Of a stretch of 64,000 bases of DNA, positions 1-64,000 are shown piece by piece. The translations under genes were made by a program, and so were the position numbers. The notes beneath the pieces are model-generated. The model was given only the letters and a program-made list of their open reading frames with translations, was not told the origin of the DNA and made no database searches. Position 1 is the first letter of the stretch. Each line of letters begins with the position of its first letter. The stretch comes from Granulosicoccus sp. (GTDB lineage: Bacteria > Pseudomonadota > Gammaproteobacteria > Granulosicoccales > Granulosicoccaceae), in assembly GCA_965224525.1 (NCBI GenBank), contig OZ245050.1:410021-474020 (forward strand). Reading direction: 5' to 3'.

Positions 1-2
1 TG

Positions 3-920
3 GTATCACCGCGTGAAAATATGTCGCAACGCATTGTGCGGCATTTCCAGAGAATCGATCAGCAATGCGCGCAGTCCATCCATATCGAATGGCCGGTTAA
101 TCCGTTGCGGCAGATTCCGGCTACTGTGGAAACGGTGTATGCGGGCGATACGCTGCATGTCCTTGGTTGGTTTGAACAACCGACGGGTGGAATAGTTCGC
201 CTGACCACGACGTTTGAGGACGGTCGTAGCGTAAGCCAGGATGTGCCATTGTCAGAAGAACCTGCAAACGATGAAGCCTTGCATTCCAGCCTGCCGAGAG
301 TTGCAGCCAGAATACGTATGGGCACGCTGGATTCTGAAGCTGCGGCAGAACTTGCCGAGCGCTATCAGCTGGTGACGGTACACACGAGCTGTGTGCTGGT
401 GTATGAACGGGATGACGATCAGAAAGCACAGGACATTCCTGCGTTGAGAAAAGTACCGCAGCTGCTTGCAGCAGGTTACGGTGGTGCGGGTTGTGTGGTG
501 TCCAGAATGCAGTTTTGCGCCGCGCCGCAGATGCAAGAATGCAGCTCTGCAGACTACTTTTCCATGCCGTCTTTTCCAGGAAGTCAGAATATCGTTACAT
601 TTGATGTGTTGATTTCAGCATTGAACAAGCGTTATCCGGACAGTGCATCTGCGCGGCTGGATATCAATACCATTGATGAGCTGGTTGAACTGGGGCTGGA
701 TCAAGCCATTGCCGATGAGCTTTACGAACTGGTGAATGAGAACGCACCTGTATCGGACAAGGATATAGAGGAGAAAATTGTTACCCTGTTTTTGTCGCTC
801 TTGGCAAAACACAAGCGTGGCAAGGGTTGCTCCCGGCATGTCAAAAGGCTCATGCGGCAGGCGAGTAAGCAGATTGCATTGCCTGCATCGGTGGTTGAGC
901 AGGTGGCGGATCTGATTTAA
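3..920 (+). CDS. hypothetical protein. The open frame runs from the window edge, so the true start is probably upstream of the window.
   Basis: A 299-aa ORF (21..920) sits in a frame with no stop back to position 3. No recognisable motif was read by eye. Confidence 0.4.
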   Translation, partial: VSPRENMSQRIVRHFQRIDQQCAQSIHIEWPVNPLRQIPATVETVYAGDTLHVLGWFEQPTGGIVRLTTTFEDGRSVSQDVPLSEEPANDEALHSSLPRVAARIRMGTLDSEAAAELAERYQLVTVHTSCVLVYERDDDQKAQDIPALRKVPQLLAAGYGGAGCVVSRMQFCAAPQMQECSSADYFSMPSFPGSQNIVTFDVLISALNKRYPDSASARLDINTIDELVELGLDQAIADELYELVNENAPVSDKDIEEKIVTLFLSLLAKHKRGKGCSRHVKRLMRQASKQIALPASVVEQVADLI

Positions 921-1123
921 TCAGCAGGTAACAGCCAGCACATTCGGGTAAGGGTTATCGGCGGACAGGTCGGGGCAGTTTATTTGAATCGACCATCAGC
1001 TGATAGCCTGTTGTGTGAAGTCGCACAAGAAAACAGTGTGCCGATGGCATACGAAGATAGGCAGCTCGCTCCGGGAAAGCATTGCGCACGCACAGCGTTC
1101 AACAAATTCGGATTTGCGCCCCG

Positions 1124-1300
1124 TCAGGTATGGATGACATCTATTCTTCTATCAGTTGCCGCAATGAGAACAGCGATATCATCAGGATCGGATGTGACTA
1201 TTTGATCTCCATTGTTGGCAAGAGCCACAACAGCTGAATCTATTGCATCGCTCAGACCGCTTCGAGCCAGAAGCACTCCAGCATCCAGTATCAAAGTCAT
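1124..1300 (-). pseudogene. 58-aa PIN/VapC-like toxin remnant (MTLILDAGVLLA...IVTSDPDD...IDVIHT). It appears to keep only the N- and C-terminal PIN motifs, as if internally deleted.
   Basis: The reverse-strand ORF start ATG overlaps the antitoxin stop (ATGA) at 1297-1300. The N-terminus resembles the start of a PIN domain and the C-terminus its end, but the length is about 45% of a normal VapC. The ORF is under 60 aa and so is missing from the supplied ORF track. Confidence 0.35.
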
Positions 1301-1578
1301 CCCTTGTGACGAAGATTTGATCGTCTGAATGTTGCTGCGGCGTCTCTATCAGCTTGTTGTTGTGCCGCCAGCTCTTCATCGGTTATGACGCCATGCTCGC
1401 TTTCAAAACCGGCAATCAAGTCGGCAAGTGCTGAGAGACGGTTATCCCTGTCCAGGCGCACTTGCAGCGCTTCATTGATCCAGGCACTCACAGAATCCGC
1501 GCGGCCTTCGGTGACAGCCATTTGTGCCGCTGCAAGCAAGCTGTCGTCCAGGGTTACCGTCAATCTCTTTTTTCTCAT
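1297..1578 (-). CDS. ribbon-helix-helix (CopG/VapB-type) type II antitoxin
   Basis: The 93-aa protein begins MRKKRLTVTLDDSLLAAAQ..., a typical RHH beta-strand/helix start. It is translationally coupled to the downstream small toxin-like ORF. Confidence 0.6.
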   Translation of the reverse strand: MRKKRLTVTLDDSLLAAAQMAVTEGRADSVSAWINEALQVRLDRDNRLSALADLIAGFESEHGVITDEELAAQQQADRDAAATFRRSNLRHKG

Positions 1579-1606
1579 ACTATGATCATACTATGGTATG
1601 AGAAAA
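1570..1606. promoter_or_regulatory. Hairpin palindrome (ttttctcatac / gtatgagaaaa arms) enclosing two direct CATACTATG repeats and overlapping the antitoxin start codon. Likely an autoregulatory operator.
   Basis: The 11-bp inverted arms and the internal direct repeats were read directly. The position at the 5' end of the RHH antitoxin gene is typical for TA autoregulation. Confidence 0.4.
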
Positions 1607-1706
1607 TGCATACTTTGAGTGGCTGCAACAGTACACAGTCTGAAGCAAGCATACTCATCAGCCGGGGCGCTTACTCGGCGCTGCCCGAAGCACTTGAGCA
1701 CAGATG

Positions 1707-2456
1707 TCAAGCGGGCAGTGGCAGTTCATTATTCACCAAAAAACAATCGATGGGAAAGCGGATGACTTCCCGGGCGTCTACTTGCTTGAATGACACGTCC
1801 GTTGCACTGGTTTCGCAAAACCACTGGCTCATCTCCCGAGGCTTTTTCTGAACAAAGGCATTCGGGGTAAACAGGCCCACACAGGTGCCTTTTTCCGGGT
1901 CACGTACAGATTGATACTCAAACACATCAACCGCTGCCTCTCTCATGCTGGAGCCCAACAATTGACTGGACTGGTAGCTCGACGGGTGAGCCAACTCAGC
2001 AAGGTATTCATCGAACGGCGCGACGTGAAGTTGTATACCGCTGGATGTTTTATAGTTGACAGAAAACAGAGTGTGCTCGGTACGCATCTTGTCCTTGACA
2101 GAATCTGCATCCATCGAAAACCAGAAGACCATCCGGTAGTAGGCTGACTCAGCCAACGCCACCTCAATACCACAACCGCCATAGAATATTCCAGGCTCGT
2201 GAGTACGGCCAAAACGAGACCCCCACTTCAATGGCGGATAGCGAAATGGTGTTTTCAAAAGATAGTGATAAGTGTCGCTGTCTTCCGGGAATGACGGCTT
2301 GATGCTCTCGAGCATCTCCTCCAGAAGCGCTTGCTCCTCAAGGGTGTCTACATAGCTCATCGTGGCTACTTGCTGCTGGCTCTCTACCAGTCGAAACAGT
2401 TCACCCTGCAGGAAGCCTGTATGTTGCGATCCTTTACGAGTCTGCCAGATCATCAA
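1707..2456 (-). CDS. RES-domain toxin of a RES-Xre (ParST/MbcTA-type) TA module
   Basis: A 249-aa protein with the conserved ...RYPPLKWGSRFG...FYGG... core of RES-domain proteins. It overlaps the upstream Xre-like antitoxin by 4 nt. A paralogue lies at 17001-17774. Confidence 0.8.
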   Translation of the reverse strand: MMIWQTRKGSQHTGFLQGELFRLVESQQQVATMSYVDTLEEQALLEEMLESIKPSFPEDSDTYHYLLKTPFRYPPLKWGSRFGRTHEPGIFYGGCGIEVALAESAYYRMVFWFSMDADSVKDKMRTEHTLFSVNYKTSSGIQLHVAPFDEYLAELAHPSSYQSSQLLGSSMREAAVDVFEYQSVRDPEKGTCVGLFTPNAFVQKKPREMSQWFCETSATDVSFKQVDAREVIRFPIDCFLVNNELPLPA

Positions 2457-2824
2457 AGCTTGGCGCGGATAGCATCAGTGAATCGTAAAACCGTCATCAG
2501 ACCCTGAATAGTTTCAATCTGTTTTGCCGGCACGCCTCCCGTAAGCTTGTTGGGAGAATGCATGAAGTGGCTAATCCATTCCCTGTCACCACCGGTGAGC
2601 GCGAACAAGGCACGTGCCAGACGTACCAGTAACAGAGCCAGTTCGCCTGGCTTGGATTTCGGGTCAAGAGACGGGTTCTGTTTCAGCCGGCTGATTGCCG
2701 TTCTATGCATCCCCAGCACTGTCGCCAGTTCAGACTGCTTGAGCCCGAGCTGTTCCGCTGCATTCAGTACCGCTTTAACCAATACCGCTTCAGGGGAGGG
2801 TTTGATAGATTCCAATGCTGGCAC
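2453..2824 (-). CDS. Xre-like (DUF2384-type) antitoxin partner of the RES toxin (ParS/MbcA-like)
   Basis: A 123-aa protein carrying an HTH (LKQSELATVLGMHRTAISRL) and the C-terminal DUF2384-like ...LTGGVPAKQIETIQGLMTVL motif. It sits immediately upstream of the RES gene in the same operon. Confidence 0.75.
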   Translation of the reverse strand: MPALESIKPSPEAVLVKAVLNAAEQLGLKQSELATVLGMHRTAISRLKQNPSLDPKSKPGELALLLVRLARALFALTGGDREWISHFMHSPNKLTGGVPAKQIETIQGLMTVLRFTDAIRAKL

Positions 2825-2829
2825 AGGTA

Positions 2830-2876
2830 GTATCGCAATGTTTTATATGCACATATTATATGCGATATGTGCGTAT
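2830..2876. promoter_or_regulatory. Nested inverted repeats (gtatcgca...tgcgatat; atatgcacatat...atatgtgcgtat) upstream of the Xre-like antitoxin. Putative operator.
   Basis: The inverted repeats were read directly from the sequence. They lie just 5' of the antitoxin start on the minus strand. Confidence 0.4.
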
Positions 2877-3033
2877 TTCACAATCTGAAGCAAGCGATGA
2901 CCGATCATGAGTGGTCATCGCTATGCCAACAGAGCACCACACGGGCGTTGTCATAATTTGAACAACAAGCCCGCCGAATAACACTGACTCCGTGTACACT
3001 GCGTTCGTGTCTTTGCTGGCTGACTATCCGAAA

Positions 3034-3267
3034 ATGACAAAAAACATCACATTAAGTGCTAATGAACAGCTCATTGAACTGGCGCGCAGCAGAGCGCAAA
3101 AAAGGCATACAACGCTGAATGCCGAATTTCGCCTGTGGCTCGAACAGTATGTGGGTGAAGATCATGAAGGTAAAAGCCGTGTTCATGCTTATAGACGGCT
3201 AATGGCTTCACTTGGGGCCGTAAAACCCGGTCGGCACTTTACCCGGGATGATATGAATGAGCGATAG
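3034..3267 (+). CDS. VapB-like antitoxin (RHH/Arc-MetJ-like); internal Met start chosen
   Basis: MTKNITLSANEQLIELARSRAQKRHTTLNAEFRLWLEQY... It overlaps the downstream PIN gene by 11 nt. The ORF track frame starts at 2992. Confidence 0.55.
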   Translation: MTKNITLSANEQLIELARSRAQKRHTTLNAEFRLWLEQYVGEDHEGKSRVHAYRRLMASLGAVKPGRHFTRDDMNER

Positions 3268-3739
3268 ATTCTTTATCGATACAAATATCCTGATCTACAC
3301 ATTTGACCGATCCAGCCCATCGAAGCGTAAAACAGCAATCAGTCTGGTTGAAACAGCTTTAGCCTCCGGCCTCGGATGTATCAGTTTTCAGGTTGTTCAG
3401 GAATGCCTGAATGTGTTGACCCGAAAATTTCGTGTGCCGCTGGATGCCGAACAGGCGCGCAATTATCTACAAACCACATTGATGCCTGTTTGTCGCGTGC
3501 ATTCGTCTATTCCGCTCTATGAAAGAGCGATTGATCTACACGAACGATGGCAGTTCAGCCTGTACGACACGTTGATTCTTGCTTCAGCGCTTGAGGCAAA
3601 CTGTTCTATTCTGTTCAGTGAGGATATGCAGCATAAACAGAAGATTGAATCCCTGGTGGTTATCAATCCGTTTACCGATACCCAACAGGTCAATGATGTA
3701 ACGGACAAATATCAGGTAGATAGCCCGGAGCATCCGTGA
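3257..3739 (+). CDS. vapC: PIN-domain ribonuclease toxin VapC
   Basis: MSDRFFIDTNILIY... carries the N-terminal acidic PIN motif. The 160-aa size and the overlap with the upstream small antitoxin gene fit a VapBC pair. Confidence 0.8.
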   Translation: MSDRFFIDTNILIYTFDRSSPSKRKTAISLVETALASGLGCISFQVVQECLNVLTRKFRVPLDAEQARNYLQTTLMPVCRVHSSIPLYERAIDLHERWQFSLYDTLILASALEANCSILFSEDMQHKQKIESLVVINPFTDTQQVNDVTDKYQVDSPEHP

Positions 3740-3902
3740 ATAGCACAGGTAACAGGTTGTAAATTCATAGTGCGTAGTAGGTTAGGCCCGCGGTTCCGAT
3801 ATTTTGGGCTGCTACATCGGCGAGTCAAAACGGCGGCTGGCAAAAGCGTTTGCCGATGTGGCCTTTTTGCGTTTGAGGTTGTGGGTGCCGTATGCTCTGC
3901 GT

Positions 3903-4460
3903 ATGAGCAATGCAGCGATCGACCGCGCAACTTACGTGGATATTCTGAAGTTGCCGGAAAACATCACGGGTGAAGTCATCAACGGGGTGCTTTATCAGCA
4001 ACCACGCCCGGCGCCGAGGCATGCCTATGCATCGTCCCGCCTGGGGGCGGCCATCAATTCCCCGTTCGATCGTGGGAAAGGCGGCCCGGGTGGCTGGTGG
4101 ATTCTTGATGAACCGGAATGCCACCTGGGAGCCGATATCCTGGTTCCGGATATCGCAGGCTGGCGCCGTGAACGCATGTCCTCTTTGCCGGATACGGCCT
4201 GGTTTGAATTGCCGCCTGACTGGGTTTGTGAGGTGTTGTCGCCTTCAACTGCCAGTAAAGACCGTATAGATAAACAGGGTGTATACCTGCGTGAGGGTGT
4301 TGGATTTCTCTGGTTTATCGACCCGGAGGCTAAAACACTGGAAGCCTTTCAGTTGACATCGGGCAGTTGGCTGCTCATTGCGGCACTAAGTGGTGAGGAT
4401 CAGGCGGCGGTTGCACCTTTTGACGACGTGCCGTTTGATCTGGGTGAGTTGTGGGCATGA
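3903..4460 (+). CDS. Uma2-family (DUF820) PD-(D/E)xK-like putative endonuclease
   Basis: The ...LSVDDY.../...ELI.GE.....P...H motif class is present. The internal Met gives a 185-aa product, typical of Uma2. The ORF track frame opens at 3804. Confidence 0.65.
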   Translation: MSNAAIDRATYVDILKLPENITGEVINGVLYQQPRPAPRHAYASSRLGAAINSPFDRGKGGPGGWWILDEPECHLGADILVPDIAGWRRERMSSLPDTAWFELPPDWVCEVLSPSTASKDRIDKQGVYLREGVGFLWFIDPEAKTLEAFQLTSGSWLLIAALSGEDQAAVAPFDDVPFDLGELWA

Positions 4461-4573
4461 GATGGCGCAGGCATAGAGGCGCTATTCTCGTCCGGGCATC
4501 GTTAAACTCGTGAGTGTCACCTGAGTGGCCCCACCATGGGACTAACATACCCGGAAAGGTACAGTAACAGATC

Positions 4574-7252
4574 ATGACAACCCGTAAATCAACCAAACTG
4601 ACACTGCACGACAAACTCTCTCGGCTGACATTTGTGCAGGCCTGCAAACTGCTGGGGCCCGATGGCGCCGGGTTTATCAGTCGCGGCGGGCGCTTCGACA
4701 TCGATATCGATCAACAGGTGACTCTGACCCGCCAGCAGTTCCGTCTTAACCTTGTTGGGCGCAAGCCATCGGTTGTCACCATTAAACTGGCAGACACCGC
4801 TACCCGGCGACTGGCCTGGCATTGCTCGACATCAAACGGTGCCTGCGATGAAGTGGGGGCTGCGTTGTCGCTGATTCTCGAAGAGAAAACTGCACTGGGG
4901 CTGGCAGCGGCACCGGATAGCCCGTTGCTACGTGCTGATCTCAGTGAGCTGGAGATCAACGCACTCGAAGTGACTGCGCGTGAAGAACGTGCAAAAAAAG
5001 AGCGCATGACGCTACGCTCAGCCAACCCCAAAACCCCCTGGACCGACTACCAGGTCACCAATAAAGCGTCGGGTAAAACCTATCGAGTGGCGTTGCGTGG
5101 GCATCATCCGGGTGAGTCGTATTGTTCCTGTCCCGACTATCGCAAAAATACCTTTGGCCTTTGCAAGCACACGATTCATGTATTGAACAAGGTGAAGCGC
5201 AAGTTCAGTGCCGCACAATTGCGACGCCCATTCAAACTCAAAGAGATTATCGTCTACCTGCAGTACGGTAAATCAGTGCAATTGCGCGCGGGTGTGCCCG
5301 ACAAGATTGATCGTGACGCTGAACGCTTGTTAAAACAGTACCGTAAGGGTTCCGTCAAGTCTATTCCAGCGCTGTTACGCGCCGTTGGAAAACTGGAGAA
5401 CGCGGGCCACACGGTCACTATTTATCCCGACGCCGAGCAGTACATCCAGCAGCGTTGCTGGCAGGCAAGAATCGAAAAACATGTAGCAGAGATTCGCAAG
5501 AAGCCAGCGAAACATCCATTGCGCAAGACGTTGTTGAAAGCCGAGTTGCTGCCGTATCAGCTCGATGGCATCGCGTTTGCGGCAGGAGCCGGCCGCGCCG
5601 TGCTTGCCGACGATATGGGTTTGGGTAAAACCATCCAGGGCATAGGTGTGGCGGCGCTGCTCAAGCGTGAAGCGAATATCTCGAGAGTTCTGATCGTTTG
5701 TCCCGCGTCACTCAAATCACAGTGGCGTGCAGAGATACACAAATTTTCTGATTTGGATTGCCAGCTGGTGGTGGGTAGTTCCGATAGCCGTGCCGCCCAG
5801 TATGACAACGACTGTTTTTTCACAGTGTGCAACTATGAGCAGGTGCTGCGGGACATATTGAGCATTGAGCAGGTACGTTGGGATCTCATCATTCTTGACG
5901 AAGGTCAGCGCATCAAGAACTGGGAAGCCAAGACCACACGCGTGATCAAGTCATTGAAGTCCCCTTTCGCCCTGGTGTTGTCGGGCACGCCACTGGAAAA
6001 TCGTATTGATGAGCTGTACAGCATTGTCGAGTTTATTGACGATCGCCGCCTCGGCCCCGACTTCCGATTTTATCAACGGCACCGCGTGCTGGATGACAAT
6101 GGCCGGGTTATCGGCTTTCAACACCTTAAGGAACTGCGCAAGAACCTCAAACCGGTGCTGCTGCGGCGCACGCGCGCCTCGGTGCTCGATCAGCTCCCGC
6201 CACGTACGACGGATATCGTTCGCATAGCGCCCACCGAAGAACAGCTCGAGTTACATGGTGCGCACATGAGAATCGTCAACAGCGTCATTGGTAAACCTTT
6301 TCTGAGCGAGATGGATTTGCTGCGTCTGCAAAAAGCCCTGTTGATGTGCCGCATGTCAGCTGACAGCACCTTCCTTTGCGACAAGGAGGCACCCGGTTAT
6401 TCCAGCAAGCTTGAAGCCATTGCGGATTTGTTCGATCGCATATTCAGCGATCCACACCACAAGGTTGTGTTGTTCTCCGAGTGGACGACCATGCTGAATC
6501 TGATTGAACCGCTACTGAAAAAACGCTCTATCGGTTTTGTGCGCCTGGATGGATCTGTGCCACAGAAAAAACGCCCGGCGCTGGTCAGTCAATTCGAGGA
6601 AGACAAGCAGTGTCGCTTGTTCATGGCTACCAATGCGGGTTCAACAGGGCTTAACCTGCAAATTGCCGACACCGTGATCAATGTGGACTTGCCATGGACA
6701 CCGGCGCTGCTGGAACAGCGCATTGGCCGCGTACACCGGATGGGGCAGAAGCGCCCCGTGCATGCATTTGTTCTGGTAACCGAAGACACTCTCGAAGAAA
6801 GCCTGTTGGCCACGCTGTCTGCCAAGCATGAGCTGGCACTGGCAGTACTTGATCCGGATTCGGATGTCGACTCCGTTGATCTGACCACCGGTATTGAGGC
6901 GCTGAAACAACGTCTCGAAGTGTTGCTCGGTGCACAGCCAGAAGCGGAGCGTGATGAGTCACAACGACGTGACGTCGACACCCAAACCAGAGCGCTGGCT
7001 GATCGACAACGCGTGTCGGAGGCTGGCGGACAGTTGCTGAGCGCGGCGTTTAACTTTCTCAGTGAAGTGATACCAGCACAGCCTGACACACCAGCATCGC
7101 AGGCACTGGCGACAGACCTGAAGCAGCGTTTTTCCGACTGTGTTGAACAGGGTGAAGATGGCAAACCGCAATTGACAATTTCGTTACCTGATAATGCGGC
7201 ACTGGATACCCTGGCTGAGTCGTTGGCGCAGTTGTTGGCTGCCCGGCAGTAG
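4574..7252 (+). CDS. SWIM zinc-finger plus SNF2-family (Swi2/Snf2) ATPase/helicase
   Basis: SWIM motif CSCPDYRKNTFGLCKHTIH. SNF2 ATPase motifs LADDMGLGKT, DEGQRIKN and a C-terminal HELICc region (LDGS...ATNAGSTGLNLQ...). Length 892 aa. Confidence 0.85.
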   Translation: MTTRKSTKLTLHDKLSRLTFVQACKLLGPDGAGFISRGGRFDIDIDQQVTLTRQQFRLNLVGRKPSVVTIKLADTATRRLAWHCSTSNGACDEVGAALSLILEEKTALGLAAAPDSPLLRADLSELEINALEVTAREERAKKERMTLRSANPKTPWTDYQVTNKASGKTYRVALRGHHPGESYCSCPDYRKNTFGLCKHTIHVLNKVKRKFSAAQLRRPFKLKEIIVYLQYGKSVQLRAGVPDKIDRDAERLLKQYRKGSVKSIPALLRAVGKLENAGHTVTIYPDAEQYIQQRCWQARIEKHVAEIRKKPAKHPLRKTLLKAELLPYQLDGIAFAAGAGRAVLADDMGLGKTIQGIGVAALLKREANISRVLIVCPASLKSQWRAEIHKFSDLDCQLVVGSSDSRAAQYDNDCFFTVCNYEQVLRDILSIEQVRWDLIILDEGQRIKNWEAKTTRVIKSLKSPFALVLSGTPLENRIDELYSIVEFIDDRRLGPDFRFYQRHRVLDDNGRVIGFQHLKELRKNLKPVLLRRTRASVLDQLPPRTTDIVRIAPTEEQLELHGAHMRIVNSVIGKPFLSEMDLLRLQKALLMCRMSADSTFLCDKEAPGYSSKLEAIADLFDRIFSDPHHKVVLFSEWTTMLNLIEPLLKKRSIGFVRLDGSVPQKKRPALVSQFEEDKQCRLFMATNAGSTGLNLQIADTVINVDLPWTPALLEQRIGRVHRMGQKRPVHAFVLVTEDTLEESLLATLSAKHELALAVLDPDSDVDSVDLTTGIEALKQRLEVLLGAQPEAERDESQRRDVDTQTRALADRQRVSEAGGQLLSAAFNFLSEVIPAQPDTPASQALATDLKQRFSDCVEQGEDGKPQLTISLPDNAALDTLAESLAQLLAARQ

Positions 7253-7697
7253 AACTGAATCCGGGAGACACGCTTTGCCGTACCCGGTACTTCCACTGAC
7301 ACGCGGTGTGTTTACTGCCGCCACCGGGAAGTTACTGATCGGATCAACAGGTGACTCGGCACCGGATACCTGGGGCCGGCGGTTAATGCAGCGAACAGAG
7401 CGACGCAACGCTGAACGGGAAGGGCGGATGAACGTACCTGTTCTCTGGATTTGCTGGAAGAGGCGGCCGGGTTGTTTGGTCTTGCACTGTCAGATGCGCG
7501 GGCAATCATCAAATCGGTTGCTATGGCGACTCGCCAGTGGCGAACGGCAACGGCATTTGAACACGATGACCTTGAGCGCGCCTTGCTTGTTGTCATAGTT
7601 AATACCAGCGGGCAGGGGTTGTCGGCAGCCAGGCGGAAGCGTTTTACTGAATCGCCCTGCAGCCGATAGTCTGCTTACCCCCAATGGATGTCCCTGC

Positions 7698-9392
7698 ATG
7701 GCAACCCTCATACCGCCCGTCAACATTGCCTCCATTGAGCCCTATAGTGAGCAACAGGTCATTGCTGCATTGATGGAGCAGCTACCGGCGGAATGTCGGC
7801 TGTATCACAACTTCGAGATTTTGACGCGTAGCGAAAAGACTGGCAAGAACAAGGGGACGGTCTTGCAGGAAGGGGAGATCGATGCTGTCGTGCTATGGCC
7901 AGGCAAGGGTTTGCTGGTACTGGAAGTGAAAGGCGGCGAAATTCGATACTGTGCTGAACAGTCCCGGTGGACAAGCAAAAACAGAAACGGTACTCACGAC
8001 ATCCAGGATCCGTTTCAGCAAGCTAAAAAAAACATGTACAGACTTATCAAGTCGATCGAGGGGGAGACCGGATCGAAGTTAAAAAATGCGTTGACACATG
8101 GTTTTGCAGTTATCTTCCCAAGCTCCCGAAGTGGGGGTCCGTTACCACACGGCGCTGATGCCGCAATCGTCTGTGATGCAAAGCGTCTGGAAAGCATCGG
8201 TCGTTTCGTTGATGGTGCGCTGAAACTCTGGCGCCGTGATTCAAACAAGCCGGCTCAGATGTCATTCGATTTCGAACAGGTACATCGTGCGATGTTGCCG
8301 GCTTTCAACCTGATGCCCTCGTTGAAGTCGCGCGTAGCCGGAGACAATGAACAGCTGTTGCGCTTGACTGAAGATCAGAGGAAGTATTTAAGCTTTGCCA
8401 GTAACATAAAAAGGGTGCGAATTAATGGCGTTGCAGGTTCTGGTAAAACACTGCTGGCGGTTGAGCAGGCGAGACGTTATAGCCGTGCCGGTCTGCGCAC
8501 CTTGTTGTTGTGTTACAACAAGTCACTGGCTGCCTGGATTCATGAGACGGTGGTTGTAGAGTCGGGTGATGCGCCGGTTGATGTGCATACCTTCCATGAC
8601 TTTTGCGCGCGTGCATGTAAAGAAGCTGTAATTACCTTCGACCCTTCAACTGGCGATGACTTCTGGACAGACCAGACGCCTGAGTTGTTGGCAGAGGCGA
8701 GTCACGCCATCCAGCCCTACGATGCTATTGTTGTTGACGAGGGGCAGGACTTTCGCGAAACCTGGTGGCTGGCGATTGAAGAGTGCCTGGTGAAAGACGG
8801 TCGATTGATGATTTTCTGCGATCCCCAGCAGGATATATTCGGTGCGGATGGGCTGGATGCAATTGATGTTGGTGATAGCATACTGGAGCTGCCTGAGAAC
8901 TGCCGGAATACTCAACACATTGCGCGTTTTTGCGATCATATCACTGCAGTCGAGACGTCTTCACCTGATAGTGCTCCGTCAGGCGTTCCGGTTAAATTAC
9001 AAGTAGAAGCATCGGATAACAAACGTCTGGCAAGAATCGAGGAGTTGCTGGATGGCTGGATCAAGCAGGAAGGTTTGTTGCCTTCACAAATTGCCATTTT
9101 GTCGCCATGGCGTCCGGAAAAAACCTGCCTGGCTGATGTTGAACAGGTCGGCCGTCATCAATTGACAAACAGCATTGAAGACTGGCGGAAAGGCAAGGGT
9201 GTTTTGCAAACAACAGTGCGATCATTCAAGGGTCTGGAAGCCGATGTGTTGCTACTGATTGATATCCCGAAACCCGATGCGCATAGAGCCTTCAGCACCG
9301 CAGATTATTATGTTGCCTGTTCACGGGCGAAGAGTGTTCTGCATGTGTTGGCCAAAGAGACGGCTGTCAAGAGTCTGGAAAAAGCTGCCTGA
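7698..9392 (+). CDS. NERD (nuclease-related domain) fused to a UvrD-like SF1 helicase/ATPase
   Basis: N-terminal EIDAVVLWPGKGLLVLEVKGG NERD signature. Walker A GVAGSGKT, Walker B VVDEGQD and a UvrD_C-like KGLEADVLLLID motif. Length 564 aa. Confidence 0.8.
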   Translation: MATLIPPVNIASIEPYSEQQVIAALMEQLPAECRLYHNFEILTRSEKTGKNKGTVLQEGEIDAVVLWPGKGLLVLEVKGGEIRYCAEQSRWTSKNRNGTHDIQDPFQQAKKNMYRLIKSIEGETGSKLKNALTHGFAVIFPSSRSGGPLPHGADAAIVCDAKRLESIGRFVDGALKLWRRDSNKPAQMSFDFEQVHRAMLPAFNLMPSLKSRVAGDNEQLLRLTEDQRKYLSFASNIKRVRINGVAGSGKTLLAVEQARRYSRAGLRTLLLCYNKSLAAWIHETVVVESGDAPVDVHTFHDFCARACKEAVITFDPSTGDDFWTDQTPELLAEASHAIQPYDAIVVDEGQDFRETWWLAIEECLVKDGRLMIFCDPQQDIFGADGLDAIDVGDSILELPENCRNTQHIARFCDHITAVETSSPDSAPSGVPVKLQVEASDNKRLARIEELLDGWIKQEGLLPSQIAILSPWRPEKTCLADVEQVGRHQLTNSIEDWRKGKGVLQTTVRSFKGLEADVLLLIDIPKPDAHRAFSTADYYVACSRAKSVLHVLAKETAVKSLEKAA

Positions 9393-9565
9393 TTTGCGTA
9401 TCTGCCAAACTTTCGGTACAGCAGCCTGGAAGCCATCTTCAAAAGGTACACCTCGGTTAGGACAGCACACTATCGAAGCAAATTCGGCATCCTCTTGCTG
9501 CGCAGTTCGTCTATCACTTGCGCAGAGAGCCTTATTGTTCCACTCTTGAATATATGAGGACGGAA

Positions 9566-10090
9566 TCAAAAATCGATCTCCACCGGTTCATTGATCACAA
9601 GCATCCATTTAGTGTCTTTTTCGTGCAGTCCCGTAACTAATTCAGTCAGTGGTTTGGCAGAAGGGTCCAGGAGTTTCATCGACTTGGCCTTTCTGGCAAA
9701 CGGTTCCAGTGCCTTGCCTTGACGTGTGTGACCAGTATGGTCCAGCAGATAACCAAGCCGGCGCACAGCTGTGTTCTCGTAGGCCATGGCCGCTTTCGTC
9801 AGTTTACCTGGATCGGCCTTTGCTCCAATATCCCGGGCAATCTGGGCTACACCATCAATGCCTGCAGCCTTGTGGAAATAACGGGTGCAATCCAGGAGGG
9901 TCAGCTCCACACCGGCCACCTTGGCGAAACCCGCCTCGCTTTTCATTTGCGAAAGCCCATCGGGCAGATTGATTTTGGCAAAGGTCGCCGGAGCCGGGTA
10001 AATGAACTGGAGCCGGTGACGGCCTAAAGTAAATGCCCGCAACTGCTTCGGGACAATTACTTGAAAGACCATAGTCGCCTGATCGGCCAC
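9566..10090 (-). CDS. Possible AbiEi-type (type IV TA antitoxin) C-terminal-domain protein. Orphan, with no adjacent AbiEii NTase.
   Basis: The ...RLGYLLDHTG... C-terminal motif is recalled from the AbiEi family. This identification is uncertain. Confidence 0.3.
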   Translation of the reverse strand: MADQATMVFQVIVPKQLRAFTLGRHRLQFIYPAPATFAKINLPDGLSQMKSEAGFAKVAGVELTLLDCTRYFHKAAGIDGVAQIARDIGAKADPGKLTKAAMAYENTAVRRLGYLLDHTGHTRQGKALEPFARKAKSMKLLDPSAKPLTELVTGLHEKDTKWMLVINEPVEIDF

Positions 10091-10176
10091 CCTGTCCTCT
10101 GGCCGCAGGATCAGATAGAAACCGCGACGGGGGGATACCAGACGCTGCTTGCTGGCTATAGTTTTTATGGGTATTA

Positions 10177-10479
10177 GTGGGTATATATGGGTATGAAGCT
10201 TACTACCTGGCTTTGCGCCAAACGCAGAGAACGATAGACAATCCCCGACCCGATTGGCAACCCTGGATTGTCTATTTTCTGCGCGCTCTTCAACAACAAA
10301 AACGCCGTCTGGAGAAAAAGATCGAGCGAGAGCGCATCACCATAGGCACCTTACCCGAGCTGTCGCTTCTGATTGTCGACGCTGTGAATGAGCGTGGCCG
10401 CATCGCCATGAGCGAGATAGTTTCCCTTACCGGTGCAAACCGCAACACGATCAAAAAGCACCTTGCATCATGCGCCTGA
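10177..10479 (+). pseudogene. C-terminal fragment of a Fic/DOC-family protein (winged-helix tail only)
   Basis: The 100-aa ORF resembles only the C-terminal wHTH region of Fic proteins (...RNTIKKHL...). There is no Fic core motif and no upstream partner. Confidence 0.35.
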
Positions 10480-10489
10480 TAAAAACCGC
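10466..10489. repeat. 24-bp direct repeat copy 1 (catcatgcgcctgataaaaaccgc), flanking the BrnTA cassette
   Basis: Identical apart from one extra A to 11100-11124. It contains ATGCGCCTGATAAAAACCGC, which is the start codon and first codons of the nuclease-helicase gene. Confidence 0.75.
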
Positions 10490-10498
10490 TTCGAAATT

Positions 10499-10732
10499 TC
10501 AGGGTTCTACATCCTGGCAGTCGGGATTGGCGTTCTTTTCCTGGTCATTTATCAGATTTCTCAGTGCTTCGTTAACCGATTCTTCCGTTGGGAAGGCGGC
10601 GGCAACATCCGGACTCAGTAAAACCAGGTTTTTGCTTTTCTGGTAAGCCGCGTAGTGTTTGCCACGAACACCATTGCTCAAATTTTTGTCGGAATAGTCT
10701 GGCCTCATATCATCGATGTCATTTGTCTTCAT
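10499..10732 (-). CDS. brnA: BrnA-type antitoxin
   Basis: A 77-aa protein immediately downstream of, and overlapping, brnT. The BrnTA gene order is toxin first. C-terminal RHH-like region. Confidence 0.7.
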   Translation of the reverse strand: MKTNDIDDMRPDYSDKNLSNGVRGKHYAAYQKSKNLVLLSPDVAAAFPTEESVNEALRNLINDQEKNANPDCQDVEP

Positions 10733-10991
10733 AAATATTTCTCTCGTGCTTGTTCATGTCTCTGGCGCTGATAATTCGAACTTCATTCTCGGAATCGGTA
10801 TGCGAGACTACTAAAAACCTTTGAAATCTCGAACAACCAAAAGTCAAATACCTGTACTCCAACCGAGAATGGTCCGGATCTGAAAATGTTACTGCCAGCG
10901 GATCATTAAAAACCGTAGTAGCTTCGTGGAATGTGACGCCGTGTTTCTTTTCGTTCGCGACGCCTTTATATTTGTCCCATGTAAACTCCAT
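10719..10991 (-). CDS. brnT: BrnT toxin (DUF497 RelE-fold ribonuclease)
   Basis: MEFTWDKYKGVANEKKHGVTFHEATTVFNDPLAV... matches the conserved BrnT N-terminus. Length 90 aa. Confidence 0.8.
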   Translation of the reverse strand: MEFTWDKYKGVANEKKHGVTFHEATTVFNDPLAVTFSDPDHSRLEYRYLTFGCSRFQRFLVVSHTDSENEVRIISARDMNKHERNIYEDK

Positions 10992-11099
10992 CCGAACATT
11001 CTAACAGTGGTGTCAAAAATCAACAAATCATGAATATTTCTGCGATATATCAAGCTTATGCATCTGAAAACGCCGTAGTTCGGTAGCCAATGGTCTTCA

Positions 11100-11124
11100 C
11101 ATCATGCGCCTGATAAAAAACCGC
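11100..11124. repeat. 25-bp direct repeat copy 2 (catcatgcgcctgataaaaaaccgc)
   Basis: Second copy of the repeat at 10466-10489. It overlaps the start codon of the 11104 gene. Confidence 0.75.
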
Positions 11125-11631
11125 CCGCACTACTCGCCAACCGATCTGGTTCGCTACCTTGGTAGCCCCTATGCCTCCTGGTATGACCGCTATGCCTTGC
11201 ACAAACCGGAACACGTGCAGTGCAAGGACCCGGAAGATGCCATGTCGAAGACGCTTGCGCATCGCGGTTATGCTCATGAGGAAGGGGTCACCGAGGCGCT
11301 AAAGGCAGATGGCATGACAGTTGCCAAACCCGAGAGTAAAAACAAGGAGCAACAACTGGCCGAAACCATCGCCTTGATGCATAGCGGTGTGGATGTGATC
11401 GAACAGGCGGTATTGAGCCTCGATAACATTACCGGTTATGCGGATTTTCTGGTGAAGGTGCCAGGGGCCAGTGATCTGGGTGACTGGCACTATGAGGTCT
11501 GGGATGCCAAGCTGGCGCGCAGTGTCAAACCATCGTTCGTGATTCAGCTGTGTTGTTATACCGAGATGGTGGTTGCCATTCAGGGGCGGCAACCTGAGTC
11601 GGTGCGTAGCGCTTGGCTCGAACGAGACTGA
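11104..11631 (+). CDS. N-terminal part of a RecB-like PD-(D/E)xK nuclease (TM0106-family type). It reads into the next ORF through a frameshift.
   Basis: GYADFLVKV...YEVWDAKLARSVKPSFVIQLCCY is the RecB-family nuclease motif III (D-x-K). The frame ends at TGA 11629-11631 while the homologous protein continues in the overlapping frame. Confidence 0.7.
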   Translation: MRLIKNRPHYSPTDLVRYLGSPYASWYDRYALHKPEHVQCKDPEDAMSKTLAHRGYAHEEGVTEALKADGMTVAKPESKNKEQQLAETIALMHSGVDVIEQAVLSLDNITGYADFLVKVPGASDLGDWHYEVWDAKLARSVKPSFVIQLCCYTEMVVAIQGRQPESVRSAWLERD

Positions 11632-14569
11632 GACAGTTCAGCTCAACACTTGCTACGCCTTCTACCTGCGGCTCAAGCAGCAGTTTATGCAGGCGCAACA
11701 GGCATGGTCGCCAGAGACACCGCCCGATCCTGCGTATTACAAGTATCACGGGCACTGGTCGAAGCAGGCCAGGTCGGAGCTGGCAGAGCGCGATCATCTG
11801 TGCTTTACAGCAACCATCACGCGGACCCAGATCAAGCACTTTCATGCGGCGGGTATTGACACCCTGCAACAGCTGAGTGAAACGGCTCTTGAGCATGTAC
11901 CAGGTGTATCCCCGGTGCTTCTCGATCGGCTGAAAGTGCAGGCTCGGTTGCAGCGCAGCAGTATCGGCAAGGCGCGCCCCGACTATCAACTGGTCGATCA
12001 TGACAAGGAACCGGCGACCGGCCTGCAGCTACTGCCACCGCACTCGGCTCAGGATGTGTTTTTCGATATGGAAGGCTTTCCGTTGATTGAGGACGGGCTG
12101 GAATACCTGTGGGGTTGTACGTATTTCACTGATAACGGTGAACGAACGTTTCTGGATTTCTGGGCGCACGATGCGGTCGCTGAAAAACGTGCCTTTGAGA
12201 ATATCATCGATTGGGTCTATGCCCGTTGGAAGGCTGACTCATCAATGCATATCTACCACTATGCAAGCTATGAAGTGTCAGCCTGTCGCCGTTTGATGGG
12301 CCGCTTTGGCACACGCGAGTATGAGCTTGACCAGTTGTTGCGTAACGAGGTGTTTGTTGATCTCTATCGTGTTGTGCGTCAAGGGCTGATCGTTGGGGAG
12401 CCGCGTTATTCGATCAAGAATATCGAGCTGCTCTACCGTGGCAAGCGTGAGACGGAAGTTAGTGGTGGCGGTGAATCCATCGTTGTGTATGAGAACTGGC
12501 GTGAAGCGTTTGCCGCAGGTGAGGAGGGTGGTTGCTGGCAAAGCTCCGAAACGCTAAAGCAGATTCGTGACTACAACATCGACGATTGCAACTCTACTCA
12601 GGAGCTGGTGGACTGGTTACGCGCCCGGCAGCTCGAAGCAAATATCCCCTATGTCGGCGGTGCTGCTGAGGTGATTGTGGCGGAACCGAAGGAAGAGCAG
12701 CTGGCCGTACAGATATTGCGTGATCGTTTAATGAAGAAATCCGACGCGTTGCTTGAAACTGATCCTGACGAGGCAGCGCTATGGCAAACACTGGGTGGTG
12801 TACTGGAATTTCACTGGCGCGAGGCCAAGCCCGGATTCTGGCGTTTGTTTGATCGCCTGGGTGCAGACCCCGCCGAGCTGGCAGATGATTCCGATTGTCT
12901 TGCGGATTGCGTACGCACAGAAGCTCCGCCTTTCAAGGACAAGCCATCCGCTCGTAATCTCACCTATGAATACCGCTTTGACGCGGGTCAGGAATTCCGT
13001 GGAGCTGGCAAGACATTTCAAATCGCCGGTTATGAAACAGAAGACGGCAAGAGCTTGAAAGTGGATCTGATAGCGGATAGCAGTGATCTGGAGAATGGTC
13101 TGGTCGCGCTGAAATGCCGGCAAGAACCGCCGGATTTTCTGTCATTGGTGTTGTCAGATTTCATTAACCCGGCGCCCATTCCAAAGGCTATCGCCGCGGT
13201 TGTGACTGACATTGAAGCAGGTAGTGGGAGTCACGGCGCGGTACTGTCATTGCTGCGACGCGATAAGCCGACATTTGATGAATCATTCATGCGGCAACTG
13301 GCACAACGCAGCGATGCGATTGCGCCCAGTAAATGCCCGACAGAAAAACTCCGGCAGATCACTGATGCGGTTAACTCATTGCAACAGAGTTGCCTCGTGA
13401 TTCAGGGGCCACCGGGCACTGGAAAAACCTATACAGCAAGTTGTGTTATCGGGAAGTTGTTGAAAGATGGCCATAAAGTGGGTGTGGCGAGCAACAGCCA
13501 TGCGGCGATAAACAACTTGTTACTGGCTACAGCGGGCTACTGTTCGGAAGTCAGTGTGGACGCTGCCATTACCTGTACCAAATATACCGAGGAGGGGATG
13601 GAGGAGGCCGGTGTGATGCAATGTGCCAATGCAGTGTTGGCAAATAATGTGCAACCCGGCAGTCTGGTAGGCACAACGGCCTGGGGTTTTTCTCGAGACG
13701 ACATGGCAAACACGCTGGACTACCTGTTTGTTGACGAAGCCGGGCAAGTGGCATTGGCGAACGTCATCGGTATGAGCCGTGCTGCTGATAACCTGGTTTT
13801 ACTGGGTGATCAAATGCAGTTGGGACAACCGACACAGGGAACCCATCCGGGCAAAAGCGGATCATCGGTGCTGGAATATATGATGGGTGAGCAAGCGACA
13901 ATAGCGGAAGACGAAGGGGTCTTTCTTGGTGCCGGCTTTCGCATGCACTCTGCCGTTAACCAATTTATCAGCAAGCAATTTTACGATGGTCGTTTGCAGT
14001 CACGCCCCGATAATGACGAACGGCGATTACTGTTGGATGCTGCACTCCATTCGGAGCTGTCAGATACCGGTGCGGGTGTGTTCTTTATACCGGTGACACA
14101 TGACGGCAATACGCAAAGTTCTGTAGAGGAGGCGCAACTTATCGCAGAACTGGTTAGCGGTTTGTTACGTGGTGAGCTGCGGGTTAAAGATGGATGCCCG
14201 CGCCCGCTGGTTATGGATGACATATTATTTGTCGCTCCCTACAACCAGCAGGTCAGAGTACTCAAAGACACACTGGGGCCGGACGCCAGAGTTGGCAGTG
14301 TAGACAAGTTTCAGGGTCAGGAAGCAGCGGTTGTGTTTTTAAGCCTGTGTGCCAGTGATGCCAGCGAGTCACCGCGCGGCCTTGGCTTTCTGCTCGACCG
14401 TCACCGAATCAATGTCGCTGTATCACGCGCACAATCAATGGTGATTATTGTCGGGCATCCGGAACTGGTCAGCGGGCCGGTTGATACGATGGCAGCGCTA
14501 GCGCAGGCGAATTTGTTTGCAGCGTTGGTGGAACAATCGTACCGACAGGGTGAAATTTCCATCGTATGA
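11573..14569 (+). CDS. Continuation of the same gene: rest of the TM0106-type nuclease region followed by an Upf1-like SF1 helicase (AAA_11/AAA_12). The intact protein would be about 1150 aa.
   Basis: Helicase motifs LVIQGPPGTGKTYT, YLFVDEAGQ, VDKFQGQEAAVV and INVAVSRAQ were read directly. The nuclease domain's motif III (ORF1) and the remainder of the nuclease region (ORF2) lie in different frames that overlap at 11573-11631. Confidence 0.75.
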   Translation: MPFRGGNLSRCVALGSNETETVQLNTCYAFYLRLKQQFMQAQQAWSPETPPDPAYYKYHGHWSKQARSELAERDHLCFTATITRTQIKHFHAAGIDTLQQLSETALEHVPGVSPVLLDRLKVQARLQRSSIGKARPDYQLVDHDKEPATGLQLLPPHSAQDVFFDMEGFPLIEDGLEYLWGCTYFTDNGERTFLDFWAHDAVAEKRAFENIIDWVYARWKADSSMHIYHYASYEVSACRRLMGRFGTREYELDQLLRNEVFVDLYRVVRQGLIVGEPRYSIKNIELLYRGKRETEVSGGGESIVVYENWREAFAAGEEGGCWQSSETLKQIRDYNIDDCNSTQELVDWLRARQLEANIPYVGGAAEVIVAEPKEEQLAVQILRDRLMKKSDALLETDPDEAALWQTLGGVLEFHWREAKPGFWRLFDRLGADPAELADDSDCLADCVRTEAPPFKDKPSARNLTYEYRFDAGQEFRGAGKTFQIAGYETEDGKSLKVDLIADSSDLENGLVALKCRQEPPDFLSLVLSDFINPAPIPKAIAAVVTDIEAGSGSHGAVLSLLRRDKPTFDESFMRQLAQRSDAIAPSKCPTEKLRQITDAVNSLQQSCLVIQGPPGTGKTYTASCVIGKLLKDGHKVGVASNSHAAINNLLLATAGYCSEVSVDAAITCTKYTEEGMEEAGVMQCANAVLANNVQPGSLVGTTAWGFSRDDMANTLDYLFVDEAGQVALANVIGMSRAADNLVLLGDQMQLGQPTQGTHPGKSGSSVLEYMMGEQATIAEDEGVFLGAGFRMHSAVNQFISKQFYDGRLQSRPDNDERRLLLDAALHSELSDTGAGVFFIPVTHDGNTQSSVEEAQLIAELVSGLLRGELRVKDGCPRPLVMDDILFVAPYNQQVRVLKDTLGPDARVGSVDKFQGQEAAVVFLSLCASDASESPRGLGFLLDRHRINVAVSRAQSMVIIVGHPELVSGPVDTMAALAQANLFAALVEQSYRQGEISIV

Positions 14570-14682
14570 CGCAAGATAGAAATCACGCCAGATTAGTCCA
14601 ATGTTATGATTGCCTGTATCAGGCAACTCCTTTACAGATACTTTCTCGTTGACGAAGCAGTATTGCCGGAACTGGATCCTGG

Positions 14683-15231
14683 ATGGATAACGAACAGATC
14701 AGTGTTCTGCTCAAAGTAACGCGAGTGCTGGATGAGTGCGGTATCGCTTACATGGTCAGTGGATCGACCGCCCTGAATTTCTACGCTAGACCTCGCATGA
14801 CACGGGATATCGACCTGGTGATCGAATTGCGAGAGACCGGTGTGTTGGCTCTGGTGGGGGCTCTGGTGGGTGAATTCTATGTTGACGAAGACTCGGTGGC
14901 TGGAGCTGTTAGCAACCAGTCTATGTTCAACGCCATTCACAACGACACGCTGGTCAAGGTTGATTTCATCGTCCGTAAGGATGAGCCCTACCGGAAAACC
15001 GAATTCGAACGCCGGCGATCAGTAATGCTGGGTACGGCGCAGATCATGGCGGTAGCACCTGAAGATCTGATACTGTCAAAACTGCTGTGGAGCGCAGACA
15101 CACTTTCGACAATGCAGACCGACGATATTCGCAACCTGTTGAGCTCGGCCGAATTGGATCAACGCTATCTCGATCACTGGGCGCAGGCATTGGGCGTATC
15201 AGAACGTCTCCTGGAAATTCACCAAACATGA
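14683..15231 (+). CDS. Minimal nucleotidyltransferase (MNT/pol-beta fold) protein
   Basis: SGSTALNFYARPRMTRDIDLVIE fits the hG[GS]x9-13Dh[DE]h NTase signature. Length 182 aa. Confidence 0.6.
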   Translation: MDNEQISVLLKVTRVLDECGIAYMVSGSTALNFYARPRMTRDIDLVIELRETGVLALVGALVGEFYVDEDSVAGAVSNQSMFNAIHNDTLVKVDFIVRKDEPYRKTEFERRRSVMLGTAQIMAVAPEDLILSKLLWSADTLSTMQTDDIRNLLSSAELDQRYLDHWAQALGVSERLLEIHQT

Positions 15232-15485
15232 ACGACACGCACCCGGATATCGAAGCTCAATGGCACACTCGATTGATGGCTCGCTCCGGTGCCGAGCGCT
15301 TGATAATGGGTGCCGGAATGTTCAGCACCAGTCTGATTTTGATGCGTGCCGGAATAACGGCCACCTACGGGGACTTAAGTGAAGTCGACATGCGCGAAAA
15401 GTTACTGCATCGTCTTTACGGGGATGAGATTTCACCAGAGGCACGGCAGCAAATTGCAGCGCACTGCAGCCCCTCGCGTTCTTAA
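15228..15485 (+). CDS. Small 85-aa protein translationally coupled (ATGA overlap) to the NTase. It carries an Rx4H motif (REKLLHRLY) and is a possible HEPN-like partner.
   Basis: The ATG at 15228 overlaps the NTase stop at 15229-15231. The MntA-HepT-like gene order and coupling support the pairing. The protein is short for a HEPN domain. Confidence 0.35.
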   Translation: MNDTHPDIEAQWHTRLMARSGAERLIMGAGMFSTSLILMRAGITATYGDLSEVDMREKLLHRLYGDEISPEARQQIAAHCSPSRS

Positions 15486-15499
15486 GCAGGCAGTTGAAT

Positions 15500-15600
15500 T
15501 TCGGGCGAGTCTGGATCGGCTCAACCCGGGTCAAAGCGGTGCATCGGTGCTGGATTATCTGATGGGTGAGCATGCAACGATTGCCCAGGACAAAAGACAG
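15500..15600 (+). pseudogene. Decayed fragment homologous to the SF1-helicase gene (compare 13841-13920)
   Basis: NPGQSGASVLDYLMGEHATIAQD matches HPGKSGSSVLEYMMGEQATIAED of the 11573 gene at both amino-acid and nucleotide level (about 80% nt identity over about 65 nt). The flanking frame is broken. Confidence 0.5.
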
Positions 15601-15805
15601 CGTTGGTGGAGTAGCTGTATTGCCAGCTTATTCCAGACCATAAGCACGAATGCCGGAGCCTGTACAGCAGACAGTTTGTTCATCAGACTGCTGCCTGGTA
15701 CCCTGTCGTCCGTCACCACGACAAGCCACACAGCAATCACATCCATTCCCCGTGACAGACTGGACGCCACATGAAGTGCATGAAACAGTCTCTGCCTACT
15801 TGCAG

Positions 15806-16585
15806 ATGCTGACGCTTGAATTGTCCGGGCAGAGCTACAACAAAGCCGCAATAAATCGAGAGCTGATCGAAAAGCTGGATGATCGATCGAAAGCTGCTAT
15901 TGAGTTCAAACACGGCAATATCAGCGCGGCTTTGGTAGAGCTCGGCTTCCCGGTCGTTCAGGGGTATAAGCCCAGACGAAACTTTCAGCGGCGCGCACTT
16001 TTCGAGAGCCTTATCAAACAGATTAGTGAACGACACCTGCTTGATGACGCTGCTGTCAAGGCAGTAGAGCTACCGGCGACTGCTCCGGTTATTTCTGAAT
16101 TTGACAAGGTCATAACCCCTGCTCCTCGCCCGGAAGCATCAAACACAGGTGACTACAAACCGCCGTATTTGGCAAAGCGTGATTACATGGCGATAGAGGC
16201 GAGAAATCGCAGTCTTGGCCTTGCAGGTGAAAAGTTTATATTGGCCTATGAAATCTGGCGACTGAGACAACACGGTGTAAACAAGCTGGCTGACAAGGTT
16301 GAACACATTTCCGTGACACGCGGTGATGGTGCGGGTTATGACATTCTATCGTTCGAGGATAGCGGCAGGCCGCGCTACATTGAAGTAAAGACCACAGCGT
16401 ATTCAGAAAGAACGCCGTTCTGGATCAGTGCGAATGAATTGCGATTTGCCGATAACAACGATGTCGAATTTCGATTGGCGCGTGTTTTCGACTTCAGGAA
16501 ATCGCCGAAGTTTTTCACTCTGGCCGGGCCCGTAGGGCGTCACTGCGAGTTGGACCCGACAACCTTTCGAGCGTCGATACGGTAG
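15806..16585 (+). CDS. DUF3883-domain protein (predicted restriction-endonuclease-like fold). The start is uncertain; the open frame begins at 15650.
   Basis: The C-terminal ...GDGAGYDILSFEDSGRPRYIEVKTT...FWISANELRFADNNDVEFRLARVFDF region is characteristic of DUF3883. Confidence 0.55.
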   Translation: MLTLELSGQSYNKAAINRELIEKLDDRSKAAIEFKHGNISAALVELGFPVVQGYKPRRNFQRRALFESLIKQISERHLLDDAAVKAVELPATAPVISEFDKVITPAPRPEASNTGDYKPPYLAKRDYMAIEARNRSLGLAGEKFILAYEIWRLRQHGVNKLADKVEHISVTRGDGAGYDILSFEDSGRPRYIEVKTTAYSERTPFWISANELRFADNNDVEFRLARVFDFRKSPKFFTLAGPVGRHCELDPTTFRASIR

Positions 16586-16610
16586 GAATGGCAGTTCTTC
16601 GATCAATATC

Positions 16611-16646
16611 TGCTGCGTACGCATCATTATGCTATGATGCGCTGCA
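16611..16646. promoter_or_regulatory. Palindromes (tgcgtacgca; gcatcat-tatgct-atgatgc) at the start of the second Xre-like antitoxin gene. Putative operator.
   Basis: Both palindromes were read directly. They overlap the antitoxin start codon at 16634. Confidence 0.4.
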
Positions 16647-17023
16647 TAAGCAGCATACAGGTCCCGTCGATGAACCAACCCCACCCAAAACCCGATGTAC
16701 ACGCCGTTCTGGCTGAAGCTACCCTCGCAGCGGCTGAATCTCTGGGCATGAGCCAGGCAGAACTCGGCAAGGTCATTGGCCGCGACCGCTCGCGCATCAG
16801 GCAAGGCATTCGTACCGATAGCAAATCTGGCGAACTGGCACTGTTGCTGATCCGCTGTTATCGCGGATTGTATGCGCTAGTGGATGGTGATGCTGACATT
16901 ATGCGTCACTGGATGGCGACCAATAATCGTGGCACCGGGGGTATTCCTGCCGAACAGATTCAGAGTGTTCAGGGTTTGACATCAGTGCTTGGTTATCTGG
17001 ATGCCATTCGTGGAAAAGTCTGA
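16634..17023 (+). CDS. Xre-like (DUF2384-type) antitoxin, paralogue of 2453-2824
   Basis: The same HTH plus C-terminal ...GGIPAEQIQSVQGLTSVL... motif as the first copy. It lies upstream of a RES gene. Confidence 0.75.
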   Translation: MMRCISSIQVPSMNQPHPKPDVHAVLAEATLAAAESLGMSQAELGKVIGRDRSRIRQGIRTDSKSGELALLLIRCYRGLYALVDGDADIMRHWMATNNRGTGGIPAEQIQSVQGLTSVLGYLDAIRGKV

Positions 17024-17774
17024 CAGTGCGATCTGGCAAGCTATAGAAAAGAAAGTCTCACCAGGCCTGATTGGTGGAACTCTACATCGGCTGGTAGAAA
17101 GTCAGGAGCAGGTTGCAACCGCCCGCCTGGTCGATGGCGATCTCGACAAACAGGCATTGCTTGAGGAACTGCTGGAGCCTTCCAAGCCACCGCGTGTTAA
17201 AGGCACAGAGCATCTCGATTATTTGCTAGCAACTCCGTGGCGTTATCCACCATTAAAGTATGGTTCACGGTTTGGTCAACGTTATGAAACCAGCCTGTTT
17301 TATGGTGGGTTGAGCGAGCAAACAACGCTGGCTGAAGGTGGCTTCTACCGATGGGTGTTCCTGTTGGATATGGACGAGTCGCCGAGCAAATTGCGTTCGC
17401 AGCATACAATGTATAACGCTCAATACCGAACTGAAAAAGGCTTGCGACTCAACAGCCCGCCGTTTGTTGAATTTGACTCAGAGTTGACTCACAAGTCACG
17501 CTATCAGGACAGTCAGGCACTGGGTTCTGCAATGCGAACTGCTGGCATAGAGGCTTTTGAATATGCGTCAGCCAGAGATCCCGCAGGTGGTAGTAATGTA
17601 GCCCTGATAGAACCAGTGGCCTTGATATCAACCAGTGCGAAAAAACAGAGAGCCTGGTTATGTACAACCAGCCAGCAAGAGGTTCTATTCAGTTATCGCG
17701 GGTCGCCTTCAGTCGTTAAACGTTTTCATATTGATGATTTCATGCTTGACGGGCGGCTACCGCGGCCAGCGTAG
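17001..17774 (+). CDS. RES-domain toxin, paralogue of 1707-2456 (the start probably lies within the overlap with the antitoxin)
   Basis: ...WRYPPLKYGSRFG...FYGG... is collinear with the first RES protein. The ORF track start is TTG at 16989; ATG at 17001 or GTG at 17010 are more plausible. Confidence 0.8.
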   Translation: MPFVEKSDSAIWQAIEKKVSPGLIGGTLHRLVESQEQVATARLVDGDLDKQALLEELLEPSKPPRVKGTEHLDYLLATPWRYPPLKYGSRFGQRYETSLFYGGLSEQTTLAEGGFYRWVFLLDMDESPSKLRSQHTMYNAQYRTEKGLRLNSPPFVEFDSELTHKSRYQDSQALGSAMRTAGIEAFEYASARDPAGGSNVALIEPVALISTSAKKQRAWLCTTSQQEVLFSYRGSPSVVKRFHIDDFMLDGRLPRPA

Positions 17775-17950
17775 TGTTTGGTCGGGGGGAGGATAATGAA
17801 CTGATATCGGTTCTCGAGTTCTGCCAGTGTGAACGGCGGTTTCTCAGGAATATAACTATAGATCGCCTCTGCCTGGAACAAATCGAAAAGCTCCGCAGCA
17901 TGCGTGACCTTCAACGTTTCCAGATTCACGTTGTTAACTGACATATTCAA
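17726..17950 (-). pseudogene. N-terminal fragment (74 aa) of a GNAT-family N-acetyltransferase
   Basis: The sequence resembles the N-terminus of RimJ/RimL-like GNATs and then stops abruptly. Confidence 0.3.
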
Positions 17951-18117
17951 TTACCCCGATACCTTCAAGTACCCTTTCACAACCAGACTCGGCAGCTCGT
18001 CGAATTCCAGGCCATTTCTGGATCCCGTGTGCATCGAAAGACGGCTCACATAAGATATTTTGATATGTGCTGTCACGTGATATATACTATGATATATATT
18101 ATGGAGTGAGAAGTTCA

Positions 18118-18363
18118 ATGCCCAGCACTGCAAAACTCTTTATGAACGGACGAAGCCAGGCTGTCCGCTTGCCTCGGGATTTTCGGTTTGACTGCGAAGA
18201 AGTGTATATCCGCAAGGATCCGGTGACCGGCGATGTCATCATTTCAAAAAAACCGCACACATGGGATTCATTCTTCAAATTGCTGGATGAGGCCGATGTG
18301 CCAGACGACTTCCTTCTTGATCGAGACAATTCGCCACCACAGGACAGAGACCCGTTGTCATGA
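18118..18363 (+). CDS. vapB: VapB antitoxin (AbrB/SpoVT/MazE-type swapped-hairpin)
   Basis: MPSTAKLFMNGRSQAVRLPRDFRF... GGAG lies 11 nt upstream of the ATG. The stop overlaps the vapC start (ATGA). Confidence 0.7.
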   Translation: MPSTAKLFMNGRSQAVRLPRDFRFDCEEVYIRKDPVTGDVIISKKPHTWDSFFKLLDEADVPDDFLLDRDNSPPQDRDPLS

Positions 18364-18773
18364 CCGATAGGCAGGTCATGCTTGATACGAACACGGTCAG
18401 TTATTTGCTCCGGGAAAACGATTCAAAAATCAAAGAGCGGCTGGTAAAGACAGGCATGGCAAATGTGTGCGTATCGGTAGTTACCGAGGCTGAACTCCGT
18501 TTCGGTTGTTTACAGCGTCCTGCTGCAACTAACCTCACCGCTCTGGTTACTGAATTCATATCGGCTGTTGATAGTTTGCCCTGGAACTCGGAGTCTGCCA
18601 AATCCTATGCGGAGCTCAGAATGCATTGCAAGAAAAAAGGGCTCGCGCTTGGTTGTATGGACATGTTGATTGCCGCGCACTCTATGGCTGTGGATGCCCG
18701 GTTAATAAGCAGCGACAAGGCTTTTAGTCATTTATCTGACTTGCTGACTCTTGACAGTTGGTATGACGGTTAA
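18360..18773 (+). CDS. vapC: PIN-domain toxin VapC
   Basis: MTDRQVMLDTNTVSYLL... gives the PIN N-terminal motif, and the 137-aa length fits. Two direct TGATATATA repeats upstream (18078-18102) are probably the operator. Confidence 0.85.
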   Translation: MTDRQVMLDTNTVSYLLRENDSKIKERLVKTGMANVCVSVVTEAELRFGCLQRPAATNLTALVTEFISAVDSLPWNSESAKSYAELRMHCKKKGLALGCMDMLIAAHSMAVDARLISSDKAFSHLSDLLTLDSWYDG

Positions 18774-18807
18774 CATGGCAGGACCGACCAATTGATCAAC
18801 AAGAAAA

Positions 18808-19734
18808 ATGCGTCACTTCATCATCGATACAGACACCGCCTCCGACGATGCCGTTGCCATTATGATGGCATTGTCGGCACCTGATATTATCGTCGATGCC
18901 ATTACCATTGTCGCGGGCAATGTAGGCGTCAGGCAGGGCAGTATCAACGCGCGCTACACACTGGAGGTCTGCAGGGCGCAAGTGCCAGTCTATGAAGGTT
19001 GTACGCAACCCTGGTTGCAGTCGCTGGCAATCGCAGACTGGTTTCATGGTGCTGATGGTATGGGTGACATGGATTATCCGGTACCTGCTCAAGCGGCAGA
19101 GGGTCGCCATGCTGTCAACGAACTCATTAAACGCTTCCGCGATTCGCCGGGAAACATCACGCTGGTTACGCTTGGGCCGCTAACGAATATTGCGACGGCA
19201 CTTGCCATTGAGCCGTGTTTGGCCGACTGGGTAAAGCACTGTTACATCATGGGCGGTGCGGCCAACACGGTAGGCAATGTGACACCTGCTGCTGAATACA
19301 ACATCTGGTGTGATCCGGAAGCGGCGCGCAAGGTGTTGCATTCGGGTATGCCGATAACCCTGCTTGGCTGGGAATTGAGTCGAGATGACGCCACCTTGTC
19401 CGATGCTGAGATGTTGGCATTCCGGGCACTTGCTACCAACAAGGCAACGGTTGCCATGGATTGCAACGGCACGGCATTGAAAGCGGTGCGTGAAATTCAA
19501 GGGGAGGCCGGGCTGGCACTGGCAGATCCGGTTGCCATGTCAGTTGCCATTGATGAATCCATCGCAACCGATATGGGGTATCACTTTGTTGATATTGCAA
19601 CGGGTGATGAGTTGACACGTGGTATGAGCGTCGTTGACAAACTCAACGTGTGTAAGCGTGAGCCCAATGCGCGTGTTTGTTTTGCTATAGATGCTGCGCG
19701 CTGGAAAAAACAGCTATTCTCGGCACTGCGTTGA
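18808..19734 (+). CDS. Inosine-uridine-preferring nucleoside hydrolase family protein
   Basis: N-terminal [18 protein letters not shown] is the IU_nuc_hydro aspartate-cluster motif. Length 308 aa. Confidence 0.8.
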
Positions 19735-19759
19735 ACAGTTATGCAGGCGGTGCGGGTAA

Positions 19760-20707
19760 TTATTTGCGTCGGAAGCAGGCAGTGTTATCCAGCCAGGCGA
19801 GAATCGATTCAACAATGCGGCTGTCTATGGGTTGTTTTATCAGAGACGAATAACTCATCAGTGATGGTTCATTGAAGTCAGCTCTTAATATATGCGTCAT
19901 ATCCGGGATTGTAATTGCAGTTACTGTTTCGGGTAGTAATTCACGCAGCCGATCTGCATCCGTTGGCAGGCACTGTAAGTCTTTTTCACCGGCTACTGCA
20001 AGGGTTGGCAGAGACACGCTGATATGAATTTTCACCGGGTTCAGTGCTGCAATTTCGCGTAACCACTTCGCGTTGACTTTGCGAAACCCTTTACGGAAAA
20101 ACGGTTTTTTGGACTCCCTGGCACGTTGAAAGTGCTTGCGCTGTTTCACTAATTGGTCTCCCTGTAAACGCAGTATCAAGCGGATGAACTTGCCGTAGAC
20201 GCCCGGTAGTGTCGTGATGGTTTCCAGTGTCTGTCTGGCTTGCCGCTCAGTGACTGCCTGTAATGGTTCGAGAAAAGGGGCGAGCAAAATCTGACCGTTG
20301 ACCGCTTTCCGGTCTGCAGCGATTTGCGGACAAATGATAGTGCCTTCGCTGTGGCCCAGTACACAGGTTATCTGAGAAGTGTCATCCAGCCGGGACGTCA
20401 TGTAATTCAGCCATGCGCGGGCATCCGATACCAGATCGGTATGCCCGACGGCTGCATATTCACCTTCGCTGTCACCGCAGCCTCGTTTGTCATAGCGCAA
20501 GGTGTGGATGCCGGCGCTGGCCAGCTGTTCGGCCAGCGTATTGAAGAGATTAAGCTTGAATTTCTTGCTGTTTTGATTGCGGTCGTGCTGGCCGCTGCCG
20601 GCAATCAGCAGTATCGAGATTCCACTCGCAGCTCCGGTCGGGTGGCAAAGCGTGCCAGCGAGCTGGTGACCCTCATTGCTGATGGTGACTGATTCTTCTT
20701 TGCTCAT
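19760..20707 (-). CDS. alpha/beta-fold hydrolase
   Basis: GHSEG nucleophile elbow (GxSxG). Length 315 aa. Confidence 0.65.
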   Translation of the reverse strand: MSKEESVTISNEGHQLAGTLCHPTGAASGISILLIAGSGQHDRNQNSKKFKLNLFNTLAEQLASAGIHTLRYDKRGCGDSEGEYAAVGHTDLVSDARAWLNYMTSRLDDTSQITCVLGHSEGTIICPQIAADRKAVNGQILLAPFLEPLQAVTERQARQTLETITTLPGVYGKFIRLILRLQGDQLVKQRKHFQRARESKKPFFRKGFRKVNAKWLREIAALNPVKIHISVSLPTLAVAGEKDLQCLPTDADRLRELLPETVTAITIPDMTHILRADFNEPSLMSYSSLIKQPIDSRIVESILAWLDNTACFRRK

Positions 20708-20926
20708 GGACCGATTGGATGTTGTGCGACCATTCAGAAATATACCTGTGCGAGTTTACTCACGGAGCTTCATGAAAGACTCCGTGACAGTGTTGCACGT
20801 GTAAGTCAAGACTACCCATTTTATCAGGACTGAAAACAGCAATACTAGCCCTTTGCCTAAGCGTAAGATGCTTTGCAAACATCCCACCGTGTGTACTCTT
20901 TACGTAACATACTCAGGGAGTATTCC

Positions 20927-23227
20927 ATGAAGAAATATCGCATCTGCCACGACGCCTTCCACTGCTTGATTTCTGGCAAACGAGAAGATCCGGGCGTTAT
21001 AAGACCTTCTTCTTGTTTGACTGCCTTACACCGTGTCTGTTTGCCGCTCGCGGTACTGATAGCAATGCCTGTCGCAGTCGCCGATACCGGGCTTGCATCG
21101 GATAATTTCCATGCAACAAAAACTTATGCAGGTGTTATCCAGGTAGAGGCCGAAAACCTGAGTCTGGATACCTATCTTGTTGAAGCAAGTGCCTTTTCTT
21201 CAGGAGGGCAAGTGATTAGCCTGCGAGGCGCAGGTTCCAACCATGGTGTCGGAAGCGGTACCTTTCGTGGTGCGGATGGCGACTACCTCATCACAGTAAA
21301 CTACATGGATGAAAATGACGGTCTATCTTCGCTACAGTTTGAAGCAAAGGGCATAACTGTTGACAGCTGGACTCTCGACCAACGACTAGGGAACCCTTCT
21401 CCCGACCCGGACATACTGACAGCCCGTACTTTCGGGCCCGTGCATCTGGAGCAAGGCGACACCTACTCAATTGTTGGCGATAAGGACGGTAACGAAGAAA
21501 CCCGCGTTGATTTTATCCAGTTCATTCCGGCGAATGGTATTTATCAGGCGGAAGATGCAGTTTACTCATCGCACTTCAGTGTGAGAACAGGAAATCGCGG
21601 TTTTTCTGACAGGGGCTATGTGGATGCATTGCGCGACGGATTTATTGAATGGTCGGTTCACGTACCTGACAATGGCGACTATTCACTGGATTTCCGCTAC
21701 GCCTTTGGAGCCAATGGTAATCCGCAAGGCAAAAGACCTCTGAATATTTTTGCCAACGGCAAACTGGTGGCAAAAGAACTACCGTTCAAAACTACATTAA
21801 TATATAGCCGCTGGCAAAACCAGACGGCCATTGCTCGTCTTAGTAGTGGATGGAACACCATTCGCGCTGAAACCCCGCCTGCGCCAGCAGGCACTGATAA
21901 CCTGATGGCTAACATTGATTATCTTTCAGTGTCAAAGGCCAGTTACCTGAATGCCAGAGGTTCATCCGCACCTGAACCCGATGCCTACCACCCGGAATTT
22001 GGAGAGTCCGGCTACTCGGATTCGTACTACGGCCGGGTTGACCCACGTGGCGAGCGCAGCACACTGAACAAGTGGCTTGTAAAAAACCGTTTCAAGCAGT
22101 TCCCTCACCTTGTGGTTTCTGCAGAGTACATTAACGCCTATGATCTTGGTTTCGGTCGAAAAATGCACTGTCTTGAAAGCGCCTGCTATGTCGAGAATTT
22201 TCTCAATCCAGGCACCGGCAACGAGAAATTTGCTGCCACGGTAACGATGGAGAAATTACCCAGAGGCCTCATTGCATTTGGTGTTTACGATCCGGATGAA
22301 AAGCGCATCAACCAGATCGGGCTTGATTCAGAAGGCGCAAAATCTGTTCCTGAATCCTGCTATGCCTGTCATGGTGGTGGCAGTCATGCTGGTGCACCTC
22401 AGAAAGGCGTTCAATATCTACCCTGGGATATCGACCTGCTCGAAGAATGGCCAGGTCATGGGACTCTGGAATCTCAGGCAGAGAACTTTCGCAAGCTGAA
22501 TCTAATTGCCAGCAAAGCGGCTGATCGATTCGACAACAAAAAAACGGAAATTACAACGCTGATTGATTCCTGGTACGGTGGCAATCCTGTTTCTGGTTCA
22601 GTATTCAACAGTAGTCCGTTTCATCAAATAGCGGGGCAAAAGCTGGTGCCAAAAGACAAAAGCAAGGAGTCCTGGTTTACCGATGCGACAGGCTATCGTG
22701 ACACTGCTGTTATCAGCGAGCGACGAGATCGGTACTTCGACGAGCGCTCGTTGTATGACAATATCTATACGAGCTACTGTCGCTCTTGCCACGTTGCCCA
22801 ACGCTCACGTACTGACTGGAGTAATGCGCTCCCTTTCAACATTGCTGCATACAGGCGAGTTTGCGATACCCCGACAGTGAATCAAACCATGCCGCATGCC
22901 GAATTAACAGACGATCGGTTCAGTAATGAATTGCATCAGTTTGTTCATGGTGATTCTTCAACTGCGAGGGAGATACTCTGCTCAGAGCCCCCACCGGTAA
23001 CACCGGCGCTGATATCAGCCGGAGAAGCAGCGTTTTCCGGTTGTGCTGGATGCCACGATGCCGGGATGCCAGCTAGCAGCAAGGAGGGTGGGGATATATC
23101 TTGTTCTACCCAAGTGAGAGACGACCTGGAAATCATCAATAACCGAATGAGCGGGCTGACCCTCAGCGGGAAACAAGTTACAGAGATTACGGCATATCTG
23201 AACTCATTTGATCAGTGTAATTTGTAA
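20927..23227 (+). CDS. Secreted protein with N-terminal carbohydrate-binding-module-like beta-sandwich regions and three CxxCH haem-c motifs
   Basis: Signal-like ...CLPLAVLIAMPVAVA. Three CxxCH motifs: CYACH, CRSCH, CAGCH. Start chosen at MKKYRICH with an upstream GGGAG; the ORF track frame opens at 20873. Confidence 0.5.
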   Translation: MKKYRICHDAFHCLISGKREDPGVIRPSSCLTALHRVCLPLAVLIAMPVAVADTGLASDNFHATKTYAGVIQVEAENLSLDTYLVEASAFSSGGQVISLRGAGSNHGVGSGTFRGADGDYLITVNYMDENDGLSSLQFEAKGITVDSWTLDQRLGNPSPDPDILTARTFGPVHLEQGDTYSIVGDKDGNEETRVDFIQFIPANGIYQAEDAVYSSHFSVRTGNRGFSDRGYVDALRDGFIEWSVHVPDNGDYSLDFRYAFGANGNPQGKRPLNIFANGKLVAKELPFKTTLIYSRWQNQTAIARLSSGWNTIRAETPPAPAGTDNLMANIDYLSVSKASYLNARGSSAPEPDAYHPEFGESGYSDSYYGRVDPRGERSTLNKWLVKNRFKQFPHLVVSAEYINAYDLGFGRKMHCLESACYVENFLNPGTGNEKFAATVTMEKLPRGLIAFGVYDPDEKRINQIGLDSEGAKSVPESCYACHGGGSHAGAPQKGVQYLPWDIDLLEEWPGHGTLESQAENFRKLNLIASKAADRFDNKKTEITTLIDSWYGGNPVSGSVFNSSPFHQIAGQKLVPKDKSKESWFTDATGYRDTAVISERRDRYFDERSLYDNIYTSYCRSCHVAQRSRTDWSNALPFNIAAYRRVCDTPTVNQTMPHAELTDDRFSNELHQFVHGDSSTAREILCSEPPPVTPALISAGEAAFSGCAGCHDAGMPASSKEGGDISCSTQVRDDLEIINNRMSGLTLSGKQVTEITAYLNSFDQCNL

Positions 23228-23366
23228 CGATCGGGGCTTTGTTCTGAGCCCCTGAATTTCTAATCCATGTGTTGCTAAATAGCTATATATAATTACAGTT
23301 GTTCTGTAGAGCCTACATTCCCTGTGTAGATCAAAAGGTGCTTTGAGGCTATACTGACCGTCTCCA

Positions 23367-23895
23367 TTGCATGACTTCGAGTATAAGATGGATCTTTCGC
23401 AAAGCGCACAGGAGTTACCAAGGAAACACCGACTGTCGGTGGATGATTACCATCGTATGGGAGAGGCTGGCATACTCGCGGATGGAGTCCGCGTTGAATT
23501 GATCGAAGGAGAGATCATCGATATGACACCAATTGGCAGTCGCCATGCAGAACCCGGCGGTTTTGGGTGACTTCTCGGAGCCACAGCCGGATTTTGCGGT
23601 ATTGAAGCCGCGTGATGATTTTTACATTGACTCTCATCCCCAACCAATGGATGTGTTACTGGTAGTGGAGGTTTCTGATTCTTCGTTGCGCTACGACCGG
23701 AAAATCAAAATGCCTCTTTATGCCAAATATGGCATGCCCGAAGCCTGGTTGATTGACTTGCAGGGTAGCACCCTAACGGTTCATCGTGACCCGCAGCCCG
23801 ATAGCTATGGCGACGTACGAGTGCTTACCGATTTGAGCAATATTAGCCTTGCAGCTTTGGCGGATGTGAGTATTGATCTTTCGGCGTTTTTTTAG
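23367..23895 (+). pseudogene. Second Uma2-family (DUF820) endonuclease gene, split by a frameshift
   Basis: ORF 23367-23570 (...ELIEGEIIDMTPIGSRHA...) and ORF 23533-23895 (...DFAVL...EVSDSSLRYDRKIKMPLYAKYGMPEAWLIDL...) are the two halves of one Uma2 protein, in frames that overlap over 23533-23570. Confidence 0.55.
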
Positions 23896-24039
23896 CGGCA
23901 TCACGATCAGATTGTTTTGCCTTGCGTCGTTCGAAAGTCAGAGTCTGTTCGGTGACACATTTCATCAGAATTCACCGCCCATTAGAGACACTTTGCCCTG
24001 TCACAGTCATGGTCTCGATTAAAACCATGATGCCTGTCC

Positions 24040-25452
24040 ATGAAAGTTAAGATGATTCTGCCCGCACTGCTGGAGGCAGAAAACCCTGCCTGGCGGCCGA
24101 TCAAATATTCCCTGTTCCCGCCATTGGGTCTTGCCACTCTGGCAGCTTTTTTGGATGAGAATGATGAGGTGGAGCTGATTGACCAGCATGTCGAAACGCT
24201 GCGTATTGATGACAGCCCCGACCTGGTTGTTATTCAGGTGTATATCACCAATGCGTATCGAGCCTACAAAGTAGCCGACAGTTATCGACGACGCGGCATC
24301 CATGTGGCACTGGGTGGTTTGCATGTCACTTCCTTGCCGGCGGAGGCATCTGCCCATGCAGACAGTTTGTTTATCGGGCCAGGTGAAGCCACTTTTCCCG
24401 AGTTTCTCAAGGACTTCCGCAGGGGCAAGGCCAAAGGGCTGTATGTATCATCCACTCGCAGCTTGATTGGCGTGCCACCGGTGCGGCGGGACTTGATAAA
24501 ACGACAGTTGTATCTGGTACCAAACTCGATTGTGGTATCTCGGGGTTGTCCATTTCATTGCACTTTCTGTTACAAAGATGCATTTTTTGAAGGCGGCAAG
24601 TCGTTCTACACGCAGACAGTTGATGATGCGTTGCGCGAGATTGAAAGGCTTCCTGGCAAGCATCTGTATTTTCTGGATGATCATCTGCTTGGGCATCAGC
24701 GTTTTGCCAGTAGTTTGTTTGATGGTATGCAGGGTATGGGGCGCTTGTTTCAGGGGGCCGCTACCGTTGATTCCATCTTGCGTGGTGACTTGATTGAAAA
24801 GGCAGCTGCTGCCGGATTGCGTAGTTTGTTTGTCGGTTTTGAATCCATCAATGAAGCCAACCATACAATGACGAAAAAGCACCAGAATCTCAACCAACAA
24901 TACAGTGAGGTTGTTCGTCGGCTGGATGACCTCGGTATCATGATCAATGGCAGTTTTGTGTTTGGTCTGGACCACGACACACCGGATGTATTTGAACGAA
25001 CCGTCGACTGGGCGGTGGGGCAGGGCATCACTACGGCAACATTTCATATTGCCACGCCATATCCAGGTACCGGCTTTTACAAGGAGATGTTGGCACAAGG
25101 GCGGATGACCAGTGATAACTGGAACCGGTTTGATACACGACAGGTGGTCTTCAAGCCAAAATCGATGAGCGAAAATCAGTTACTCGAAGGCTATCAGCGT
25201 TCCTATAAGCAGTTTTATTCCTGGAACAATATACTGAAGGGCAGTTCACAGCATGTTGCTGCCAAACACCGGTTGAAACACTTTTTTTATGCGGCGGGTT
25301 GGAAGAAGTTCGAACCGGTCTGGGATGTCATGATTCGCAGTAAGCGGTTGGCTCTGATGACGCCAGTTCTGGAAGGGGTGCTGTCGAAAATCAGTCAACG
25401 AAGCGCCAGACGGGACACGTCGATTGCGCCTGCGAGCAGACTGGATACGTAA
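24040..25452 (+). CDS. B12-binding-domain radical SAM enzyme
   Basis: CPFHCTFC matches the CxxxCxxC radical-SAM cluster motif. N-terminal B12-binding-like region. Length 470 aa. Confidence 0.8.
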   Translation: MKVKMILPALLEAENPAWRPIKYSLFPPLGLATLAAFLDENDEVELIDQHVETLRIDDSPDLVVIQVYITNAYRAYKVADSYRRRGIHVALGGLHVTSLPAEASAHADSLFIGPGEATFPEFLKDFRRGKAKGLYVSSTRSLIGVPPVRRDLIKRQLYLVPNSIVVSRGCPFHCTFCYKDAFFEGGKSFYTQTVDDALREIERLPGKHLYFLDDHLLGHQRFASSLFDGMQGMGRLFQGAATVDSILRGDLIEKAAAAGLRSLFVGFESINEANHTMTKKHQNLNQQYSEVVRRLDDLGIMINGSFVFGLDHDTPDVFERTVDWAVGQGITTATFHIATPYPGTGFYKEMLAQGRMTSDNWNRFDTRQVVFKPKSMSENQLLEGYQRSYKQFYSWNNILKGSSQHVAAKHRLKHFFYAAGWKKFEPVWDVMIRSKRLALMTPVLEGVLSKISQRSARRDTSIAPASRLDT

Positions 25453-25453
25453 T

Positions 25454-26629
25454 TTATTCAGGCAGGTTTTTTAATAAAAAGCGTTTTACATTGCCGCCCA
25501 TCACCTTACGAATGTCTTCCTCGGAAATGCCGGCCTCCAGCATTCCCTCAACATAGAGAGGCAGGCCCGTTACATCGGTATGTACTTTGACAGCACCGTC
25601 AAAATCCGACCCCAGAGCAACAAAATCTGCGCCTACCAGATCGATACTGTACTGAATGGCTTTTACTGTTGAAGCAACGGTAGAATCACAAGTAGCCGGT
25701 TTGAACATGGCAATGCCTATCAGGCCGCCGGAATCTGCAATTTGTCTGAGGTGCTTGTCTGCCAGGTTCCGAACTGTTTCACAAGTTCCTTTTACGCCGG
25801 TATGTGAGCTAACCACTGGTTTGGTGCTGATCTTAAAGACATCATCGATGAGTGCAGGAGAGCTGTGAGCAATATCCACGATCATGCTCTTTTCCTGCAT
25901 CTTGATGATGACCTGCTTGCCGAAGTCTGTTAATCCTGCTTTGGAAACGCCATGGGCAGAACCACCCAGCTTGTTGTCGAAAAAGTGTACTGGCGCCATC
26001 ATTCGTACACCTGCGTCATACAATACATCGACGTTTTCCAACGCTCCTTCCAGGGCATGCATACCTTCAATGCCCAGAAATCCGGCGGTGATGTTCGGGT
26101 TGTCTTTTCTACGGGACAGGTATGATCTCAGGTCGCCGGTAGATTCAATGACAGTGAATTTACCGTCAGACTTAACTTCAAACTCATGCAATGCAGTGCT
26201 TTGGGCAATGGCTCTTTCCTTGAGGTTAAACCATGAGTTTACTGGTCTGCCTTGAAGAATAAATGGCAATGTTATTTGATCGGTATCCCCCGTATTTCTA
26301 TCAAAATTCATATTCTTTGGCGCTTTGGTGACAATGGTAAATGCCTGCAGGGATACTTTGGCATCCAGCATTCGGGGTATGTCGACCGATCCGTAGTCGT
26401 GCCTTTTCAGTAGGTCACGTTTCCATAACAGAGCATCGCAATGCAGGTCAGAAACAAAATCCAGGGAATCGTAGAGTTCTTGTGCTTTTTCAGTGGTTTG
26501 ATAAGGCGATTGGTTGGTGACTGTATTGAGCTTCTTGTCAATTATTTCTGGTAAAAACAGCATTGCAACAATGATGAGTAATCCAATAACCGGGATCAAC
26601 CAGATTGCGAATAGTTTAGTTCTTCTCAT
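25454..26629 (-). CDS. Membrane-anchored dipeptidase (peptidase family M19)
   Basis: N-terminal TM helix, then DLHCDALL, HSSPALIDD and GSDFDG M19 signatures. Confidence 0.8.
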   Translation of the reverse strand: MRRTKLFAIWLIPVIGLLIIVAMLFLPEIIDKKLNTVTNQSPYQTTEKAQELYDSLDFVSDLHCDALLWKRDLLKRHDYGSVDIPRMLDAKVSLQAFTIVTKAPKNMNFDRNTGDTDQITLPFILQGRPVNSWFNLKERAIAQSTALHEFEVKSDGKFTVIESTGDLRSYLSRRKDNPNITAGFLGIEGMHALEGALENVDVLYDAGVRMMAPVHFFDNKLGGSAHGVSKAGLTDFGKQVIIKMQEKSMIVDIAHSSPALIDDVFKISTKPVVSSHTGVKGTCETVRNLADKHLRQIADSGGLIGIAMFKPATCDSTVASTVKAIQYSIDLVGADFVALGSDFDGAVKVHTDVTGLPLYVEGMLEAGISEEDIRKVMGGNVKRFLLKNLPE

Positions 26630-26981
26630 TTTTGGCTACAGAAATATGATGTATGAACCATTATGCATCTACACAGGATTTTCAGAGCACCAGTTTCGGC
26701 GGAGTCAGGATCAGTTTCCCGGTGTGGGACTTGCTCAGCAAGTCTTCTTGCGCTTGTGTAATCTCGAGAAGTGGATAAGTGTTGGTAACAGCCGGTCGGA
26801 TTCGTCGCGCTCAAAATAGCTTACAAAGCGCTAGTCAATGTGGCTGCGTAATATTTTTCGAGTAAGCTCGCTCGCCTATACGCACCGGGTCTACCTTTTT
26901 TAGCCACCACCGTGATCCGCCTACGCCCTGGATACGGAAAAGGACATCGGTAGTCTGGGACCATCTGGCTGCTAAGTTTGA

Positions 26982-29759
26982 TTAGCGTGCTGTGTCGCTA
27001 GCGCTTGCGGATTGGCTGGACGCATACGTTATCGCATCAATTACAAGGCGTGCTTTCTGCGCTTCGAAGCTGTCTGCGTCGCTCGCATCCTGCAACTGAT
27101 ATGTGTAGATGTCACGAGGCGATTCGTCACTGATGCCCAGCTGCTCCCAGTGCTGATTCAATTCTATCAGTCGTTTTGTTGCCTCGACATGATCGTTGTT
27201 TAGATAGGCGATGACCAGCCAGGGAGCAACATCTACACTTGAAAAGAAATCCGTATCGGCATCTATGATGGTTAGCAGAACGCTATAGATAAACCCGACA
27301 TCGTCGTTGATTTCCTGCTGCAGATCTGCATATTCAGCATCACGTTCGGTAAATCTACGTTCGGCTTGAGAAAGGTTGCCACCCAGAATTAATATCCAGC
27401 CCAGCTCTTCATCCATGTAGCTGTCTGATCCCTCAGCACCATAGAGTTCCAGAGAGCGGAGCATGTTCGCATAGGCGAGTTTGAAGTGTTTTTGCCTGAT
27501 ATCATGATAGGCCAGATTTTGAAAGGCCGATGCTTTAAGCCAGAGTTCGTCGCCATAGTCCTTGTTGGTAGAGTCCACGCGTAGGGTTCGTGCTCTGGAC
27601 TGATCACCGATTTGGTCGTAGTGCAGGGCGAATTCTTCCAACGTCATAGACTCCGCCGCCAGGTCTCCAAGTTGGCGCTGAATTATCAGTGCCTTTTCAA
27701 ACAAGGATTGCCGGGTGCTGCTATCCATTGCAGCAAGTGCTGTCCAGTGTACGTAGGAATTCGCCAGCTCCGGTAGATATTCTGTTCCAGCTGCAGATCG
27801 GGTCTTAAACATCTCTACAATTGAACTGATTTGTTGCGGATTGTCTGTTTCCACATAGTATTCAACCAGTGCGGTGAGCGTTTCTGCATGCAGCTGCTTG
27901 TGGTGTGACTGTTTGCTGGCTTCGGCTTCCGCCTGCTGAAAGTATTCCAGACCTTGTTCCAGGTTGTCATCAAATGTGGCGAGCCATCCGGCCTCTATCA
28001 ATGCATAAACCTTTTCTTCGGTATTGTCAGCATTTGCAAATTTAGAATCCAGCCAGGTGTCCGAATCGAATGAGTCCGAATAAGCGATATCAGCGTAGTC
28101 ATCAGGAGAAAAGTCTGCAAATCCCGCAATGCGTGTTAGCGAACCAGCGGTGTTGTTGAGCAGAAGATATCCTGGGCCAATCAGGAAGAAGGCGTAGACA
28201 ATCATCAGGCCGATCGGCTTGTACATTGCAGATCGACGCTGACTGACCAGAGACTGAAAATAGCGCACCCGATTGTACTTGGTATCGAACCCGCTCTTGT
28301 GAGCTTGCATGTAATCAAACAGCTTGTAAACGAGGCTATCCTGGTTGTCGCCTGATTTTCTGAATTGACGGTATGTATTGAACAGACCAATATTCAGGTA
28401 ACTCTCCTTGATACCAAATCCAAGCCATGCGGTAATGACAAACAGGAAGGGGTCCTGCAGCAATAGTGCAACAATAAGGGCGAATAGGAAACTTGCGATG
28501 TGCAGCAGTAATTGAACTTTGGGAAATCGGGTGGTTATCGCTAGATTGACAAGTTGACCGCCATCCAGAGGCATAACAGGTAAAAGATTCAGGCAGTTGA
28601 TAATCAGCAGCGTAGCGATGAGACCTCGCGCTATATCATCTATTTCCGGCAAGAACATCAACAGAGCAAACGCAAGGGTAATGCCCGGTACCGGGCCAGA
28701 CAGACACACGATCATGCGTTGCCAGGTTGGGGCGTCATCACGTTCGCCGATGGCTACCGCACCCAGCGGCATAAACAGAATGTATTTGTTGGTATAGCCG
28801 AACAGGCTCATGGCGAGAAAATGACCCAATTCGTGGAACAGCAAGACGGGTATCAGGAACAGCGCGTACTTGAACGAGAATACAAAACCAAGAAATACAC
28901 TGGAGAATATGGCCGAGGCTAGCAATACCGTCAGTTTGAAAGGTACTGACATTTTATTGCCGGACTCGAATTGACGACGGCGCTGGAAGGCATCCACCTC
29001 CAGCGGGATGATGCTGGCATCCGTCGGCAGGTTACGTTTCGAGTCAGCGGCTGTGTTTTTCAAAGCCGGTGTTGAAGGTGTTTTACTGCCAAACAGTAGC
29101 TTGCTGATGGCATGCCAGCTTATGCGGAACTTGTCCCCGTGGTATATCAAGTGGCCGTTGTCGCACAGCGCATTGTAGTAAGCCTTGATGTCGGTGTTCA
29201 GTCTTCTTACATAGTGAACAAGGTCAAGCCGAAGTCTTTTTGATTCTGTTGTCTCATTCTGTTCGAAATCTGCAACAGCATTAAGGTGCGTCTGCCATTG
29301 CCCCGCATAGCCTGGAGATGTAGATTTGAAAATCAGGTTTCCGCCAGCCTCATGGTGGATGATTCCCTCATCGGTACCTAATGTCATCAGTCGACAAGAA
29401 TCGTAGAGCGTTACAAATGCCACGTTAACCGGAGTGATGCGGTCCGGTTTCAGCGCGGTGGCAACCTCCGCATAGCTGCTTTCATCGACATGCCAATACA
29501 CGGCTACCCATTTTGGTTGCTCTATTACCGCTTCGAGGTCCTGCCTCTTTTCGTAGTGAGAGAACAGAAATCCGGCATCGCGCAAAGGATCAACCGCTTC
29601 AGTCAAACTCTGTCGGATTGACTCCGGGATGTCGGCGGGAGTAACCGCGCGGCTGACAGGCACCCGAAGTCGGAGGTGCATGATTCGACCAACTGCTCTG
29701 ATAAGTTGCGAGGCAAACAGAAATACCAGTATGGCGACAACCAGGCCAAGTGTGGTCAT
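26982..29759 (-). CDS. Large (925 aa) membrane protein with a site-2-protease (M50) metalloprotease core flanked by long N- and C-terminal (TPR-like) domains
   Basis: HELGHFLAMS (HExxH) plus ...NLLPVMPLDGGQLV (LDG motif) in a multi-TM segment. Confidence 0.65.
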   Translation of the reverse strand: MTTLGLVVAILVFLFASQLIRAVGRIMHLRLRVPVSRAVTPADIPESIRQSLTEAVDPLRDAGFLFSHYEKRQDLEAVIEQPKWVAVYWHVDESSYAEVATALKPDRITPVNVAFVTLYDSCRLMTLGTDEGIIHHEAGGNLIFKSTSPGYAGQWQTHLNAVADFEQNETTESKRLRLDLVHYVRRLNTDIKAYYNALCDNGHLIYHGDKFRISWHAISKLLFGSKTPSTPALKNTAADSKRNLPTDASIIPLEVDAFQRRRQFESGNKMSVPFKLTVLLASAIFSSVFLGFVFSFKYALFLIPVLLFHELGHFLAMSLFGYTNKYILFMPLGAVAIGERDDAPTWQRMIVCLSGPVPGITLAFALLMFLPEIDDIARGLIATLLIINCLNLLPVMPLDGGQLVNLAITTRFPKVQLLLHIASFLFALIVALLLQDPFLFVITAWLGFGIKESYLNIGLFNTYRQFRKSGDNQDSLVYKLFDYMQAHKSGFDTKYNRVRYFQSLVSQRRSAMYKPIGLMIVYAFFLIGPGYLLLNNTAGSLTRIAGFADFSPDDYADIAYSDSFDSDTWLDSKFANADNTEEKVYALIEAGWLATFDDNLEQGLEYFQQAEAEASKQSHHKQLHAETLTALVEYYVETDNPQQISSIVEMFKTRSAAGTEYLPELANSYVHWTALAAMDSSTRQSLFEKALIIQRQLGDLAAESMTLEEFALHYDQIGDQSRARTLRVDSTNKDYGDELWLKASAFQNLAYHDIRQKHFKLAYANMLRSLELYGAEGSDSYMDEELGWILILGGNLSQAERRFTERDAEYADLQQEINDDVGFIYSVLLTIIDADTDFFSSVDVAPWLVIAYLNNDHVEATKRLIELNQHWEQLGISDESPRDIYTYQLQDASDADSFEAQKARLVIDAITYASSQSASASDTAR

Positions 29760-29792
29760 GGCAGTATTTGGCTATACGCGAACCAGTGCTGC

Positions 29793-30989
29793 CTAGCTGT
29801 CGCGGCCGGCTCTTCCCAGCTGGAATGCTGTGCTCAACCCCAGAAACAGAAACAACAAGTCCAGCGGTCCAAGAGAATCAATTACCATTGATGTGGTAGA
29901 TGCGCCAACAACAGAGCGCTCCAGTTCCATCAAGTCGGAGTCGTTCCAGTCTGAACTGCTTGAGTCATTGTCGATATGGTCTTCAAGCCAGGGTTGTGTG
30001 TACTCGCGAAAATCGCTCAGCTCGGCATTGGTTACAAACAAGGCTGTTTTGGCATCCGAGTATTCGTGCTCTACCATGAAGGCCTTGATTGAATCATCAT
30101 CTTTACGGATAGTTGCAAAGGCCTCCGCATCAAGCGTGACCTCTTCCAGGGCTGCTTGCAGTTCTCCCATGTTATCGCTGTCACCAAAAAGTTCAGCAAC
30201 TTCCGATTGGTAGCTGGCCATGGTCATGTACTTGCCTCCAAAGATCGCCATCAGCGCCAGTAAAGCGCACACGATACCGATGCCTGTGCCACGTCCGCCA
30301 GTCATGGCTGCGGCTGTTCCCACCGCGCCACCAATTCCCCAGGCAACCAGCCCCAGCTCGTAGCCGAAGGCAACGGCAATCAGTTTCCAGACAACGGCGC
30401 CGACGACGGCCGCTGCGATGGGCAGGGCGATGCTGGCCATGGAAAAGGTGTTGTCGTTTGTCTCGATCTGCACTCGGTTGGTGGGTCTGCTACGGGGTGT
30501 TTCTGTATCGGTGTATGATATTTCTTGCGGTATCGCACGGGCTATAGCCGCGTCGTTCTGCTTGAATTTGTCGAAAAATATACCGCAACCAGTACATTGT
30601 TCAGACTTGCTTTGTGCCAACTGACATTTTGGGCAACTGAATCCGGTCTTTGCGCCGCTGCTTGCTGCGGTAGATGGCATGTCGTCTACCTGTACCAGAC
30701 TTAACCCGTCCGGTTTGGGCTCTGATGTAACAGCTAGTGGCCTGTTTCCATCTTCTGTATGCTCATTCAACGTGACTGACATGCCGATTTTCATCAGTTG
30801 CTGTTTGTAGGCCTCCGCATCTTTTCTGGACAGGTCCTTTTTTATCAACTTTTGCTTTTCAACATAGACCGCAGCTTTATCAGTCGGCACACCGAATATA
30901 GAAGAGAATGCAGTGACCACGTTCTCGATCTCAAAACCGGACTCGACCGCTCCGCTGGAAGAAATGCTGTAGGTTGCAGAAGTGCTCAT
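29793..30989 (-). CDS. Membrane protein with a cytoplasmic four-Cys zinc-ribbon (CPKC...CTGC). It sits upstream of, and is co-directional with, the M50 protease.
   Basis: Motifs and hydrophobic segments were read from the ORF. No family was assigned. Confidence 0.45.
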   Translation of the reverse strand: MSTSATYSISSSGAVESGFEIENVVTAFSSIFGVPTDKAAVYVEKQKLIKKDLSRKDAEAYKQQLMKIGMSVTLNEHTEDGNRPLAVTSEPKPDGLSLVQVDDMPSTAASSGAKTGFSCPKCQLAQSKSEQCTGCGIFFDKFKQNDAAIARAIPQEISYTDTETPRSRPTNRVQIETNDNTFSMASIALPIAAAVVGAVVWKLIAVAFGYELGLVAWGIGGAVGTAAAMTGGRGTGIGIVCALLALMAIFGGKYMTMASYQSEVAELFGDSDNMGELQAALEEVTLDAEAFATIRKDDDSIKAFMVEHEYSDAKTALFVTNAELSDFREYTQPWLEDHIDNDSSSSDWNDSDLMELERSVVGASTTSMVIDSLGPLDLLFLFLGLSTAFQLGRAGRDS

Positions 30990-31233
30990 CTGGCGTCCGG
31001 TGGTTAATCAAAAAATGCATATTGCAGCTACACAGGGCAGCGTTCATCAAGGGGGTCATTTTTAACGCTGGCAATACAGATTGTGATCGAGTGCTGATAA
31101 CTGCCTGGAAAATATCTGAGTACTTGACGTGCGCCCGGCGCTAAAAAGGTACCGACGGGTGGTAACGATCCACCGTCTCAAGCTCTTCAAACTTGCGCTA
31201 ATCCATCTCAGCTACATCGGCAGTTGGTAGACG

Positions 31234-31308
31234 TGGCGGACGCGACTGGAGTCGAACCAATCTTGCTGGAGTCAAAGTCCAGAGCATTCCCACGATTGCT
31301 ACACGCCC
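31234..31308 (-). tRNA. tRNA-Gln (anticodon UUG)
   Basis: Hand-folded cloverleaf: acceptor GGGCGTG/CGCGTCC (7 bp including G-U pairs), D-arm GCA..TGC, anticodon arm CTGGA-CTTTGAC-TCCAG, T-arm ATTGG-TTCGACT-CCAGT, discriminator G, CCA encoded. Total 75 nt. Confidence 0.8.
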
Positions 31309-31310
31309 GT

Positions 31311-31345
31311 ACAAAAAGGAGGGTGGATCGCACCACCCTCCACAC
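31311..31345 (-). terminator. Rho-independent terminator of the SPFH gene (GGAGGGTGG-tgcgat-CCACCCTCC followed by TTTTT on the minus strand)
   Basis: A 9-bp GC-rich stem and a U-tract lie directly after the stop at 31355. Confidence 0.6.
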
Positions 31346-31354
31346 AACAAGAAC

Positions 31355-32647
31355 TTACTGCTTCAATCGAACCAGTTCGTTCATGACGCCATCGAGGCCA
31401 CCGTAAACAGACAGGCTGCCGACGTTCTCGGTTACCCGCTCCAGTGTCTCGAGTTCCTTCAGGCGCAATGCCACGGCGTTGCTCTCCATCACCTTGGCGG
31501 TGTTGAGCAGGGAGCGCGTTGCATTGGTCTCTTCACGGCGACGAATTACATTCGCCTGGGCTGCCTTTTCGGCTTCAACCACCTTGCCCAGCAACTCCTT
31601 CATATCGCCAGGCAGGATGATGTCCTTGACACCAACACTCTTCACATTGATGCCATAACCGGAAAAGCGCTGCTTGATGAATTCAGCCACATCGCGATCA
31701 ATGACTGTCTTGTCTTCGAGCAAGGCATCCAGCGTACGGGTACCGACGGCTGCACGCAGACCGAACTGAATCTCCTTGTACAGGTGATCCAGAGGGTCTT
31801 TCAGCACTTGAACTGCCCTGGCGGCATCGTTGAACTGCCAGGTCGCGGTGACGTTGATGCGCAATGCCACCTTGTCCCGAGTCAGGATTTCCTGGCCCTG
31901 AACGTCCAGCGTCTGTACACGTAAATCCATCAGCTCCACCCGTACTTCACGGTTGAAACGCCAGAACGCATGCAGACCAGCTGCCAGGGTGTCGACAAAT
32001 TCGCCGTCAACATACAGCAGTCCAACATGACCGGCTGCAATGGTCAGCGAATGTACCGCTTTGGTTACCTGCCGAGCTGACTGCGCGCTGGATGGGTACA
32101 ACAGGTGTCGTGCCACTTGAGTATCCAGTGCCAATCCTGCTTGCAGGTCGACACGTTCAACTCTGGTGCTGACTACACCCTTCCAGTACAAAGCACGGTC
32201 GGAAGGACCGACTATGGTGCTCAACCGCTTGTTGTGGAAAACCAGAGCAGCTTCGCTAGCATTGGTTTCAACCACTTCAAACAGCCGTTCGACCTCAGCG
32301 CGTTCGGCTTCCATCAGGTAGTCAAGCAGACGGTGAGTGAACTCAGGTGTTGATACGTCGAATTGCTCAACAGCGTAGCTGCCTCGCAGGTCGAAGTATC
32401 GGTAAGTCCCTGGTGCAAGGAAAGACAGGAAATCTCCGTCCTTGAACAGGAGACCGCGTTCGTGCTTGCGCACGATGAACTTCTGATAGAACAGCATGAT
32501 GCGTTCTCCTTTGTTGGTGAATGAACCGTCATCAGACGGGATGGGTTGCGTTGCTGCCCGTTTCATGCGATTGACCGTTCTGAGTTGATCGCCTTTACGT
32601 GCCTGCACTGCTCTTTCGACTTCGGAGAGCCGTTGCATACCTCTCAT
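31355..32647 (-). CDS. SPFH/Band-7 (flotillin/slipin-like) domain protein
   Basis: Conserved band-7 region ...INVKSVGVKDIILPGDMKELL...AEKAAQANVIRRREETNA... Start chosen at MRGMQRL with an upstream GGGAGG; the ORF track frame opens at 32710. Confidence 0.7.
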   Translation of the reverse strand: MRGMQRLSEVERAVQARKGDQLRTVNRMKRAATQPIPSDDGSFTNKGERIMLFYQKFIVRKHERGLLFKDGDFLSFLAPGTYRYFDLRGSYAVEQFDVSTPEFTHRLLDYLMEAERAEVERLFEVVETNASEAALVFHNKRLSTIVGPSDRALYWKGVVSTRVERVDLQAGLALDTQVARHLLYPSSAQSARQVTKAVHSLTIAAGHVGLLYVDGEFVDTLAAGLHAFWRFNREVRVELMDLRVQTLDVQGQEILTRDKVALRINVTATWQFNDAARAVQVLKDPLDHLYKEIQFGLRAAVGTRTLDALLEDKTVIDRDVAEFIKQRFSGYGINVKSVGVKDIILPGDMKELLGKVVEAEKAAQANVIRRREETNATRSLLNTAKVMESNAVALRLKELETLERVTENVGSLSVYGGLDGVMNELVRLKQ

Positions 32648-32957
32648 GCAGCACCTCCCGTGCGTCGTTGAGGAAAGAACTAAAGATAAGTTAGAAGCAC
32701 CCGCTGCCACAGTTCAGCTGCGAATTACCGGTATCGGACAATCGACTACACCGCGCTCGCAACGTCAGGTGGCGGTCAGTTCGGTCTCATACACAGACCG
32801 GACTACAGCAACGTGACGTAACGCAGGTGGCACAGCGATACCATCTGAAAGTCCGTTAATCGGCAAACGTCACTGCTGTCTCAACCGAACAGAATTCTTG
32901 CGAATTCCAATCGTTATCAACAGGCAACGGGTGCAGTGGCGGGTGATGTTCTCACCC

Positions 32958-33014
32958 TGGAAGCGGAGTCGAACCGCAGGCTTTTGGCCTTACCGTGAGG
33001 TCGTTTATGGACCT
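32958..33014 (-). other. tRNA 3'-half-like remnant: anticodon-arm-like AGGTC-CATAAAC-GACCT, a long variable region, and T-arm GCGG-TTCGACT-CCGC with a TTCCA tail. Not a complete tRNA.
   Basis: Hand folding finds no D-arm or 5' acceptor strand. The last 22 nt resemble the 3' end of the neighbouring tRNA-like gene. Confidence 0.35.
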
Positions 33015-33016
33015 TG

Positions 33017-33089
33017 GTGTGGAAGCCGGAATCGAACCGGCAACACCCGGATTATGAGTCCGGTGCTCTACCTGTTGAGCTATTCCCCG
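33017..33089 (-). tRNA. tRNA-Met/Ile2-like gene (anticodon CAU) with a non-canonical acceptor stem. Possibly a pseudo-tRNA or an att-site-modified tRNA.
   Basis: Canonical D-arm GCTC-AACAGGTA-GAGC, anticodon arm CCGGA-CTCATAA-TCCGG and T-arm GCCGG-TTCGATT-CCGGC. The 3' acceptor strand TTCCACA pairs with 5' CGGGGAA at only 5 of 7 positions, and the 3' terminus reads ...C-CAA. Confidence 0.45.
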
Positions 33090-33344
33090 GTGGATGAGCT
33101 GTTCATTCGTTTGGTACACACGGTGCAATGGCTAGCGTAGGTGCGCCGGATGGGATCAGAACCCATAACCGCTAAACACAATGAACAGAGCTCGTCCCTG
33201 GTTGCCCGCAGTGGCGAATTACCACTGCACTATCAATGTGATAGTGAAGCTCTACCATTGGAGCATCAGGCGAATATGTACTGCATTGTTTAAAACTGTT
33301 TACTGCAGCCAGATTGTAAAAGAGCGCATCCGGGGCCAAAAAAA

Positions 33345-33376
33345 AGCCCCGAATGGAACGATCCATCCGGGGCTTT
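33345..33376 (+). terminator. Terminator-like hairpin (gccccg-aatgga-acga-tccat-ccggggc followed by TTTT). Its 5' arm can alternatively pair with an upstream cggggc (33331-33336), giving antiterminator-like alternative structures.
   Basis: Read directly from the sequence. No annotated plus-strand gene lies upstream. Confidence 0.4.
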
Positions 33377-33934
33377 TAACAAAGCGCTATCGGAAGGCTC
33401 GTTGATCGAGCCTTCCTGAAACTTGTCAGGTGGGGCTCAACACATGGACTCCAGCTGGTGGCCGAGTCCTTTGAATTCGGTTGGTTGAAAAAACGTTTCC
33501 ATGCTTGCTTGAATCAATACATCACTGTGCATCAGCTGTATAAACACAGCTCGCATTGCACTACTACGCGCATAGAATGCCGTTGCATTTACCGACAGCC
33601 GGTGCACACAGATCTGTGTTGGATATGTAATTTGGTGTTTCATGGGGCCGCGATTATAACGATGATTAAGGAGATGTCAACAGTGAAATACGTGAAAGTT
33701 TCGCTGGATCGTTACGATGTCACACATTTGCCTATCAAACTTAAACGGTATTTGGCTACGACGTGCAATAAGAAATGCCGATAGCAGGTAACTCGGATAT
33801 GTTAAAATTAAAGAGATAATTGATGCAGAAAAATACAGTTTAAATCCTCAACGTTTGAGCGGTTAGTCCGACAAACAGGATAGCTATTCAAGCTTGATCT
33901 GCTGAGTCCATGAAAGAATGATAGTGATACATGA

Positions 33935-34351
33935 TTGTGCGTCGCTTTGTACTATAGGGAGCGAGAGTTGGCCATATTCGCAATAGATTTTGACGGAACC
34001 TGCGTGGACCACCGTTATCCGGAAACTGGCCCGGATGTGCCTTGCGCGGTCGATTTTCTCCGGGTGCTTGCCGTCAATGAAAATCAGCTTATTTTGTTTA
34101 CGATGCGTTCTGGCGATGAGCTTGAAAATGCGGTTGAGTGGTTTAGTGAACGGGAACTGCCATTGATGGGTATCAACCAGAATCCGGACCAACTGGAATG
34201 GACCAGCAGCCCAAAAGCTTACGCGCATTTTTATATTGATGATGCGGCGGTAGGTTGTCCATTGATACAACCACCGGGTTTTGAACGTGAGTGTGTCGAC
34301 TGGCGATCAATAGCGGAATTACTTGGCTACGATGATAGTATTTTTGAATAA
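33935..34351 (+). CDS. Small HAD-superfamily phosphoesterase (nucleotidase / polynucleotide-3'-phosphatase-like minimal HAD)
   Basis: Motif I FAIDFDGTCVD (DxDGT) and motif IV FYIDDAAV. Length 138 aa. It lies 112 bp upstream of the SWIM-SNF2 gene. Confidence 0.6.
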   Translation: MCVALYYRERELAIFAIDFDGTCVDHRYPETGPDVPCAVDFLRVLAVNENQLILFTMRSGDELENAVEWFSERELPLMGINQNPDQLEWTSSPKAYAHFYIDDAAVGCPLIQPPGFERECVDWRSIAELLGYDDSIFE

Positions 34352-34463
34352 TAGGCTTCCGTTATGTGCTGTTCACCTGAACAGCGGTCACGCATAGAGG
34401 CCGTTGAGATATGCGACACTACCGCAATGGAAATGGTCCCGAAACTGTCGAAAATAGTATTGA

Positions 34464-37400
34464 ATGCCCTTTAAATTCAACGCATTGAGACCGCATGACA
34501 TAGTCACTGTCTGTGGTAAGGCTGCGGCCGCCAGAGGGCAGGCGCTATGGCGTAACGAAGCGGTTCTTGCGCTGCATCACCGCAGCGAATATTCAATAGT
34601 CGGGCTGGTGCAGGGCTCTCTGTCTGCCCCCTATGAAGTAGCCGTTCTGATAGATGATGACGACCTTATTTGTGATTGCAGTTGTCCGGTCAGCTTTGAT
34701 TGCAAGCATGTGGCAGCACTGTTGTACCAGCAAATCCACCTACAGGGCGAAACTCAAAACGCGCAGTATCCGGGTGAGCATCTGAATGGCGGGTCGAAGA
34801 ACGGCAGACGAGACCAAAGCGGAGAGGCAAAAACATCAGATGCGGTAGACGACTGGCTTGAGCACTTGTTTGTTGATCACCAGCAAGTTGATTTGTCCGA
34901 ACCTGAGCCGGAGCCTGGTGATCAGTTAGTATTATATGAACTGGATGCCGCAGAAAATACAAGGAGCCCTGGTCCAATAGTCAAGGTCGTGCAAAGTCGT
35001 TTGTTAAAACGCGGTGGTTTGGGCAAGGAAAAACCGTACTATTACGAGCAAAACTACTACTATCCGCGTTGGGTTACCGCGCTTGATAAGACGATTTTCA
35101 AGATTTATGAATCGCGGACAATCAACGATGCCAATGCCTGGATGCATGCCGGTAGCTCGCAGCTGGAGTTAACCGGTTCTCGCGGCTATGCCGTACTCGA
35201 AAAGCTGCTGATAACACAACGCCTGTACCTTGGTTCACAACGTGAACAGACTTTAACGCGAGGCGAACCCCGCTCACTGACAGTCGATTGGCAGCTTGGA
35301 GATGATGCGCAGTATCAATTGCACATTGCTCTTTCAGAGTGTGAAAACTGGCAATTGATACCCACAGAACCACCTTGGTATCTGGATGCTAACCGGCATT
35401 GTATTGGCTTGCTACATGATGCACTCTCGGCGCGCTTGTTGCGCTCGTTGTTGTCTGTGCCACCTGTTCCGAAAGAACGAGCACAGGTGTTCAGTAACCT
35501 GATAGCGACACACCTGCCGGACCTGCATGTGCCATTGCCGGTTGAACCCGATATCAGTGTGGTTGATGAAACGCCGCGGCCAATGCTGCTTTTGCAATCG
35601 CGTAATGATTCAGCAAATATTGCATCATTCTATGCAAGTCTCATGATGCGCTATGGTCCCTGGGCACTGGCATTACGTGGTGACAATGCACCACTAATGG
35701 TAGAGGCAGAGGACGAGGGCATTGGTACAGCGACAATACGTCGAAAACCAAAGCTGGAAATGCAGATTGCTGGTCAATTTATGCGGCAGTTCTCGGGCAT
35801 GCGTCCGGCTTTGGCGCGTGATCCAACGTTCTTTACGATGGCTGACTGGCTACCGTCGACTGGCAGTGCATTGGGCCAGCTGCAGCAATGGCAAAGCATT
35901 ATTGACGACATACCTGTGCTCGAAAGCCAAGGGTGGGTCGTGCGCATTATCCCGCCGTTTGATATTCAGGTGCAGCAGATTTCAGAAGTACAGGCATCCA
36001 TTAAACCCGCTGAAGGAGGCTGGTTCGATATGGGGCTGCACGTTGTTCACGATGGGCAAAGTTTTGATCTGGTACCGCATATTGCAGACTGGTTGAGCGA
36101 TGGGGCACCGGATCAGCCACTGTTGATTCAAAGTGACTCAGGTGTGTTTGCCGAGGTGCCGGTGACGCTGATTCAACCGATTGCCGATACCATGCTGGAA
36201 TTGTTTGACAACCCGTCCGAAGCGCAATCATTACGCGTATCGCCGGCTCGGGCGCTGACGCTGAATGCATTGGATGAGCAGTGGCAGATGCATGGTATTT
36301 CTTCAGTCTGGCAAGGCGGCGACAAGCTGTTTAAATTGGCTGAAAAGCTCAAGACGTTTACCGGCATCAAACACCGAAAATTGCCAAATACAGTCAAGGC
36401 AACATTGCGTCCGTATCAGCTGGATGGCGTAGCCTGGCTGGGTTTTCTCAGCAAATACGGGTTCAATGGCATCCTTGCTGATGATATGGGTCTGGGCAAG
36501 ACTCTACAAACGTTGGCATTTCTTGAGCAGCAACGTGTCGCTCGAAAACTCGCCGGTCCGGTATTAATCATTGCGCCTACCAGTTTGCTAAGCAACTGGG
36601 CAAGAGAGGCTGCCAGATTCACACCCAAACTCACATCGCGTATCTGGCATGGCTCTGAACGAAAAGACTCGCCACTGGCAGATGAAAAAGCGAAGCTTGT
36701 CATCACCAGTTACGCTTTGGCGCTGCGCGATCATGAACTATTGGCTGCCATAAAATTTTCCTGGCTGGTGCTGGATGAGGCACAGGCCATAAAGAATCCT
36801 GCTGCCAAGATCACACAGGCGGTAAAGCTACTGCCTATAGAGCGGCGTTTGTGTTTGACCGGTACGCCACTTGAAAATCACCTGCACGAACTGTGGTCAC
36901 AGTTCGATTTTCTGATGCCAAACCTGTTAGGTTCCCGACAGCACTTTGCGCGCTATTTCAGAACCCCGATCGAGAACCACGGAAATTCTGAGCGACAGGC
37001 AAGGCTTAATGCAATGATTCGACCGTTTATGCTACGTCGCAAGAAAGAAGAAGTCGCAGCCGATTTACCGCCAAAAACTGAAATCATCCGTGAGGTATTG
37101 CTGGAGGGCCCGCAAGCAACGCTATATGAAAGTATTCGAGCCAGCATGGAGGCGAAAGTACGCCGCGTTGTTGAACAGCGTGGGTTGGCACGCAGCCATA
37201 TCGAAATGCTTGAGGCTCTACTAAAGCTCAGGCAGACATGCTGTCATCCGCAGTTGGTCAAACTACCCAGCGCGCGCAAGGTAACCACATCGGCAAAAAC
37301 CGAATTGGTGATGTCAATGCTCACTGAATTGATCAGTGAAGGGAAAAAAATCCTGCTGTTCTCGCAGTTTACAGAAATGCTGGGTCTGCTTGAAACCGAG

Positions 37401-37811
37401 CTGCACAAAGCAGGTATCGACTACGTCAAACTGACTGGCCGTACACGGAAACGCGATGTGGTCATCGACGCATTCCAGCAAGGCGATGTGCCGTTATTTC
37501 TTATCAGCTTGAAAGCCGGTGGTACTGGGCTCAACCTGACGGCCGCGGATACCGTGATTCACTACGATCCCTGGTGGAACCCGGCGGTTGAAAATCAGGC
37601 AAGTGATCGGGCCCATCGTATCGGTCAGAACAAACCGGTATTTGTTTATAAGCTGATAACGCTTGGCACCGTTGAAGAGAAAATACTACTGATGCAGGAA
37701 AAGAAACAAAAACTGGCCGACCAGACCCTGGGCAAAGGTGCCGCTGAAGGGCTGAGTAAACTTAAGGCTGACGATATCCTGCAACTGTTTTCACCCGCCG
37801 AAAGCGGTTAG
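34464..37811 (+). CDS. Second SWIM zinc-finger plus SNF2-family ATPase/helicase (1115 aa). A distinct paralogue with a roughly 500-aa linker region.
   Basis: SWIM motif CDCSCPVSFDCKHVAAL. SNF2 motifs LADDMGLGKT, LDEAQAIKN and a HELICc region ...GGTGLNLTAADTVIHYDPWWNPAVENQASDRAHRIGQ. Confidence 0.85.
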   Translation: MPFKFNALRPHDIVTVCGKAAAARGQALWRNEAVLALHHRSEYSIVGLVQGSLSAPYEVAVLIDDDDLICDCSCPVSFDCKHVAALLYQQIHLQGETQNAQYPGEHLNGGSKNGRRDQSGEAKTSDAVDDWLEHLFVDHQQVDLSEPEPEPGDQLVLYELDAAENTRSPGPIVKVVQSRLLKRGGLGKEKPYYYEQNYYYPRWVTALDKTIFKIYESRTINDANAWMHAGSSQLELTGSRGYAVLEKLLITQRLYLGSQREQTLTRGEPRSLTVDWQLGDDAQYQLHIALSECENWQLIPTEPPWYLDANRHCIGLLHDALSARLLRSLLSVPPVPKERAQVFSNLIATHLPDLHVPLPVEPDISVVDETPRPMLLLQSRNDSANIASFYASLMMRYGPWALALRGDNAPLMVEAEDEGIGTATIRRKPKLEMQIAGQFMRQFSGMRPALARDPTFFTMADWLPSTGSALGQLQQWQSIIDDIPVLESQGWVVRIIPPFDIQVQQISEVQASIKPAEGGWFDMGLHVVHDGQSFDLVPHIADWLSDGAPDQPLLIQSDSGVFAEVPVTLIQPIADTMLELFDNPSEAQSLRVSPARALTLNALDEQWQMHGISSVWQGGDKLFKLAEKLKTFTGIKHRKLPNTVKATLRPYQLDGVAWLGFLSKYGFNGILADDMGLGKTLQTLAFLEQQRVARKLAGPVLIIAPTSLLSNWAREAARFTPKLTSRIWHGSERKDSPLADEKAKLVITSYALALRDHELLAAIKFSWLVLDEAQAIKNPAAKITQAVKLLPIERRLCLTGTPLENHLHELWSQFDFLMPNLLGSRQHFARYFRTPIENHGNSERQARLNAMIRPFMLRRKKEEVAADLPPKTEIIREVLLEGPQATLYESIRASMEAKVRRVVEQRGLARSHIEMLEALLKLRQTCCHPQLVKLPSARKVTTSAKTELVMSMLTELISEGKKILLFSQFTEMLGLLETELHKAGIDYVKLTGRTRKRDVVIDAFQQGDVPLFLISLKAGGTGLNLTAADTVIHYDPWWNPAVENQASDRAHRIGQNKPVFVYKLITLGTVEEKILLMQEKKQKLADQTLGKGAAEGLSKLKADDILQLFSPAESG

Positions 37812-37829
37812 CACGAATAGCGCTGAAAA

Positions 37830-38519
37830 TCAGAAACGAAAACCAATAGATAAACTTCCACCATGAGTCTGCGGTGCCGCATCTCGATTGTCCAGGGTGC
37901 TGGCAAAGTTTTTTCTGGAGTATGCGCCAATTTCAAGAATGAATACACGCAGGCGAACGTGCAATGATGCGTTGATGCCTGCCATCGTATGATACGTTCT
38001 GTCCAGAAAACTGGTGGATTGTGTTGCACCAGCTTCCAGGCCAATATTCAGGCCAACGCCGTTTTGTCGCGTGGCCAGAGTATGCCAGCCAACGCCATAC
38101 CCCGCACCGAGAGTGATCAGCTCAAGCCCGTCGAAATCCTTGGCATCAAGCCCCACACGTGTTTGCCTGCTTACGTGAGGTGATGATCCAAATGGGTGGT
38201 CGAATACTATCGAAACAGAATTGAAACGAAGAGGCTCATGGTTTTCGCCTTCAGGGGCAATATCGAATCCTGAGGGGTTATTCAGTTTGACGCCTTTCAG
38301 TCCCACCAGGACTGTTGTGTCTGATTCCCGAAACCAGGCGAATCGATTGAGACCTGTTGGCTTTACAGAAGTTGCCAATACATGTTGAGGCTCTGCCTGT
38401 ACCGCAGCAATTGGTACACCACCGATTTCTGCAGAATTATCGATGTTCTGAGCGGTCGCGGTTGTACCCGATAGCAGGCTGACCCCTGCAACCAATAGCA
38501 GCAGGTATCGGGTTTTCAT
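37830..38519 (-). CDS. Outer-membrane beta-barrel protein (OmpA/opacity-like 8-strand barrel)
   Basis: Signal peptide, alternating amphipathic strands and a C-terminal ...SIGFRF ending. Confidence 0.5.
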   Translation of the reverse strand: MKTRYLLLLVAGVSLLSGTTATAQNIDNSAEIGGVPIAAVQAEPQHVLATSVKPTGLNRFAWFRESDTTVLVGLKGVKLNNPSGFDIAPEGENHEPLRFNSVSIVFDHPFGSSPHVSRQTRVGLDAKDFDGLELITLGAGYGVGWHTLATRQNGVGLNIGLEAGATQSTSFLDRTYHTMAGINASLHVRLRVFILEIGAYSRKNFASTLDNRDAAPQTHGGSLSIGFRF

Positions 38520-39418
38520 GATCCGTCACCTGTCAGTTCGTTTATTGTGACAAAACGCTTGCGCGACGTTATGTGTGTGGTGAACTGTACAGATTCCAGG
38601 TGGGTGTCAGTTGATTCAGCGCCTTGTTGACTGATCATTTGTACCGCGTGTTCACAATCAGAAATTGTAATTCCTGGTATATGAGGTAGTTTGGGTAGAT
38701 TGCTTGCTGCTACGGAAACTGCGGTTTCATCCAGGCCGAGGTTTATCTGCTTGACGTCAGCCAGATCGGATGCGTTGCTTATGTCATTGCCATCGACGTC
38801 CTGACATTTTTGTATCGAGAACTCTAAAGCCAGAGATTCCAGTTCTAAATCAGTTGACAATGTCCAACTTAAAGTCAGTTCGCCATATCGGGGGATAAGC
38901 TGCAAGGACTGATCAAGAACAAGCGATTCGACATCGGCCAGTGTAACAATGTTATCCGGAGCGTCTGACCGTGAGGGGCTTCCGCGATACATACCGACTC
39001 GGAGGCTTGGTGAATCGACAATAGAAAGGTCGGTTCGATAAGTCAGTTCAGCATCGCGCCGATACAGAGTTTTTCTTTGGTCACCCCATGTTGCAACAAG
39101 GTGGTCGCCATCAACCAGACGAACAGGGATTAAATCGCCGATGATAAACCCACCCTCTGTATTTCTGTTTTGTTGACCGTCCAGGTAAACCTGGCCGCTT
39201 ATGCTTGCCAGGCCAGACTCGTAGTCAACCCGGGCTGTAAGCACAGGTGAAAGCCGGTTGGTTGAAAAGTCGGCGGAGCGATTTTCTCCGCAGCCTGCTA
39301 CCAATGCCGCGACAATCAGCAGGGATGTTGTCTGTCGCAGGCGAAGGGCTTGCGTAAGACCGGAGTATTTACATTGTCCGTTACCCGCGATCATTTTCGG
39401 TTTTTTCATACGACTCAT
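38516..39418 (-). CDS. Lipoprotein of unknown function, co-transcribed with the pilus genes
   Basis: Lipobox LVAGC after a signal peptide. Length 300 aa. Confidence 0.45.
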   Translation of the reverse strand: MSRMKKPKMIAGNGQCKYSGLTQALRLRQTTSLLIVAALVAGCGENRSADFSTNRLSPVLTARVDYESGLASISGQVYLDGQQNRNTEGGFIIGDLIPVRLVDGDHLVATWGDQRKTLYRRDAELTYRTDLSIVDSPSLRVGMYRGSPSRSDAPDNIVTLADVESLVLDQSLQLIPRYGELTLSWTLSTDLELESLALEFSIQKCQDVDGNDISNASDLADVKQINLGLDETAVSVAASNLPKLPHIPGITISDCEHAVQMISQQGAESTDTHLESVQFTTHITSRKRFVTINELTGDGS

Positions 39419-39552
39419 CCAAAGCTGTCTGGCGGCAGTAGGAACTACTCTGACAGGGGAGATTCGCTAAGTCTGGGTAATTATACCTTTTGCTTGCTCG
39501 TATTTTGAATCTTTGTCAATCTACTAAAACTCACATTGATATATAAACACGC

Positions 39553-40011
39553 TCAAAGCGGCGACAAAATCAACAACAGGGTGTCGTTGTAAACACCCGG
39601 CGGTGCTCGATCAATCTGTCGTTTACTTACCCGCACCCGAATCTGTGCATTGAAGCCGTCAGCGCAGTTTCGCTCCGGGCTAAATGCATAGGCTCTTCGT
39701 GATGGCACGGTTGGCCGCAGCCGTTCGCGTTTTTTGTAGTTTCTTCCTGTGTGCCAATACACCCGATACCTGACCTTGTCGCCGATGTCATTGGCCAACT
39801 TGAAGCGACGACCAGTTGTTGCGCCGCTGACACTGATGCGATAGGCGCTTTCATCCTCGGACCAGATACATACCGGTACACGGGTTTCCCAACGCGAGGC
39901 GATAGGTGTCCAGATACCCAGGTACAGATCATCGTTGACAATGACGCCGCTAGCCATGGCAGTGCCGATGGTGAGCATTAAAATCAGGCAGCAGGTGGTG
40001 AGCTGTCTCAT
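39553..40011 (-). CDS. Spore-coat-protein-U (SCPU) domain pilin subunit (Csu-type)
   Basis: About 150 aa with a signal peptide and a ...YNDTLLLILSPL C-terminus typical of SCPU pilins. Confidence 0.7.
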   Translation of the reverse strand: MRQLTTCCLILMLTIGTAMASGVIVNDDLYLGIWTPIASRWETRVPVCIWSEDESAYRISVSGATTGRRFKLANDIGDKVRYRVYWHTGRNYKKRERLRPTVPSRRAYAFSPERNCADGFNAQIRVRVSKRQIDRAPPGVYNDTLLLILSPL

Positions 40012-40160
40012 CAGCGTACTTGAAGGTCGTCAGTAAAGGTTGGATGGCGGCTGGCTGTAAGAGCCCATAGATTGCAGAGTCAAGTTCTGTGCCTATCCGG
40101 GGAGAAGAGCGCCAAAAACGTTCTGCAATGGTGCCGGGGCTGACGGGTTTGCGAGAATTT

Positions 40161-40712
40161 CTACTCGGGAGAGACCGTAATGGTCATCAAATCCTGATAG
40201 ATGCCGGGTACTGCGGGATTGAATTCAGCAGCGCGAACCAGTGCAGCAAACCACAGGTTGCGGCCACTGGTGTCAGCGCAGGTGGGGGACAGGCTGCCTT
40301 TCATATTGCTAATGGTTTTGACAGGTGTGGTCCATCCTTCGAGAATGTTTCCACTGTTGCGGAAATAGTAGATCCAGAGTTCGTATTTCATTTCATCACC
40401 AGCTGCCGTTTTCAGTGTCAGGTCTGAGCCGCCGTTTTGGCTGTTCAGCTCGACACTGTAGCTACCTGTGCTGGTGAACACGCATTCCGGATCCCATTGG
40501 TAACTGAAAACAGAAATAGTGTCTGTTGGTAAAAACACACCGATAACCCAGTCGTCTACACCTGTGATCTGTGCTGATTCGCCTTTGACAATACTGATGT
40601 CGGAATCAACCGTTGCCTGAGCCAGCGACTGTGTGCTGGATACCATTGCGGCTACTGCCAGTACAACTCCGGCGAGTCTTGAAACATTCGATCTTGTGGA
40701 GACATTGCTCAT
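40161..40712 (-). CDS. SCPU-domain pilin subunit
   Basis: Signal peptide plus ...PGIYQDLMTITVSPE C-terminal SCPU motif. Confidence 0.7.
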   Translation of the reverse strand: MSNVSTRSNVSRLAGVVLAVAAMVSSTQSLAQATVDSDISIVKGESAQITGVDDWVIGVFLPTDTISVFSYQWDPECVFTSTGSYSVELNSQNGGSDLTLKTAAGDEMKYELWIYYFRNSGNILEGWTTPVKTISNMKGSLSPTCADTSGRNLWFAALVRAAEFNPAVPGIYQDLMTITVSPE

Positions 40713-40853
40713 GGGATGACCGCAGTGACGTGTCTGGAGGCTGGAAGTGGCCGTACATACCGGCAGCCGCAGGCGAAACCTGCAACCACCGGTAAAAGTA
40801 CGGAGTATATCCAGGTCGGAGTGGCGTTCAGATTTTAAACGCAGTGTCCGATT

Positions 40854-41366
40854 TTACTCAGGCTCAACCAGCAGAGTCACTGTGTCAGTGTAAGTGCCTG
40901 GAGCTGCTGCATTAAAGTCAGCCGATGCAACGGTTACTTCAAAAGTCGCATTGTCAACGCCACCGCAAGTAGGCGCAGTACTGTTGGCAGGCAGGGTGGT
41001 CATCGCTGTGTTGTAAGTGACGGGTGCAGCTGCGCCGCCAGCGGCCCATGTCATGCTGTAGTCGATAGTATTGGTGCCGTCAGACAGCTCGAATGCACCG
41101 TTGGCAGAAGTGACAGTAATCTGATACAACGACGTGGCTGAGAATACGCAAACATCGTCAGACGCAGTGGCATCAGTGACAAGGCTTGAGTGAGTGCCCA
41201 GATCCAGATCAGCAACGCCGGAAATCTGTACCGCATTTTCTTTAATCAAGGTGACAACTGATGAGCCAGTTGATGTCAGGCCAAGAAGTCCATCAGTGGC
41301 TGCCAAAGCAGTACCTGAGAAAGCTACTGCGGCAGCGGCGATGAGAGTCAGTTTATTCAGTTTCAA
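40854..41366 (-). CDS. SCPU-domain major pilin (CsuA/B-like)
   Basis: Signal peptide plus ...PGTYTDTVTLLVEPE C-terminal SCPU motif. Confidence 0.7.
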   Translation of the reverse strand: MKLNKLTLIAAAAVAFSGTALAATDGLLGLTSTGSSVVTLIKENAVQISGVADLDLGTHSSLVTDATASDDVCVFSATSLYQITVTSANGAFELSDGTNTIDYSMTWAAGGAAAPVTYNTAMTTLPANSTAPTCGGVDNATFEVTVASADFNAAAPGTYTDTVTLLVEPE

Positions 41367-41849
41367 GTTTAATACTCCTTCAGCATAGTTATTATGTTGA
41401 CCATGCCCGTTCGGCTACCGCATCCGAAGTGCGAACCGTTCCAGGCGCTGAAACTGATAACGACAGGTGGCGGGTGCAAATGTAACCCGGTTTCTTGAAT
41501 AGCAAACCAGATCACTATTCAGGGCGATTTCAGATCGTTTCACCGTCGGGTTGATGTGAAACCCGGTAAGTTGGCGCGTGATGCGGTTCGCGTTTTTAGC
41601 AACAAGCATTCATTCGAGGTGTACTGTCCATGATCTCAGCAGGGTTATTGCCTTATGTTCAGCTCCGAAAGGAACATGTTGGTCAGCAGTAAGCTCATTT
41701 TCGGCCAGATCCTTGCTGGGGTACTCCCGAATAGCTCAGCTTATTACCTGGTTGCCGATACCTGGTTAGCTGCGCGGCTTTTGACGTTGTAAGCAGCAGA
41801 TTCGGTTTTCGCGTCAGGCACTTAGTTAACAACCAGGTATCTTTGAATC

Positions 41850-42563
41850 ATGAAACTCCCGATGCTCTGGCTCGCGGCTGCGCTCGTTCTGTTCAGCTCT
41901 ACCGCTCAGTCCCAGATAACTGTCAGCCGGTCTGTCATTGAATTTGGAAAGGACGGCGTGATTCAGGACATTGAAGTCATGAATACGGGTGACTTCAAAA
42001 TCTACCTCGACATGACAATCGCGGAAATCATTGATCCGGAATCCGAGTCGCCGACTCGAGTACAGCTTGATGACCCCCGAACGGCGCCAGTACTGGTTAG
42101 TCCAAAACAACTACTGGTACCCCCCGGCGAACGCAAGCGTATGCGCGTGATACTGCGGGAACCTGCGGTTGAGCGTGACCGCGTATTTCGGCTTGCAGTA
42201 AAGCCTTATACCGGAGCGTTGAAAATTGACGATACAGTTGGTGACAAGAAAGCATCAGCGATCAAGGTGCTGGTGGGTTATGACTTGTTGCTGCTATCGC
42301 GCCCGGTCAATGCAAATCCAGATGTCATGGTTACGCGTCATGTTGATCATATCGAGTTTGTCAACAAAGGCAATACGAATGTATTGCTGCGCAAGATCCA
42401 GCAATGTGATTTGGCTGAGTCAGACTGCGAGGAATTGCAACCTAACCGACTGTATGCAGGGGAGTCCTATACGGTAACGCTTCCCAAAATTGGTACATCC
42501 GAAGAGTATCCAGTAAAGGTGTGGAAAGCGGTGGGTCTGAGTAACTCCTTAGATACTTACTGA
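41850..42563 (+). CDS. Periplasmic pilus chaperone (PapD/CsuC-like)
   Basis: Signal peptide, two Ig-like halves with alternating hydrophobic strands, size 237 aa. Located in the pilus cluster. Confidence 0.7.
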   Translation: MKLPMLWLAAALVLFSSTAQSQITVSRSVIEFGKDGVIQDIEVMNTGDFKIYLDMTIAEIIDPESESPTRVQLDDPRTAPVLVSPKQLLVPPGERKRMRVILREPAVERDRVFRLAVKPYTGALKIDDTVGDKKASAIKVLVGYDLLLLSRPVNANPDVMVTRHVDHIEFVNKGNTNVLLRKIQQCDLAESDCEELQPNRLYAGESYTVTLPKIGTSEEYPVKVWKAVGLSNSLDTY

Positions 42564-42586
42564 TAGCGAGCGTGTTGAATGCCGCT

Positions 42587-45500
42587 CTATTCCAAATCGA
42601 TGTGTTGACAGATAAGCGGTGAGTCCACTACCAGTACATCATCTGATTCTTTCGTATTCGGCGCTGTAAACTCGCAGACTGAACCGTCCTGCCGGGTTGC
42701 TTTCAGCACTTCGCCCGGCTCGACCTCCGCCTGGAACAGTCCGTCGGACTGAATCAATTGAGGGTTTGGGCTACGATCCACAACGGCTTGCGTAACCAGC
42801 TCACCAGCTTCGTCGACAATCGCTGCTATCAATAATACCTTGCGTTTGGCATTGATATCGATGCGCTGAACATTGCCAGGGTACAACGTGAATTCCCAGG
42901 TGTCATTGCCAATACCATTGGACAATATGGTTTGCGGAATCAGTTTGACACTGTATGACTCGAAGGGTTGCAGACCAATGAATTGCGTAGAGCCGATCTC
43001 ACCGGTGCTGTATTTTAGACCATTGAGTATGATGTCGAAGCGAGCCCCTTTGGGTTCACCCTTTACCGATACGATAAGGCCGGCTTGGGAGTAATCCGCA
43101 CCACCCATTGCAGCTCCGCGTCGGTCAACTCCAAGGTGAGCGCCCAGAGTGGCGACTGTATTTCGGCTGTCCCTACCGTCGTTGGCTGTCCAGTCGCTCG
43201 ACAATCCGGCATTGAACCAAGGGTGCTGAACGGCCAGTCGGGCGCCAGCAGAATCGCCATGGTGGGTTGTCTGCGCATAGCCGCCGACTACCCACTCTGT
43301 TGAGGCGGAGTTGTTGGAACGCAGGTTGGTATTGACGCCGAACAGGCGACCGTAGTCACCTTGATCGTTACGATTCAATTCAGCGGATGCAAGGGTTGTC
43401 GACCGTCCTCTATCGATGAACAAATTCAGCCGAACACCGACAAGGCGTTCGATGTTGTTGTACTGGTAGTTAAGGTCAAGAAAACCGCGTAAGTCGTTTC
43501 GGTGGAATATTGAGCGACGCAGGTAAATAGCATATTGCCTGCTATCGCCAGTGTCTGGTTCCTCGTATTCATTGCGAACGCTGCCTCTGGCTCCGATCGA
43601 GAAGTTTTCGAATGATTTGTTGAGCGATGCGCTCAGTTGCCTGAAATCTCCAGGAAATAGCGTTGCCCTGGGTTCGTCGATGGCTGCAATGTCCGAGCGG
43701 AACCATTCGCCAGAGAAATTCAATGAATAGTCCTGGCGAAAATAAGACAGGCGAAAACCGCTTGCCAATGTGTTCTGGTCGCCGGTGGTTGCGGAAAGCT
43801 GTGCCGCGACGGATTCACCAAGGTAGATAAACTCGCTTTGTACAAACGAGTCGCGGCCAAATTGCAACAGTCCGAGCCTCCAGGCCGACTGGTCATTCAA
43901 ACGGCGCCCTATTGATGTACCCAGCACGGTCAGATCGACCGTTTCGGGTAGGGGGTCGTTATCGTTATAAATCAGCGGCACACCAGCAGTGATGCCAAAC
44001 ACGGTTTCGCCACGCGGGGGAATTTGTGTGCTCTTGGTAAACAACCGTTTTTCCGATCGGCTACCGCTTAGTGGGTCTATGACCCTGATCTCAACCTCAT
44101 AGGTACCATCCGGTAAAGCGCGTGTATCAAGCACCTGGTTGCCGGCGGCGTAGCTGTCGCCTGTATAGACGCGATCATTTACAGCCAACTGCACGATGGA
44201 TCTGCGTGACAGGAATACAACCAGTTCGGAGCTGAAAGCGTGTTCAAGATCCACCCGGGTTTTAAACGAACTATTGAAACTTGCGCCAGCCAGAGCAATG
44301 TCGGATAAACCGCCGCCCGGTTGGTATGAATAGGTTCCGCCTACCAGGTCGTAGTCCGGGAAGTGATGAGTCAGTTTGAGTTCGCGCAGGCGTTGTCGAT
44401 CAGTGCGGGAGTTGTAATCCGCTTCTGCAGTCAGGTTGCTTGGGCCATTGCCCAAAAGCAGTCTGCCTGATACATCAATGGCGTCGTCCTGTGCAGCAAG
44501 GTCGGACGCCACGGTGTACACCGACAGAATCGAGGTGTTGTTACGCTCAGGCGGTGGCAAATAGCGAACCCGCCCCTGGTCTTGCAAAGACTGCAGTTCA
44601 CGGCCAACAAACAAGTCGAGTCGTAAATCACTTTCAGAGTAGATGACACCGACCTCGGCAACATCCAGGTATCCGCAGCCGGCCGGGTCATTCTCTCTAT
44701 AGCACAGACGGTCTGCGTTAGTTGGAAGTGGAGCGGACAGCAGTGCTTCTACGCGGGGGGCATCTGTGATGCCATCAAGTAGATCAACAACACTTGCTGG
44801 ATGGTCAAAGATCAATTCATCAACGGTCACAGTCACCGCTGTAGAACCCACTTTCTTGTCGCGAAAGTACACGTCGATGAATGCATTCTGTGGCCCGTTT
44901 AAAGCCTCAAATCCTGCCGGAGCTGCGTCTGCTATATGAAATCTGCCGGATGTTTGGCTTGATGCTTTGTTTTGCCCGGTAACGTTGTTGTTAGCCTGGT
45001 CAGGAACGGTGCCAGGAGGCAGCGGTGTGCCGGGGCCGGAAAGAGTTTGTGGTTTTGAATCAAAAGTAGTCGAGCTGGATACGGGCCTGGGCGTTGTTTT
45101 TGAGTCAAGATCAGAACCAAAATATCGCTCAATTTCCTCAGCGGTCGCTGGTCGAGTAGTGACGTTGAGTATTCTCCAGCGAACTTCAGATTCAACCTGT
45201 TGATCCGAAGAATTGCCGTAAAGCAGTTTCTCAATGGCTTGTATTTTCTCTGCATCAACATCGGTTGCTGCCGCGGGTACGTCTGTACTGACTTTGGTTG
45301 TGCCGGGTGTTTCGGTTCGGGATAGTTCCGTTTTTTTAGTATCCGGCACTGGCGCAGCTACTGACAACAATGCGGCCGAGCCCGGTACATCTTCAGCTAC
45401 TTGGGTAACTGTTGTTTTTTCGACCTTCCCATTGCCAATCCACCAAACACCCCAGCCACTTGAAATGCCGTGTATCTGGGTAGTGCTGTCAGTAAATTTG

Positions 45501-45991
45501 CCTTTAATCAATGCATCGAGTTTAAATACTAATTCCTGATACTGTGCGTTTGCATCCGGTAGTTCGATATCAACTGGCTGGTTGACTGTTTTTTTAATCT
45601 GCGCCTGTTTGAGTAGTTCTAGAATCTGATCTACCGGTATCGTGTTGGCCGATCCCAGGTCCAGTTGGATACCGTGGGTAAGCAGCAGCTGTCGGAGCAA
45701 AGTTGACTCCTGAACATCCAGAACATTGAGGGGTAAAATCAGAGCATCGGCTGTGGACAGGGCATTGGTTGCTTTTGCCCTTGCGAGGATTGTTTTTGAC
45801 GGCATTAAAGGTGGCGACGTGCCACTGGATAAATCTACTGTTGCATTTGGGCTGGCGTACGCTGAAGTTATACCACTGGCAGATACCAGCAATATAACAG
45901 CGGGTGGAGATGCTATCAGGGCACGACCAGATTTGCCTGACAGGATTTGGCGAGGCTTCGCTGTGCGTGAGTGGAGAGTTGATTTGCCCAA
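42587..45991 (-). CDS. Fimbrial usher-like outer-membrane protein with a roughly 450-aa Pro/Thr-rich N-terminal extension (1134 aa)
   Basis: The central and C-terminal regions resemble usher beta-barrel and C-terminal plug/Ig domains by eye. The start is uncertain. Confidence 0.5.
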   Translation of the reverse strand: MGKSTLHSRTAKPRQILSGKSGRALIASPPAVILLVSASGITSAYASPNATVDLSSGTSPPLMPSKTILARAKATNALSTADALILPLNVLDVQESTLLRQLLLTHGIQLDLGSANTIPVDQILELLKQAQIKKTVNQPVDIELPDANAQYQELVFKLDALIKGKFTDSTTQIHGISSGWGVWWIGNGKVEKTTVTQVAEDVPGSAALLSVAAPVPDTKKTELSRTETPGTTKVSTDVPAAATDVDAEKIQAIEKLLYGNSSDQQVESEVRWRILNVTTRPATAEEIERYFGSDLDSKTTPRPVSSSTTFDSKPQTLSGPGTPLPPGTVPDQANNNVTGQNKASSQTSGRFHIADAAPAGFEALNGPQNAFIDVYFRDKKVGSTAVTVTVDELIFDHPASVVDLLDGITDAPRVEALLSAPLPTNADRLCYRENDPAGCGYLDVAEVGVIYSESDLRLDLFVGRELQSLQDQGRVRYLPPPERNNTSILSVYTVASDLAAQDDAIDVSGRLLLGNGPSNLTAEADYNSRTDRQRLRELKLTHHFPDYDLVGGTYSYQPGGGLSDIALAGASFNSSFKTRVDLEHAFSSELVVFLSRRSIVQLAVNDRVYTGDSYAAGNQVLDTRALPDGTYEVEIRVIDPLSGSRSEKRLFTKSTQIPPRGETVFGITAGVPLIYNDNDPLPETVDLTVLGTSIGRRLNDQSAWRLGLLQFGRDSFVQSEFIYLGESVAAQLSATTGDQNTLASGFRLSYFRQDYSLNFSGEWFRSDIAAIDEPRATLFPGDFRQLSASLNKSFENFSIGARGSVRNEYEEPDTGDSRQYAIYLRRSIFHRNDLRGFLDLNYQYNNIERLVGVRLNLFIDRGRSTTLASAELNRNDQGDYGRLFGVNTNLRSNNSASTEWVVGGYAQTTHHGDSAGARLAVQHPWFNAGLSSDWTANDGRDSRNTVATLGAHLGVDRRGAAMGGADYSQAGLIVSVKGEPKGARFDIILNGLKYSTGEIGSTQFIGLQPFESYSVKLIPQTILSNGIGNDTWEFTLYPGNVQRIDINAKRKVLLIAAIVDEAGELVTQAVVDRSPNPQLIQSDGLFQAEVEPGEVLKATRQDGSVCEFTAPNTKESDDVLVVDSPLICQHIDLE

Positions 45992-46009
45992 TTGTTTGAA
46001 TAATCCAGG

Positions 46010-46519
46010 TTATGGGGCAATGCCTGTTGCCAGCACCTGGATTTCTACACGGCGGTTTGTTTTTCGTCCCGCTTGTGTAGTGTTTGTAGCAATAGGTTGG
46101 GTTTCTCCGGCGCCAAAGCTGACGACAGATATCGAGGGCAGCCGTTTTGAAAAAAGAGCGGCGAGATACAACGCTCGTTGTTCGGACAGGTAACGGTTGT
46201 AGGCAGCGGTGCCGTCGCTGTCGGTATGCCCGACAATGCGAACGGACAATATCTCGGCATATTTTCCAAGGTCGTCAATGAGGAGGTTGATCGTGGCAAC
46301 ACCGGAATCAGTCAGCACGGAGGATGCACTGGGAAAGAGCGCTTCACCGCTTAACACAGCTAGCGACAGTTTGGCAGTCTCGCCGCTGGCGGGATCGTTG
46401 CCGGATTGGTTTTCGAGCGCGAGCTCTTCGCTTGCGCCCACGCGATCCTGAGCCAGTGCAACGGTGCTCAATGACAAAAAGCCAGTCATCAGAAATATAC
46501 AGGCCAGGTAGCCGTGCAT
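46010..46519 (-). CDS. OmpA/MotB-like peptidoglycan-binding domain protein
   Basis: ...VGHTDSDGTAAYNRYLSEQRALYLAALF...NRRVEIQVL is the OmpA C-terminal signature. Confidence 0.7.
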   Translation of the reverse strand: MHGYLACIFLMTGFLSLSTVALAQDRVGASEELALENQSGNDPASGETAKLSLAVLSGEALFPSASSVLTDSGVATINLLIDDLGKYAEILSVRIVGHTDSDGTAAYNRYLSEQRALYLAALFSKRLPSISVVSFGAGETQPIATNTTQAGRKTNRRVEIQVLATGIAP

Positions 46520-46622
46520 TGTGGATTCCAGAGTGTGCTTGAATAACCGTGATACTACTAAACGTAGAGCCTGGCGTTGTTAATACGCAGGAATTATTAG
46601 TCTATTTCCGATAGTCGCCATA

Positions 46623-47465
46623 TCATTGACGCGCTGGTTTTTCGAGTAAGGCGCGCAGTGCTTGAACATCAGCACGTAACCTGCCAACTTCTACGCGAGT
46701 CAAAGCGTGTTGATCGTCCAGATGAGATGCCGCAATACGCTGCGCTTCCGCCTTTTTCTCATCGTGTTCAGCCTGCATTGCGTTAACAACGACACCGATG
46801 AACAGATTTAGCATGGTAAATGTTGCGATGAGAATGAAGGTGACGAAGAAAATCCACGCATGTGGAAATACTTCGATAACGGGTCGTGCAATACCCATCG
46901 ACCAGCTTTCGAGCGTCATCACTTGAAACAGTGTGTAGCCACTTTCTCCCAGGGTGCCGAACCAGTGTGGAAATTGATCACCAAACAGTTTGGTCGCCAT
47001 AACCGCGCTGACATAGAAAATTAGCGCCATGACAGCGATGACTGAACCAAGACCTGGCAGGGCGCCAAGCAAACCGCCTACAACTGCTCGCATGGATGGT
47101 ACAAGTGTCAGCAGTCGTAACACGCGCAAAATACGCAACGCTCTTAATACAGCGAATGGGCCAGATGCTGGAAACAAGGCAATACCGACGACCAGAAAAT
47201 CAAAAATACCCCAGGGATCGCGAAAGAAACGCCAGCCGTTGGCCATGATGCGCAAGGTGATTTCGATGACAAACACAAAGAGAATCACGCTGTCGAACCT
47301 TGCCAGCATACCGCCTGATCGCGCAACGATATCCGGATAGGTTTGCAGGCCAAGAATGATGGCATTGATCAGGATCAGGGCAATCAGACCAATTTCGATT
47401 AAAGGGCGCGCTAAAAAGCCCTGCAGGTGATTCTGCCAGCTTTGTCGGGATGCAGTGGTAGACAT
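46623..47465 (-). CDS. Bacterial voltage-gated sodium channel (NaChBac/NavAb-like, BacNav)
   Basis: S4 voltage sensor LRALRILRVLRLL and selectivity filter FQVMTLESWSMGI. Internal start MSTTAS chosen to avoid overlap with the next gene; the ORF track frame extends to 47708. Confidence 0.75.
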   Translation of the reverse strand: MSTTASRQSWQNHLQGFLARPLIEIGLIALILINAIILGLQTYPDIVARSGGMLARFDSVILFVFVIEITLRIMANGWRFFRDPWGIFDFLVVGIALFPASGPFAVLRALRILRVLRLLTLVPSMRAVVGGLLGALPGLGSVIAVMALIFYVSAVMATKLFGDQFPHWFGTLGESGYTLFQVMTLESWSMGIARPVIEVFPHAWIFFVTFILIATFTMLNLFIGVVVNAMQAEHDEKKAEAQRIAASHLDDQHALTRVEVGRLRADVQALRALLEKPARQ

Positions 47466-47538
47466 TTTAGTGAGTGGTTGTCTGTTCCCGCTGACTTGGG
47501 TGCGGGATAAAATGGCCGATGGGCGTGAGCAGTACCGG

Positions 47539-48306
47539 CTATTGTTTCCCGGCGTGATAGGTGCGCAGGTAGTCAATATCGATAAAACCCTTTGAAGCAT
47601 CGGCGCCCGCAATGACTTCGCAAGAATTATCCGCATCGCCCAGGTGGTTGACAATGGTTGCATTGCCACCAAATTCAGCGTTTTTCGTATAGGCATTGAC
47701 GGTGACAAGCGTGCGAATTCCAGCGCCTGTTGAGGACAGATAACCCGGTGCCGAGTCCTCCAGCGCCAGGCATTCTTCAGCGGGTAGATCCATAAGCTTC
47801 AACGTATGGGAATAGATGTCCGGTGCAGGTTTCTTGGCGGGTACGATGTCTCCTGCGGCGATGACTTCGAACCAATCAAGGGATTCCTTGCCGAGTGTGG
47901 CGGTCAATAGCTCGGTGACATTTTCCGGTGTGGTTGTCGTCGCTATTGCCAGGCGTAAACCTGCCTGTCTGGCTTCATCCAGTAAACGCTTGACGCCAGG
48001 TCTTAGCGGTAGTTTGCCGTTACGGACAGTATTCAGATAGTGTCGGGTTTTGATCTTGTGCAATTCAACGGCTTTCTCCCAACGCTCGTCCGCGTTGCTG
48101 CCCAATGCATTGATACGATTGGCGTACTCGACCATGCGTTCCTTGCCACCGGTTACGCGCAGCAGGTCGCCATAGGTTTCAATATTCCAGTTCCAGGACA
48201 GGCCGGCTTCCTTGAAGGCCAGATTGAAAGCCACGCGGTGACCGTCTTTCTCCGTATCTGCAAGTGTACCGTCGACATCGAAAATCAGTGCTTTGAGATC
48301 AGTCAT
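47539..48306 (-). CDS. HAD-IA hydrolase, CbbY/beta-phosphoglucomutase-like
   Basis: ALIFDVDGTLADTE...HRVAFN motif I region. The internal Met MTDLKALIF was chosen as the start. Confidence 0.75.
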   Translation of the reverse strand: MTDLKALIFDVDGTLADTEKDGHRVAFNLAFKEAGLSWNWNIETYGDLLRVTGGKERMVEYANRINALGSNADERWEKAVELHKIKTRHYLNTVRNGKLPLRPGVKRLLDEARQAGLRLAIATTTTPENVTELLTATLGKESLDWFEVIAAGDIVPAKKPAPDIYSHTLKLMDLPAEECLALEDSAPGYLSSTGAGIRTLVTVNAYTKNAEFGGNATIVNHLGDADNSCEVIAGADASKGFIDIDYLRTYHAGKQ

Positions 48307-48380
48307 GTCCAGAGTTTCGGTTTTGTTGCTGCACAGCATAACGTGAGACGGGTGTCGAATGAAGTGATCGACTTTTAATG

Positions 48381-49283
48381 TTAGGCAGTATCGTCCACAC
48401 GTTTCCAGTTTTCTTCATCCAGCTTGACGCGATATTTCAACCAGCTCTGAAATTCGGCATAGGTCGATCGCCTGGTTTTACGCCGGTTGCTGCCCGCCAT
48501 GATCTTGAAGGAAACTGTAGCGTTCGCTTTGTCATCATCGGCTGATATGTCGAGCACTTGCCTTACAGACCAGTCCTCCCCGTATTTACCATTGCTGTAA
48601 CAGCGGCCTGTGGCGAGATGTACCAGAGAGCGGGGATGGTGGTGCGCAGTCTGTGTGGCAATGTCGTATATACGGATCAGATCATCTTCATTGATATCGA
48701 TGAAGGTATCCAGCTCACTCAGGGCATAGACAAAATCCTCATGCGCAATAGTACGGGTTTGCGCGTGCTTGTCTGCCGTTTCGGGTGGCGACATTTTACG
48801 GTGCAGAGACGATGGATAACGGCGCCAGGGAAACAAAAAATTGAAGCTGAAGCCGATGGCAAGAATTATCAACACATTCAGCAAAATGGGCGTCAGTACA
48901 AACTGATAACCCAGTTCGTGTACTGCCTGCCCGCCGACAACTGCCGACAGGGCAGTCGCACCGCCCGGTGGGTGTGTGCAGCGGGCGTAGTACATCACAC
49001 CGATGGCAGCGCCGACCGCTACGCTGGCAGCCAGAACTTCGTTGGGAATAAATTTCGCGCAGCTAACACCAATCACGGCGGATATTATATGACCACCCAA
49101 TACCGGCCAGGGTTGTGACAGCAGACCATGAGGAACGGCAAACAGCAAGACGGCGGATGCGCCCATGGATGCAACAATCAGTGCAGCACCGCCGGCACCT
49201 ACCGACCAGCGGCTGATAGTAAGAATGCAAAATATGGCGATGAAGCCGCCGAGGGCGGATACCAGTTTTTCCGCGTGACTCAC
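48381..49283 (-). CDS. HPP-family integral membrane protein with a C-terminal soluble domain of unknown function
   Basis: N-terminal 4-TM HPP-like region. Confidence 0.5.
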   Translation of the reverse strand: MSHAEKLVSALGGFIAIFCILTISRWSVGAGGAALIVASMGASAVLLFAVPHGLLSQPWPVLGGHIISAVIGVSCAKFIPNEVLAASVAVGAAIGVMYYARCTHPPGGATALSAVVGGQAVHELGYQFVLTPILLNVLIILAIGFSFNFLFPWRRYPSSLHRKMSPPETADKHAQTRTIAHEDFVYALSELDTFIDINEDDLIRIYDIATQTAHHHPRSLVHLATGRCYSNGKYGEDWSVRQVLDISADDDKANATVSFKIMAGSNRRKTRRSTYAEFQSWLKYRVKLDEENWKRVDDTA

Positions 49284-49403
49284 CCGAACACTACTCCCCG
49301 TTGTTTACCGGCAAAATACATATTCTTGTCTGGAATATGATCGATCGAAAGTAGTCATTGTATTTCAAGTTGCGGTGATAGCACACTGAGGCGGGAAGCT
49401 GGA

Positions 49404-50303
49404 GTGTTTCAAGTGAGCGGCTGGGTTGCATTTACATTATTGGCGGCGTTGATGCAGGCGGTGCGCACAGCGGGTCAGAAAAAACTGTCCAGTGACATCA
49501 GCCCGATGGGCTCCACCTTTGTCCGCTATGCCTTCGGATTACCTTTTGTCGCAGTCTACCTGCTTTATATCGCTGGTGAGCACAGTCAGGCCCATATTGC
49601 GCTGGCAGTGCAAAATCCGCGTTTCCTTCTTTTCGCAACGCTTGCCAGCATCGGCCAGATCATCGCCACATTTTTGCTGGTCAAGGTGTTCAGTTTCCGA
49701 AATTTTGCGGTTGGTACCAGCCTGGCGAAAACCGAAGCGGTACAAGCTGCGGTTCTGGCAACCGTTTTTTTTGCTTCTCCGTTGTCCGCGATGGGCTGGC
49801 TGGCGGTGCTGATTGGCTTTGTTGGCATTTTTATTCTCAGCAAACCGGGCTACAACCAAACCTGGAACATTCAAAGCGTATCCTGGGGGCTGCTATCCGG
49901 AACGGCTTTTGCGCTAACGTCCCTGTGGCTGCGCGAGGCCAGTTTGAGTTTGAATACCGGTGTGCTGACCAGTGCCGCGGTCACCTTGTTCATCATGGTT
50001 TGCTTCCAGACGGTGCTGTGTGTTGTGTACCTGTATGCGCTGGAGCGCGATCAGTTTTCCGGTATCAGAAAGCAGCTGCGGCTGGCCTCATTTGTTGGTC
50101 TGACCAGCGCGCTGGGGTCGGTTGGCTGGTTCACTGCAATGACCTGGGAAAACCCGGCATTGGTCAAATCTCTCGGTCAGATCGAGATTGTTTTTACTTT
50201 ACTGTTAACCACCATGCTTTTTGGTGAAAGAGTGACTGTTCGGGAATATGCGGGCGTTCTGATCATCATCGCCAGTGTCTTACTGCTACTTCTGTTGAAA
50301 TAG
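49404..50303 (+). CDS. DMT-superfamily (EamA-like) transporter
   Basis: Ten predicted TM helices in two repeats. Length 299 aa. Confidence 0.7.
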   Translation: MFQVSGWVAFTLLAALMQAVRTAGQKKLSSDISPMGSTFVRYAFGLPFVAVYLLYIAGEHSQAHIALAVQNPRFLLFATLASIGQIIATFLLVKVFSFRNFAVGTSLAKTEAVQAAVLATVFFASPLSAMGWLAVLIGFVGIFILSKPGYNQTWNIQSVSWGLLSGTAFALTSLWLREASLSLNTGVLTSAAVTLFIMVCFQTVLCVVYLYALERDQFSGIRKQLRLASFVGLTSALGSVGWFTAMTWENPALVKSLGQIEIVFTLLLTTMLFGERVTVREYAGVLIIIASVLLLLLLK

Positions 50304-50394
50304 TGTTGTAATTCGTTGCAAACCCGATACCTGTCTCAACAAAAGTTGAGACGGTTGACTATTATCAGCCCACCTCCGTAGCACTGCAATTGAT

Positions 50395-51231
50395 ATGACC
50401 TGGTTCGATGCACTAATCCTTGGAATTGTCGAAGGACTGACCGAATACCTGCCGGTTAGCTCTACCGGGCATTTGATCCTGACACAATGGCTATTGGGCC
50501 TTGATCAGGAGCCTGAGCTGCGTCAGGCAGTTGACAGTTTTAATATCATCGTGCAATCGGGCGCTATTTTGGCGGTGCTCGGACTCTATCGCGCGCGGGT
50601 CGTGCAGATGCTGCAGGGTCTGGTGGGAAAAAACCCGGATGGTCAACGACTGGCATTTCAGTTGATTGTGGCGTTTATTCCGGCGGCGATTCTGGGGCCG
50701 TTACTTGATAGCCGTATTGAGGATTATCTGTTTCACCCGGCGCCGGTTATTCTAGCCCTGTTTCTTGGTGGTATCTTGATGCTGGTGGTGGCGAAACGCC
50801 ATCAGATTCGAGATGCCATGGCAGGCTTTGAAGTGGAAGATCTGACCTATCGTATGGCATTCCTGATTGGGCTGGCGCAAACCGTGGCTATGTGGCCTGG
50901 TACCAGCCGTTCGATGATGACCATTGTTGCGGCTATCCTGCTCGGTATGCGGCCGAGAGCTGCGGCAGAAATATCATTCCTGCTTGGTCTGGTTACATTG
51001 GGCGCTGCTACCGTCTATAAGAGCATTCAGGGCGGGCAGCAAATGATTGAACAACTGGGTGTTATGCCAGTTGTGGTGGGTCTGATAGCAGCAACCGTTT
51101 CGGCAGCGCTGGCGGTTGAGTGGTTTGTCAATTTTCTTTCGCGTAAAGGCCTGGCACCGTTTGGCTGGTACCGCCTGGTGTTGTCGGCTGTATTAGTGGC
51201 GTTGACGCTTGCAGGGACACTAACGTTCTAG
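50395..51231 (+). CDS. uppP: Undecaprenyl-diphosphate phosphatase
   Basis: MTWFDALILGIVEGLTEYLPVSSTGHLIL is the hallmark UppP/BacA N-terminus. Length 278 aa. Confidence 0.9.
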   Translation: MTWFDALILGIVEGLTEYLPVSSTGHLILTQWLLGLDQEPELRQAVDSFNIIVQSGAILAVLGLYRARVVQMLQGLVGKNPDGQRLAFQLIVAFIPAAILGPLLDSRIEDYLFHPAPVILALFLGGILMLVVAKRHQIRDAMAGFEVEDLTYRMAFLIGLAQTVAMWPGTSRSMMTIVAAILLGMRPRAAAEISFLLGLVTLGAATVYKSIQGGQQMIEQLGVMPVVVGLIAATVSAALAVEWFVNFLSRKGLAPFGWYRLVLSAVLVALTLAGTLTF

Positions 51232-51283
51232 TATGCCGCAACAACAGACTGCTGATTCATTGCCAGGTTGTTGTGTGCCGAAA

Positions 51284-52591
51284 TCAAGGGCAGATTGTGT
51301 TCTCACACACGCGCCGTAATCTCAGTGCATCTGTATCGGGTAGTTCAGCAACATGCTCATAGGTAATTGTCTGTCCTTTGGTGACAGGTGACTTCATGGC
51401 TACCCCATGCGCAAGTCCAATCGGCAGCGCCTTGTTTTGTACACTGGTGACTGCAGGCAGCAATTTCCCCCAGACCGTGTAGCCACCTTCGCCATCCAGC
51501 GTATCGCCCACGGACAGGTCGCGTTTGGCAATGGCTACCGCATCACCCTTGAAGCTGCGAGTACAGCCAGTTGGCTCATGCCTTAATGCTGCACTGAGTA
51601 CCGAGATAGACAGTTCCAGACCGATCAGATGGAACGGTTTGTATTGCGCGGCATACTGGCCCGTTGAGTCGGTTATCAGGCCGTACTGTTTAAAGCAGGC
51701 GGCGGCGTAGTCGTTTTGTGCTTCAAGTACGACATACACCCCCCAGCGCAAATCGCGGAAAACAGGTCGACCATCGCGCTCCAGGCTGGACACCACTTCG
51801 ACAATGCCGCTCTTTTCCAATACACCGCCAACAGATTCCGGCCTGAGCACATGTGCCAGGTCGTCCACACCGCAAGGGGGAAACAACAACCCGTCAGTCG
51901 GGACATCCAGATTGCAGGCATTGCTGATGGCGGCCATTTCGATAGCCGACTTGGTGCCGTCCAGAAAGGAATTGAACATTTGCGGATTCATCCCTGCAGC
52001 ATTGGCCTCGCTGGCTGACAGGCCATAGAAATCCCAGACATCGTCTGGTGTGACAGAGTGATAGGCAGGCAAGTATCGTGTGCCTTTACCGGCTGCCGCC
52101 ACGTCGAAACCAGTGGCGCGAGCCCAGTCGACCATCTCTGCAACCAGCGCCGGCTGGTCACCATAAGCCATGGAGTACACCACACCAGCTGACTGCGCGC
52201 GCATCGCCAGTTCTGCACCGGCAAGCACATCGGCTTCGACGTTGACCATGACAATGTGTTTGCCTTGTTTGATAGCCTCTAGTGCATGCGTACATCCAGC
52301 CAGCGGATTACCTGTTGCCTCGATAACTACTTCGATATCGTCCTGCTGACACAAAGCCACACCGTCATCGGTGAAATGGCAGGCATCGACAAGCGATTGA
52401 TCCCAACCGGTGTTGTTGCAGGCCTTACGCGCGCGGTCAGGTGATAGGTCGGCAATTGCGGTGACTTGCAAGCCTGTGATATTTGGTACTTGCGACAGAA
52501 ACATCGAGCCGAACTTGCCGCAGCCAATCAGTCCTACCTTGACGGGATTGCCTTTGTCATGGCGTGCTGCCAGAAGGGTCATCAGGTTCAT
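51284..52591 (-). CDS. NAD(P)-binding dehydrogenase (COG4091 predicted-homoserine-dehydrogenase-like) with a C-terminal SAF domain
   Basis: Rossmann motif VGLIGCGKFG. C-terminal SAF-like ...GDTLDGEGGYTVWGKLLP... Internal Met start chosen. Confidence 0.6.
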   Translation of the reverse strand: MNLMTLLAARHDKGNPVKVGLIGCGKFGSMFLSQVPNITGLQVTAIADLSPDRARKACNNTGWDQSLVDACHFTDDGVALCQQDDIEVVIEATGNPLAGCTHALEAIKQGKHIVMVNVEADVLAGAELAMRAQSAGVVYSMAYGDQPALVAEMVDWARATGFDVAAAGKGTRYLPAYHSVTPDDVWDFYGLSASEANAAGMNPQMFNSFLDGTKSAIEMAAISNACNLDVPTDGLLFPPCGVDDLAHVLRPESVGGVLEKSGIVEVVSSLERDGRPVFRDLRWGVYVVLEAQNDYAAACFKQYGLITDSTGQYAAQYKPFHLIGLELSISVLSAALRHEPTGCTRSFKGDAVAIAKRDLSVGDTLDGEGGYTVWGKLLPAVTSVQNKALPIGLAHGVAMKSPVTKGQTITYEHVAELPDTDALRLRRVCENTICP

Positions 52592-52653
52592 TGTGATCTG
52601 ACTCGTGATGGCTTTGCTTAAAGTGATCAGGCGTTGCCTGCTGAAATGGCGGG

Positions 52654-54189
52654 TCAGATCACCTGCCACTTTCGCAGTTGATCGGAACTGACATTGCTGC
52701 CACACAGAATAGCGGCAACCCGTCGGTCTGCAAAGCGGGAATTGTCTGCGAGTACCGCTGCAATGCCAGCCGCACCGGAAGGCTCCAGAACCAGTCCTGC
52801 GTGTGAGAACGCCAGTTGCATTGCGCTGATAATGTGCGAGTCTTCAACCAGTACCACATCGTCGATCAGTCCGTCGAGGTCCTTGACAACTTCCGGTACT
52901 GGGATACGGACTGCTATACCGTCGGCGATAGTTGTCGCGTTTTCAGTTGAGATCGCTTTTGCAGCCCGCCATGAGCGATACATGGCATCAGCACCACTTG
53001 CACAAACCCCGATGATTTCAGTTGTGGGTGTGCTGGCCTTCACCCAGCGGGCAATGCCTGTAAGCATGGCCCCGTTACCCAGAGGCACAAGAATCACATC
53101 GGGTGCACTGCCTGCGGCGAGCAGTTCAATGGCGATGGTGCCATGTCCTTCGCTGACTTCTGCCTCCCGTCCGTCTTCAACGAACAACAGCTGATTGTCA
53201 GCGGCGAAATGACGACCGGCATCCTTTGCTGCATCAAAATCATTACCCGCCAACTGCACATCAGCGCCCAGATCACGCATGCGTTGAACTTTGAGCTTGC
53301 TGGCGTTAATGGCGGCAAAGACAGTGACAGCAATATTTTCAGATCGACAAGTATAGGCGACAGCCTGACCCCAGTTACCAGCGCTGGCGCAAACAACCCG
53401 CTTGCCCAACGTATTTTGCGCCAGTCTTGAGCGCACCAGATAACTTGCACCGCGCCCCTTGAAACTGCGTAGCGGGTTGGCGGTTTCGAGTTTTATCAGC
53501 AGTTCACAACCCAGTGCATCGGCAAGAGCAGAATCGATATATTGCGGTGAATTGACAAAGCATTTGTCGACAACTTGTGCAGCGCTGCGAATACCGGCCA
53601 GGGTAATGCGATGTTCAGCGCTTGAGCGCTCACCAATCAGTTGGTCTCGTTCGTCGATAGGACGTTCACTATGTATATCGTTTGTGTGTGATGTCATCAA
53701 CACGCCATTGAGGTGATCAATTTCATGCTGAACGAGTTCGGATAGTTCTTCTGGCAAATTGAGCCAGTGCCGCTCGTGGCCTGATTCGTCCGTATACCGA
53801 ACATCGATATGACAGTTTCTGCTGACCTGGCAAATACGATCCGGTACGCTTAGGCAATCGTCCCACAGCGTAAAGGTAGAATCACTTTGTTTTGTGATTT
53901 CCGGGTTGATCAATGTGAAGGGCGTACCACCCAGTTGCAGTGCGATGATGCGATGCGATTCACCAATTTGTGGTGCGGCTATGGCGCGACCAAAACCGCT
54001 GGTTATTCTGAAATTGGCAAGCGTTGCGTGCAGGGTGGCAATGATATCGATGATTGAGTCGTCAATCCGGCCAACGGCTGTAGCAGTTGTCGTTAACACT
54101 GGATCGCCTTCAGTGCGAATGACTGCTGGCGTCGTATCGGGAAGGTTACGCAAGCGGCGTGCGGTTGTTATCAGTGGCGGTAGAATCAT
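52654..54189 (-). CDS. Fusion protein: N-terminal peptide-deformylase-fold domain plus C-terminal PLP-dependent threonine/serine-dehydratase-like (tryptophan-synthase-beta superfamily) domain
   Basis: PDF motifs GFGRAIAAPQIG, DDCLSVPD and QHEIDHLNG. The PLP-lysine motif SFKGRGASYLV and glycine-rich PLP loop follow downstream. Confidence 0.65.
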   Translation of the reverse strand: MILPPLITTARRLRNLPDTTPAVIRTEGDPVLTTTATAVGRIDDSIIDIIATLHATLANFRITSGFGRAIAAPQIGESHRIIALQLGGTPFTLINPEITKQSDSTFTLWDDCLSVPDRICQVSRNCHIDVRYTDESGHERHWLNLPEELSELVQHEIDHLNGVLMTSHTNDIHSERPIDERDQLIGERSSAEHRITLAGIRSAAQVVDKCFVNSPQYIDSALADALGCELLIKLETANPLRSFKGRGASYLVRSRLAQNTLGKRVVCASAGNWGQAVAYTCRSENIAVTVFAAINASKLKVQRMRDLGADVQLAGNDFDAAKDAGRHFAADNQLLFVEDGREAEVSEGHGTIAIELLAAGSAPDVILVPLGNGAMLTGIARWVKASTPTTEIIGVCASGADAMYRSWRAAKAISTENATTIADGIAVRIPVPEVVKDLDGLIDDVVLVEDSHIISAMQLAFSHAGLVLEPSGAAGIAAVLADNSRFADRRVAAILCGSNVSSDQLRKWQVI

Positions 54190-54328
54190 GGTTCGCTGGT
54201 GGTTACAGGCCTCAGGTGATTATCATTCTTTTTGAACAGCGAATTGCGGCTTTTTTGATTCGTTTGACGCCGCCATACGGCTTGAACCAACGATATTGGT
54301 TATCGATACAAACACAGTTAACCGGATT

Positions 54329-54826
54329 ATGCAGAACATGACAGTATCCCTTGACCAGCAAGATCACCGCATCCTTGCTTTGGTGCAGTTCGATATCCGC
54401 ATGAGTTCGGCAGCCATTGGTGACAAAGTGGGGCTGTCGGCAACTGCGGTGCAGCGCAGACTACAGCGTATGCGGGATGCCGGTGTAATAACAGCGGAAG
54501 TGGCGGTCATTGACCCTGCACTTGTCGGTTTGCCGGTGAGCGTCATTGTTGAGGTGGATATAGCGCGAGAAACCGGTGATGACCTGGATCGGTTTCAGAA
54601 TTTGATGGTGACGTGTGATGAGGTTCGCCAGTGCTGGTATACAACGGGCAAGGTTGATTTCGTCTTGCTTGTGGATGCGCCGGACATGACAGCCTATGAG
54701 GCATTTACCCGACGTGTTTTGATCAACAACGACAATGTGTTGAGCTTTACCAGTCTGGTCGTGCTGGATGAGATCAAGAATGGGCCAGTGGTCAGTATCA
54801 GATCTGCCAACTCCACGGCAGATTGA
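54329..54826 (+). CDS. Lrp/AsnC-family transcriptional regulator, divergent from the PDF-PLP operon
   Basis: HTH_AsnC N-terminus (LDQQDHRILALVQFDIRMSSAAIGDKVGLSATAVQRRLQRM) plus an RAM C-terminal domain. Confidence 0.8.
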   Translation: MQNMTVSLDQQDHRILALVQFDIRMSSAAIGDKVGLSATAVQRRLQRMRDAGVITAEVAVIDPALVGLPVSVIVEVDIARETGDDLDRFQNLMVTCDEVRQCWYTTGKVDFVLLVDAPDMTAYEAFTRRVLINNDNVLSFTSLVVLDEIKNGPVVSIRSANSTAD

Positions 54827-54853
54827 GCTTGTTGTGAAATATAGTAAACAGGT

Positions 54854-55324
54854 TTGCAATATGACTGGTCTGATAATAGAGCAACAGTGAGTATGTGGAG
54901 TCAGTCTCATCGCAAGTTATATAAAGGCCTGGATTCAAGTAGTGCATGGGCGGTCTGGACGGATATCAACCAGTGGCATACCTGGCAGCCGGATATCGAA
55001 TATGCAAAGCTCAATGGAGCGTTCGCTGTTGGCAGTACAGTCAGCATCAAGCCAAAAAGCGGGCCAGCGGTCAAGATAGAGCTGATCGAGGTTGAAGCGG
55101 GTCGCCTGTTCACTGACCTGACAAGATTCCCGTTGGCAAAGATGGTTGGCCGACACGAATTCATCGAGCGTGCCGATGGACTGGAAGTGGTTACCACGAT
55201 GAGCATCGAAGGCAGACTTGCCTTTTTGTGGAAAAAGCTTGTTGCCGAGAGCATTGTTCGCAACATGCCGGAGCAAACAGATAACATGGTTAAAAAAGCA
55301 AACAGTGTCCGGATTCAAGCATAA
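54854..55324 (+). CDS. SRPBCC (START/Bet v1-like, polyketide-cyclase-like) family protein
   Basis: Size and hydrophobic beta-grip pattern; weak assignment. Confidence 0.45.
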   Translation: MQYDWSDNRATVSMWSQSHRKLYKGLDSSSAWAVWTDINQWHTWQPDIEYAKLNGAFAVGSTVSIKPKSGPAVKIELIEVEAGRLFTDLTRFPLAKMVGRHEFIERADGLEVVTTMSIEGRLAFLWKKLVAESIVRNMPEQTDNMVKKANSVRIQA

Positions 55325-55754
55325 AACACCCGACGACAGCACAGGCTTTCTGTTGTGGAAGCTCAGCAGCCTGTGGCAGCAGATGCTGGCGGCGGAGCTG
55401 AGTCGCTTCGATATCAATCAAACCCAGTTTGCGATACTGGCCTCGCTCAAGTGGTTTTCCGGGAACGCGCAAACTGCGACACAAACCACATTGGTGGCGC
55501 ATGCGAAAATTGAGAAAATGACATTGTCGAAATCCATCAGGCTGTTGGAGCGACAAGGCCTGGTTGCAAGGTCAAAATCCCGTGAAGACGGGCGTACGGT
55601 TGCCGTGGTTTTGTCGCCCGAAGGTGCGAGGGTTATAGACAAGGCACTTGTTGCGGTAGAGAATGCCGATGAAATGTTTTTTGGTAAGCTGAAACCGGGG
55701 AAGCTGCGTGATTTCCAGGCGCTGATGCGGCATCTTGTCGAAAGCGCCGCTTGA
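55218..55754 (+). CDS. MarR-family transcriptional regulator (the true start probably lies downstream of 55218)
   Basis: wHTH ...NQTQFAILASLKWF...LSKSIRLLERQGLVARSKSREDGRTVAVVLSPEG... Confidence 0.65.
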   Translation: MPFCGKSLLPRALFATCRSKQITWLKKQTVSGFKHKTPDDSTGFLLWKLSSLWQQMLAAELSRFDINQTQFAILASLKWFSGNAQTATQTTLVAHAKIEKMTLSKSIRLLERQGLVARSKSREDGRTVAVVLSPEGARVIDKALVAVENADEMFFGKLKPGKLRDFQALMRHLVESAA

Positions 55755-55839
55755 TGTTCAATTTGATGCCAGAATAAGAGGGTGACGACGTGAATCACCA
55801 ACAAAAAATGCTCCGCCCCGCTGATTTAAGGTCTGATAA

Positions 55840-56487
55840 ATGAAAAGCCCCGAGCGCAGGAATTTTACGGCCCCTACCAGATCACTGATGAAACGGATTG
55901 ATGTGGGTCTGTTTACCGCAGTCGTTGCCGTACTGCTGAGTTTTCTGACAGTCATGATGGAGAAGCAGACGCAAAAAGCCAGAGTCTTGCCGATCATACA
56001 AATGAACATGGGCTATGAATATGTGACGGCCCCCTACACATTCAAGATTACGTTATCCAACTCCGGCGCCGGCATTGCCTATGTGCAAAACGTACGGCCG
56101 CTGATTGGCGGTCAACCAGTTGCCGGGCATCAGGTTCTTCAGGATGCACTGATGAATGGACGCATGTTCGGAAATGCAAAATTTGAAGAACAGGCTGCTG
56201 CGGGATTTTTGAGTCCGGGCAATTCAGTTACTCCCTGGAGTTTTACCTGGACAGAGAATGGTCGCAGCGAAATTGAAGCCTATTTGCGCGGCGACTACGG
56301 CGCGCCGATGGAAGGTGTTGATCTGGAAGTGTGTTACTGCTCGGTATTTGATGATTGCTGGAAAGCGCTGGCTTCAAGCACTGGCAAACCCAAGCCGGTC
56401 AACAGCTGCGGGCGCGGTGACAAGCAGGATGATTTCTTCAAGCAATCGATTGCGGATCGTGCAGCGGAAATGCTTGCGACGGAGTGA
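55840..56487 (+). CDS. Hypothetical membrane-anchored protein
   Basis: ORF with one N-terminal TM helix. No motif recognised. Confidence 0.4.
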   Translation: MKSPERRNFTAPTRSLMKRIDVGLFTAVVAVLLSFLTVMMEKQTQKARVLPIIQMNMGYEYVTAPYTFKITLSNSGAGIAYVQNVRPLIGGQPVAGHQVLQDALMNGRMFGNAKFEEQAAAGFLSPGNSVTPWSFTWTENGRSEIEAYLRGDYGAPMEGVDLEVCYCSVFDDCWKALASSTGKPKPVNSCGRGDKQDDFFKQSIADRAAEMLATE

Positions 56488-56500
56488 TTGTGAGGGTTTG

Positions 56501-57415
56501 TCAGTTCTTGCACCGTATAAGTGAGATGAGCTGCTCTAATTCGGGTTTGTTGCGATCTACCTTTCGAGTAGCAACCCATAGATCATTGACCATGGGTGCT
56601 TTTGCCTCCCACAAAATGTGCAGCTTTTCTGCACGCAATGATTGCTGGCAGATGTAACGAGGCAGAACACTGATTCCTCGCCCAAGTTCAACCGCCTTGC
56701 GGATTAACAGCAGACTGGAAACGATCATCACCGGATCAATATCTGGCCGTTGCTGGAAGGCGGTATGCCAAAACCTGCGAATGATGGGTAACTCTACTGA
56801 ATAGCTGATCCATCGTTGTTCGAGTAAAAAGCGTTTGATATCATTTTGCTTGCCGGTCTTTTTAAAAAGCTTTGCAGGCAGGATTATTTCCGGTGCTGCA
56901 ACCAGGATAAAATCTTCCTGATCGATTTTTGTATAGTCAATATTTTCCCCGCGTATCTGCTGCGTGGCAATGACGGCATCAAGCCTTCCGCGGGATAGCC
57001 CGTCGATCATTTTATCGGCATCACCCAGTTCTACCTGCAAGCGGAACTGAGAGTGTTTCAGTTTTTCAATGCCGACCTCGTGGAAATAGTCCAGCGGTGT
57101 TCCCAGTCGGATAACAGCCACCTCATCGGTGGAGGTATCGCTCAGGGTTGCTGACACCCTCTCAAGACCGTCCATTGCCGGTGCCATGCGGCTATACAGT
57201 GCTTTTCCGTGTTCCGTTGGAACCATTCTTCTTGGTGTGCGTTGAAATAGCGCATGTCCGACGGCGGACTCAAGCGCTGCAATATGCTGACTGATCGCAG
57301 GTTGGGTGAGAAACCGTACTTTTGCGGCCGCTGTGACTGTTCCGGACAGATACACCGCAATGAAGCTTCGGTACCATTCAAAATCGACCATAATAAAATT
57401 TATACCTATTGACAA
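56501..57415 (-). CDS. LysR-family transcriptional regulator
   Basis: N-terminal HTH ...FIAVYLSGTVTAAAKVRFLTQPAISQHIAALE... and a C-terminal substrate-binding domain. Length 304 aa. Confidence 0.85.
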   Translation of the reverse strand: MSIGINFIMVDFEWYRSFIAVYLSGTVTAAAKVRFLTQPAISQHIAALESAVGHALFQRTPRRMVPTEHGKALYSRMAPAMDGLERVSATLSDTSTDEVAVIRLGTPLDYFHEVGIEKLKHSQFRLQVELGDADKMIDGLSRGRLDAVIATQQIRGENIDYTKIDQEDFILVAAPEIILPAKLFKKTGKQNDIKRFLLEQRWISYSVELPIIRRFWHTAFQQRPDIDPVMIVSSLLLIRKAVELGRGISVLPRYICQQSLRAEKLHILWEAKAPMVNDLWVATRKVDRNKPELEQLISLIRCKN

Positions 57416-57479
57416 TATATATAATTATTATTCTAGTCTGTAACGCCATAGGGTGTCACTTCACACAAAGGAGCACCCT

Positions 57480-58154
57480 ATGCAAACAAGCAGATCAATC
57501 CTTATTGTTGTAACGAGTTTTGGCGAAATTGCGCCTGGAGAGCTGACTGGCCTTTGGCTGGAGGAGTTTGCGGTGCCCTATATTGAATTCAGGCGCGAGG
57601 GCTTTCAGGTCTGCGTGGCCAGTGTGCAAGGTGGCAAAGCGCCTGTAGATCCGCGTAGTAACCCTGCACCCGAAAAAACAAAAGCATGGGCAGAAGCCAT
57701 CAAGTCTTTGCAAAAGACAGTACCTGTTGCCTCAATTGAGCCTGCCGATTTTGCTGCTGTTTTTATACCGGGAGGTCATGGGACGATGTTTGATTTTCCG
57801 GATAGCGTCGACTTGAACAGGGTGCTGAAAGGCTTTGTAGAGCAGGGGAAAGTTATAGCCGCCATGTGCCACGGGCCAGCGAGTCTGGTTGGCGTTATGT
57901 TTGAAGACGGCACTTCGCTGGTGGCTGGCAGAACTGTCACCGGTTTTACAAACGAAGAGGAGTCTGCTGCTGGCCTGGCAGACAAGATGCCATTTCTGCT
58001 TGAGAGCCGGCTTCGTGAGTTGGGAGCGAATTTTGTCGGAAAACCGAACTGGTCTGATCATGTGCAAGTCGATGGCAATCTGATTACGGGACAAAACCCG
58101 CAATCAAGCAAAAGTACCGCTCTGGCGGTTATTGATGCCCTGAACAACAACTGA
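57480..58154 (+). CDS. DJ-1/PfpI (type 1 glutamine amidotransferase-like) family protein
   Basis: Nucleophile-elbow region ...VIAAMCHGPASLV... is typical of DJ-1/PfpI. Confidence 0.75.
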   Translation: MQTSRSILIVVTSFGEIAPGELTGLWLEEFAVPYIEFRREGFQVCVASVQGGKAPVDPRSNPAPEKTKAWAEAIKSLQKTVPVASIEPADFAAVFIPGGHGTMFDFPDSVDLNRVLKGFVEQGKVIAAMCHGPASLVGVMFEDGTSLVAGRTVTGFTNEEESAAGLADKMPFLLESRLRELGANFVGKPNWSDHVQVDGNLITGQNPQSSKSTALAVIDALNNN

Positions 58155-58164
58155 GGAGAACAGC

Positions 58165-58680
58165 ATGGAATATTCAGCAATAATTTTACTGTCCTTGTTT
58201 ACCTTTAACGTCTATGCCGACAGCAAAGCGTTGGACGTGTCTCTGGCTGATCCTGCATGGAATGGCAAGCTGGTTCCGGCGGGGCAGCAATGCGGGAAAT
58301 TCGATGGTAATGGCGCGACTCCATTGTTAACCATTCAGCAAATACCTGAAGGGGCCAATGCTGTCGTCATGGAATACAGTGATCGTAGCTATCAGCCCAT
58401 GGATAACGGTGGGCACGGCAAGATCGGCTATCGCATACAGCCCGATTCAACGACCGCAAATATCCCGTCAGTAGCGGGCCACCAGTTCGATTTACCCGAT
58501 GATTTTTTCCTGATCGAAGCTCACCAGGCACCATCCTGGGATAAAGAAGGTGCTTATTTGCCGCCGTGCTCAGGCGGTAAAGGCAATGACTACTACGTGA
58601 CAGTCAAAGCGGTGAAGGAAGTCGATGGAGCTATAAAGGAAGTGCTGGGGGAGGTTGAAGTGGCGTTGGGTAAGTACTGA
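58165..58680 (+). CDS. Secreted hypothetical protein
   Basis: Signal peptide MEYSAIILLSLFTFNVYA. No motif recognised. Confidence 0.4.
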   Translation: MEYSAIILLSLFTFNVYADSKALDVSLADPAWNGKLVPAGQQCGKFDGNGATPLLTIQQIPEGANAVVMEYSDRSYQPMDNGGHGKIGYRIQPDSTTANIPSVAGHQFDLPDDFFLIEAHQAPSWDKEGAYLPPCSGGKGNDYYVTVKAVKEVDGAIKEVLGEVEVALGKY

Positions 58681-58949
58681 TTAAAAATGTGTGTTGGTAT
58701 TTTGGAGAGCAGCCCCCAGAGGCTACCAACAGGACTTTACAAATATGCGTATTGCCGTTCTTGACCACGGTAGGCACGCAACGAAAGCTATCATCAGGAC
58801 CTGCTGCCTCAGCGGTAGTCGGCAAGAGGAGGGTGGTTGCGGTAATTTACGCGCCATTTAAAATGGCGCAATCATTGAAATGCGCCATAACAATGAAGCA
58901 TGCCCAGGCAAATCGACCCAAGTTCACACGCTCGTTTGTCCTAATCAAG

Positions 58950-58975
58950 ATATTGTTTACACGTGTAAACAATAT
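58950..58975. promoter_or_regulatory. 26-bp perfect palindrome ATATTGTTTACACGTGTAAACAATAT in an intergenic region
   Basis: Verified base by base. It is centred on CACGTG. The nearest genes are 58165-58680 (upstream) and the mobile-mystery pair (downstream). Confidence 0.5.
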
Positions 58976-59228
58976 GCGTTGGACAACGGCACAATAAAGT
59001 CAGTCTACGCGTGTAGATTATTCCGACCGGGCATCAATCGAGCTGAATTACGTTGATTTGCCGACAAGTGTGCTGATTCAGGGGTTAAATGAGGTTGTCA
59101 ACACAATAATATCACTATATAGCTAAACAATAATCTTAAATGGTTTGCATATATATTGACTTACAAGAGTTTATAGTATAGATATAGCTAAACAAATCGT
59201 AACTCTAATGCAAGGTCGAGATCACCCA

Positions 59229-59696
59229 ATGGGCATCAAGGCAGTTGTTTTAAAGCAATATCAGGAAAAGGTGAACCAGGCTTTAAAACAGTTTGGTGGC
59301 ATCGTCAGGCCGAACTCTGAGGGATGGCTTAAAACAGCACGCAAGGCGCTGGGTATGTCTGGCTCGCAAGTGGCAAAACGCCTTGGCGTTACCAAGGGGC
59401 GGGTTTCACAGGCGGAATCAGCCGAACTATCAGGAAGTGCCACGCTCAAGAGTATGGAAAGCATGGCGCAAGCCATGAATTGCCGTTTTGTTTATGCCGT
59501 CATTCCCGAAAAAGAGATCGAAAACGTTATCAGAGATCGCGCTGTTTTAAAGGCAAACGAGCAGATTGCAGTGGCATCCACACAGATGGCTCTTGAAGCG
59601 CAATCGTTGAATGATGAACAACTGGCATTTGAAGTTGATCGCCTTGCCTCTGAGATCATCAAGAAGATGCCTTCCGATTTATGGAATGATGAATGA
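59229..59696 (+). CDS. Mobile mystery protein A (XRE-type HTH)
   Basis: HTH ...GMSGSQVAKRLGVTKGRVSQAE... It is translationally coupled to a Fic/DOC gene, which is the canonical mobile-mystery A/B arrangement. Confidence 0.7.
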   Translation: MGIKAVVLKQYQEKVNQALKQFGGIVRPNSEGWLKTARKALGMSGSQVAKRLGVTKGRVSQAESAELSGSATLKSMESMAQAMNCRFVYAVIPEKEIENVIRDRAVLKANEQIAVASTQMALEAQSLNDEQLAFEVDRLASEIIKKMPSDLWNDE

Positions 59697-60286
59697 GTGA
59701 CAACCTGGGCGAGCCAGATGGAGCAACGCCTCTTGATCCTGATGAGGTGGAAGGGCTTCGCTTTAGGCATGTTACAACCAGAGACGAGCTTGACCAGCTG
59801 GAGCAAGCCAATATCGTTGAAGGATTGCAGTGGCTTAAAAGGCAAAGACACACAGATTTCTTAAGCGAAGGGTTTGTGTGCGATCTGCATAAACGGTTAT
59901 TTGGACAAGTCTGGAGTTGGGCGGGTGCATTCCGCCAAACAGAAAAGAACATCGGTGTTGATTCAGTTCAGATCGCAATTCAATTGCGACAGTTACTGGA
60001 TGATGCACGCTATTGGATAGAACATGAGATCTATCCGGCAAAGGAACTCGCGGCACGCTTTCATCATAAGCTGGTACAGATCCACTTGTTTCCAAATGGG
60101 AATGGTCGCCATGCACGCATAATGGCGGATGCGATACTCACCAGGCTAATGGCTGAACCTGCAATTGATTGGGCTGGAGGCTATAAGTTGGAAAATATGA
60201 ATGAACGCCGTGATCAATATATTGCGGCGCTACGAGCGGCCGACAAACATGATTTTTCCAAACTGCTGGAATTTGTCGATGCGTAG
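59693..60286 (+). CDS. Mobile mystery protein B (Fic/DOC-family AMPylase-like)
   Basis: Fic motif HLFPNGNGRHAR. Length 197 aa. Confidence 0.8.
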   Translation: MSDNLGEPDGATPLDPDEVEGLRFRHVTTRDELDQLEQANIVEGLQWLKRQRHTDFLSEGFVCDLHKRLFGQVWSWAGAFRQTEKNIGVDSVQIAIQLRQLLDDARYWIEHEIYPAKELAARFHHKLVQIHLFPNGNGRHARIMADAILTRLMAEPAIDWAGGYKLENMNERRDQYIAALRAADKHDFSKLLEFVDA

Positions 60287-60667
60287 ATACGACGGGGACC
60301 GTCGGAAGTTCGGAAACTTGTGACTTTCTCAGGTCCGGCCGTACATTTGTCACTCGGATAAAATTGAGTCCGGCGGAATACGCAGAATGTACAGCAGCAA
60401 TATCTATAGAAGAATCATTCGATTAAAACGCAAATTTATACAATCGGATGTCAGTTACTAAGGTAATTATGCATGTATATAGTGTTGTGACTATACAAGC
60501 ATAATTTATCTATACTCCGGCAGCCAGCTGCCTCAGCTGGCCGCGTTGAGCGGAACGAAATATCCTACGCAGAGCGGCTATTCAATTTGCCCTCCATTGG
60601 GCCACTGGACTCTGGTCCAGCGCGCATCGCGCGCAGCTGAGATGCAGGAAGAGCAATAGGTTCGCGC

Positions 60668-63600
60668 TCAAAATTCAATTCGCAGCCCCAGCTTTAACCA
60701 GTGCTGTGAAACGTAGTCATGCAATATGCGTGTCTCGTAAAACAGATACCCGCTCTTGCCGTTCCTGAAAACTGCACTAGTACCAAGGCCCACATTGATG
60801 TATCGCGTATCCCGCGGGTTGCCATTGACGGTAAATGCGGATTGCGTGGGATCGTTCTGAAATGCTGCTTCTATTCCCTCTTTTCTGTCTTCGTATTCAA
60901 ATTCTGATTCAATTCGTACTTGCGGCAGGAATACCCCGCGCCGGGTGTTGATGGTACGTGACAACTGTCCGCCAAGGGCGATGGTCGTCGACTTCACCGC
61001 ATGAGAACTTATATTCAGTACGGAGCCGAAGCCTGCAGTTTCACTGTTGGCTGACTCCGAGTATGCGTCAACATCGGCCACTGTTAGCGACAGTCGACTA
61101 TAGGGTCCAAATTCCCAGGCCCCTGCGTGTAAGTTGCTGCCTACACCAACAGTGAACGACAATACGCTGGCATCGGTGTTGCCTATGGCAAATTGATCGG
61201 GCGCACCGATAAAGTTTATACGCCGTTTGACATCGTATCGGTTACGACCGACGTCAAGCACTGCGTCGAAATACCCTTTGTCGGCTTTGTACCAGGTACC
61301 AAACAGCGTGACGCTGAAAGCACTGAGTTTGGCGGTGCCCTCATCGGGCGTGAAATCTCCTCTTTTGCTGGCAATACCCAAACCTGCGCCAAATACAGCA
61401 TTATCGTTCAGGCGATAGTCAACACCAATGGTCAATCCACTGCTTTGAACGTCAGCATTGCGCTGATTGTCATCTCCATCCACTGTGCCAACGGACACGG
61501 TGCCATTGGCGAACACGCCGAGTCTTGATGCCAGCTGACTGTCAGAGGATGCACCACCGCCACTCATGGTGTTTTGAGCAACCTCAAGCACACTGCCTGG
61601 AATCTGTTGCCCATATAGAATCAGGTTCAACCCGGACAGATCAAGGGCATTGCCGTTGTCACCGGAGCGCCGGCCGCCGGAATGCCGGCCGCCGGAATGC
61701 CGGCCGCCGGAATGCCGGCCACTACGAATGGCGTTGATTCTTGAATACACATTGGTGATCTGCAAGTCCGCTGTGTCAATTATCGAGTCGGCAAAGAAAA
61801 ACAATTCTTCCGGTGCAAGTCGTTCGAGCGCACCAGCCAGCGAGCCATCCTGCAAGCGCGCGTCCAGCGACAGGCATGTGGTACGCAAATCGAGCTGTGC
61901 AGTTGTCAGTGGCTGGTTGTTGTCAAACTGATCGGACAGTGCCTCACAAGCGGTGTCCAATGCACGGCCTGTTTCTGCATGGTTTGCACTCAGTCCGCTG
62001 GCTGCGAAAAATCCGGAACGTATCGTAAACGCAACTTCACCTTGCGCCAGCTCTACCGTGGGTGGATTGATACGTGGCGTCATCGCAGGGCGGGCAGCAC
62101 TGGCCGCACTTGTTACAGAGCCTGGTACCGCAATGACACGCACAAATCCACGCGAGAGAATGCGTATCTGATTACTGGTAAGTCCGTCCGTATCGGTTTC
62201 CGTTCTTTCACCACTGAGTAGCTCGGCAGAGCCTGCAGGCATCACACGCCAGATCACAGAGACACCTTCCACTTGCGTGTCGCTGTTCAGCGTAGCTGAG
62301 GCTTCTATGACTAGTGGATCAAGCGTATCACCCGGCAAACCGCTTTGTCCGTTACCGGAAACTATAGATAAACGGTAGGGCAGGGCATCCTCAGCGGGTT
62401 GTTCAGGAGCAGAGCTGTCACCAATCTGTACCTGCATTTGAGCCTGCTGTATTTGCTCATTGCCAAGCGGTGTTGCATTTGACAAGCGAATGACGAACGT
62501 TTCAGTTTCTTCAATCAAATCATCCGAGTGAATAAGAACGGTAATTGAACGGCTACCACTTTCGCCATCAGCCCAGGTAACAACCCCGGAACTGGCGGTA
62601 AAATCCTCGCCCGCCGTTGCCGTTTCACCGCTAACAACGTAGTCGACTGTCACCGGTCCGTCATCACCACCCAAACGTTCAATGTCAAAAATCACCTGGC
62701 CCTGCAATTCCGTTGCGCGCACCGTAGCGAGCGAAAATCCAACCTGACCCACATTGGTGCTGTCGTTTATTGTGATGTCAGCTACGGCAGCACCCACTTC
62801 CAGTGCGGCGTTCGCTGATGACACCGGGTTGAGTAATACCACTTCAAAGGCTTCTTCTGTCTCCAGATCCACATCGCCAAGTATGTCGATACTGAATGAC
62901 TTTGAATCACTATCGCTATCTGCCCAATTCAGGGTACCGCTGGCCTGCGTGAAATCCGCACCGGCCAAAGCCGAGCCGCTGACCGTTTCATACTGTATGG
63001 ATACGGCGCCCTCAGACTCGCCGATACGTTGTACACTTAGCACCACGTTTGCGTCATCCTCGGTGACAACAAAAGATGTGTTTGCAAACTGCAGAGTGCC
63101 TGCATCGAGCTGCACCGGCACGACAACCGGATGGTCGACATTGCGGATAGTGACAGTCGTGCGCGAAGGTGACCCCAGTTGTTGACCACCCAGTGGTTTG
63201 GCGTCGCTGAGTATCACCGAAAATTGTTCATTCGGCTCTGAATCGGTGTCATGGACAATCGGGATGCTCAAGTTTTTCGGGTTGCTATCGCCATCATCCC
63301 AGCGCAGCACACCCGTAGAACTCACGAAGTCTTCTGCTGCGCTGGCCGTACCTGCCTCGGTGGTGTAAACGACACTAACTTCACCATCGGTACCGCCACG
63401 GCGCAGAACCGAAAGGCTGATCGTGCCACTGTCCTCATCAACTGCAACGCTACTGTCGGCAAACTGCAACAGGCCAAACTGCCCGTTAACGATATTGCTG
63501 ATTGTTACTGTTAACTGTGCGGGACTACCGATAACTTCATTACCGGGGGTCGCATTAGACAACACGATAGTAAACGTCTCGGCAACCTCCACATCAGTAT

Positions 63601-64000
63601 CGAATTTGATGGGAATGGATAAAATTCTACTGCTGACATCGCCAGAGGCCCAGCTAAGTCTTGTCGAAACTGGCTCGAAGTCTTCGCCTTCAGCTGCAGA
63701 GCCCGCACGTGTGTTCACATCCACACTGACAGCTCCATCACGACCACCGGTTCGCGTTATGTTAACCGTCAAGCTGCCTGCGTTTTCATTCACAGAGAGA
63801 TCGCTTTGTGTAAACTGAATGGTACCCGGAACTGCCTGAACATCGTCATTGATGATGGTCACAGTGACCGCAACGGGTGTGCCCAGCGATACACCGTCTG
63901 CACCACTCAATGTCACAATGAATGTTTCATCGGCTTCGACCACGTCATCGACGACCAGCGGTATACGAATGGTCTTGTTCGTCGATTGATCATTCGCGCT
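60668..64000 (-). CDS. Large Calx-beta-repeat adhesin with a C-terminal autotransporter beta-barrel. The 5' end lies beyond the window.
   Basis: Multiple Calx-beta repeats (...EGEDFEPVSTRLSWASGD...). The C-terminal beta-domain ends ...LKLGLRIEF. The ORF is open to the window edge. Confidence 0.75.
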   Translation of the reverse strand, partial: SANDQSTNKTIRIPLVVDDVVEADETFIVTLSGADGVSLGTPVAVTVTIINDDVQAVPGTIQFTQSDLSVNENAGSLTVNITRTGGRDGAVSVDVNTRAGSAAEGEDFEPVSTRLSWASGDVSSRILSIPIKFDTDVEVAETFTIVLSNATPGNEVIGSPAQLTVTISNIVNGQFGLLQFADSSVAVDEDSGTISLSVLRRGGTDGEVSVVYTTEAGTASAAEDFVSSTGVLRWDDGDSNPKNLSIPIVHDTDSEPNEQFSVILSDAKPLGGQQLGSPSRTTVTIRNVDHPVVVPVQLDAGTLQFANTSFVVTEDDANVVLSVQRIGESEGAVSIQYETVSGSALAGADFTQASGTLNWADSDSDSKSFSIDILGDVDLETEEAFEVVLLNPVSSANAALEVGAAVADITINDSTNVGQVGFSLATVRATELQGQVIFDIERLGGDDGPVTVDYVVSGETATAGEDFTASSGVVTWADGESGSRSITVLIHSDDLIEETETFVIRLSNATPLGNEQIQQAQMQVQIGDSSAPEQPAEDALPYRLSIVSGNGQSGLPGDTLDPLVIEASATLNSDTQVEGVSVIWRVMPAGSAELLSGERTETDTDGLTSNQIRILSRGFVRVIAVPGSVTSAASAARPAMTPRINPPTVELAQGEVAFTIRSGFFAASGLSANHAETGRALDTACEALSDQFDNNQPLTTAQLDLRTTCLSLDARLQDGSLAGALERLAPEELFFFADSIIDTADLQITNVYSRINAIRSGRHSGGRHSGGRHSGGRRSGDNGNALDLSGLNLILYGQQIPGSVLEVAQNTMSGGGASSDSQLASRLGVFANGTVSVGTVDGDDNQRNADVQSSGLTIGVDYRLNDNAVFGAGLGIASKRGDFTPDEGTAKLSAFSVTLFGTWYKADKGYFDAVLDVGRNRYDVKRRINFIGAPDQFAIGNTDASVLSFTVGVGSNLHAGAWEFGPYSRLSLTVADVDAYSESANSETAGFGSVLNISSHAVKSTTIALGGQLSRTINTRRGVFLPQVRIESEFEYEDRKEGIEAAFQNDPTQSAFTVNGNPRDTRYINVGLGTSAVFRNGKSGYLFYETRILHDYVSQHWLKLGLRIEF
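61661..61720. repeat. Four tandem copies of a 15-bp unit (gccggaatgccggcc; the first copy is imperfect) inside the autotransporter gene. They encode (GGRHS)n.
   Basis: Read directly from the sequence. The unit length is divisible by 3, so the repeat stays in frame. Confidence 0.8.

Follow-up and report, generated by a model that had tools for sequence, protein, structure and literature searches.

A Band-7 gene behind a tRNA-like RNA and a predicted leader-peptide attenuator: the probable remnant of a tRNA-array operon in Granulosicoccus

The stretch of DNA analyzed here (64,000 nucleotides from Granulosicoccus sp., hereafter the window) carries an SPFH/Band-7 gene preceded by a 1.7-kb region. 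In a gene-only view this region is 'intergenic', and a 68-codon ORF and several RNAs are absent from it. The features follow one another in the order promoter, leader ORF, terminator/antiterminator switch, boxA, tRNA-Val derivative, element C, band-7-associated tRNA-like RNA (b7a-tRNA), element B, Band-7 gene, tRNA-Gln and tRNA-Phe, and all of them lie on the minus strand (Table 1). The same order adjoins SPFH/Band-7 homologues in dozens of Gamma- and Betaproteobacteria whose neighboring genes are unrelated. The parts of the module and their order are conserved across these related loci, and because the elements recur there with compensatory base changes, they are not a product of chance. Positions 33680-31148 of the minus strand probably form one transcription unit, left over from the collapse of a 'tRNA-array / Band-7 / RNA-repair' operon that has spread horizontally.

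Table 1. Position of each feature of the module in the window, with its basis
Feature	Position	Strand	Basis
Sigma70 promoter TTGACA-16-TATAAT, then GC-rich discriminator CGCGGCCCC	33653..33680	-	12/12 consensus match
Leader-peptide ORF, putatively leaderless, 68 codons (MKHQITYPTQ...HQLESMC*)	33437..33643	-	Open frame in relatives
Segment 1 (GAGCC CCA CCTGA), predicted to pair with segment 2 if ribosome-free	33426..33438	-	ViennaRNA nascent-RNA folds, 21/21 leaders
Segment 2:3 hairpin (GGAAGGCTCG-ATCAA-CGAGCCTTCC)	33392..33416	-	Kept in all aligned leaders; 88.6% paired
Intrinsic terminator, 12-bp stem GCCCCGGATGGA/TCCATTCGGGGC and U8	33338..33373	-	Folds and alignments
Conserved GGCCCCGG right after the U-tract, complementary to the terminator 3' arm	33330..33337	-	Alignments A2 and A3
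rrn-type boxA (GCTCTTTTACAA)	33314..33325	-	One mismatch to E. coli rrn boxA GCUCUUUAACAA
Apparent decayed tRNA-Val derivative, 75 nt, cloverleaf-like	33199..33273	-	In-register alignment with relatives' tRNA-Val(tac)
Element C, structured RNA, 3-way junction	33090..33198	-	Conserved in nearly all loci
b7a-tRNA, CAU anticodon, C1.A72 and G3.A70 mismatches	33017..33089	-	ARAGORN, Rfam, alignments
Element B, four hairpins	32941..33013	-	Compensatory changes in all four helices (28 sequences)
Band-7 gene 5' UTR, long, with conserved patches and SD GGAGA	32498..32940	-	Alignment with closest relatives
SPFH/Band-7 ('slipin') gene, 380 aa	31355..32497	-	Pfam PF01145, 3.8e-29
Terminator-like hairpin between Band-7 gene and downstream tRNAs	31318..31341	-	Sequence
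tRNA-Gln(ttg), remnant of the array's downstream half	31234..31308	-	ARAGORN; same position in L004, L010, L017
tRNA-Phe(gaa), unusual D and T arms, array-type tRNA	31148..31221	-	ARAGORN

Alignment with the closest relatives places the start of the Band-7 ORF at 32497 and not at 32710. The protein has the same length as its homologues and no transmembrane segment (maximum hydropathy 1.09). Its AlphaFold model is poor (pLDDT 62.9), with the N-terminal 145 residues too weak for a fold search, and PADLOC returned nothing relevant for it. RtcB, RtcR and RlaP have no match anywhere in the 64-kb window, and RtcA is not present in it either. An ORF of 398 aa at 29793-30989, equal in length to the RtcB of the relatives, was considered as a candidate RtcB and rejected (BLASTP E=0.83, no Pfam match). 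A tRNA array unit has been defined as at least 20 tRNA genes at a density of at least 2 per kb (PMC4758250), compared with 3 ARAGORN calls in 2 kb here.

We compared the window with 80 related loci (L001-L080). Among the window genes tested, Band-7 is the only one common to them, besides weak M19 peptidase matches in two loci. In 66 of the 74 homologous loci, a tRNA or tRNA-like call precedes the start of Band-7 by less than 650 nt, a recovery obtained with ARAGORN and alignments. At least five same-strand tRNAs are found in 24/80 loci, and at least 20 calls in L004 and L017 (28 each, the maximum), L010 (26) and L038 (25). RtcB is encoded within 10 kb in 38/80 loci and a divergent rtcR in 21/80; arrays and rtcR never occur together in the sampled loci. 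The closest relatives, including Granulosicoccus antarcticus, carry promoter, leader, boxA, element C, b7a-tRNA, element B, Band-7 and RtcB in this order, with RtcB adjacent to the module in L084 and L086. In G. antarcticus IMCC3135 (CP018632) the locus lies near 2.1835-2.1865 Mb, corresponding to 2864-6481 of L086. The linkage to RNA-repair genes that is expected of a b7a-tRNA/Band-7 module is present in relatives and absent in the window. Because the array has been lost and no RtcB lies within 64 kb, the window copy may be a decaying relic.

An initial annotation of this DNA had described a minus-strand tRNA(CAU)-like gene with perfect D, anticodon and T arms and a mismatched acceptor stem. 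This description is accurate: ARAGORN calls a tRNA-Met(cat) at 33016-33089 (-), Rfam scores a tRNA at 33017-33089 with 60.3 bits, and in the Rfam alignment the three arms are perfect and exactly two acceptor pairs, C1.A72 and G3.A70, are non-canonical. Since about 52 of 67 homologues lack the 1:72 pair, the mismatch is a family trait, neither decay nor the transcription error that had been offered as a possible source. An ordinary tRNA-Met has a 7-bp acceptor stem and a 3' NCCA, and initiators leave only C1.A72 unpaired and have three G-C anticodon-stem pairs and A11:U24, whereas the window RNA shows two acceptor mismatches, an anticodon stem CCGGA/UCCGG, C11:G24 and CCAA after position 72. 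Across the family, anticodons differ among near-identical copies, loops of 6 and 8 nt occur and CCA is rare; together with the unpaired 1:72, these traits suggest that it is not an ordinary decoder. The window copy itself has a canonical CUCAUAA loop.

The sequence matches the b7a-tRNA of Band-7 genes in where it lies, how it folds and which family traits it shows. The cloverleaf (33089-33017) lies directly upstream of the Band-7 CDS (32497-31355) and in the same orientation, as in the known RNA-repair module, where a tRNA-like RNA immediately precedes a co-oriented gene for a soluble Band-7 protein. RtcB is likewise adjacent in the closest relatives, and rtcR, RtcB and RlaP accompany the pair in Pseudomonas-type loci. 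The window differs from that module in having no RtcB, RtcA, RtcR or RlaP, and in its collapsed tRNA array behind an attenuator and a boxA. The pairing of b7a-tRNA and Band-7 is already known: Burroughs and Aravind (2016) predicted a 'Band 7-associated tRNA' beside RtcB, as cited in a 2018 preprint (bioRxiv 10.1101/312249), according to which the b7a-tRNA has never been validated experimentally. Binding of the b7a-tRNA to the Band-7 protein is suggested by gene linkage across genomes. P. aeruginosa PaFlo8 is located in the rtc locus.

What had been taken for a tRNA 3'-half remnant is a separate conserved RNA of four hairpins, element B, which consists of H1 (33013-32999, with a variable 7-nt loop), H2 (32990-32978), a T-arm-like hairpin (32977-32963) and H3 (32957-32941); its fold has z=-2.3. 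Over b7a-tRNA and element B together, 96.1% of cells are paired at 36 pairs, 29 of which show compensatory changes, and the covariation score of 0.493 compares with 0.06-0.09 in slid controls and is reached by 0/500 shuffles. A kissing interaction that would join the anticodon loop of the b7a-tRNA to the loop of H1 was considered and rejected, as the sequences compared by eye show no complementarity.

The 3' ends of tRNAs are frequent integration sites, and the two elements had been interpreted as att scars left by integrases at the border of an SNF2/SWIM islet. The imperfect T-arm and tail repeat behind that proposal does exist (GCGG-TTCGACT-CCGC and CTTCCA in 33013-32941, GCCGG-TTCGATT-CCGGC-TTCCA in the b7a-tRNA), an integrase and a transposase fragment are encoded within 8 kb of the module in one relative (L004), and the SNF2 block is flanked by two exact copies of a 14-nt sequence. 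However, this repeat is at chance level, with ~0.3 expected over 12 kb, and has no relation to the tRNA ends, and neither a second copy of either tRNA 3' end (up to 3 mismatches in 23 nt) nor any convincing direct repeat is found elsewhere in the window. The elements also keep their sequence, order and structure beside Band-7 in loci that have no SNF2 block, and every helix of the supposed remnant carries compensatory changes. The tRNA-like elements all point away from the islet. An origin as integration scars is extremely unlikely.

Between the switch and the b7a-tRNA lie two further RNAs. The one at 33273-33199, called by neither ARAGORN nor Rfam even at E<=10, still folds as a 4-way junction (z=-4.8) with a D arm at 33264-33249, a T-like arm at 33226-33210 and the 3' end GCGGGCA-ACCA. 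A tRNA-Val(tac) precedes element C in L004, L005, L007, L010, L011, L016 and L017, and to judge from the alignment the window RNA derives by decay from the tRNA-Val found at this position in relatives. The description 'degenerate tRNA' fits this RNA and not the tRNA(CAU)-like one, and the D-arm-like stretch GCTCCAATGGTAGAGC noted initially is its D arm, about 12 nt from where it had been placed. Of the 20 pairs that RNAalifold predicts for element C, 8 show compensatory changes; the element contains a T-arm-like ATGGG-TTCTGAT-CCCAT and GGCGCAC...GTGTGTACC. Over 30500-34500, an Rfam search at E<=10 listed only tRNA and chance-level matches. Element C also carries TGGCGCAC-N-CGCT, which resembles the sigma54 promoters of rtcR-type loci. 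A sigma54 promoter at this place was rejected, the spacing being GG-N9-GC instead of the standard GG-N10-GC and rtcR being absent. The boxA upstream of both RNAs is an exact match to that of E. coli rrn (PMC2724277, Table 1) in 14 of the 21 aligned leaders and has one mismatch in the remainder.

At the promoter end of the module, TTGACA-N17-TATA[CAG]T with an ATG 8-11 nt past the -10 is found in 25/26 homologous leaders, a geometry from which we infer the transcription start and the leaderless status of the ORF. A sigma32-type -10 (CCCCATNT) at the same spot was rejected by eye, the -35 being missing at the proper distance. The leader ORF has 40-68 codons with zero internal stops in 25/26 leaders, compared with 0-6 stops in the other frames, and its stop is always 20-24 nt ahead of segment 2; in the window the TGA (33439-33437) overlaps segment 1. 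Amino-acid conservation is weak, with a codon-position bias of 183:125:110. The peptides share the N-terminal pattern M-K/T-x-x-x-Q-x-L, and most of those in relatives end in a conserved G-E-P-M-x motif that the window peptide lacks. The penultimate codon alternates among Met, Val and Ile codons, all 20 amino acids are present in 15/26 peptides, and there is no run of any single regulatory codon. A two-codon mini-ORF (ATG-NNN-stop before segment 1, with an SD-like GGGGA) was dropped: the frame is open for 40-68 codons up to the promoter-side ATG, the supposed 'ATG' is the Met/Val/Ile codon and 'GGGGAACCG' encodes Gly-Glu-Pro.

Directly behind this conserved, putatively leaderless ORF, the hairpins are an intrinsic terminator and conserved alternative pairings, spanning 33438-33338 (-). 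The initial annotation had seen a GC hairpin with a T-tract and guessed at an unannotated attenuator, and both points are supported: the hairpin is a minus-strand intrinsic terminator (stem 33373-33346, U8 33345-33338), followed by an extra CGGGGC/GCCCCG copy at 33337-33330, and the alternative helices belong to a conserved, predicted leader-peptide switch in which segment 3 can sequester the 5' arm of the terminator, forming an antiterminator. In ViennaRNA predictions the nascent RNA folds into 1:2 and 3:4 in 21/21 leaders, and with the ribosome footprint blocked 2:3 forms and the terminator is left free, again in 21/21. In the terminator state 90% of cells are paired, with a covariation score of 0.235 that 0/500 shuffles reach. 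In the antiterminator state (1:2, 3:4) 86.4% are paired, compared with 22-57% in slid controls, and 85.5% at segment 1 in alignment A3; because the sequences vary little, its covariation score is not above shuffles (reached by 59/500). The 2:3 hairpin sequence GGAAGGCUCGA is nearly invariant, beyond what pairing alone demands. The window leader RNA folds with -51.7 kcal/mol (z=-7.9). With an ORF stop that overlaps segment 1 and mutually exclusive helices of which the last is an intrinsic terminator, the region has the predicted architecture of a leader-peptide attenuator.

In the mechanism we propose, RNA polymerase would initiate from the strong promoter, with a 70S ribosome starting on the 5'-terminal AUG. 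During normal translation, the ribosome at the stop codon would cover segment 1, allowing 2:3 to pair and the terminator to form, and transcription would end at 33338. A ribosome stalled anywhere in the ~60 codons, or never loaded, would leave 1:2 to pair and segment 3 to sequester the terminator 5' arm, resulting in read-through; damaged or depleted tRNAs and ribosome poisons could be the triggers. The boxA would then load a Nus antitermination complex for transit of the highly structured region, and tRNA-processing enzymes would excise the tRNA-like elements, freeing the b7a-tRNA and the Band-7 mRNA. A soluble Band-7 oligomer and the b7a-tRNA might form an RNP acting as scaffold or cofactor for tRNA repair, paralleling Ro60-Y RNA with RtcB. 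In relatives, the same switch would also activate a near-complete back-up tRNA set and RtcB; the window keeps only tRNA-Gln and tRNA-Phe and has no RtcB.

A bolder version, which we offer tentatively and hold to be doubtful, has the leader peptide, which in most lineages includes every one of the 20 amino acids, act as a general sensor of 'any-tRNA' damage and switch on a horizontally mobile rescue kit. A stall at any codon, or failed 70S initiation, which depends on the initiator tRNA, would flip the attenuator. The kit would comprise a full replacement tRNA set, RtcB and the Band-7/b7a-tRNA particle, with the window as a reduced version, and the anticodon loop of the b7a-tRNA and the loop of hairpin H1, both of which change fast, would be decoys or baits for anticodon nucleases.

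Other readings of the module deserve consideration. It could be a neutral relic, a decaying tRNA array with one functional tRNA-Met among pseudogenes, its pieces functionless and Band-7 an unrelated passenger. Nearly all array tRNAs and RtcB are indeed gone from the window, one element truly is a degenerate tRNA, and the b7a-tRNA retains a canonical loop and its 60 bits. We nevertheless regard this as unlikely, as the tRNA-like RNA and elements B and C are kept with compensatory changes in array-free loci (L009, L013, L014, L018-L030) and in Pseudomonas, and the anticodon swaps among near-identical copies, like the tolerance of loops other than 7 nt, speak against a conserved role in decoding.

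Alternatively, the 68-codon ORF could encode a small protein with its own function, the hairpin being its constitutive terminator, and the downstream RNAs and Band-7 could be transcribed from a separate, unrecognized promoter, possibly inside element C, where the sigma54-like motif lies. The ORF stays open in every lineage, with its N-terminal pattern and C-terminal motif conserved, which this reading accommodates. What makes it quite improbable, besides the nonstandard spacing of that motif and the absence of rtcR, is that the stop is fixed relative to segment 2, that the mutually exclusive helices are conserved, and that a boxA, which acts only on RNA from an upstream promoter, lies ~15 nt past the terminator in array-type leaders. 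The switch might also be real and be set, not by the ribosome, but by a ligand acting in trans, which could be a protein, a tRNA fragment or, in feedback, the Band-7/b7a-tRNA RNP, and which would bind either segment 1 or the 2:3 hairpin. RtcR-type loci sense tRNA halves (PMC7790460), and the near-invariance of the 2:3 hairpin exceeds pairing needs; a trans-acting ligand would, however, leave unexplained why a conserved, putatively leaderless ORF stops precisely at segment 1 in 25/26 leaders, and we consider it very unlikely.

The ribosome-set attenuator and the genes behind it share traits with several known systems. In Salmonella, rsr-yrlBA-rtcBA encodes Ro60 (Rsr) with the Y RNAs YrlA/YrlB and is induced by tRNA damage (PMC7790460; 10.1101/312249). 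There, a ring- or cage-forming protein and a tRNA-mimicking non-coding RNA are encoded with RtcB, an arrangement that the Band-7 protein and its presumed tRNA mimic would share in relatives with RtcB. The fold is SPFH here and TROVE there, the RNA is a full cloverleaf and not a Y RNA with a tRNA-like module, and control would be by attenuation instead of RtcR/sigma54; the Y RNA families (Y RNA / YrlA) were not among the Rfam matches listed at E<=10 for 30500-34500. Like the L-array (2021, PMC8421152) and the tRNA array units (Tran et al., 2016, PMC4758250), the tRNA clusters of relatives hold as many as 28 co-oriented genes that together serve almost every amino acid, and HNH, RtcB and integrase or transposase genes are linked to them; the window, by contrast, retains only 2-3 tRNAs. 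The Anabaena array is induced by translation stress and regulated via promoter repeats, not a leader peptide, and neither of the two papers mentions Band-7/SPFH or tRNA-like leaders (PMC8421152; PMC4758250).

Like the trp, his and leu attenuators, the module has a short ORF whose translation is predicted to pick between terminator and antiterminator helices. Unlike in those systems, the ORF is long, at 40-68 codons, with no run of a single regulatory codon, the five-segment logic predicts read-through also at zero translation, and tRNAs and RNA-repair factors, not amino-acid biosynthesis genes, would be controlled. A leaderless start, inferred here, is shared with the leader ORFs of Deinococcus deserti (PMC4007540) and the mycobacterial polycysteine ORFs (10.1101/834739). 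As in rrn operons, the 12-nt boxA, identical to that of E. coli in most leaders, belongs to the leader of a transcript that is highly structured and untranslated, whereas the candidate boxA here is downstream of a regulated terminator and there are no rRNA genes. In the literature covered, outside of which Burroughs and Aravind (2016) fell, we found no description of the leaderless, often all-20-amino-acid leader peptide, nor of the boxA and array context of the module.

The b7a-tRNA/Band-7 pair was predicted computationally ten years ago and has had, to our knowledge, no experimental follow-up, and we know of nothing on the regulation of long tRNA arrays in Proteobacteria. In this locus and those related to it the two subjects meet, with elements B and C as two additional conserved structured RNAs. 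For annotation, 'tRNA-Met' calls of this kind should probably be neither counted as decoders nor taken as att sites. The control element, made of promoter, putatively leaderless peptide, five-segment attenuator and boxA, would couple the expression of back-up tRNAs and tRNA repair to the health of translation, offering an attenuator route as an alternative to the RtcR/sigma54 route of Pseudomonas and enterobacteria.

The open reading frame adjoining the tRNA-like elements of this gammaproteobacterial chromosome encodes an SPFH/Band-7 protein, and every feature of the initial annotation lies on the minus strand. A homologue scan with one genome per species yielded 80 Band-7 loci (49-73% identity) from Granulosicoccaceae, Woeseiaceae, Pseudomonadales MAGs, Pseudomonas and Burkholderiales. 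In 66 of the 74 loci with enough upstream sequence, a tRNA or tRNA-like gene is called less than 650 nt ahead of the Band-7 start, and its "anticodon", often within a 6- or 8-nt loop, changes by locus (CAU, UGU, CUU, UCU, CAA, GAU, UGG and others). The mechanical Band-7 ORF of the window (451 aa) is over-extended, homologues having 380 aa, and a conserved SD (GGAGA) and ATG mark a later start.

ARAGORN calls three tRNAs in the window: Phe, Gln and Met(cat). The last, with 60.3 bits on the Rfam tRNA model, had been described as a tRNA(CAU)-like gene with perfect D, anticodon and T arms and a mismatched acceptor. It had been transcribed correctly, since the Rfam alignment places two non-canonical pairs, C1.A72 and G3.A70, in the acceptor and leaves the other three arms perfect. 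Such band-7-associated tRNA-like RNAs (b7a-tRNAs) were described by Burroughs and Aravind (2016), as summarised in a 2018 preprint (10.1101/312249), and had no experimental validation at that time; the b7a-tRNA/Band-7 pair is an already known prediction. For P. aeruginosa, a 2026 paper places the homologue, PaFlo8, inside the rtc locus. Because about 52 of 67 family copies leave position 1:72 unpaired and an encoded CCA is rare, the acceptor mismatch of the window is typical of the family; in the Granulosicoccus lineage just 4-6 acceptor pairs are left. The RNA body is highly conserved, and 37% of the differences between close copies fall in the eight columns of the anticodon loop, which make up 10% of all columns.

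We reject the initial interpretation of the tRNA 3'-end repeats as att scars of an SNF2 islet, as these elements recur beside Band-7 in loci that lack the other genes of the window: among those tested, none was shared with the 80 loci, save weak M19 peptidase matches in two. The supposed 3'-half remnant directly 3' of the b7a-tRNA does resemble it in T-like arm and tail, but is a conserved, covarying RNA, element B, rather than a remnant. When the b7a-tRNA plus 110 nt was aligned across 28 loci, RNAalifold gave a cloverleaf and then four hairpins in series: H1, whose 7-nt loop is hypervariable; H2; a T-arm-like hairpin of 4 bp that carries an invariant GGTTCGAnTCC; and H3. Of the cells in this alignment 96.1% pair, and compensatory changes are seen at 29 of the 36 pairs; covariation scores 0.493, against 0.06-0.09 with partners slid, a level reached by 0 of 500 shuffles. 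The exact 14-nt direct repeat bracketing the SNF2 block is probably a coincidence, since chance alone would give about 0.3 such pairs in 12 kb. The SWIM/SNF2 helicase scores 726 bits on the PADLOC DpdE model, also matches the ZorD and DrmD models, and may belong to a defence system.

Directly 5' of the b7a-tRNA lies element C, a structured RNA of about 110 nt, conserved in nearly all loci and folding as a three-way junction with covariation at 8 of 20 pairs. In relatives it is preceded by tRNA-Val(tac), with which a window segment ending in GCGGGCA-ACCA aligns in register. Most of its acceptor is unpaired, and both the anticodon arm and the T arm have been remodelled; since it keeps a four-way-junction fold (z=-4.8), it may have been retained as a processing signal and not as junk. 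The D-arm-like GCTCCAATGGTAGAGC reported earlier is present, about 12 nt from its first placement. Neither presumed remnant has an Rfam match at E<=10.

The operon context varies. At least five co-oriented tRNA genes surround Band-7 in 24 loci, with 28 each in two of them, L004 and L017. The order in L004 is HNH endonuclease, leader, 18 tRNAs, Band-7, 10 tRNAs and RtcB, with a nearby integrase; the latter and a transposase fragment are compatible with horizontal spread. Pseudomonas-type loci have two tandem tRNA-likes and a divergent rtcR, with RtcB and an RlaP nucleotidyltransferase downstream, and Citrobacter has rtcR, a sigma54 promoter, slipin and a nucleotidyltransferase. In Pseudomonas/Burkholderiales-type loci (L051-L079), where a sigma54 promoter and divergent rtcR precede them, the tandem tRNA-likes overlap by 2-3 nt; after them comes a TGCC-N7-GGCA hairpin, the same as H1. 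Arrays and rtcR never co-occur in the sampled loci, which suggests that the array-type leader and rtcR are alternative control routes of one module. Behind Band-7, the closest relatives (Granulosicoccus antarcticus among them; 74-77% identity) carry a 398-aa RtcB. RtcB was not found in the 64-kb window, whose own 398-aa neighbour is unrelated to it. A terminator-like hairpin between the Band-7 stop and tRNA-Gln might provide the operon with a second point of control. The window tRNA-Phe has its unusual arms in common with the tRNA-Phe of phages related to T5 (55 nt at 89% identity; many Epseptimavirus/Tequintavirus records) and with that of relatives' arrays, which hints that arrays and phage tRNA clusters exchange genes.

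Positions of features in the window and, where named, in related loci
Feature	Position	Strand	Remark
Promoter	33680-33653	-	consensus match 12/12
Leader ORF	33643-33437	-	open frame after promoter
Leader homology	33431-33309		
GC hairpin	33373-33346	-	12-bp stem, then U8
Further GGCCCCGG copy	33337-33330	-	
tRNA-Val-like segment	33273-33199	-	
D-arm-like GCTCCAATGGTAGAGC	33264-33249	-	
Met(cat) call	33016-33089	-	
Element B	33013-32941	-	GGTC-CATAAAC-GACC ... AGGC-CAAAA-GCCT-GCGG-TTCGACT-CCGC-TTCCA-GGGTGA-GAACA-TCACCC
Band-7 start, mechanical	32710		GTG
Band-7 start	32497		
Terminator-like hairpin	31318-31341	-	GGAGGGTGG-TGCGAT-CCACCCTCC + T-run
tRNA-Gln	31234-31308		
tRNA-Phe	31148-31221	-	unusual arms: D GCTGAGATGGATTAGC, T GGTGGATCGTTACCACC
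14-nt repeat CGGTTGGTTGAAAA	33478-33491, 39255-39268		
SWIM/SNF2 helicase	34464-37811	+	
L004 HNH endonuclease	3432-4808		DUF222+HNH, upstream of array
L004 leader peptide	6449-6628		
L004 integrase, transposase fragment	19065-20186		phage-type; downstream of array
L066 tandem tRNA-likes	9590-9732		
L007 second switch unit	~2880-3140		
L007 ABC_membrane_3	3142-4005		PF13748
tRNA-Phe with same arms	L083 1488-1562; L012 8155-8229; L016 5818-5892		

In relatives, the homologue of the window's leader region spans about 150 nt and lies some 200 nt 5' of the first array tRNA. Conserved within it are segment 1, a strong hairpin of segments 2 and 3 (GGAAGGCUCGA/UCGAACCUUCC), the terminator, a copy of GCCCCGG and GCTCTTTAACAA; this last sequence equals E. 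coli rrn boxA in 14 of 21 leaders and differs from it by one base in the others, window included. The GC hairpin has only terminator-driven chance matches in Rfam at E<=10 (NsiR1, His_leader). The GCCCCGG copy comes straight after the U-tract of the terminator, to whose 3' arm it is complementary. In 25 of 26 leaders, TTGACA-N17-TATA[CAG]T is followed by a GC-rich discriminator and then, 8-11 nt past the -10, by an ATG; with this spacing the mRNA is predicted to be effectively leaderless. The ORF has 40-68 codons and no internal stop (25/26), with 0-6 stops in the other frames, and its stop always falls on segment 1, 20-24 nt short of segment 2. Its penultimate codon (ATG, GTG, ATC, ATA or ATT; Met/Val/Ile) and stop (TAG, TAA or TGA) vary, as expected for a translated frame; apart from these codon-pattern signs, amino-acid conservation is weak.

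Nascent RNA up to the terminator loop, folded with ViennaRNA, pairs segment 1 with 2 and segment 3 with the terminator 5' arm in all 21 leaders; blocking the first 22 nt, in imitation of a ribosome at the stop codon, gives 2:3 and a free terminator arm, again in 21/21. These mutually exclusive folds, with the conserved ORF ending on segment 1, uphold the proposal of an unannotated attenuator. The terminator state is 90% paired with covariation support; the antiterminator is 86% pairable, its covariation not above shuffles. From conservation and folding we infer that completed leader translation would lead to termination, and stalled or absent translation to read-through. A second copy of the unit of promoter, leaderless ORF and attenuator, without boxA, precedes an ABC_membrane_3 gene in one related locus (L007), which makes this predicted switch a portable regulatory cassette.

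All 20 amino acids occur in 15 of 26 leader peptides, these being only 40-63 residues long. Relative to shuffled versions of these ORFs without stops, individual P values are 0.015-0.14; Fisher's method, applied to 14 lineage representatives taken as independent, gives a combined 5e-5. The window peptide lacks Trp alone and is individually not significant. Most leader peptides end in G-E/D-P-[M/V/I]-x-stop, a motif absent from that of the window.

The closest studied analogue of the b7a-tRNA/Band-7 module is the Ro60-Y RNA of rsr-yrlBA-rtcBA, an operon induced by tRNA halves via RtcR (PMC7790460). The HNH and RtcB linkage of L004 parallels the long tRNA arrays of cyanobacteria, known to spread by horizontal transfer, to have HNH and RtcB genes linked to them and to be switched on under translation stress (PMC8421152; for tRNA array units, PMC4758250); regulation there is by promoter repeats. 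Leaderless leader peptides in attenuation are known from Deinococcus (PMC4007540) and mycobacteria (10.1101/834739). We found no paper linking tRNA arrays with SPFH proteins and no description of this leader, Burroughs and Aravind (2016) being represented by the preprint summary. The sequence observation of the initial annotation is confirmed, and the window is best read as a reduced member of a known RNA-repair module, itself a prediction. The context of this module shows an apparently new form of leader-peptide attenuation, which would control tRNAs and tRNA-repair factors.

Follow-up and report, generated by a model that had tools for sequence, protein, structure and literature searches.

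A gene of the marine bacterium Granulosicoccus sp. encodes a protein in which a variant peptide deformylase (PDF) domain is joined to a PLP-dependent domain resembling threonine and serine dehydratases. This fusion is real and widely conserved. The gene occupies positions 52654..54189 (minus strand) of the window, the 64,000-nt stretch analyzed here (GCA_965224525.1, contig OZ245050.1, 410,021-474,020 of the forward strand), and is a single 511-aa ORF without an internal stop. Pfam placed Pep_deformylase (PF01327) at aa 24-172 with 111.9 bits against a cutoff of 22.8 and PALP (PF00291) at aa 221-497 with 238.8 bits against a cutoff of 35, both far above chance, in agreement with the two-domain ORF described in the initial annotation. 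The N-terminal domain is thus PDF-like, and its metal ligands C112, H155, and H159 are present. A domain-architecture check by database search found PF01327 and PF00291 together in 120/120 of the best homologues, which span several phyla and include isolates (Deinococcus cavernae and a Cupriavidus sp.) and MAGs of Holophagales, Actinomycetota, and Gammaproteobacteria. The window protein and an NCBI protein from a Granulosicoccus sp. MAG are 100% identical. Because the best 120 homologues all share the architecture, the fusion is not an artefact; a missed stop codon, frameshift, or misassembly has virtually no likelihood and is refuted by the uninterrupted ORF, by the same architecture in independent assemblies including isolate genomes, and by conserved residues at the PDF-PLP junction (R194, L197, and others).

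The C-terminus of the PDF domain leads directly into the PLP domain, and the AF2 model of the whole protein has a pLDDT of 92 and a pTM of 0.90. No ACT-like domain was found in the protein by Pfam. The best reading is that two complete enzymes are joined end to end. The initial annotation knew of no described PDF-PLP fusion, and our literature search likewise found no publication describing one.

The PDF half and its substrate pocket

The variant PDF-fold domain (aa 24-172) is encoded by 53674..54120 of the minus strand. All three PDF motifs had been reported at the outset. The CLS and HExxH motifs are indeed there, the latter as HEIDH (H155, E156, and H159; codons 53725-53727, 53722-53724, and 53713-53715, preceded by E151 at 53737-53739), whereas GxGxAAxQ has no literal fit: motif 1 is GFGRAIAAPQ, two residues longer (or it can be read as G-R-A-I-A-A-P-Q), with R68 at 53986-53988 and Q74 at 53968-53970. 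Motif 2 is WDDCLS rather than EGCLS (W109-D110-D111 at 53857-53865 and the CLS cysteine C112 at 53854-53856), the EGCLS form being more than 95% conserved in sole-copy PDFs (PMC12690207). Residues Q74, C112, H155, E156, and H159 are invariant in 36 diverse fused members and in a set of 97 fused and standalone variants.

The substrate pocket differs from that of true deformylases. The S1' pocket of E. coli Def, which holds the methionine side chain, is hydrophobic (I44, L125, I128, and C129). When positions were mapped onto E. coli Def numbering by sequence alignment, not structure, the 40 fused and 57 standalone variants had W/D/D at E87/E88/G89 (G89 to D in 39/40 fused variants), I128 replaced by E and C129 by L in 100%, and L125 replaced mostly by D or E. 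An Arg-Ala insertion follows G45, its Arg being invariant, and the resulting signature is GR[AG]IAAPQ / WDDC / SELLQHExDH. The window domain falls below the NCBIfam cutoffs (NF001159, 93.8 versus 125; TIGR00079, 89.7 versus 103.95), and one standalone variant lies barely above the latter (106.3 versus 103.95). Def (PF01327; E. coli Def and T. maritima PDF 1LME) thus shares with the variant the PDF fold, metal ligands, catalytic Glu, and motif-1 Gln, but differs in motifs 1 and 2, in the S1' pocket, and in lacking the C-terminally fused second enzyme of the window protein. Judged by its sequence, the PDF half is a distinct non-canonical subfamily that has kept its catalytic residues and rebuilt its substrate pocket.

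Variant PDFs are abundant as standalone proteins of 165-200 aa, and a Mucilaginibacter (L017; handles of this type denote loci) carries a canonical def together with a variant copy. Fusions of the variant with GNAT, glyoxalase, and HutD domains also exist, and the signature was confirmed in all of them; a NUDIX-fused PDF module was found too, and its motif check gave no match to the signature. HutD has been linked to the handling of formylglutamate (PMC8034625). The set used to compare canonical with variant PDFs came from a genome-contig search with the full-length fusion alignment; no true fusions were among the matches listed, in which ordinary PDFs dominate via the QHExDHLxG pattern.

The PLP half

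The fold-type II PLP domain (aa 190-511; 52657..53622, minus strand) carries SFKGRGA with the Schiff-base lysine K244 (53458-53460), so that the SFKxRGA domain first proposed is borne out by motif and PALP score alike. K244 is almost invariant, being found in at least 90% of the 36 diverse fused members, and S269-A270-G271-N272 (A270 at 53380-53382; N272 at 53374-53376) is invariant across them. The PALP fold and the S-F-K-x-R-G lysine are common to TdcB and the IlvA catalytic domain, but identity to these is only 25-29%. In addition to having an N-terminal PDF-like domain, the PLP half differs from them in having Trp or Phe rather than His after the loop Asn (S-A-G-N-H in dehydratases), a phosphate loop of G371-N372-G373-A374 rather than G-G-G-G, and, by alignment, Cys rather than Ser opposite the pyridine N (Cys496; 52702-52704). 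All 17 dehydratase NCBIfam models scored below cutoff, the equivalogs far below (best NF005600, 208.5 versus 496), as they likewise did with standalone PLP relatives.

The second catalytic base of human serine racemase is Ser84, located in an S-S-G-N loop. The invariant Ala270 aligns to this position, as in threonine deaminases, and racemase chemistry was rejected for that reason. By alignment, then, the PLP half is dehydratase-like and not racemase-like.

Fused and standalone relatives

Each half is far commoner as a standalone protein than fused. About 68/80 PLP-half loci lack a PDF, the PLP half being abundant as a protein of ~320 aa. As most relatives are standalone and unlinked, each half evidently functions by itself and need not be coupled to the other. 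The two families are coupled in L107, where about 10 nt separate a standalone PLP gene from a neighboring variant PDF gene on the same strand. Downstream of cobT the PLP gene occurs with the PDF domain in L002 and L167 and without it in L125; a seeming 765-aa CobT-PLP fusion in the latter was discarded as an open overlapping frame only, cobT and the PLP gene being separate. In a neighbor-joining tree of PLP halves 47/47 fused sequences group with seven standalone ones, a compact group kept in only about 10/30 resamples, and in the PDF-half tree fused and standalone sequences are interleaved. A single origin of the fusion is therefore suggestive only.

The contexts of fused genes are heterogeneous (cobT, DJ-1/PfpI, M20, DUF3830, or none). 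M20 amidohydrolases lie beside family members in L169, L168, and L111, and in L013 a variant PDF is flanked by an amino-acid binding protein and a class-IV aminotransferase, and a divergent Lrp is present. A Pfam census of 22 standalone variant-PDF loci found no dominant partner, Aminotran_4 being present in only 2/22. A DJ-1/PfpI gene shares 4 bp with the 3' end of the fusion gene in L166 and L172. Its product has as overall top structure match an uncharacterized ThiJ-family protein and as nearest characterized solved structure the isonitrile hydratase InhA (E~4e-21), with the catalytic Cys101 and Asp17 aligned. In L147 the gene for a 34%-identical homologue stops 31 nt before a standalone PLP gene; the homologue has no HTH and is therefore not a GlxA/AraC-type regulator. 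The DJ-1 gene in the window (57453-58154) is of the unrelated Hsp31/glyoxalase-III type and was dismissed as a counterpart of those in L166 and L172.

The divergent Lrp/AsnC regulator

The Lrp/AsnC-family gene at 54296..54826 (plus strand) is divergent from the fusion gene, as had been proposed. Its product matches PF13404 (47.3 bits; N-terminal AsnC-type HTH) and PF01037 (56.7 bits; C-terminal ligand-binding RAM domain). With 86 bits against a cutoff of 233 in the NCBIfam Lrp model, it is a family member and not Lrp itself. Such a gene adjoins a family member in the window and in L165, L166, L172, L168, and L089, the regulator recurring in 4/6 fused lineages, and 32-52%-identical homologues stand beside fused or standalone members in other loci. 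Because the divergent arrangement recurs, the 106-bp intergenic region (54190..54295) is presumed to be a shared regulatory region and the regulator is likely to control the fusion gene. A scan of the 106 bp for the sigma-70 consensus gave no match.

A proposed reaction and its alternatives

To the reading that we favor we assign about an even chance: the fusion would be bifunctional and catabolic, first stripping a small-molecule amino acid of a formyl or small acyl group and then deaminating the product. The N-terminal domain would be a metal-dependent amidohydrolase of the PDF fold in which charged residues have taken the place of the methionine pocket and an invariant Arg has been inserted in motif 1. 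Its substrate would be not a nascent protein at the ribosome but a free amino acid or another small molecule, from whose alpha-amine a formyl or very small acyl group would be cut. The freed amine would then form an external aldimine in the PLP domain, a threonine/serine-type ammonia-lyase, and undergo beta-elimination and deamination to a 2-oxo acid and ammonium. In the presence of an amino-acid-like effector the divergent Lrp/AsnC protein would probably switch the gene on. We infer a small-molecule N-formyl substrate, and sequential coupling of deformylation with beta-elimination is plausible although unproven. The initial annotation had suggested an amino-acid pathway with such coupled reactions; the catalytic residues of both domains are intact and conserved, as that would have it, but the dehydrogenase that it enlisted as a partner has dropped out (see below). 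Note that the acidic S1' pocket is no obvious fit for a Ser or Thr side chain.

A wider proposal, put forward more tentatively, is that WDDC-type PDFs are an unrecognized class hydrolyzing small-molecule N-formyl or formamide compounds, which in the fusion would feed the ammonia-lyase, one polypeptide thereby breaking down an N-formylated amino acid to formate, ammonia, and a 2-oxo acid. The adjacent isocyanide-hydratase-like protein may, in some lineages, make this substrate from an isonitrile. If true, the proposal would add a route of catabolism or detoxification to those known and give an antibiotic-target fold a new function.

In IlvA, C-terminal ACT-like domains play a regulatory, ligand-sensing, or oligomerization role, and the PDF-like domain could serve a dehydratase in the same non-catalytic way. 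The fusion protein has no ACT-like domain, most PLP loci do without the PDF domain, the cobT-linked genes have or lack it, and the pTM of the predicted model suggests tight interdomain packing. However, when a sensor domain derives from an enzyme, its metal ligands and catalytic residues are usually lost, whereas here 36 fused and 57 standalone variants all retain the ligands, Glu156, and Gln74. Moreover, the module occurs alone and on unrelated enzymes, which fits an autonomous catalyst. We therefore regard a purely regulatory module as rather unlikely. Somewhat less likely still is an accessory but ordinary PDF that acts on nascent fMet-proteins, for example one tolerant of natural PDF inhibitors, with no metabolic link to the dehydratase. 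The C-terminal helix of E. coli Def docks on the ribosome, and in the fusion the continuity of the PDF C-terminus with the PLP domain has likely changed that docking. Every methionine-pocket position examined is replaced, several by charged residues, WDDC stands in place of EGC, the window protein misses the NCBIfam PDF cutoffs, and the enzymes to which the module is fused act on small molecules. An ordinary PDF would nonetheless accord with the full catalytic residue set, with the single standalone variant above the TIGR00079 cutoff, and with the extra PDFs in 48% of bacterial species and the functional def-fmt fusion (PMC12690207).

Detoxification of isonitriles or formamides, in which the DJ-1/PfpI protein would make an N-formyl amino acid from an alpha-isocyano compound for deformylation by the PDF and deamination by the PLP domain, is improbable. 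The 4-bp overlaps in L166 and L172, the alignment with InhA, and the L147 homologue speak for it. The coupling is confined to two lineages and is not found in the window, however; the identity to InhA is modest, the L147 PLP gene has no PDF, and DJ-1/PfpI proteins have many other activities.

Comparison with known systems

The only described PDF fusion protein that we found in the literature is Def-Fmt of Exiguobacterium, which is functional (Lamberioux et al. 2025, PMC12690207). It combines a canonical PDF with the formyltransferase of the same N-terminal formylation cycle, whereas the window fusion pairs a non-canonical PDF with an apparently amino-acid-degrading PLP enzyme. By functional analogy only, the favored reading may be compared with systems in which hydrolysis of a small-molecule N-formyl compound frees an amine for catabolism. 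Isonitrile hydratase InhA and the N-substituted formamide deformylase NfdA form a two-step formamide route; the DJ-1/PfpI gene coupled with the fusion in L166 and L172 is InhA-like. HutG is an N-formylglutamate amidohydrolase (PMC8034625). The folds of NfdA and HutG are unrelated to that of the PDF-like domain.

Peptide deformylase is regarded as a single-function, ribosome-associated enzyme and antibiotic target, and we know of no PDF-fold enzyme for small-molecule N-formyl hydrolysis. A large and phylogenetically broad subfamily that has kept the catalytic machinery, acquired a charged pocket, and been fused repeatedly to small-molecule enzymes suggests a second, metabolic role for the fold, which annotation pipelines may hide under the labels "peptide deformylase" and "PLP-dependent enzyme". 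The fusion provides a Rosetta-stone link and a hypothesis, N-formyl amino acid in and 2-oxo acid out, and cultured carriers exist in Cupriavidus and Deinococcus cavernae. These observations also bear on genome surveys in which "accessory PDFs" are tallied as possible determinants of resistance.

The downstream dehydrogenase

The gene at 51284..52591 (minus strand) encodes a 435-aa DRL/DLO-type NAD(P)-dependent oxidoreductase with DRL_cat (PF21135; 196.5 bits) and Rossmann (PF01408 and PF03447) matches. It had been called a SAF-domain NAD(P) dehydrogenase; the dehydrogenase assignment stands, but the SAF match is weak (18.5 bits, cutoff 21). Its likeliest start is ATG 52591, not GTG 52705, the 435 aa being identical to a database copy, so that it does not overlap the fusion gene but is separated from it by a gap of 62 nt. 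No terminator-like site was found in this gap, and the two genes are probably co-transcribed in this genome.

The dehydrogenase was rejected as a pathway partner. Neither the syntenic locus L165, whose fusion orthologue is 87% identical, nor any of the 82 related loci screened contains its gene, and homologues elsewhere occur in unrelated contexts (leuD-RidA-DRL-leuB and MCD-ligase-DRL). The gene thus seems to be a lineage-specific insertion outside any conserved pathway, and its adjacency was over-read. Homologues with 70-76% identity are found in Hyphomicrobiales and others, and the genomic contexts give no pointer to the MEP pathway. The DRL_cat, Rossmann, and weak SAF matches are shared with the DXR-II/DLO oxidoreductases of the DRL family, in which residues such as Thr229 and Arg320 (Brucella enzyme) are specific to the DXR-II clade versus DLO1 and DLO2 (PMC3847144).

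Architecture of the fusion protein

The fusion gene (52654-54189, minus strand) is a single unbroken ORF encoding a protein of 511 residues. In Pfam searches a peptide deformylase (PDF) domain (PF01327, Pep_deformylase) spans residues 24-172 (111.9 bits versus a cutoff of 22.8) and a PLP-dependent enzyme domain (PF00291, PALP) spans residues 221-497 (238.8 bits versus a cutoff of 35). Both domains were present in all 120 of the best database matches (50-100% identity, ~485-530 residues), and thus the PDF-PLP fusion claimed in the initial annotation is real. The sources of the fused homologues include isolate genomes (Deinococcus cavernae and Cupriavidus sp. PET2-C1) as well as MAGs of Holophagales, Actinomycetota, Tahibacter, and Gammaproteobacteria. 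Moreover, a MAG of Granulosicoccus sp., a marine gammaproteobacterial genus (Chromatiales, Granulosicoccaceae), encodes a protein identical to that of the window. A missed stop codon or frameshift would have made the fusion an artefact, but the chance of this is negligible given an uninterrupted ORF and independent assemblies, isolates among them, that share the architecture. The AlphaFold2 model of the protein has a pLDDT of 92 and a pTM of 0.90.

Literature searches for the PDF-PLP architecture returned nothing relevant. The fused sequences are public, but under generic names, these being only "pyridoxal-phosphate dependent enzyme", "peptide deformylase", and "threonine dehydratase/peptide deformylase". 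As both halves belong to known superfamilies, the fusion is a variant rather than a new kind of protein. We regard the PDF subfamily described below as a more interesting outcome than the fusion itself.

Note that the Granulosicoccus-lineage proteins (P0001-P0004) carry an N-terminal extension of ~20 residues (residues 1-20, 54129-54189) that most homologues lack. The extension is kept at the protein level between relatives of 68% identity, and its model has low confidence, with pLDDT values under 50 at residues 1-8.

The PDF half has variant motifs

Conservation within the fused family was assessed with a 36-sequence alignment, in which Q74, C112, H155, E156, and H159 of the PDF half are invariant. 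About 60 ordinary PDFs, a chance by-catch of the contig scan, served as the canonical comparison set. These split cleanly from the fusion and from a number of standalone variants: the canonical motifs are G[IV]GLAAPQ, EEGCLS, and ..CIQHExDH, whereas those of the variants are GR[AG]IAAPQ, WDDC[LMF]S, and SELLQHExDHL[DN]G. When mapped onto E. coli PDF by sequence alignment, Q50, C90, H132, E133, and H136 were retained in 97 of 97 sequences examined, all of which also had the substitutions E87 to W, E88 to D, I128 to E, and C129 to L, with G89 to D in 96 of the 97. The position of L125 (E. coli numbering) is mostly D or E in the variants and "RA" is inserted after G45. In true deformylases the substituted positions form the substrate cleft and the hydrophobic pocket for methionine. 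The window protein does not reach the NCBIfam PDF cutoffs and, judged by its motifs, the PDF half is assigned to a distinct subfamily. In a 2025 survey EGCLS was >95% conserved in sole-copy PDFs, and def-fmt was the only PDF fusion described (PMC12690207). No second PDF was found within the 64-kb window.

When the PDF half was the query, nearly all matches were single-domain proteins of 165-200 residues (45-58% identity) from Vicinamibacteria, Thermoanaerobaculia, Acidimicrobiia, and others. A library of 50%-identity representatives gave 1540 clusters at E<=1e-10 and 32 at E<=1e-30. The best 150 of the 1540 clusters held five full PDF-PALP fusions plus two truncated ones, together with clusters in which the module is joined to a GNAT acetyltransferase (two clusters), a glyoxalase domain, HutD, or NUDIX. 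The variant signature was confirmed in the GNAT, glyoxalase, and HutD fusions (P0365, P0441, P0394, and P0464), and a motif check of the NUDIX fusion (P0473) gave no match. HutD has been implicated in limiting formylglutamate accumulation (PMC8034625), and the HutD fusion is a faint hint of N-formyl-amino-acid chemistry.

The standalone WDDC-type subfamily is large (165-200 residues; L005-L029 and L077, P0121-P0240) and is found in Bacteroidota, Acidobacteriota, Firmicutes, Gemmatimonadota, and Paraburkholderia. Examples lie at L006 7974-8501, L013 8001-8543, and, in Mucilaginibacter, L017 7959-8444, the last in the same locus as a canonical def (365-946). All of the standalone proteins are annotated plainly as peptide deformylase.

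The PLP half is predicted to be an ammonia-lyase

The PLP half aligned best with threonine deaminases and serine racemases, and all NCBIfam dehydratase models scored far below cutoff. S269-A270-G271-N272 and G371-N372-G373 are invariant in the 36 sequences, at least 90% of which keep the Schiff-base lysine, K244. As in threonine deaminases, an alanine (Ala270) takes the place of the racemase base Ser84, and Cys496 is found at the pyridine-N position. Because of these two residues we read the PLP half as a putative ammonia-lyase; identity as a racemase was dropped owing to Ala270.

A metagenome scan with the PLP half returned mostly standalone proteins of 316-330 residues (46-58% identity) that start "..HRLSLERIEQAA..", the fusion therefore being two complete proteins set end to end with essentially no extra linker. 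About 68 of 80 matches were standalone and 5 were fused, the remainder being truncated. A neighbour-joining tree of PLP halves placed all 47 fused and 7 standalone sequences in one group, with weak resampling support.

The members of one standalone clade (L122, L123, L126, L136, L139, L144, and others) occupy the middle position of an ask-X-asd operon, flanked by the genes encoding aspartate kinase on one side and aspartate-semialdehyde dehydrogenase on the other; asd begins 11-17 nt downstream of the PLP gene. This suggests a threonine-pathway role for these members.

Proposed function and alternatives

The initial annotation also proposed Lrp control. Pfam identifies the divergent gene upstream of the fusion (54296-54826, plus strand) as an Lrp/AsnC regulator, and such a gene adjoins family genes in L165, L166, L172, L168, and L089 as well as the window, and standalone PLP genes in L101, L117, L163, and L094. 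Among fused proteins the adjacency recurs in four of six sequence lineages. M20 amidohydrolase genes adjoin fused and standalone members at L169 (7470-8708, a 4-bp overlap), L168 (3283-4590 and 9395-10549), and L111 (1367-2545), an arrangement consistent with the breakdown of small peptides or N-blocked amino acids.

The most likely reading, to which we give roughly even credence, is a bifunctional catabolic enzyme under amino-acid-responsive control. A small-molecule amino acid would lose a formyl or other very small acyl group by hydrolysis in the PDF-fold domain and, once freed, would be deaminated by the PLP domain, with an Lrp-type regulator governing expression. The chemistry of each half is predicted from conserved residues, and coupling of the halves is inferred from the fusion and from rare split-gene adjacency. 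In L107, a split form of the fusion, a separate variant PDF gene (about 1029-1580) begins ~10 nt after the end of a standalone PLP gene (43-1017) on the same strand, a gene order opposite to the domain order. A second kind of neighbourhood of a variant PDF and a PLP enzyme is that of Paraburkholderia susongensis (L013, 6247-9477), where the PDF gene lies between genes for a Leu/Ile/Val-type amino-acid binding protein and a PLP class-IV aminotransferase-like protein, with a divergent Lrp homologue (39% identity).

Speaking against coupling, no consistent neighbour was found around 22 standalone variant-PDF loci, and PDF genes are missing from the vicinity of most standalone PLP genes. It is unlikely that the PDF-like domain is instead regulatory, and slightly less likely still that it is an ordinary accessory PDF with no metabolic connection to its fusion partner. 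Extra PDFs occur in 48% of species (PMC12690207).

A further alternative, as a special case, is an isonitrile-to-formamide route. An isocyanide-hydratase-like DJ-1/PfpI gene overlaps the fusion gene by 4 bp in two related loci, L166 (7479-8108) and L172 (7479-8102), and is translationally coupled to it. The closest characterized solved structure is isocyanide hydratase, with the catalytic Cys and Asp aligned, and in L147 (2417-3556) a distant homologue lies upstream of a standalone PLP gene. Isocyanide hydratase products are N-formamides. We nevertheless consider this route improbable. The DJ-1/PfpI gene of the window (57453-58154), 3.3 kb from the fusion gene and divergent from a LysR regulator gene (56501-57415), was rejected as a counterpart, as it is of the unrelated Hsp31/glyoxalase-III type.

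Other neighbouring genes

The same-strand gene downstream of the fusion (51284-52591, minus strand) encodes an oxidoreductase with a DRL_cat domain (196.5 bits), Rossmann domains, and a sub-threshold SAF match (Pfam). It most likely starts with the ATG codon at position 52591 (435 residues in the database copy), giving a 62-nt gap in which no terminator-like site was found, and co-transcription with the fusion in the window is plausible. However, the pathway partnership proposed for this dehydrogenase did not hold up. The L165 fusion protein is 87% identical to that of the window and shares its synteny (the divergent AsnC gene, bacA, and TM_HPP), but the fusion-bacA spacing is only about 136 bp (L165 2287-2423), with no DRL gene in it. 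A DRL homologue was likewise not found in 82 related loci, and the dehydrogenase is therefore not a partner of the fusion.

Set against L165, the DRL gene resembles a 1.4-kb insertion that separates bacA from the fusion gene, though the L165 relative may instead have lost it. Conservation of the DRL family is unusually high, with gammaproteobacterial and alphaproteobacterial members sharing 70-76% identity. The gene order in Mesorhizobium (L171) is leuD-RidA-DRL-leuB, with DRL overlapping the RidA-family gene, and in another Granulosicoccus DRL follows genes for malonyl-CoA decarboxylase and an AMP-ligase. The wider family takes in DXR-II and uncharacterized DLO clades (PMC3847144).

Fused or standalone PLP genes also neighbour cobT (L002/L003 6704-9497, L167 4695-7488, and locus L125 2526-4690). 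In this one lineage the gene lies directly downstream of cobT within a cobT...cobS-cobC neighbourhood, and the PDF domain is present in L002 and L167 and absent in locus L125. The position may point to a link with the metabolism of cobamides, which contain a threonine-derived linker.

Elsewhere in the window, a 215-residue ORF (55840-56487) has no Pfam match. The SRPBCC (54854-55324) and MarR (55218-55754) ORFs overlap by ~107 nt as listed, and thus the true MarR start is probably further downstream.
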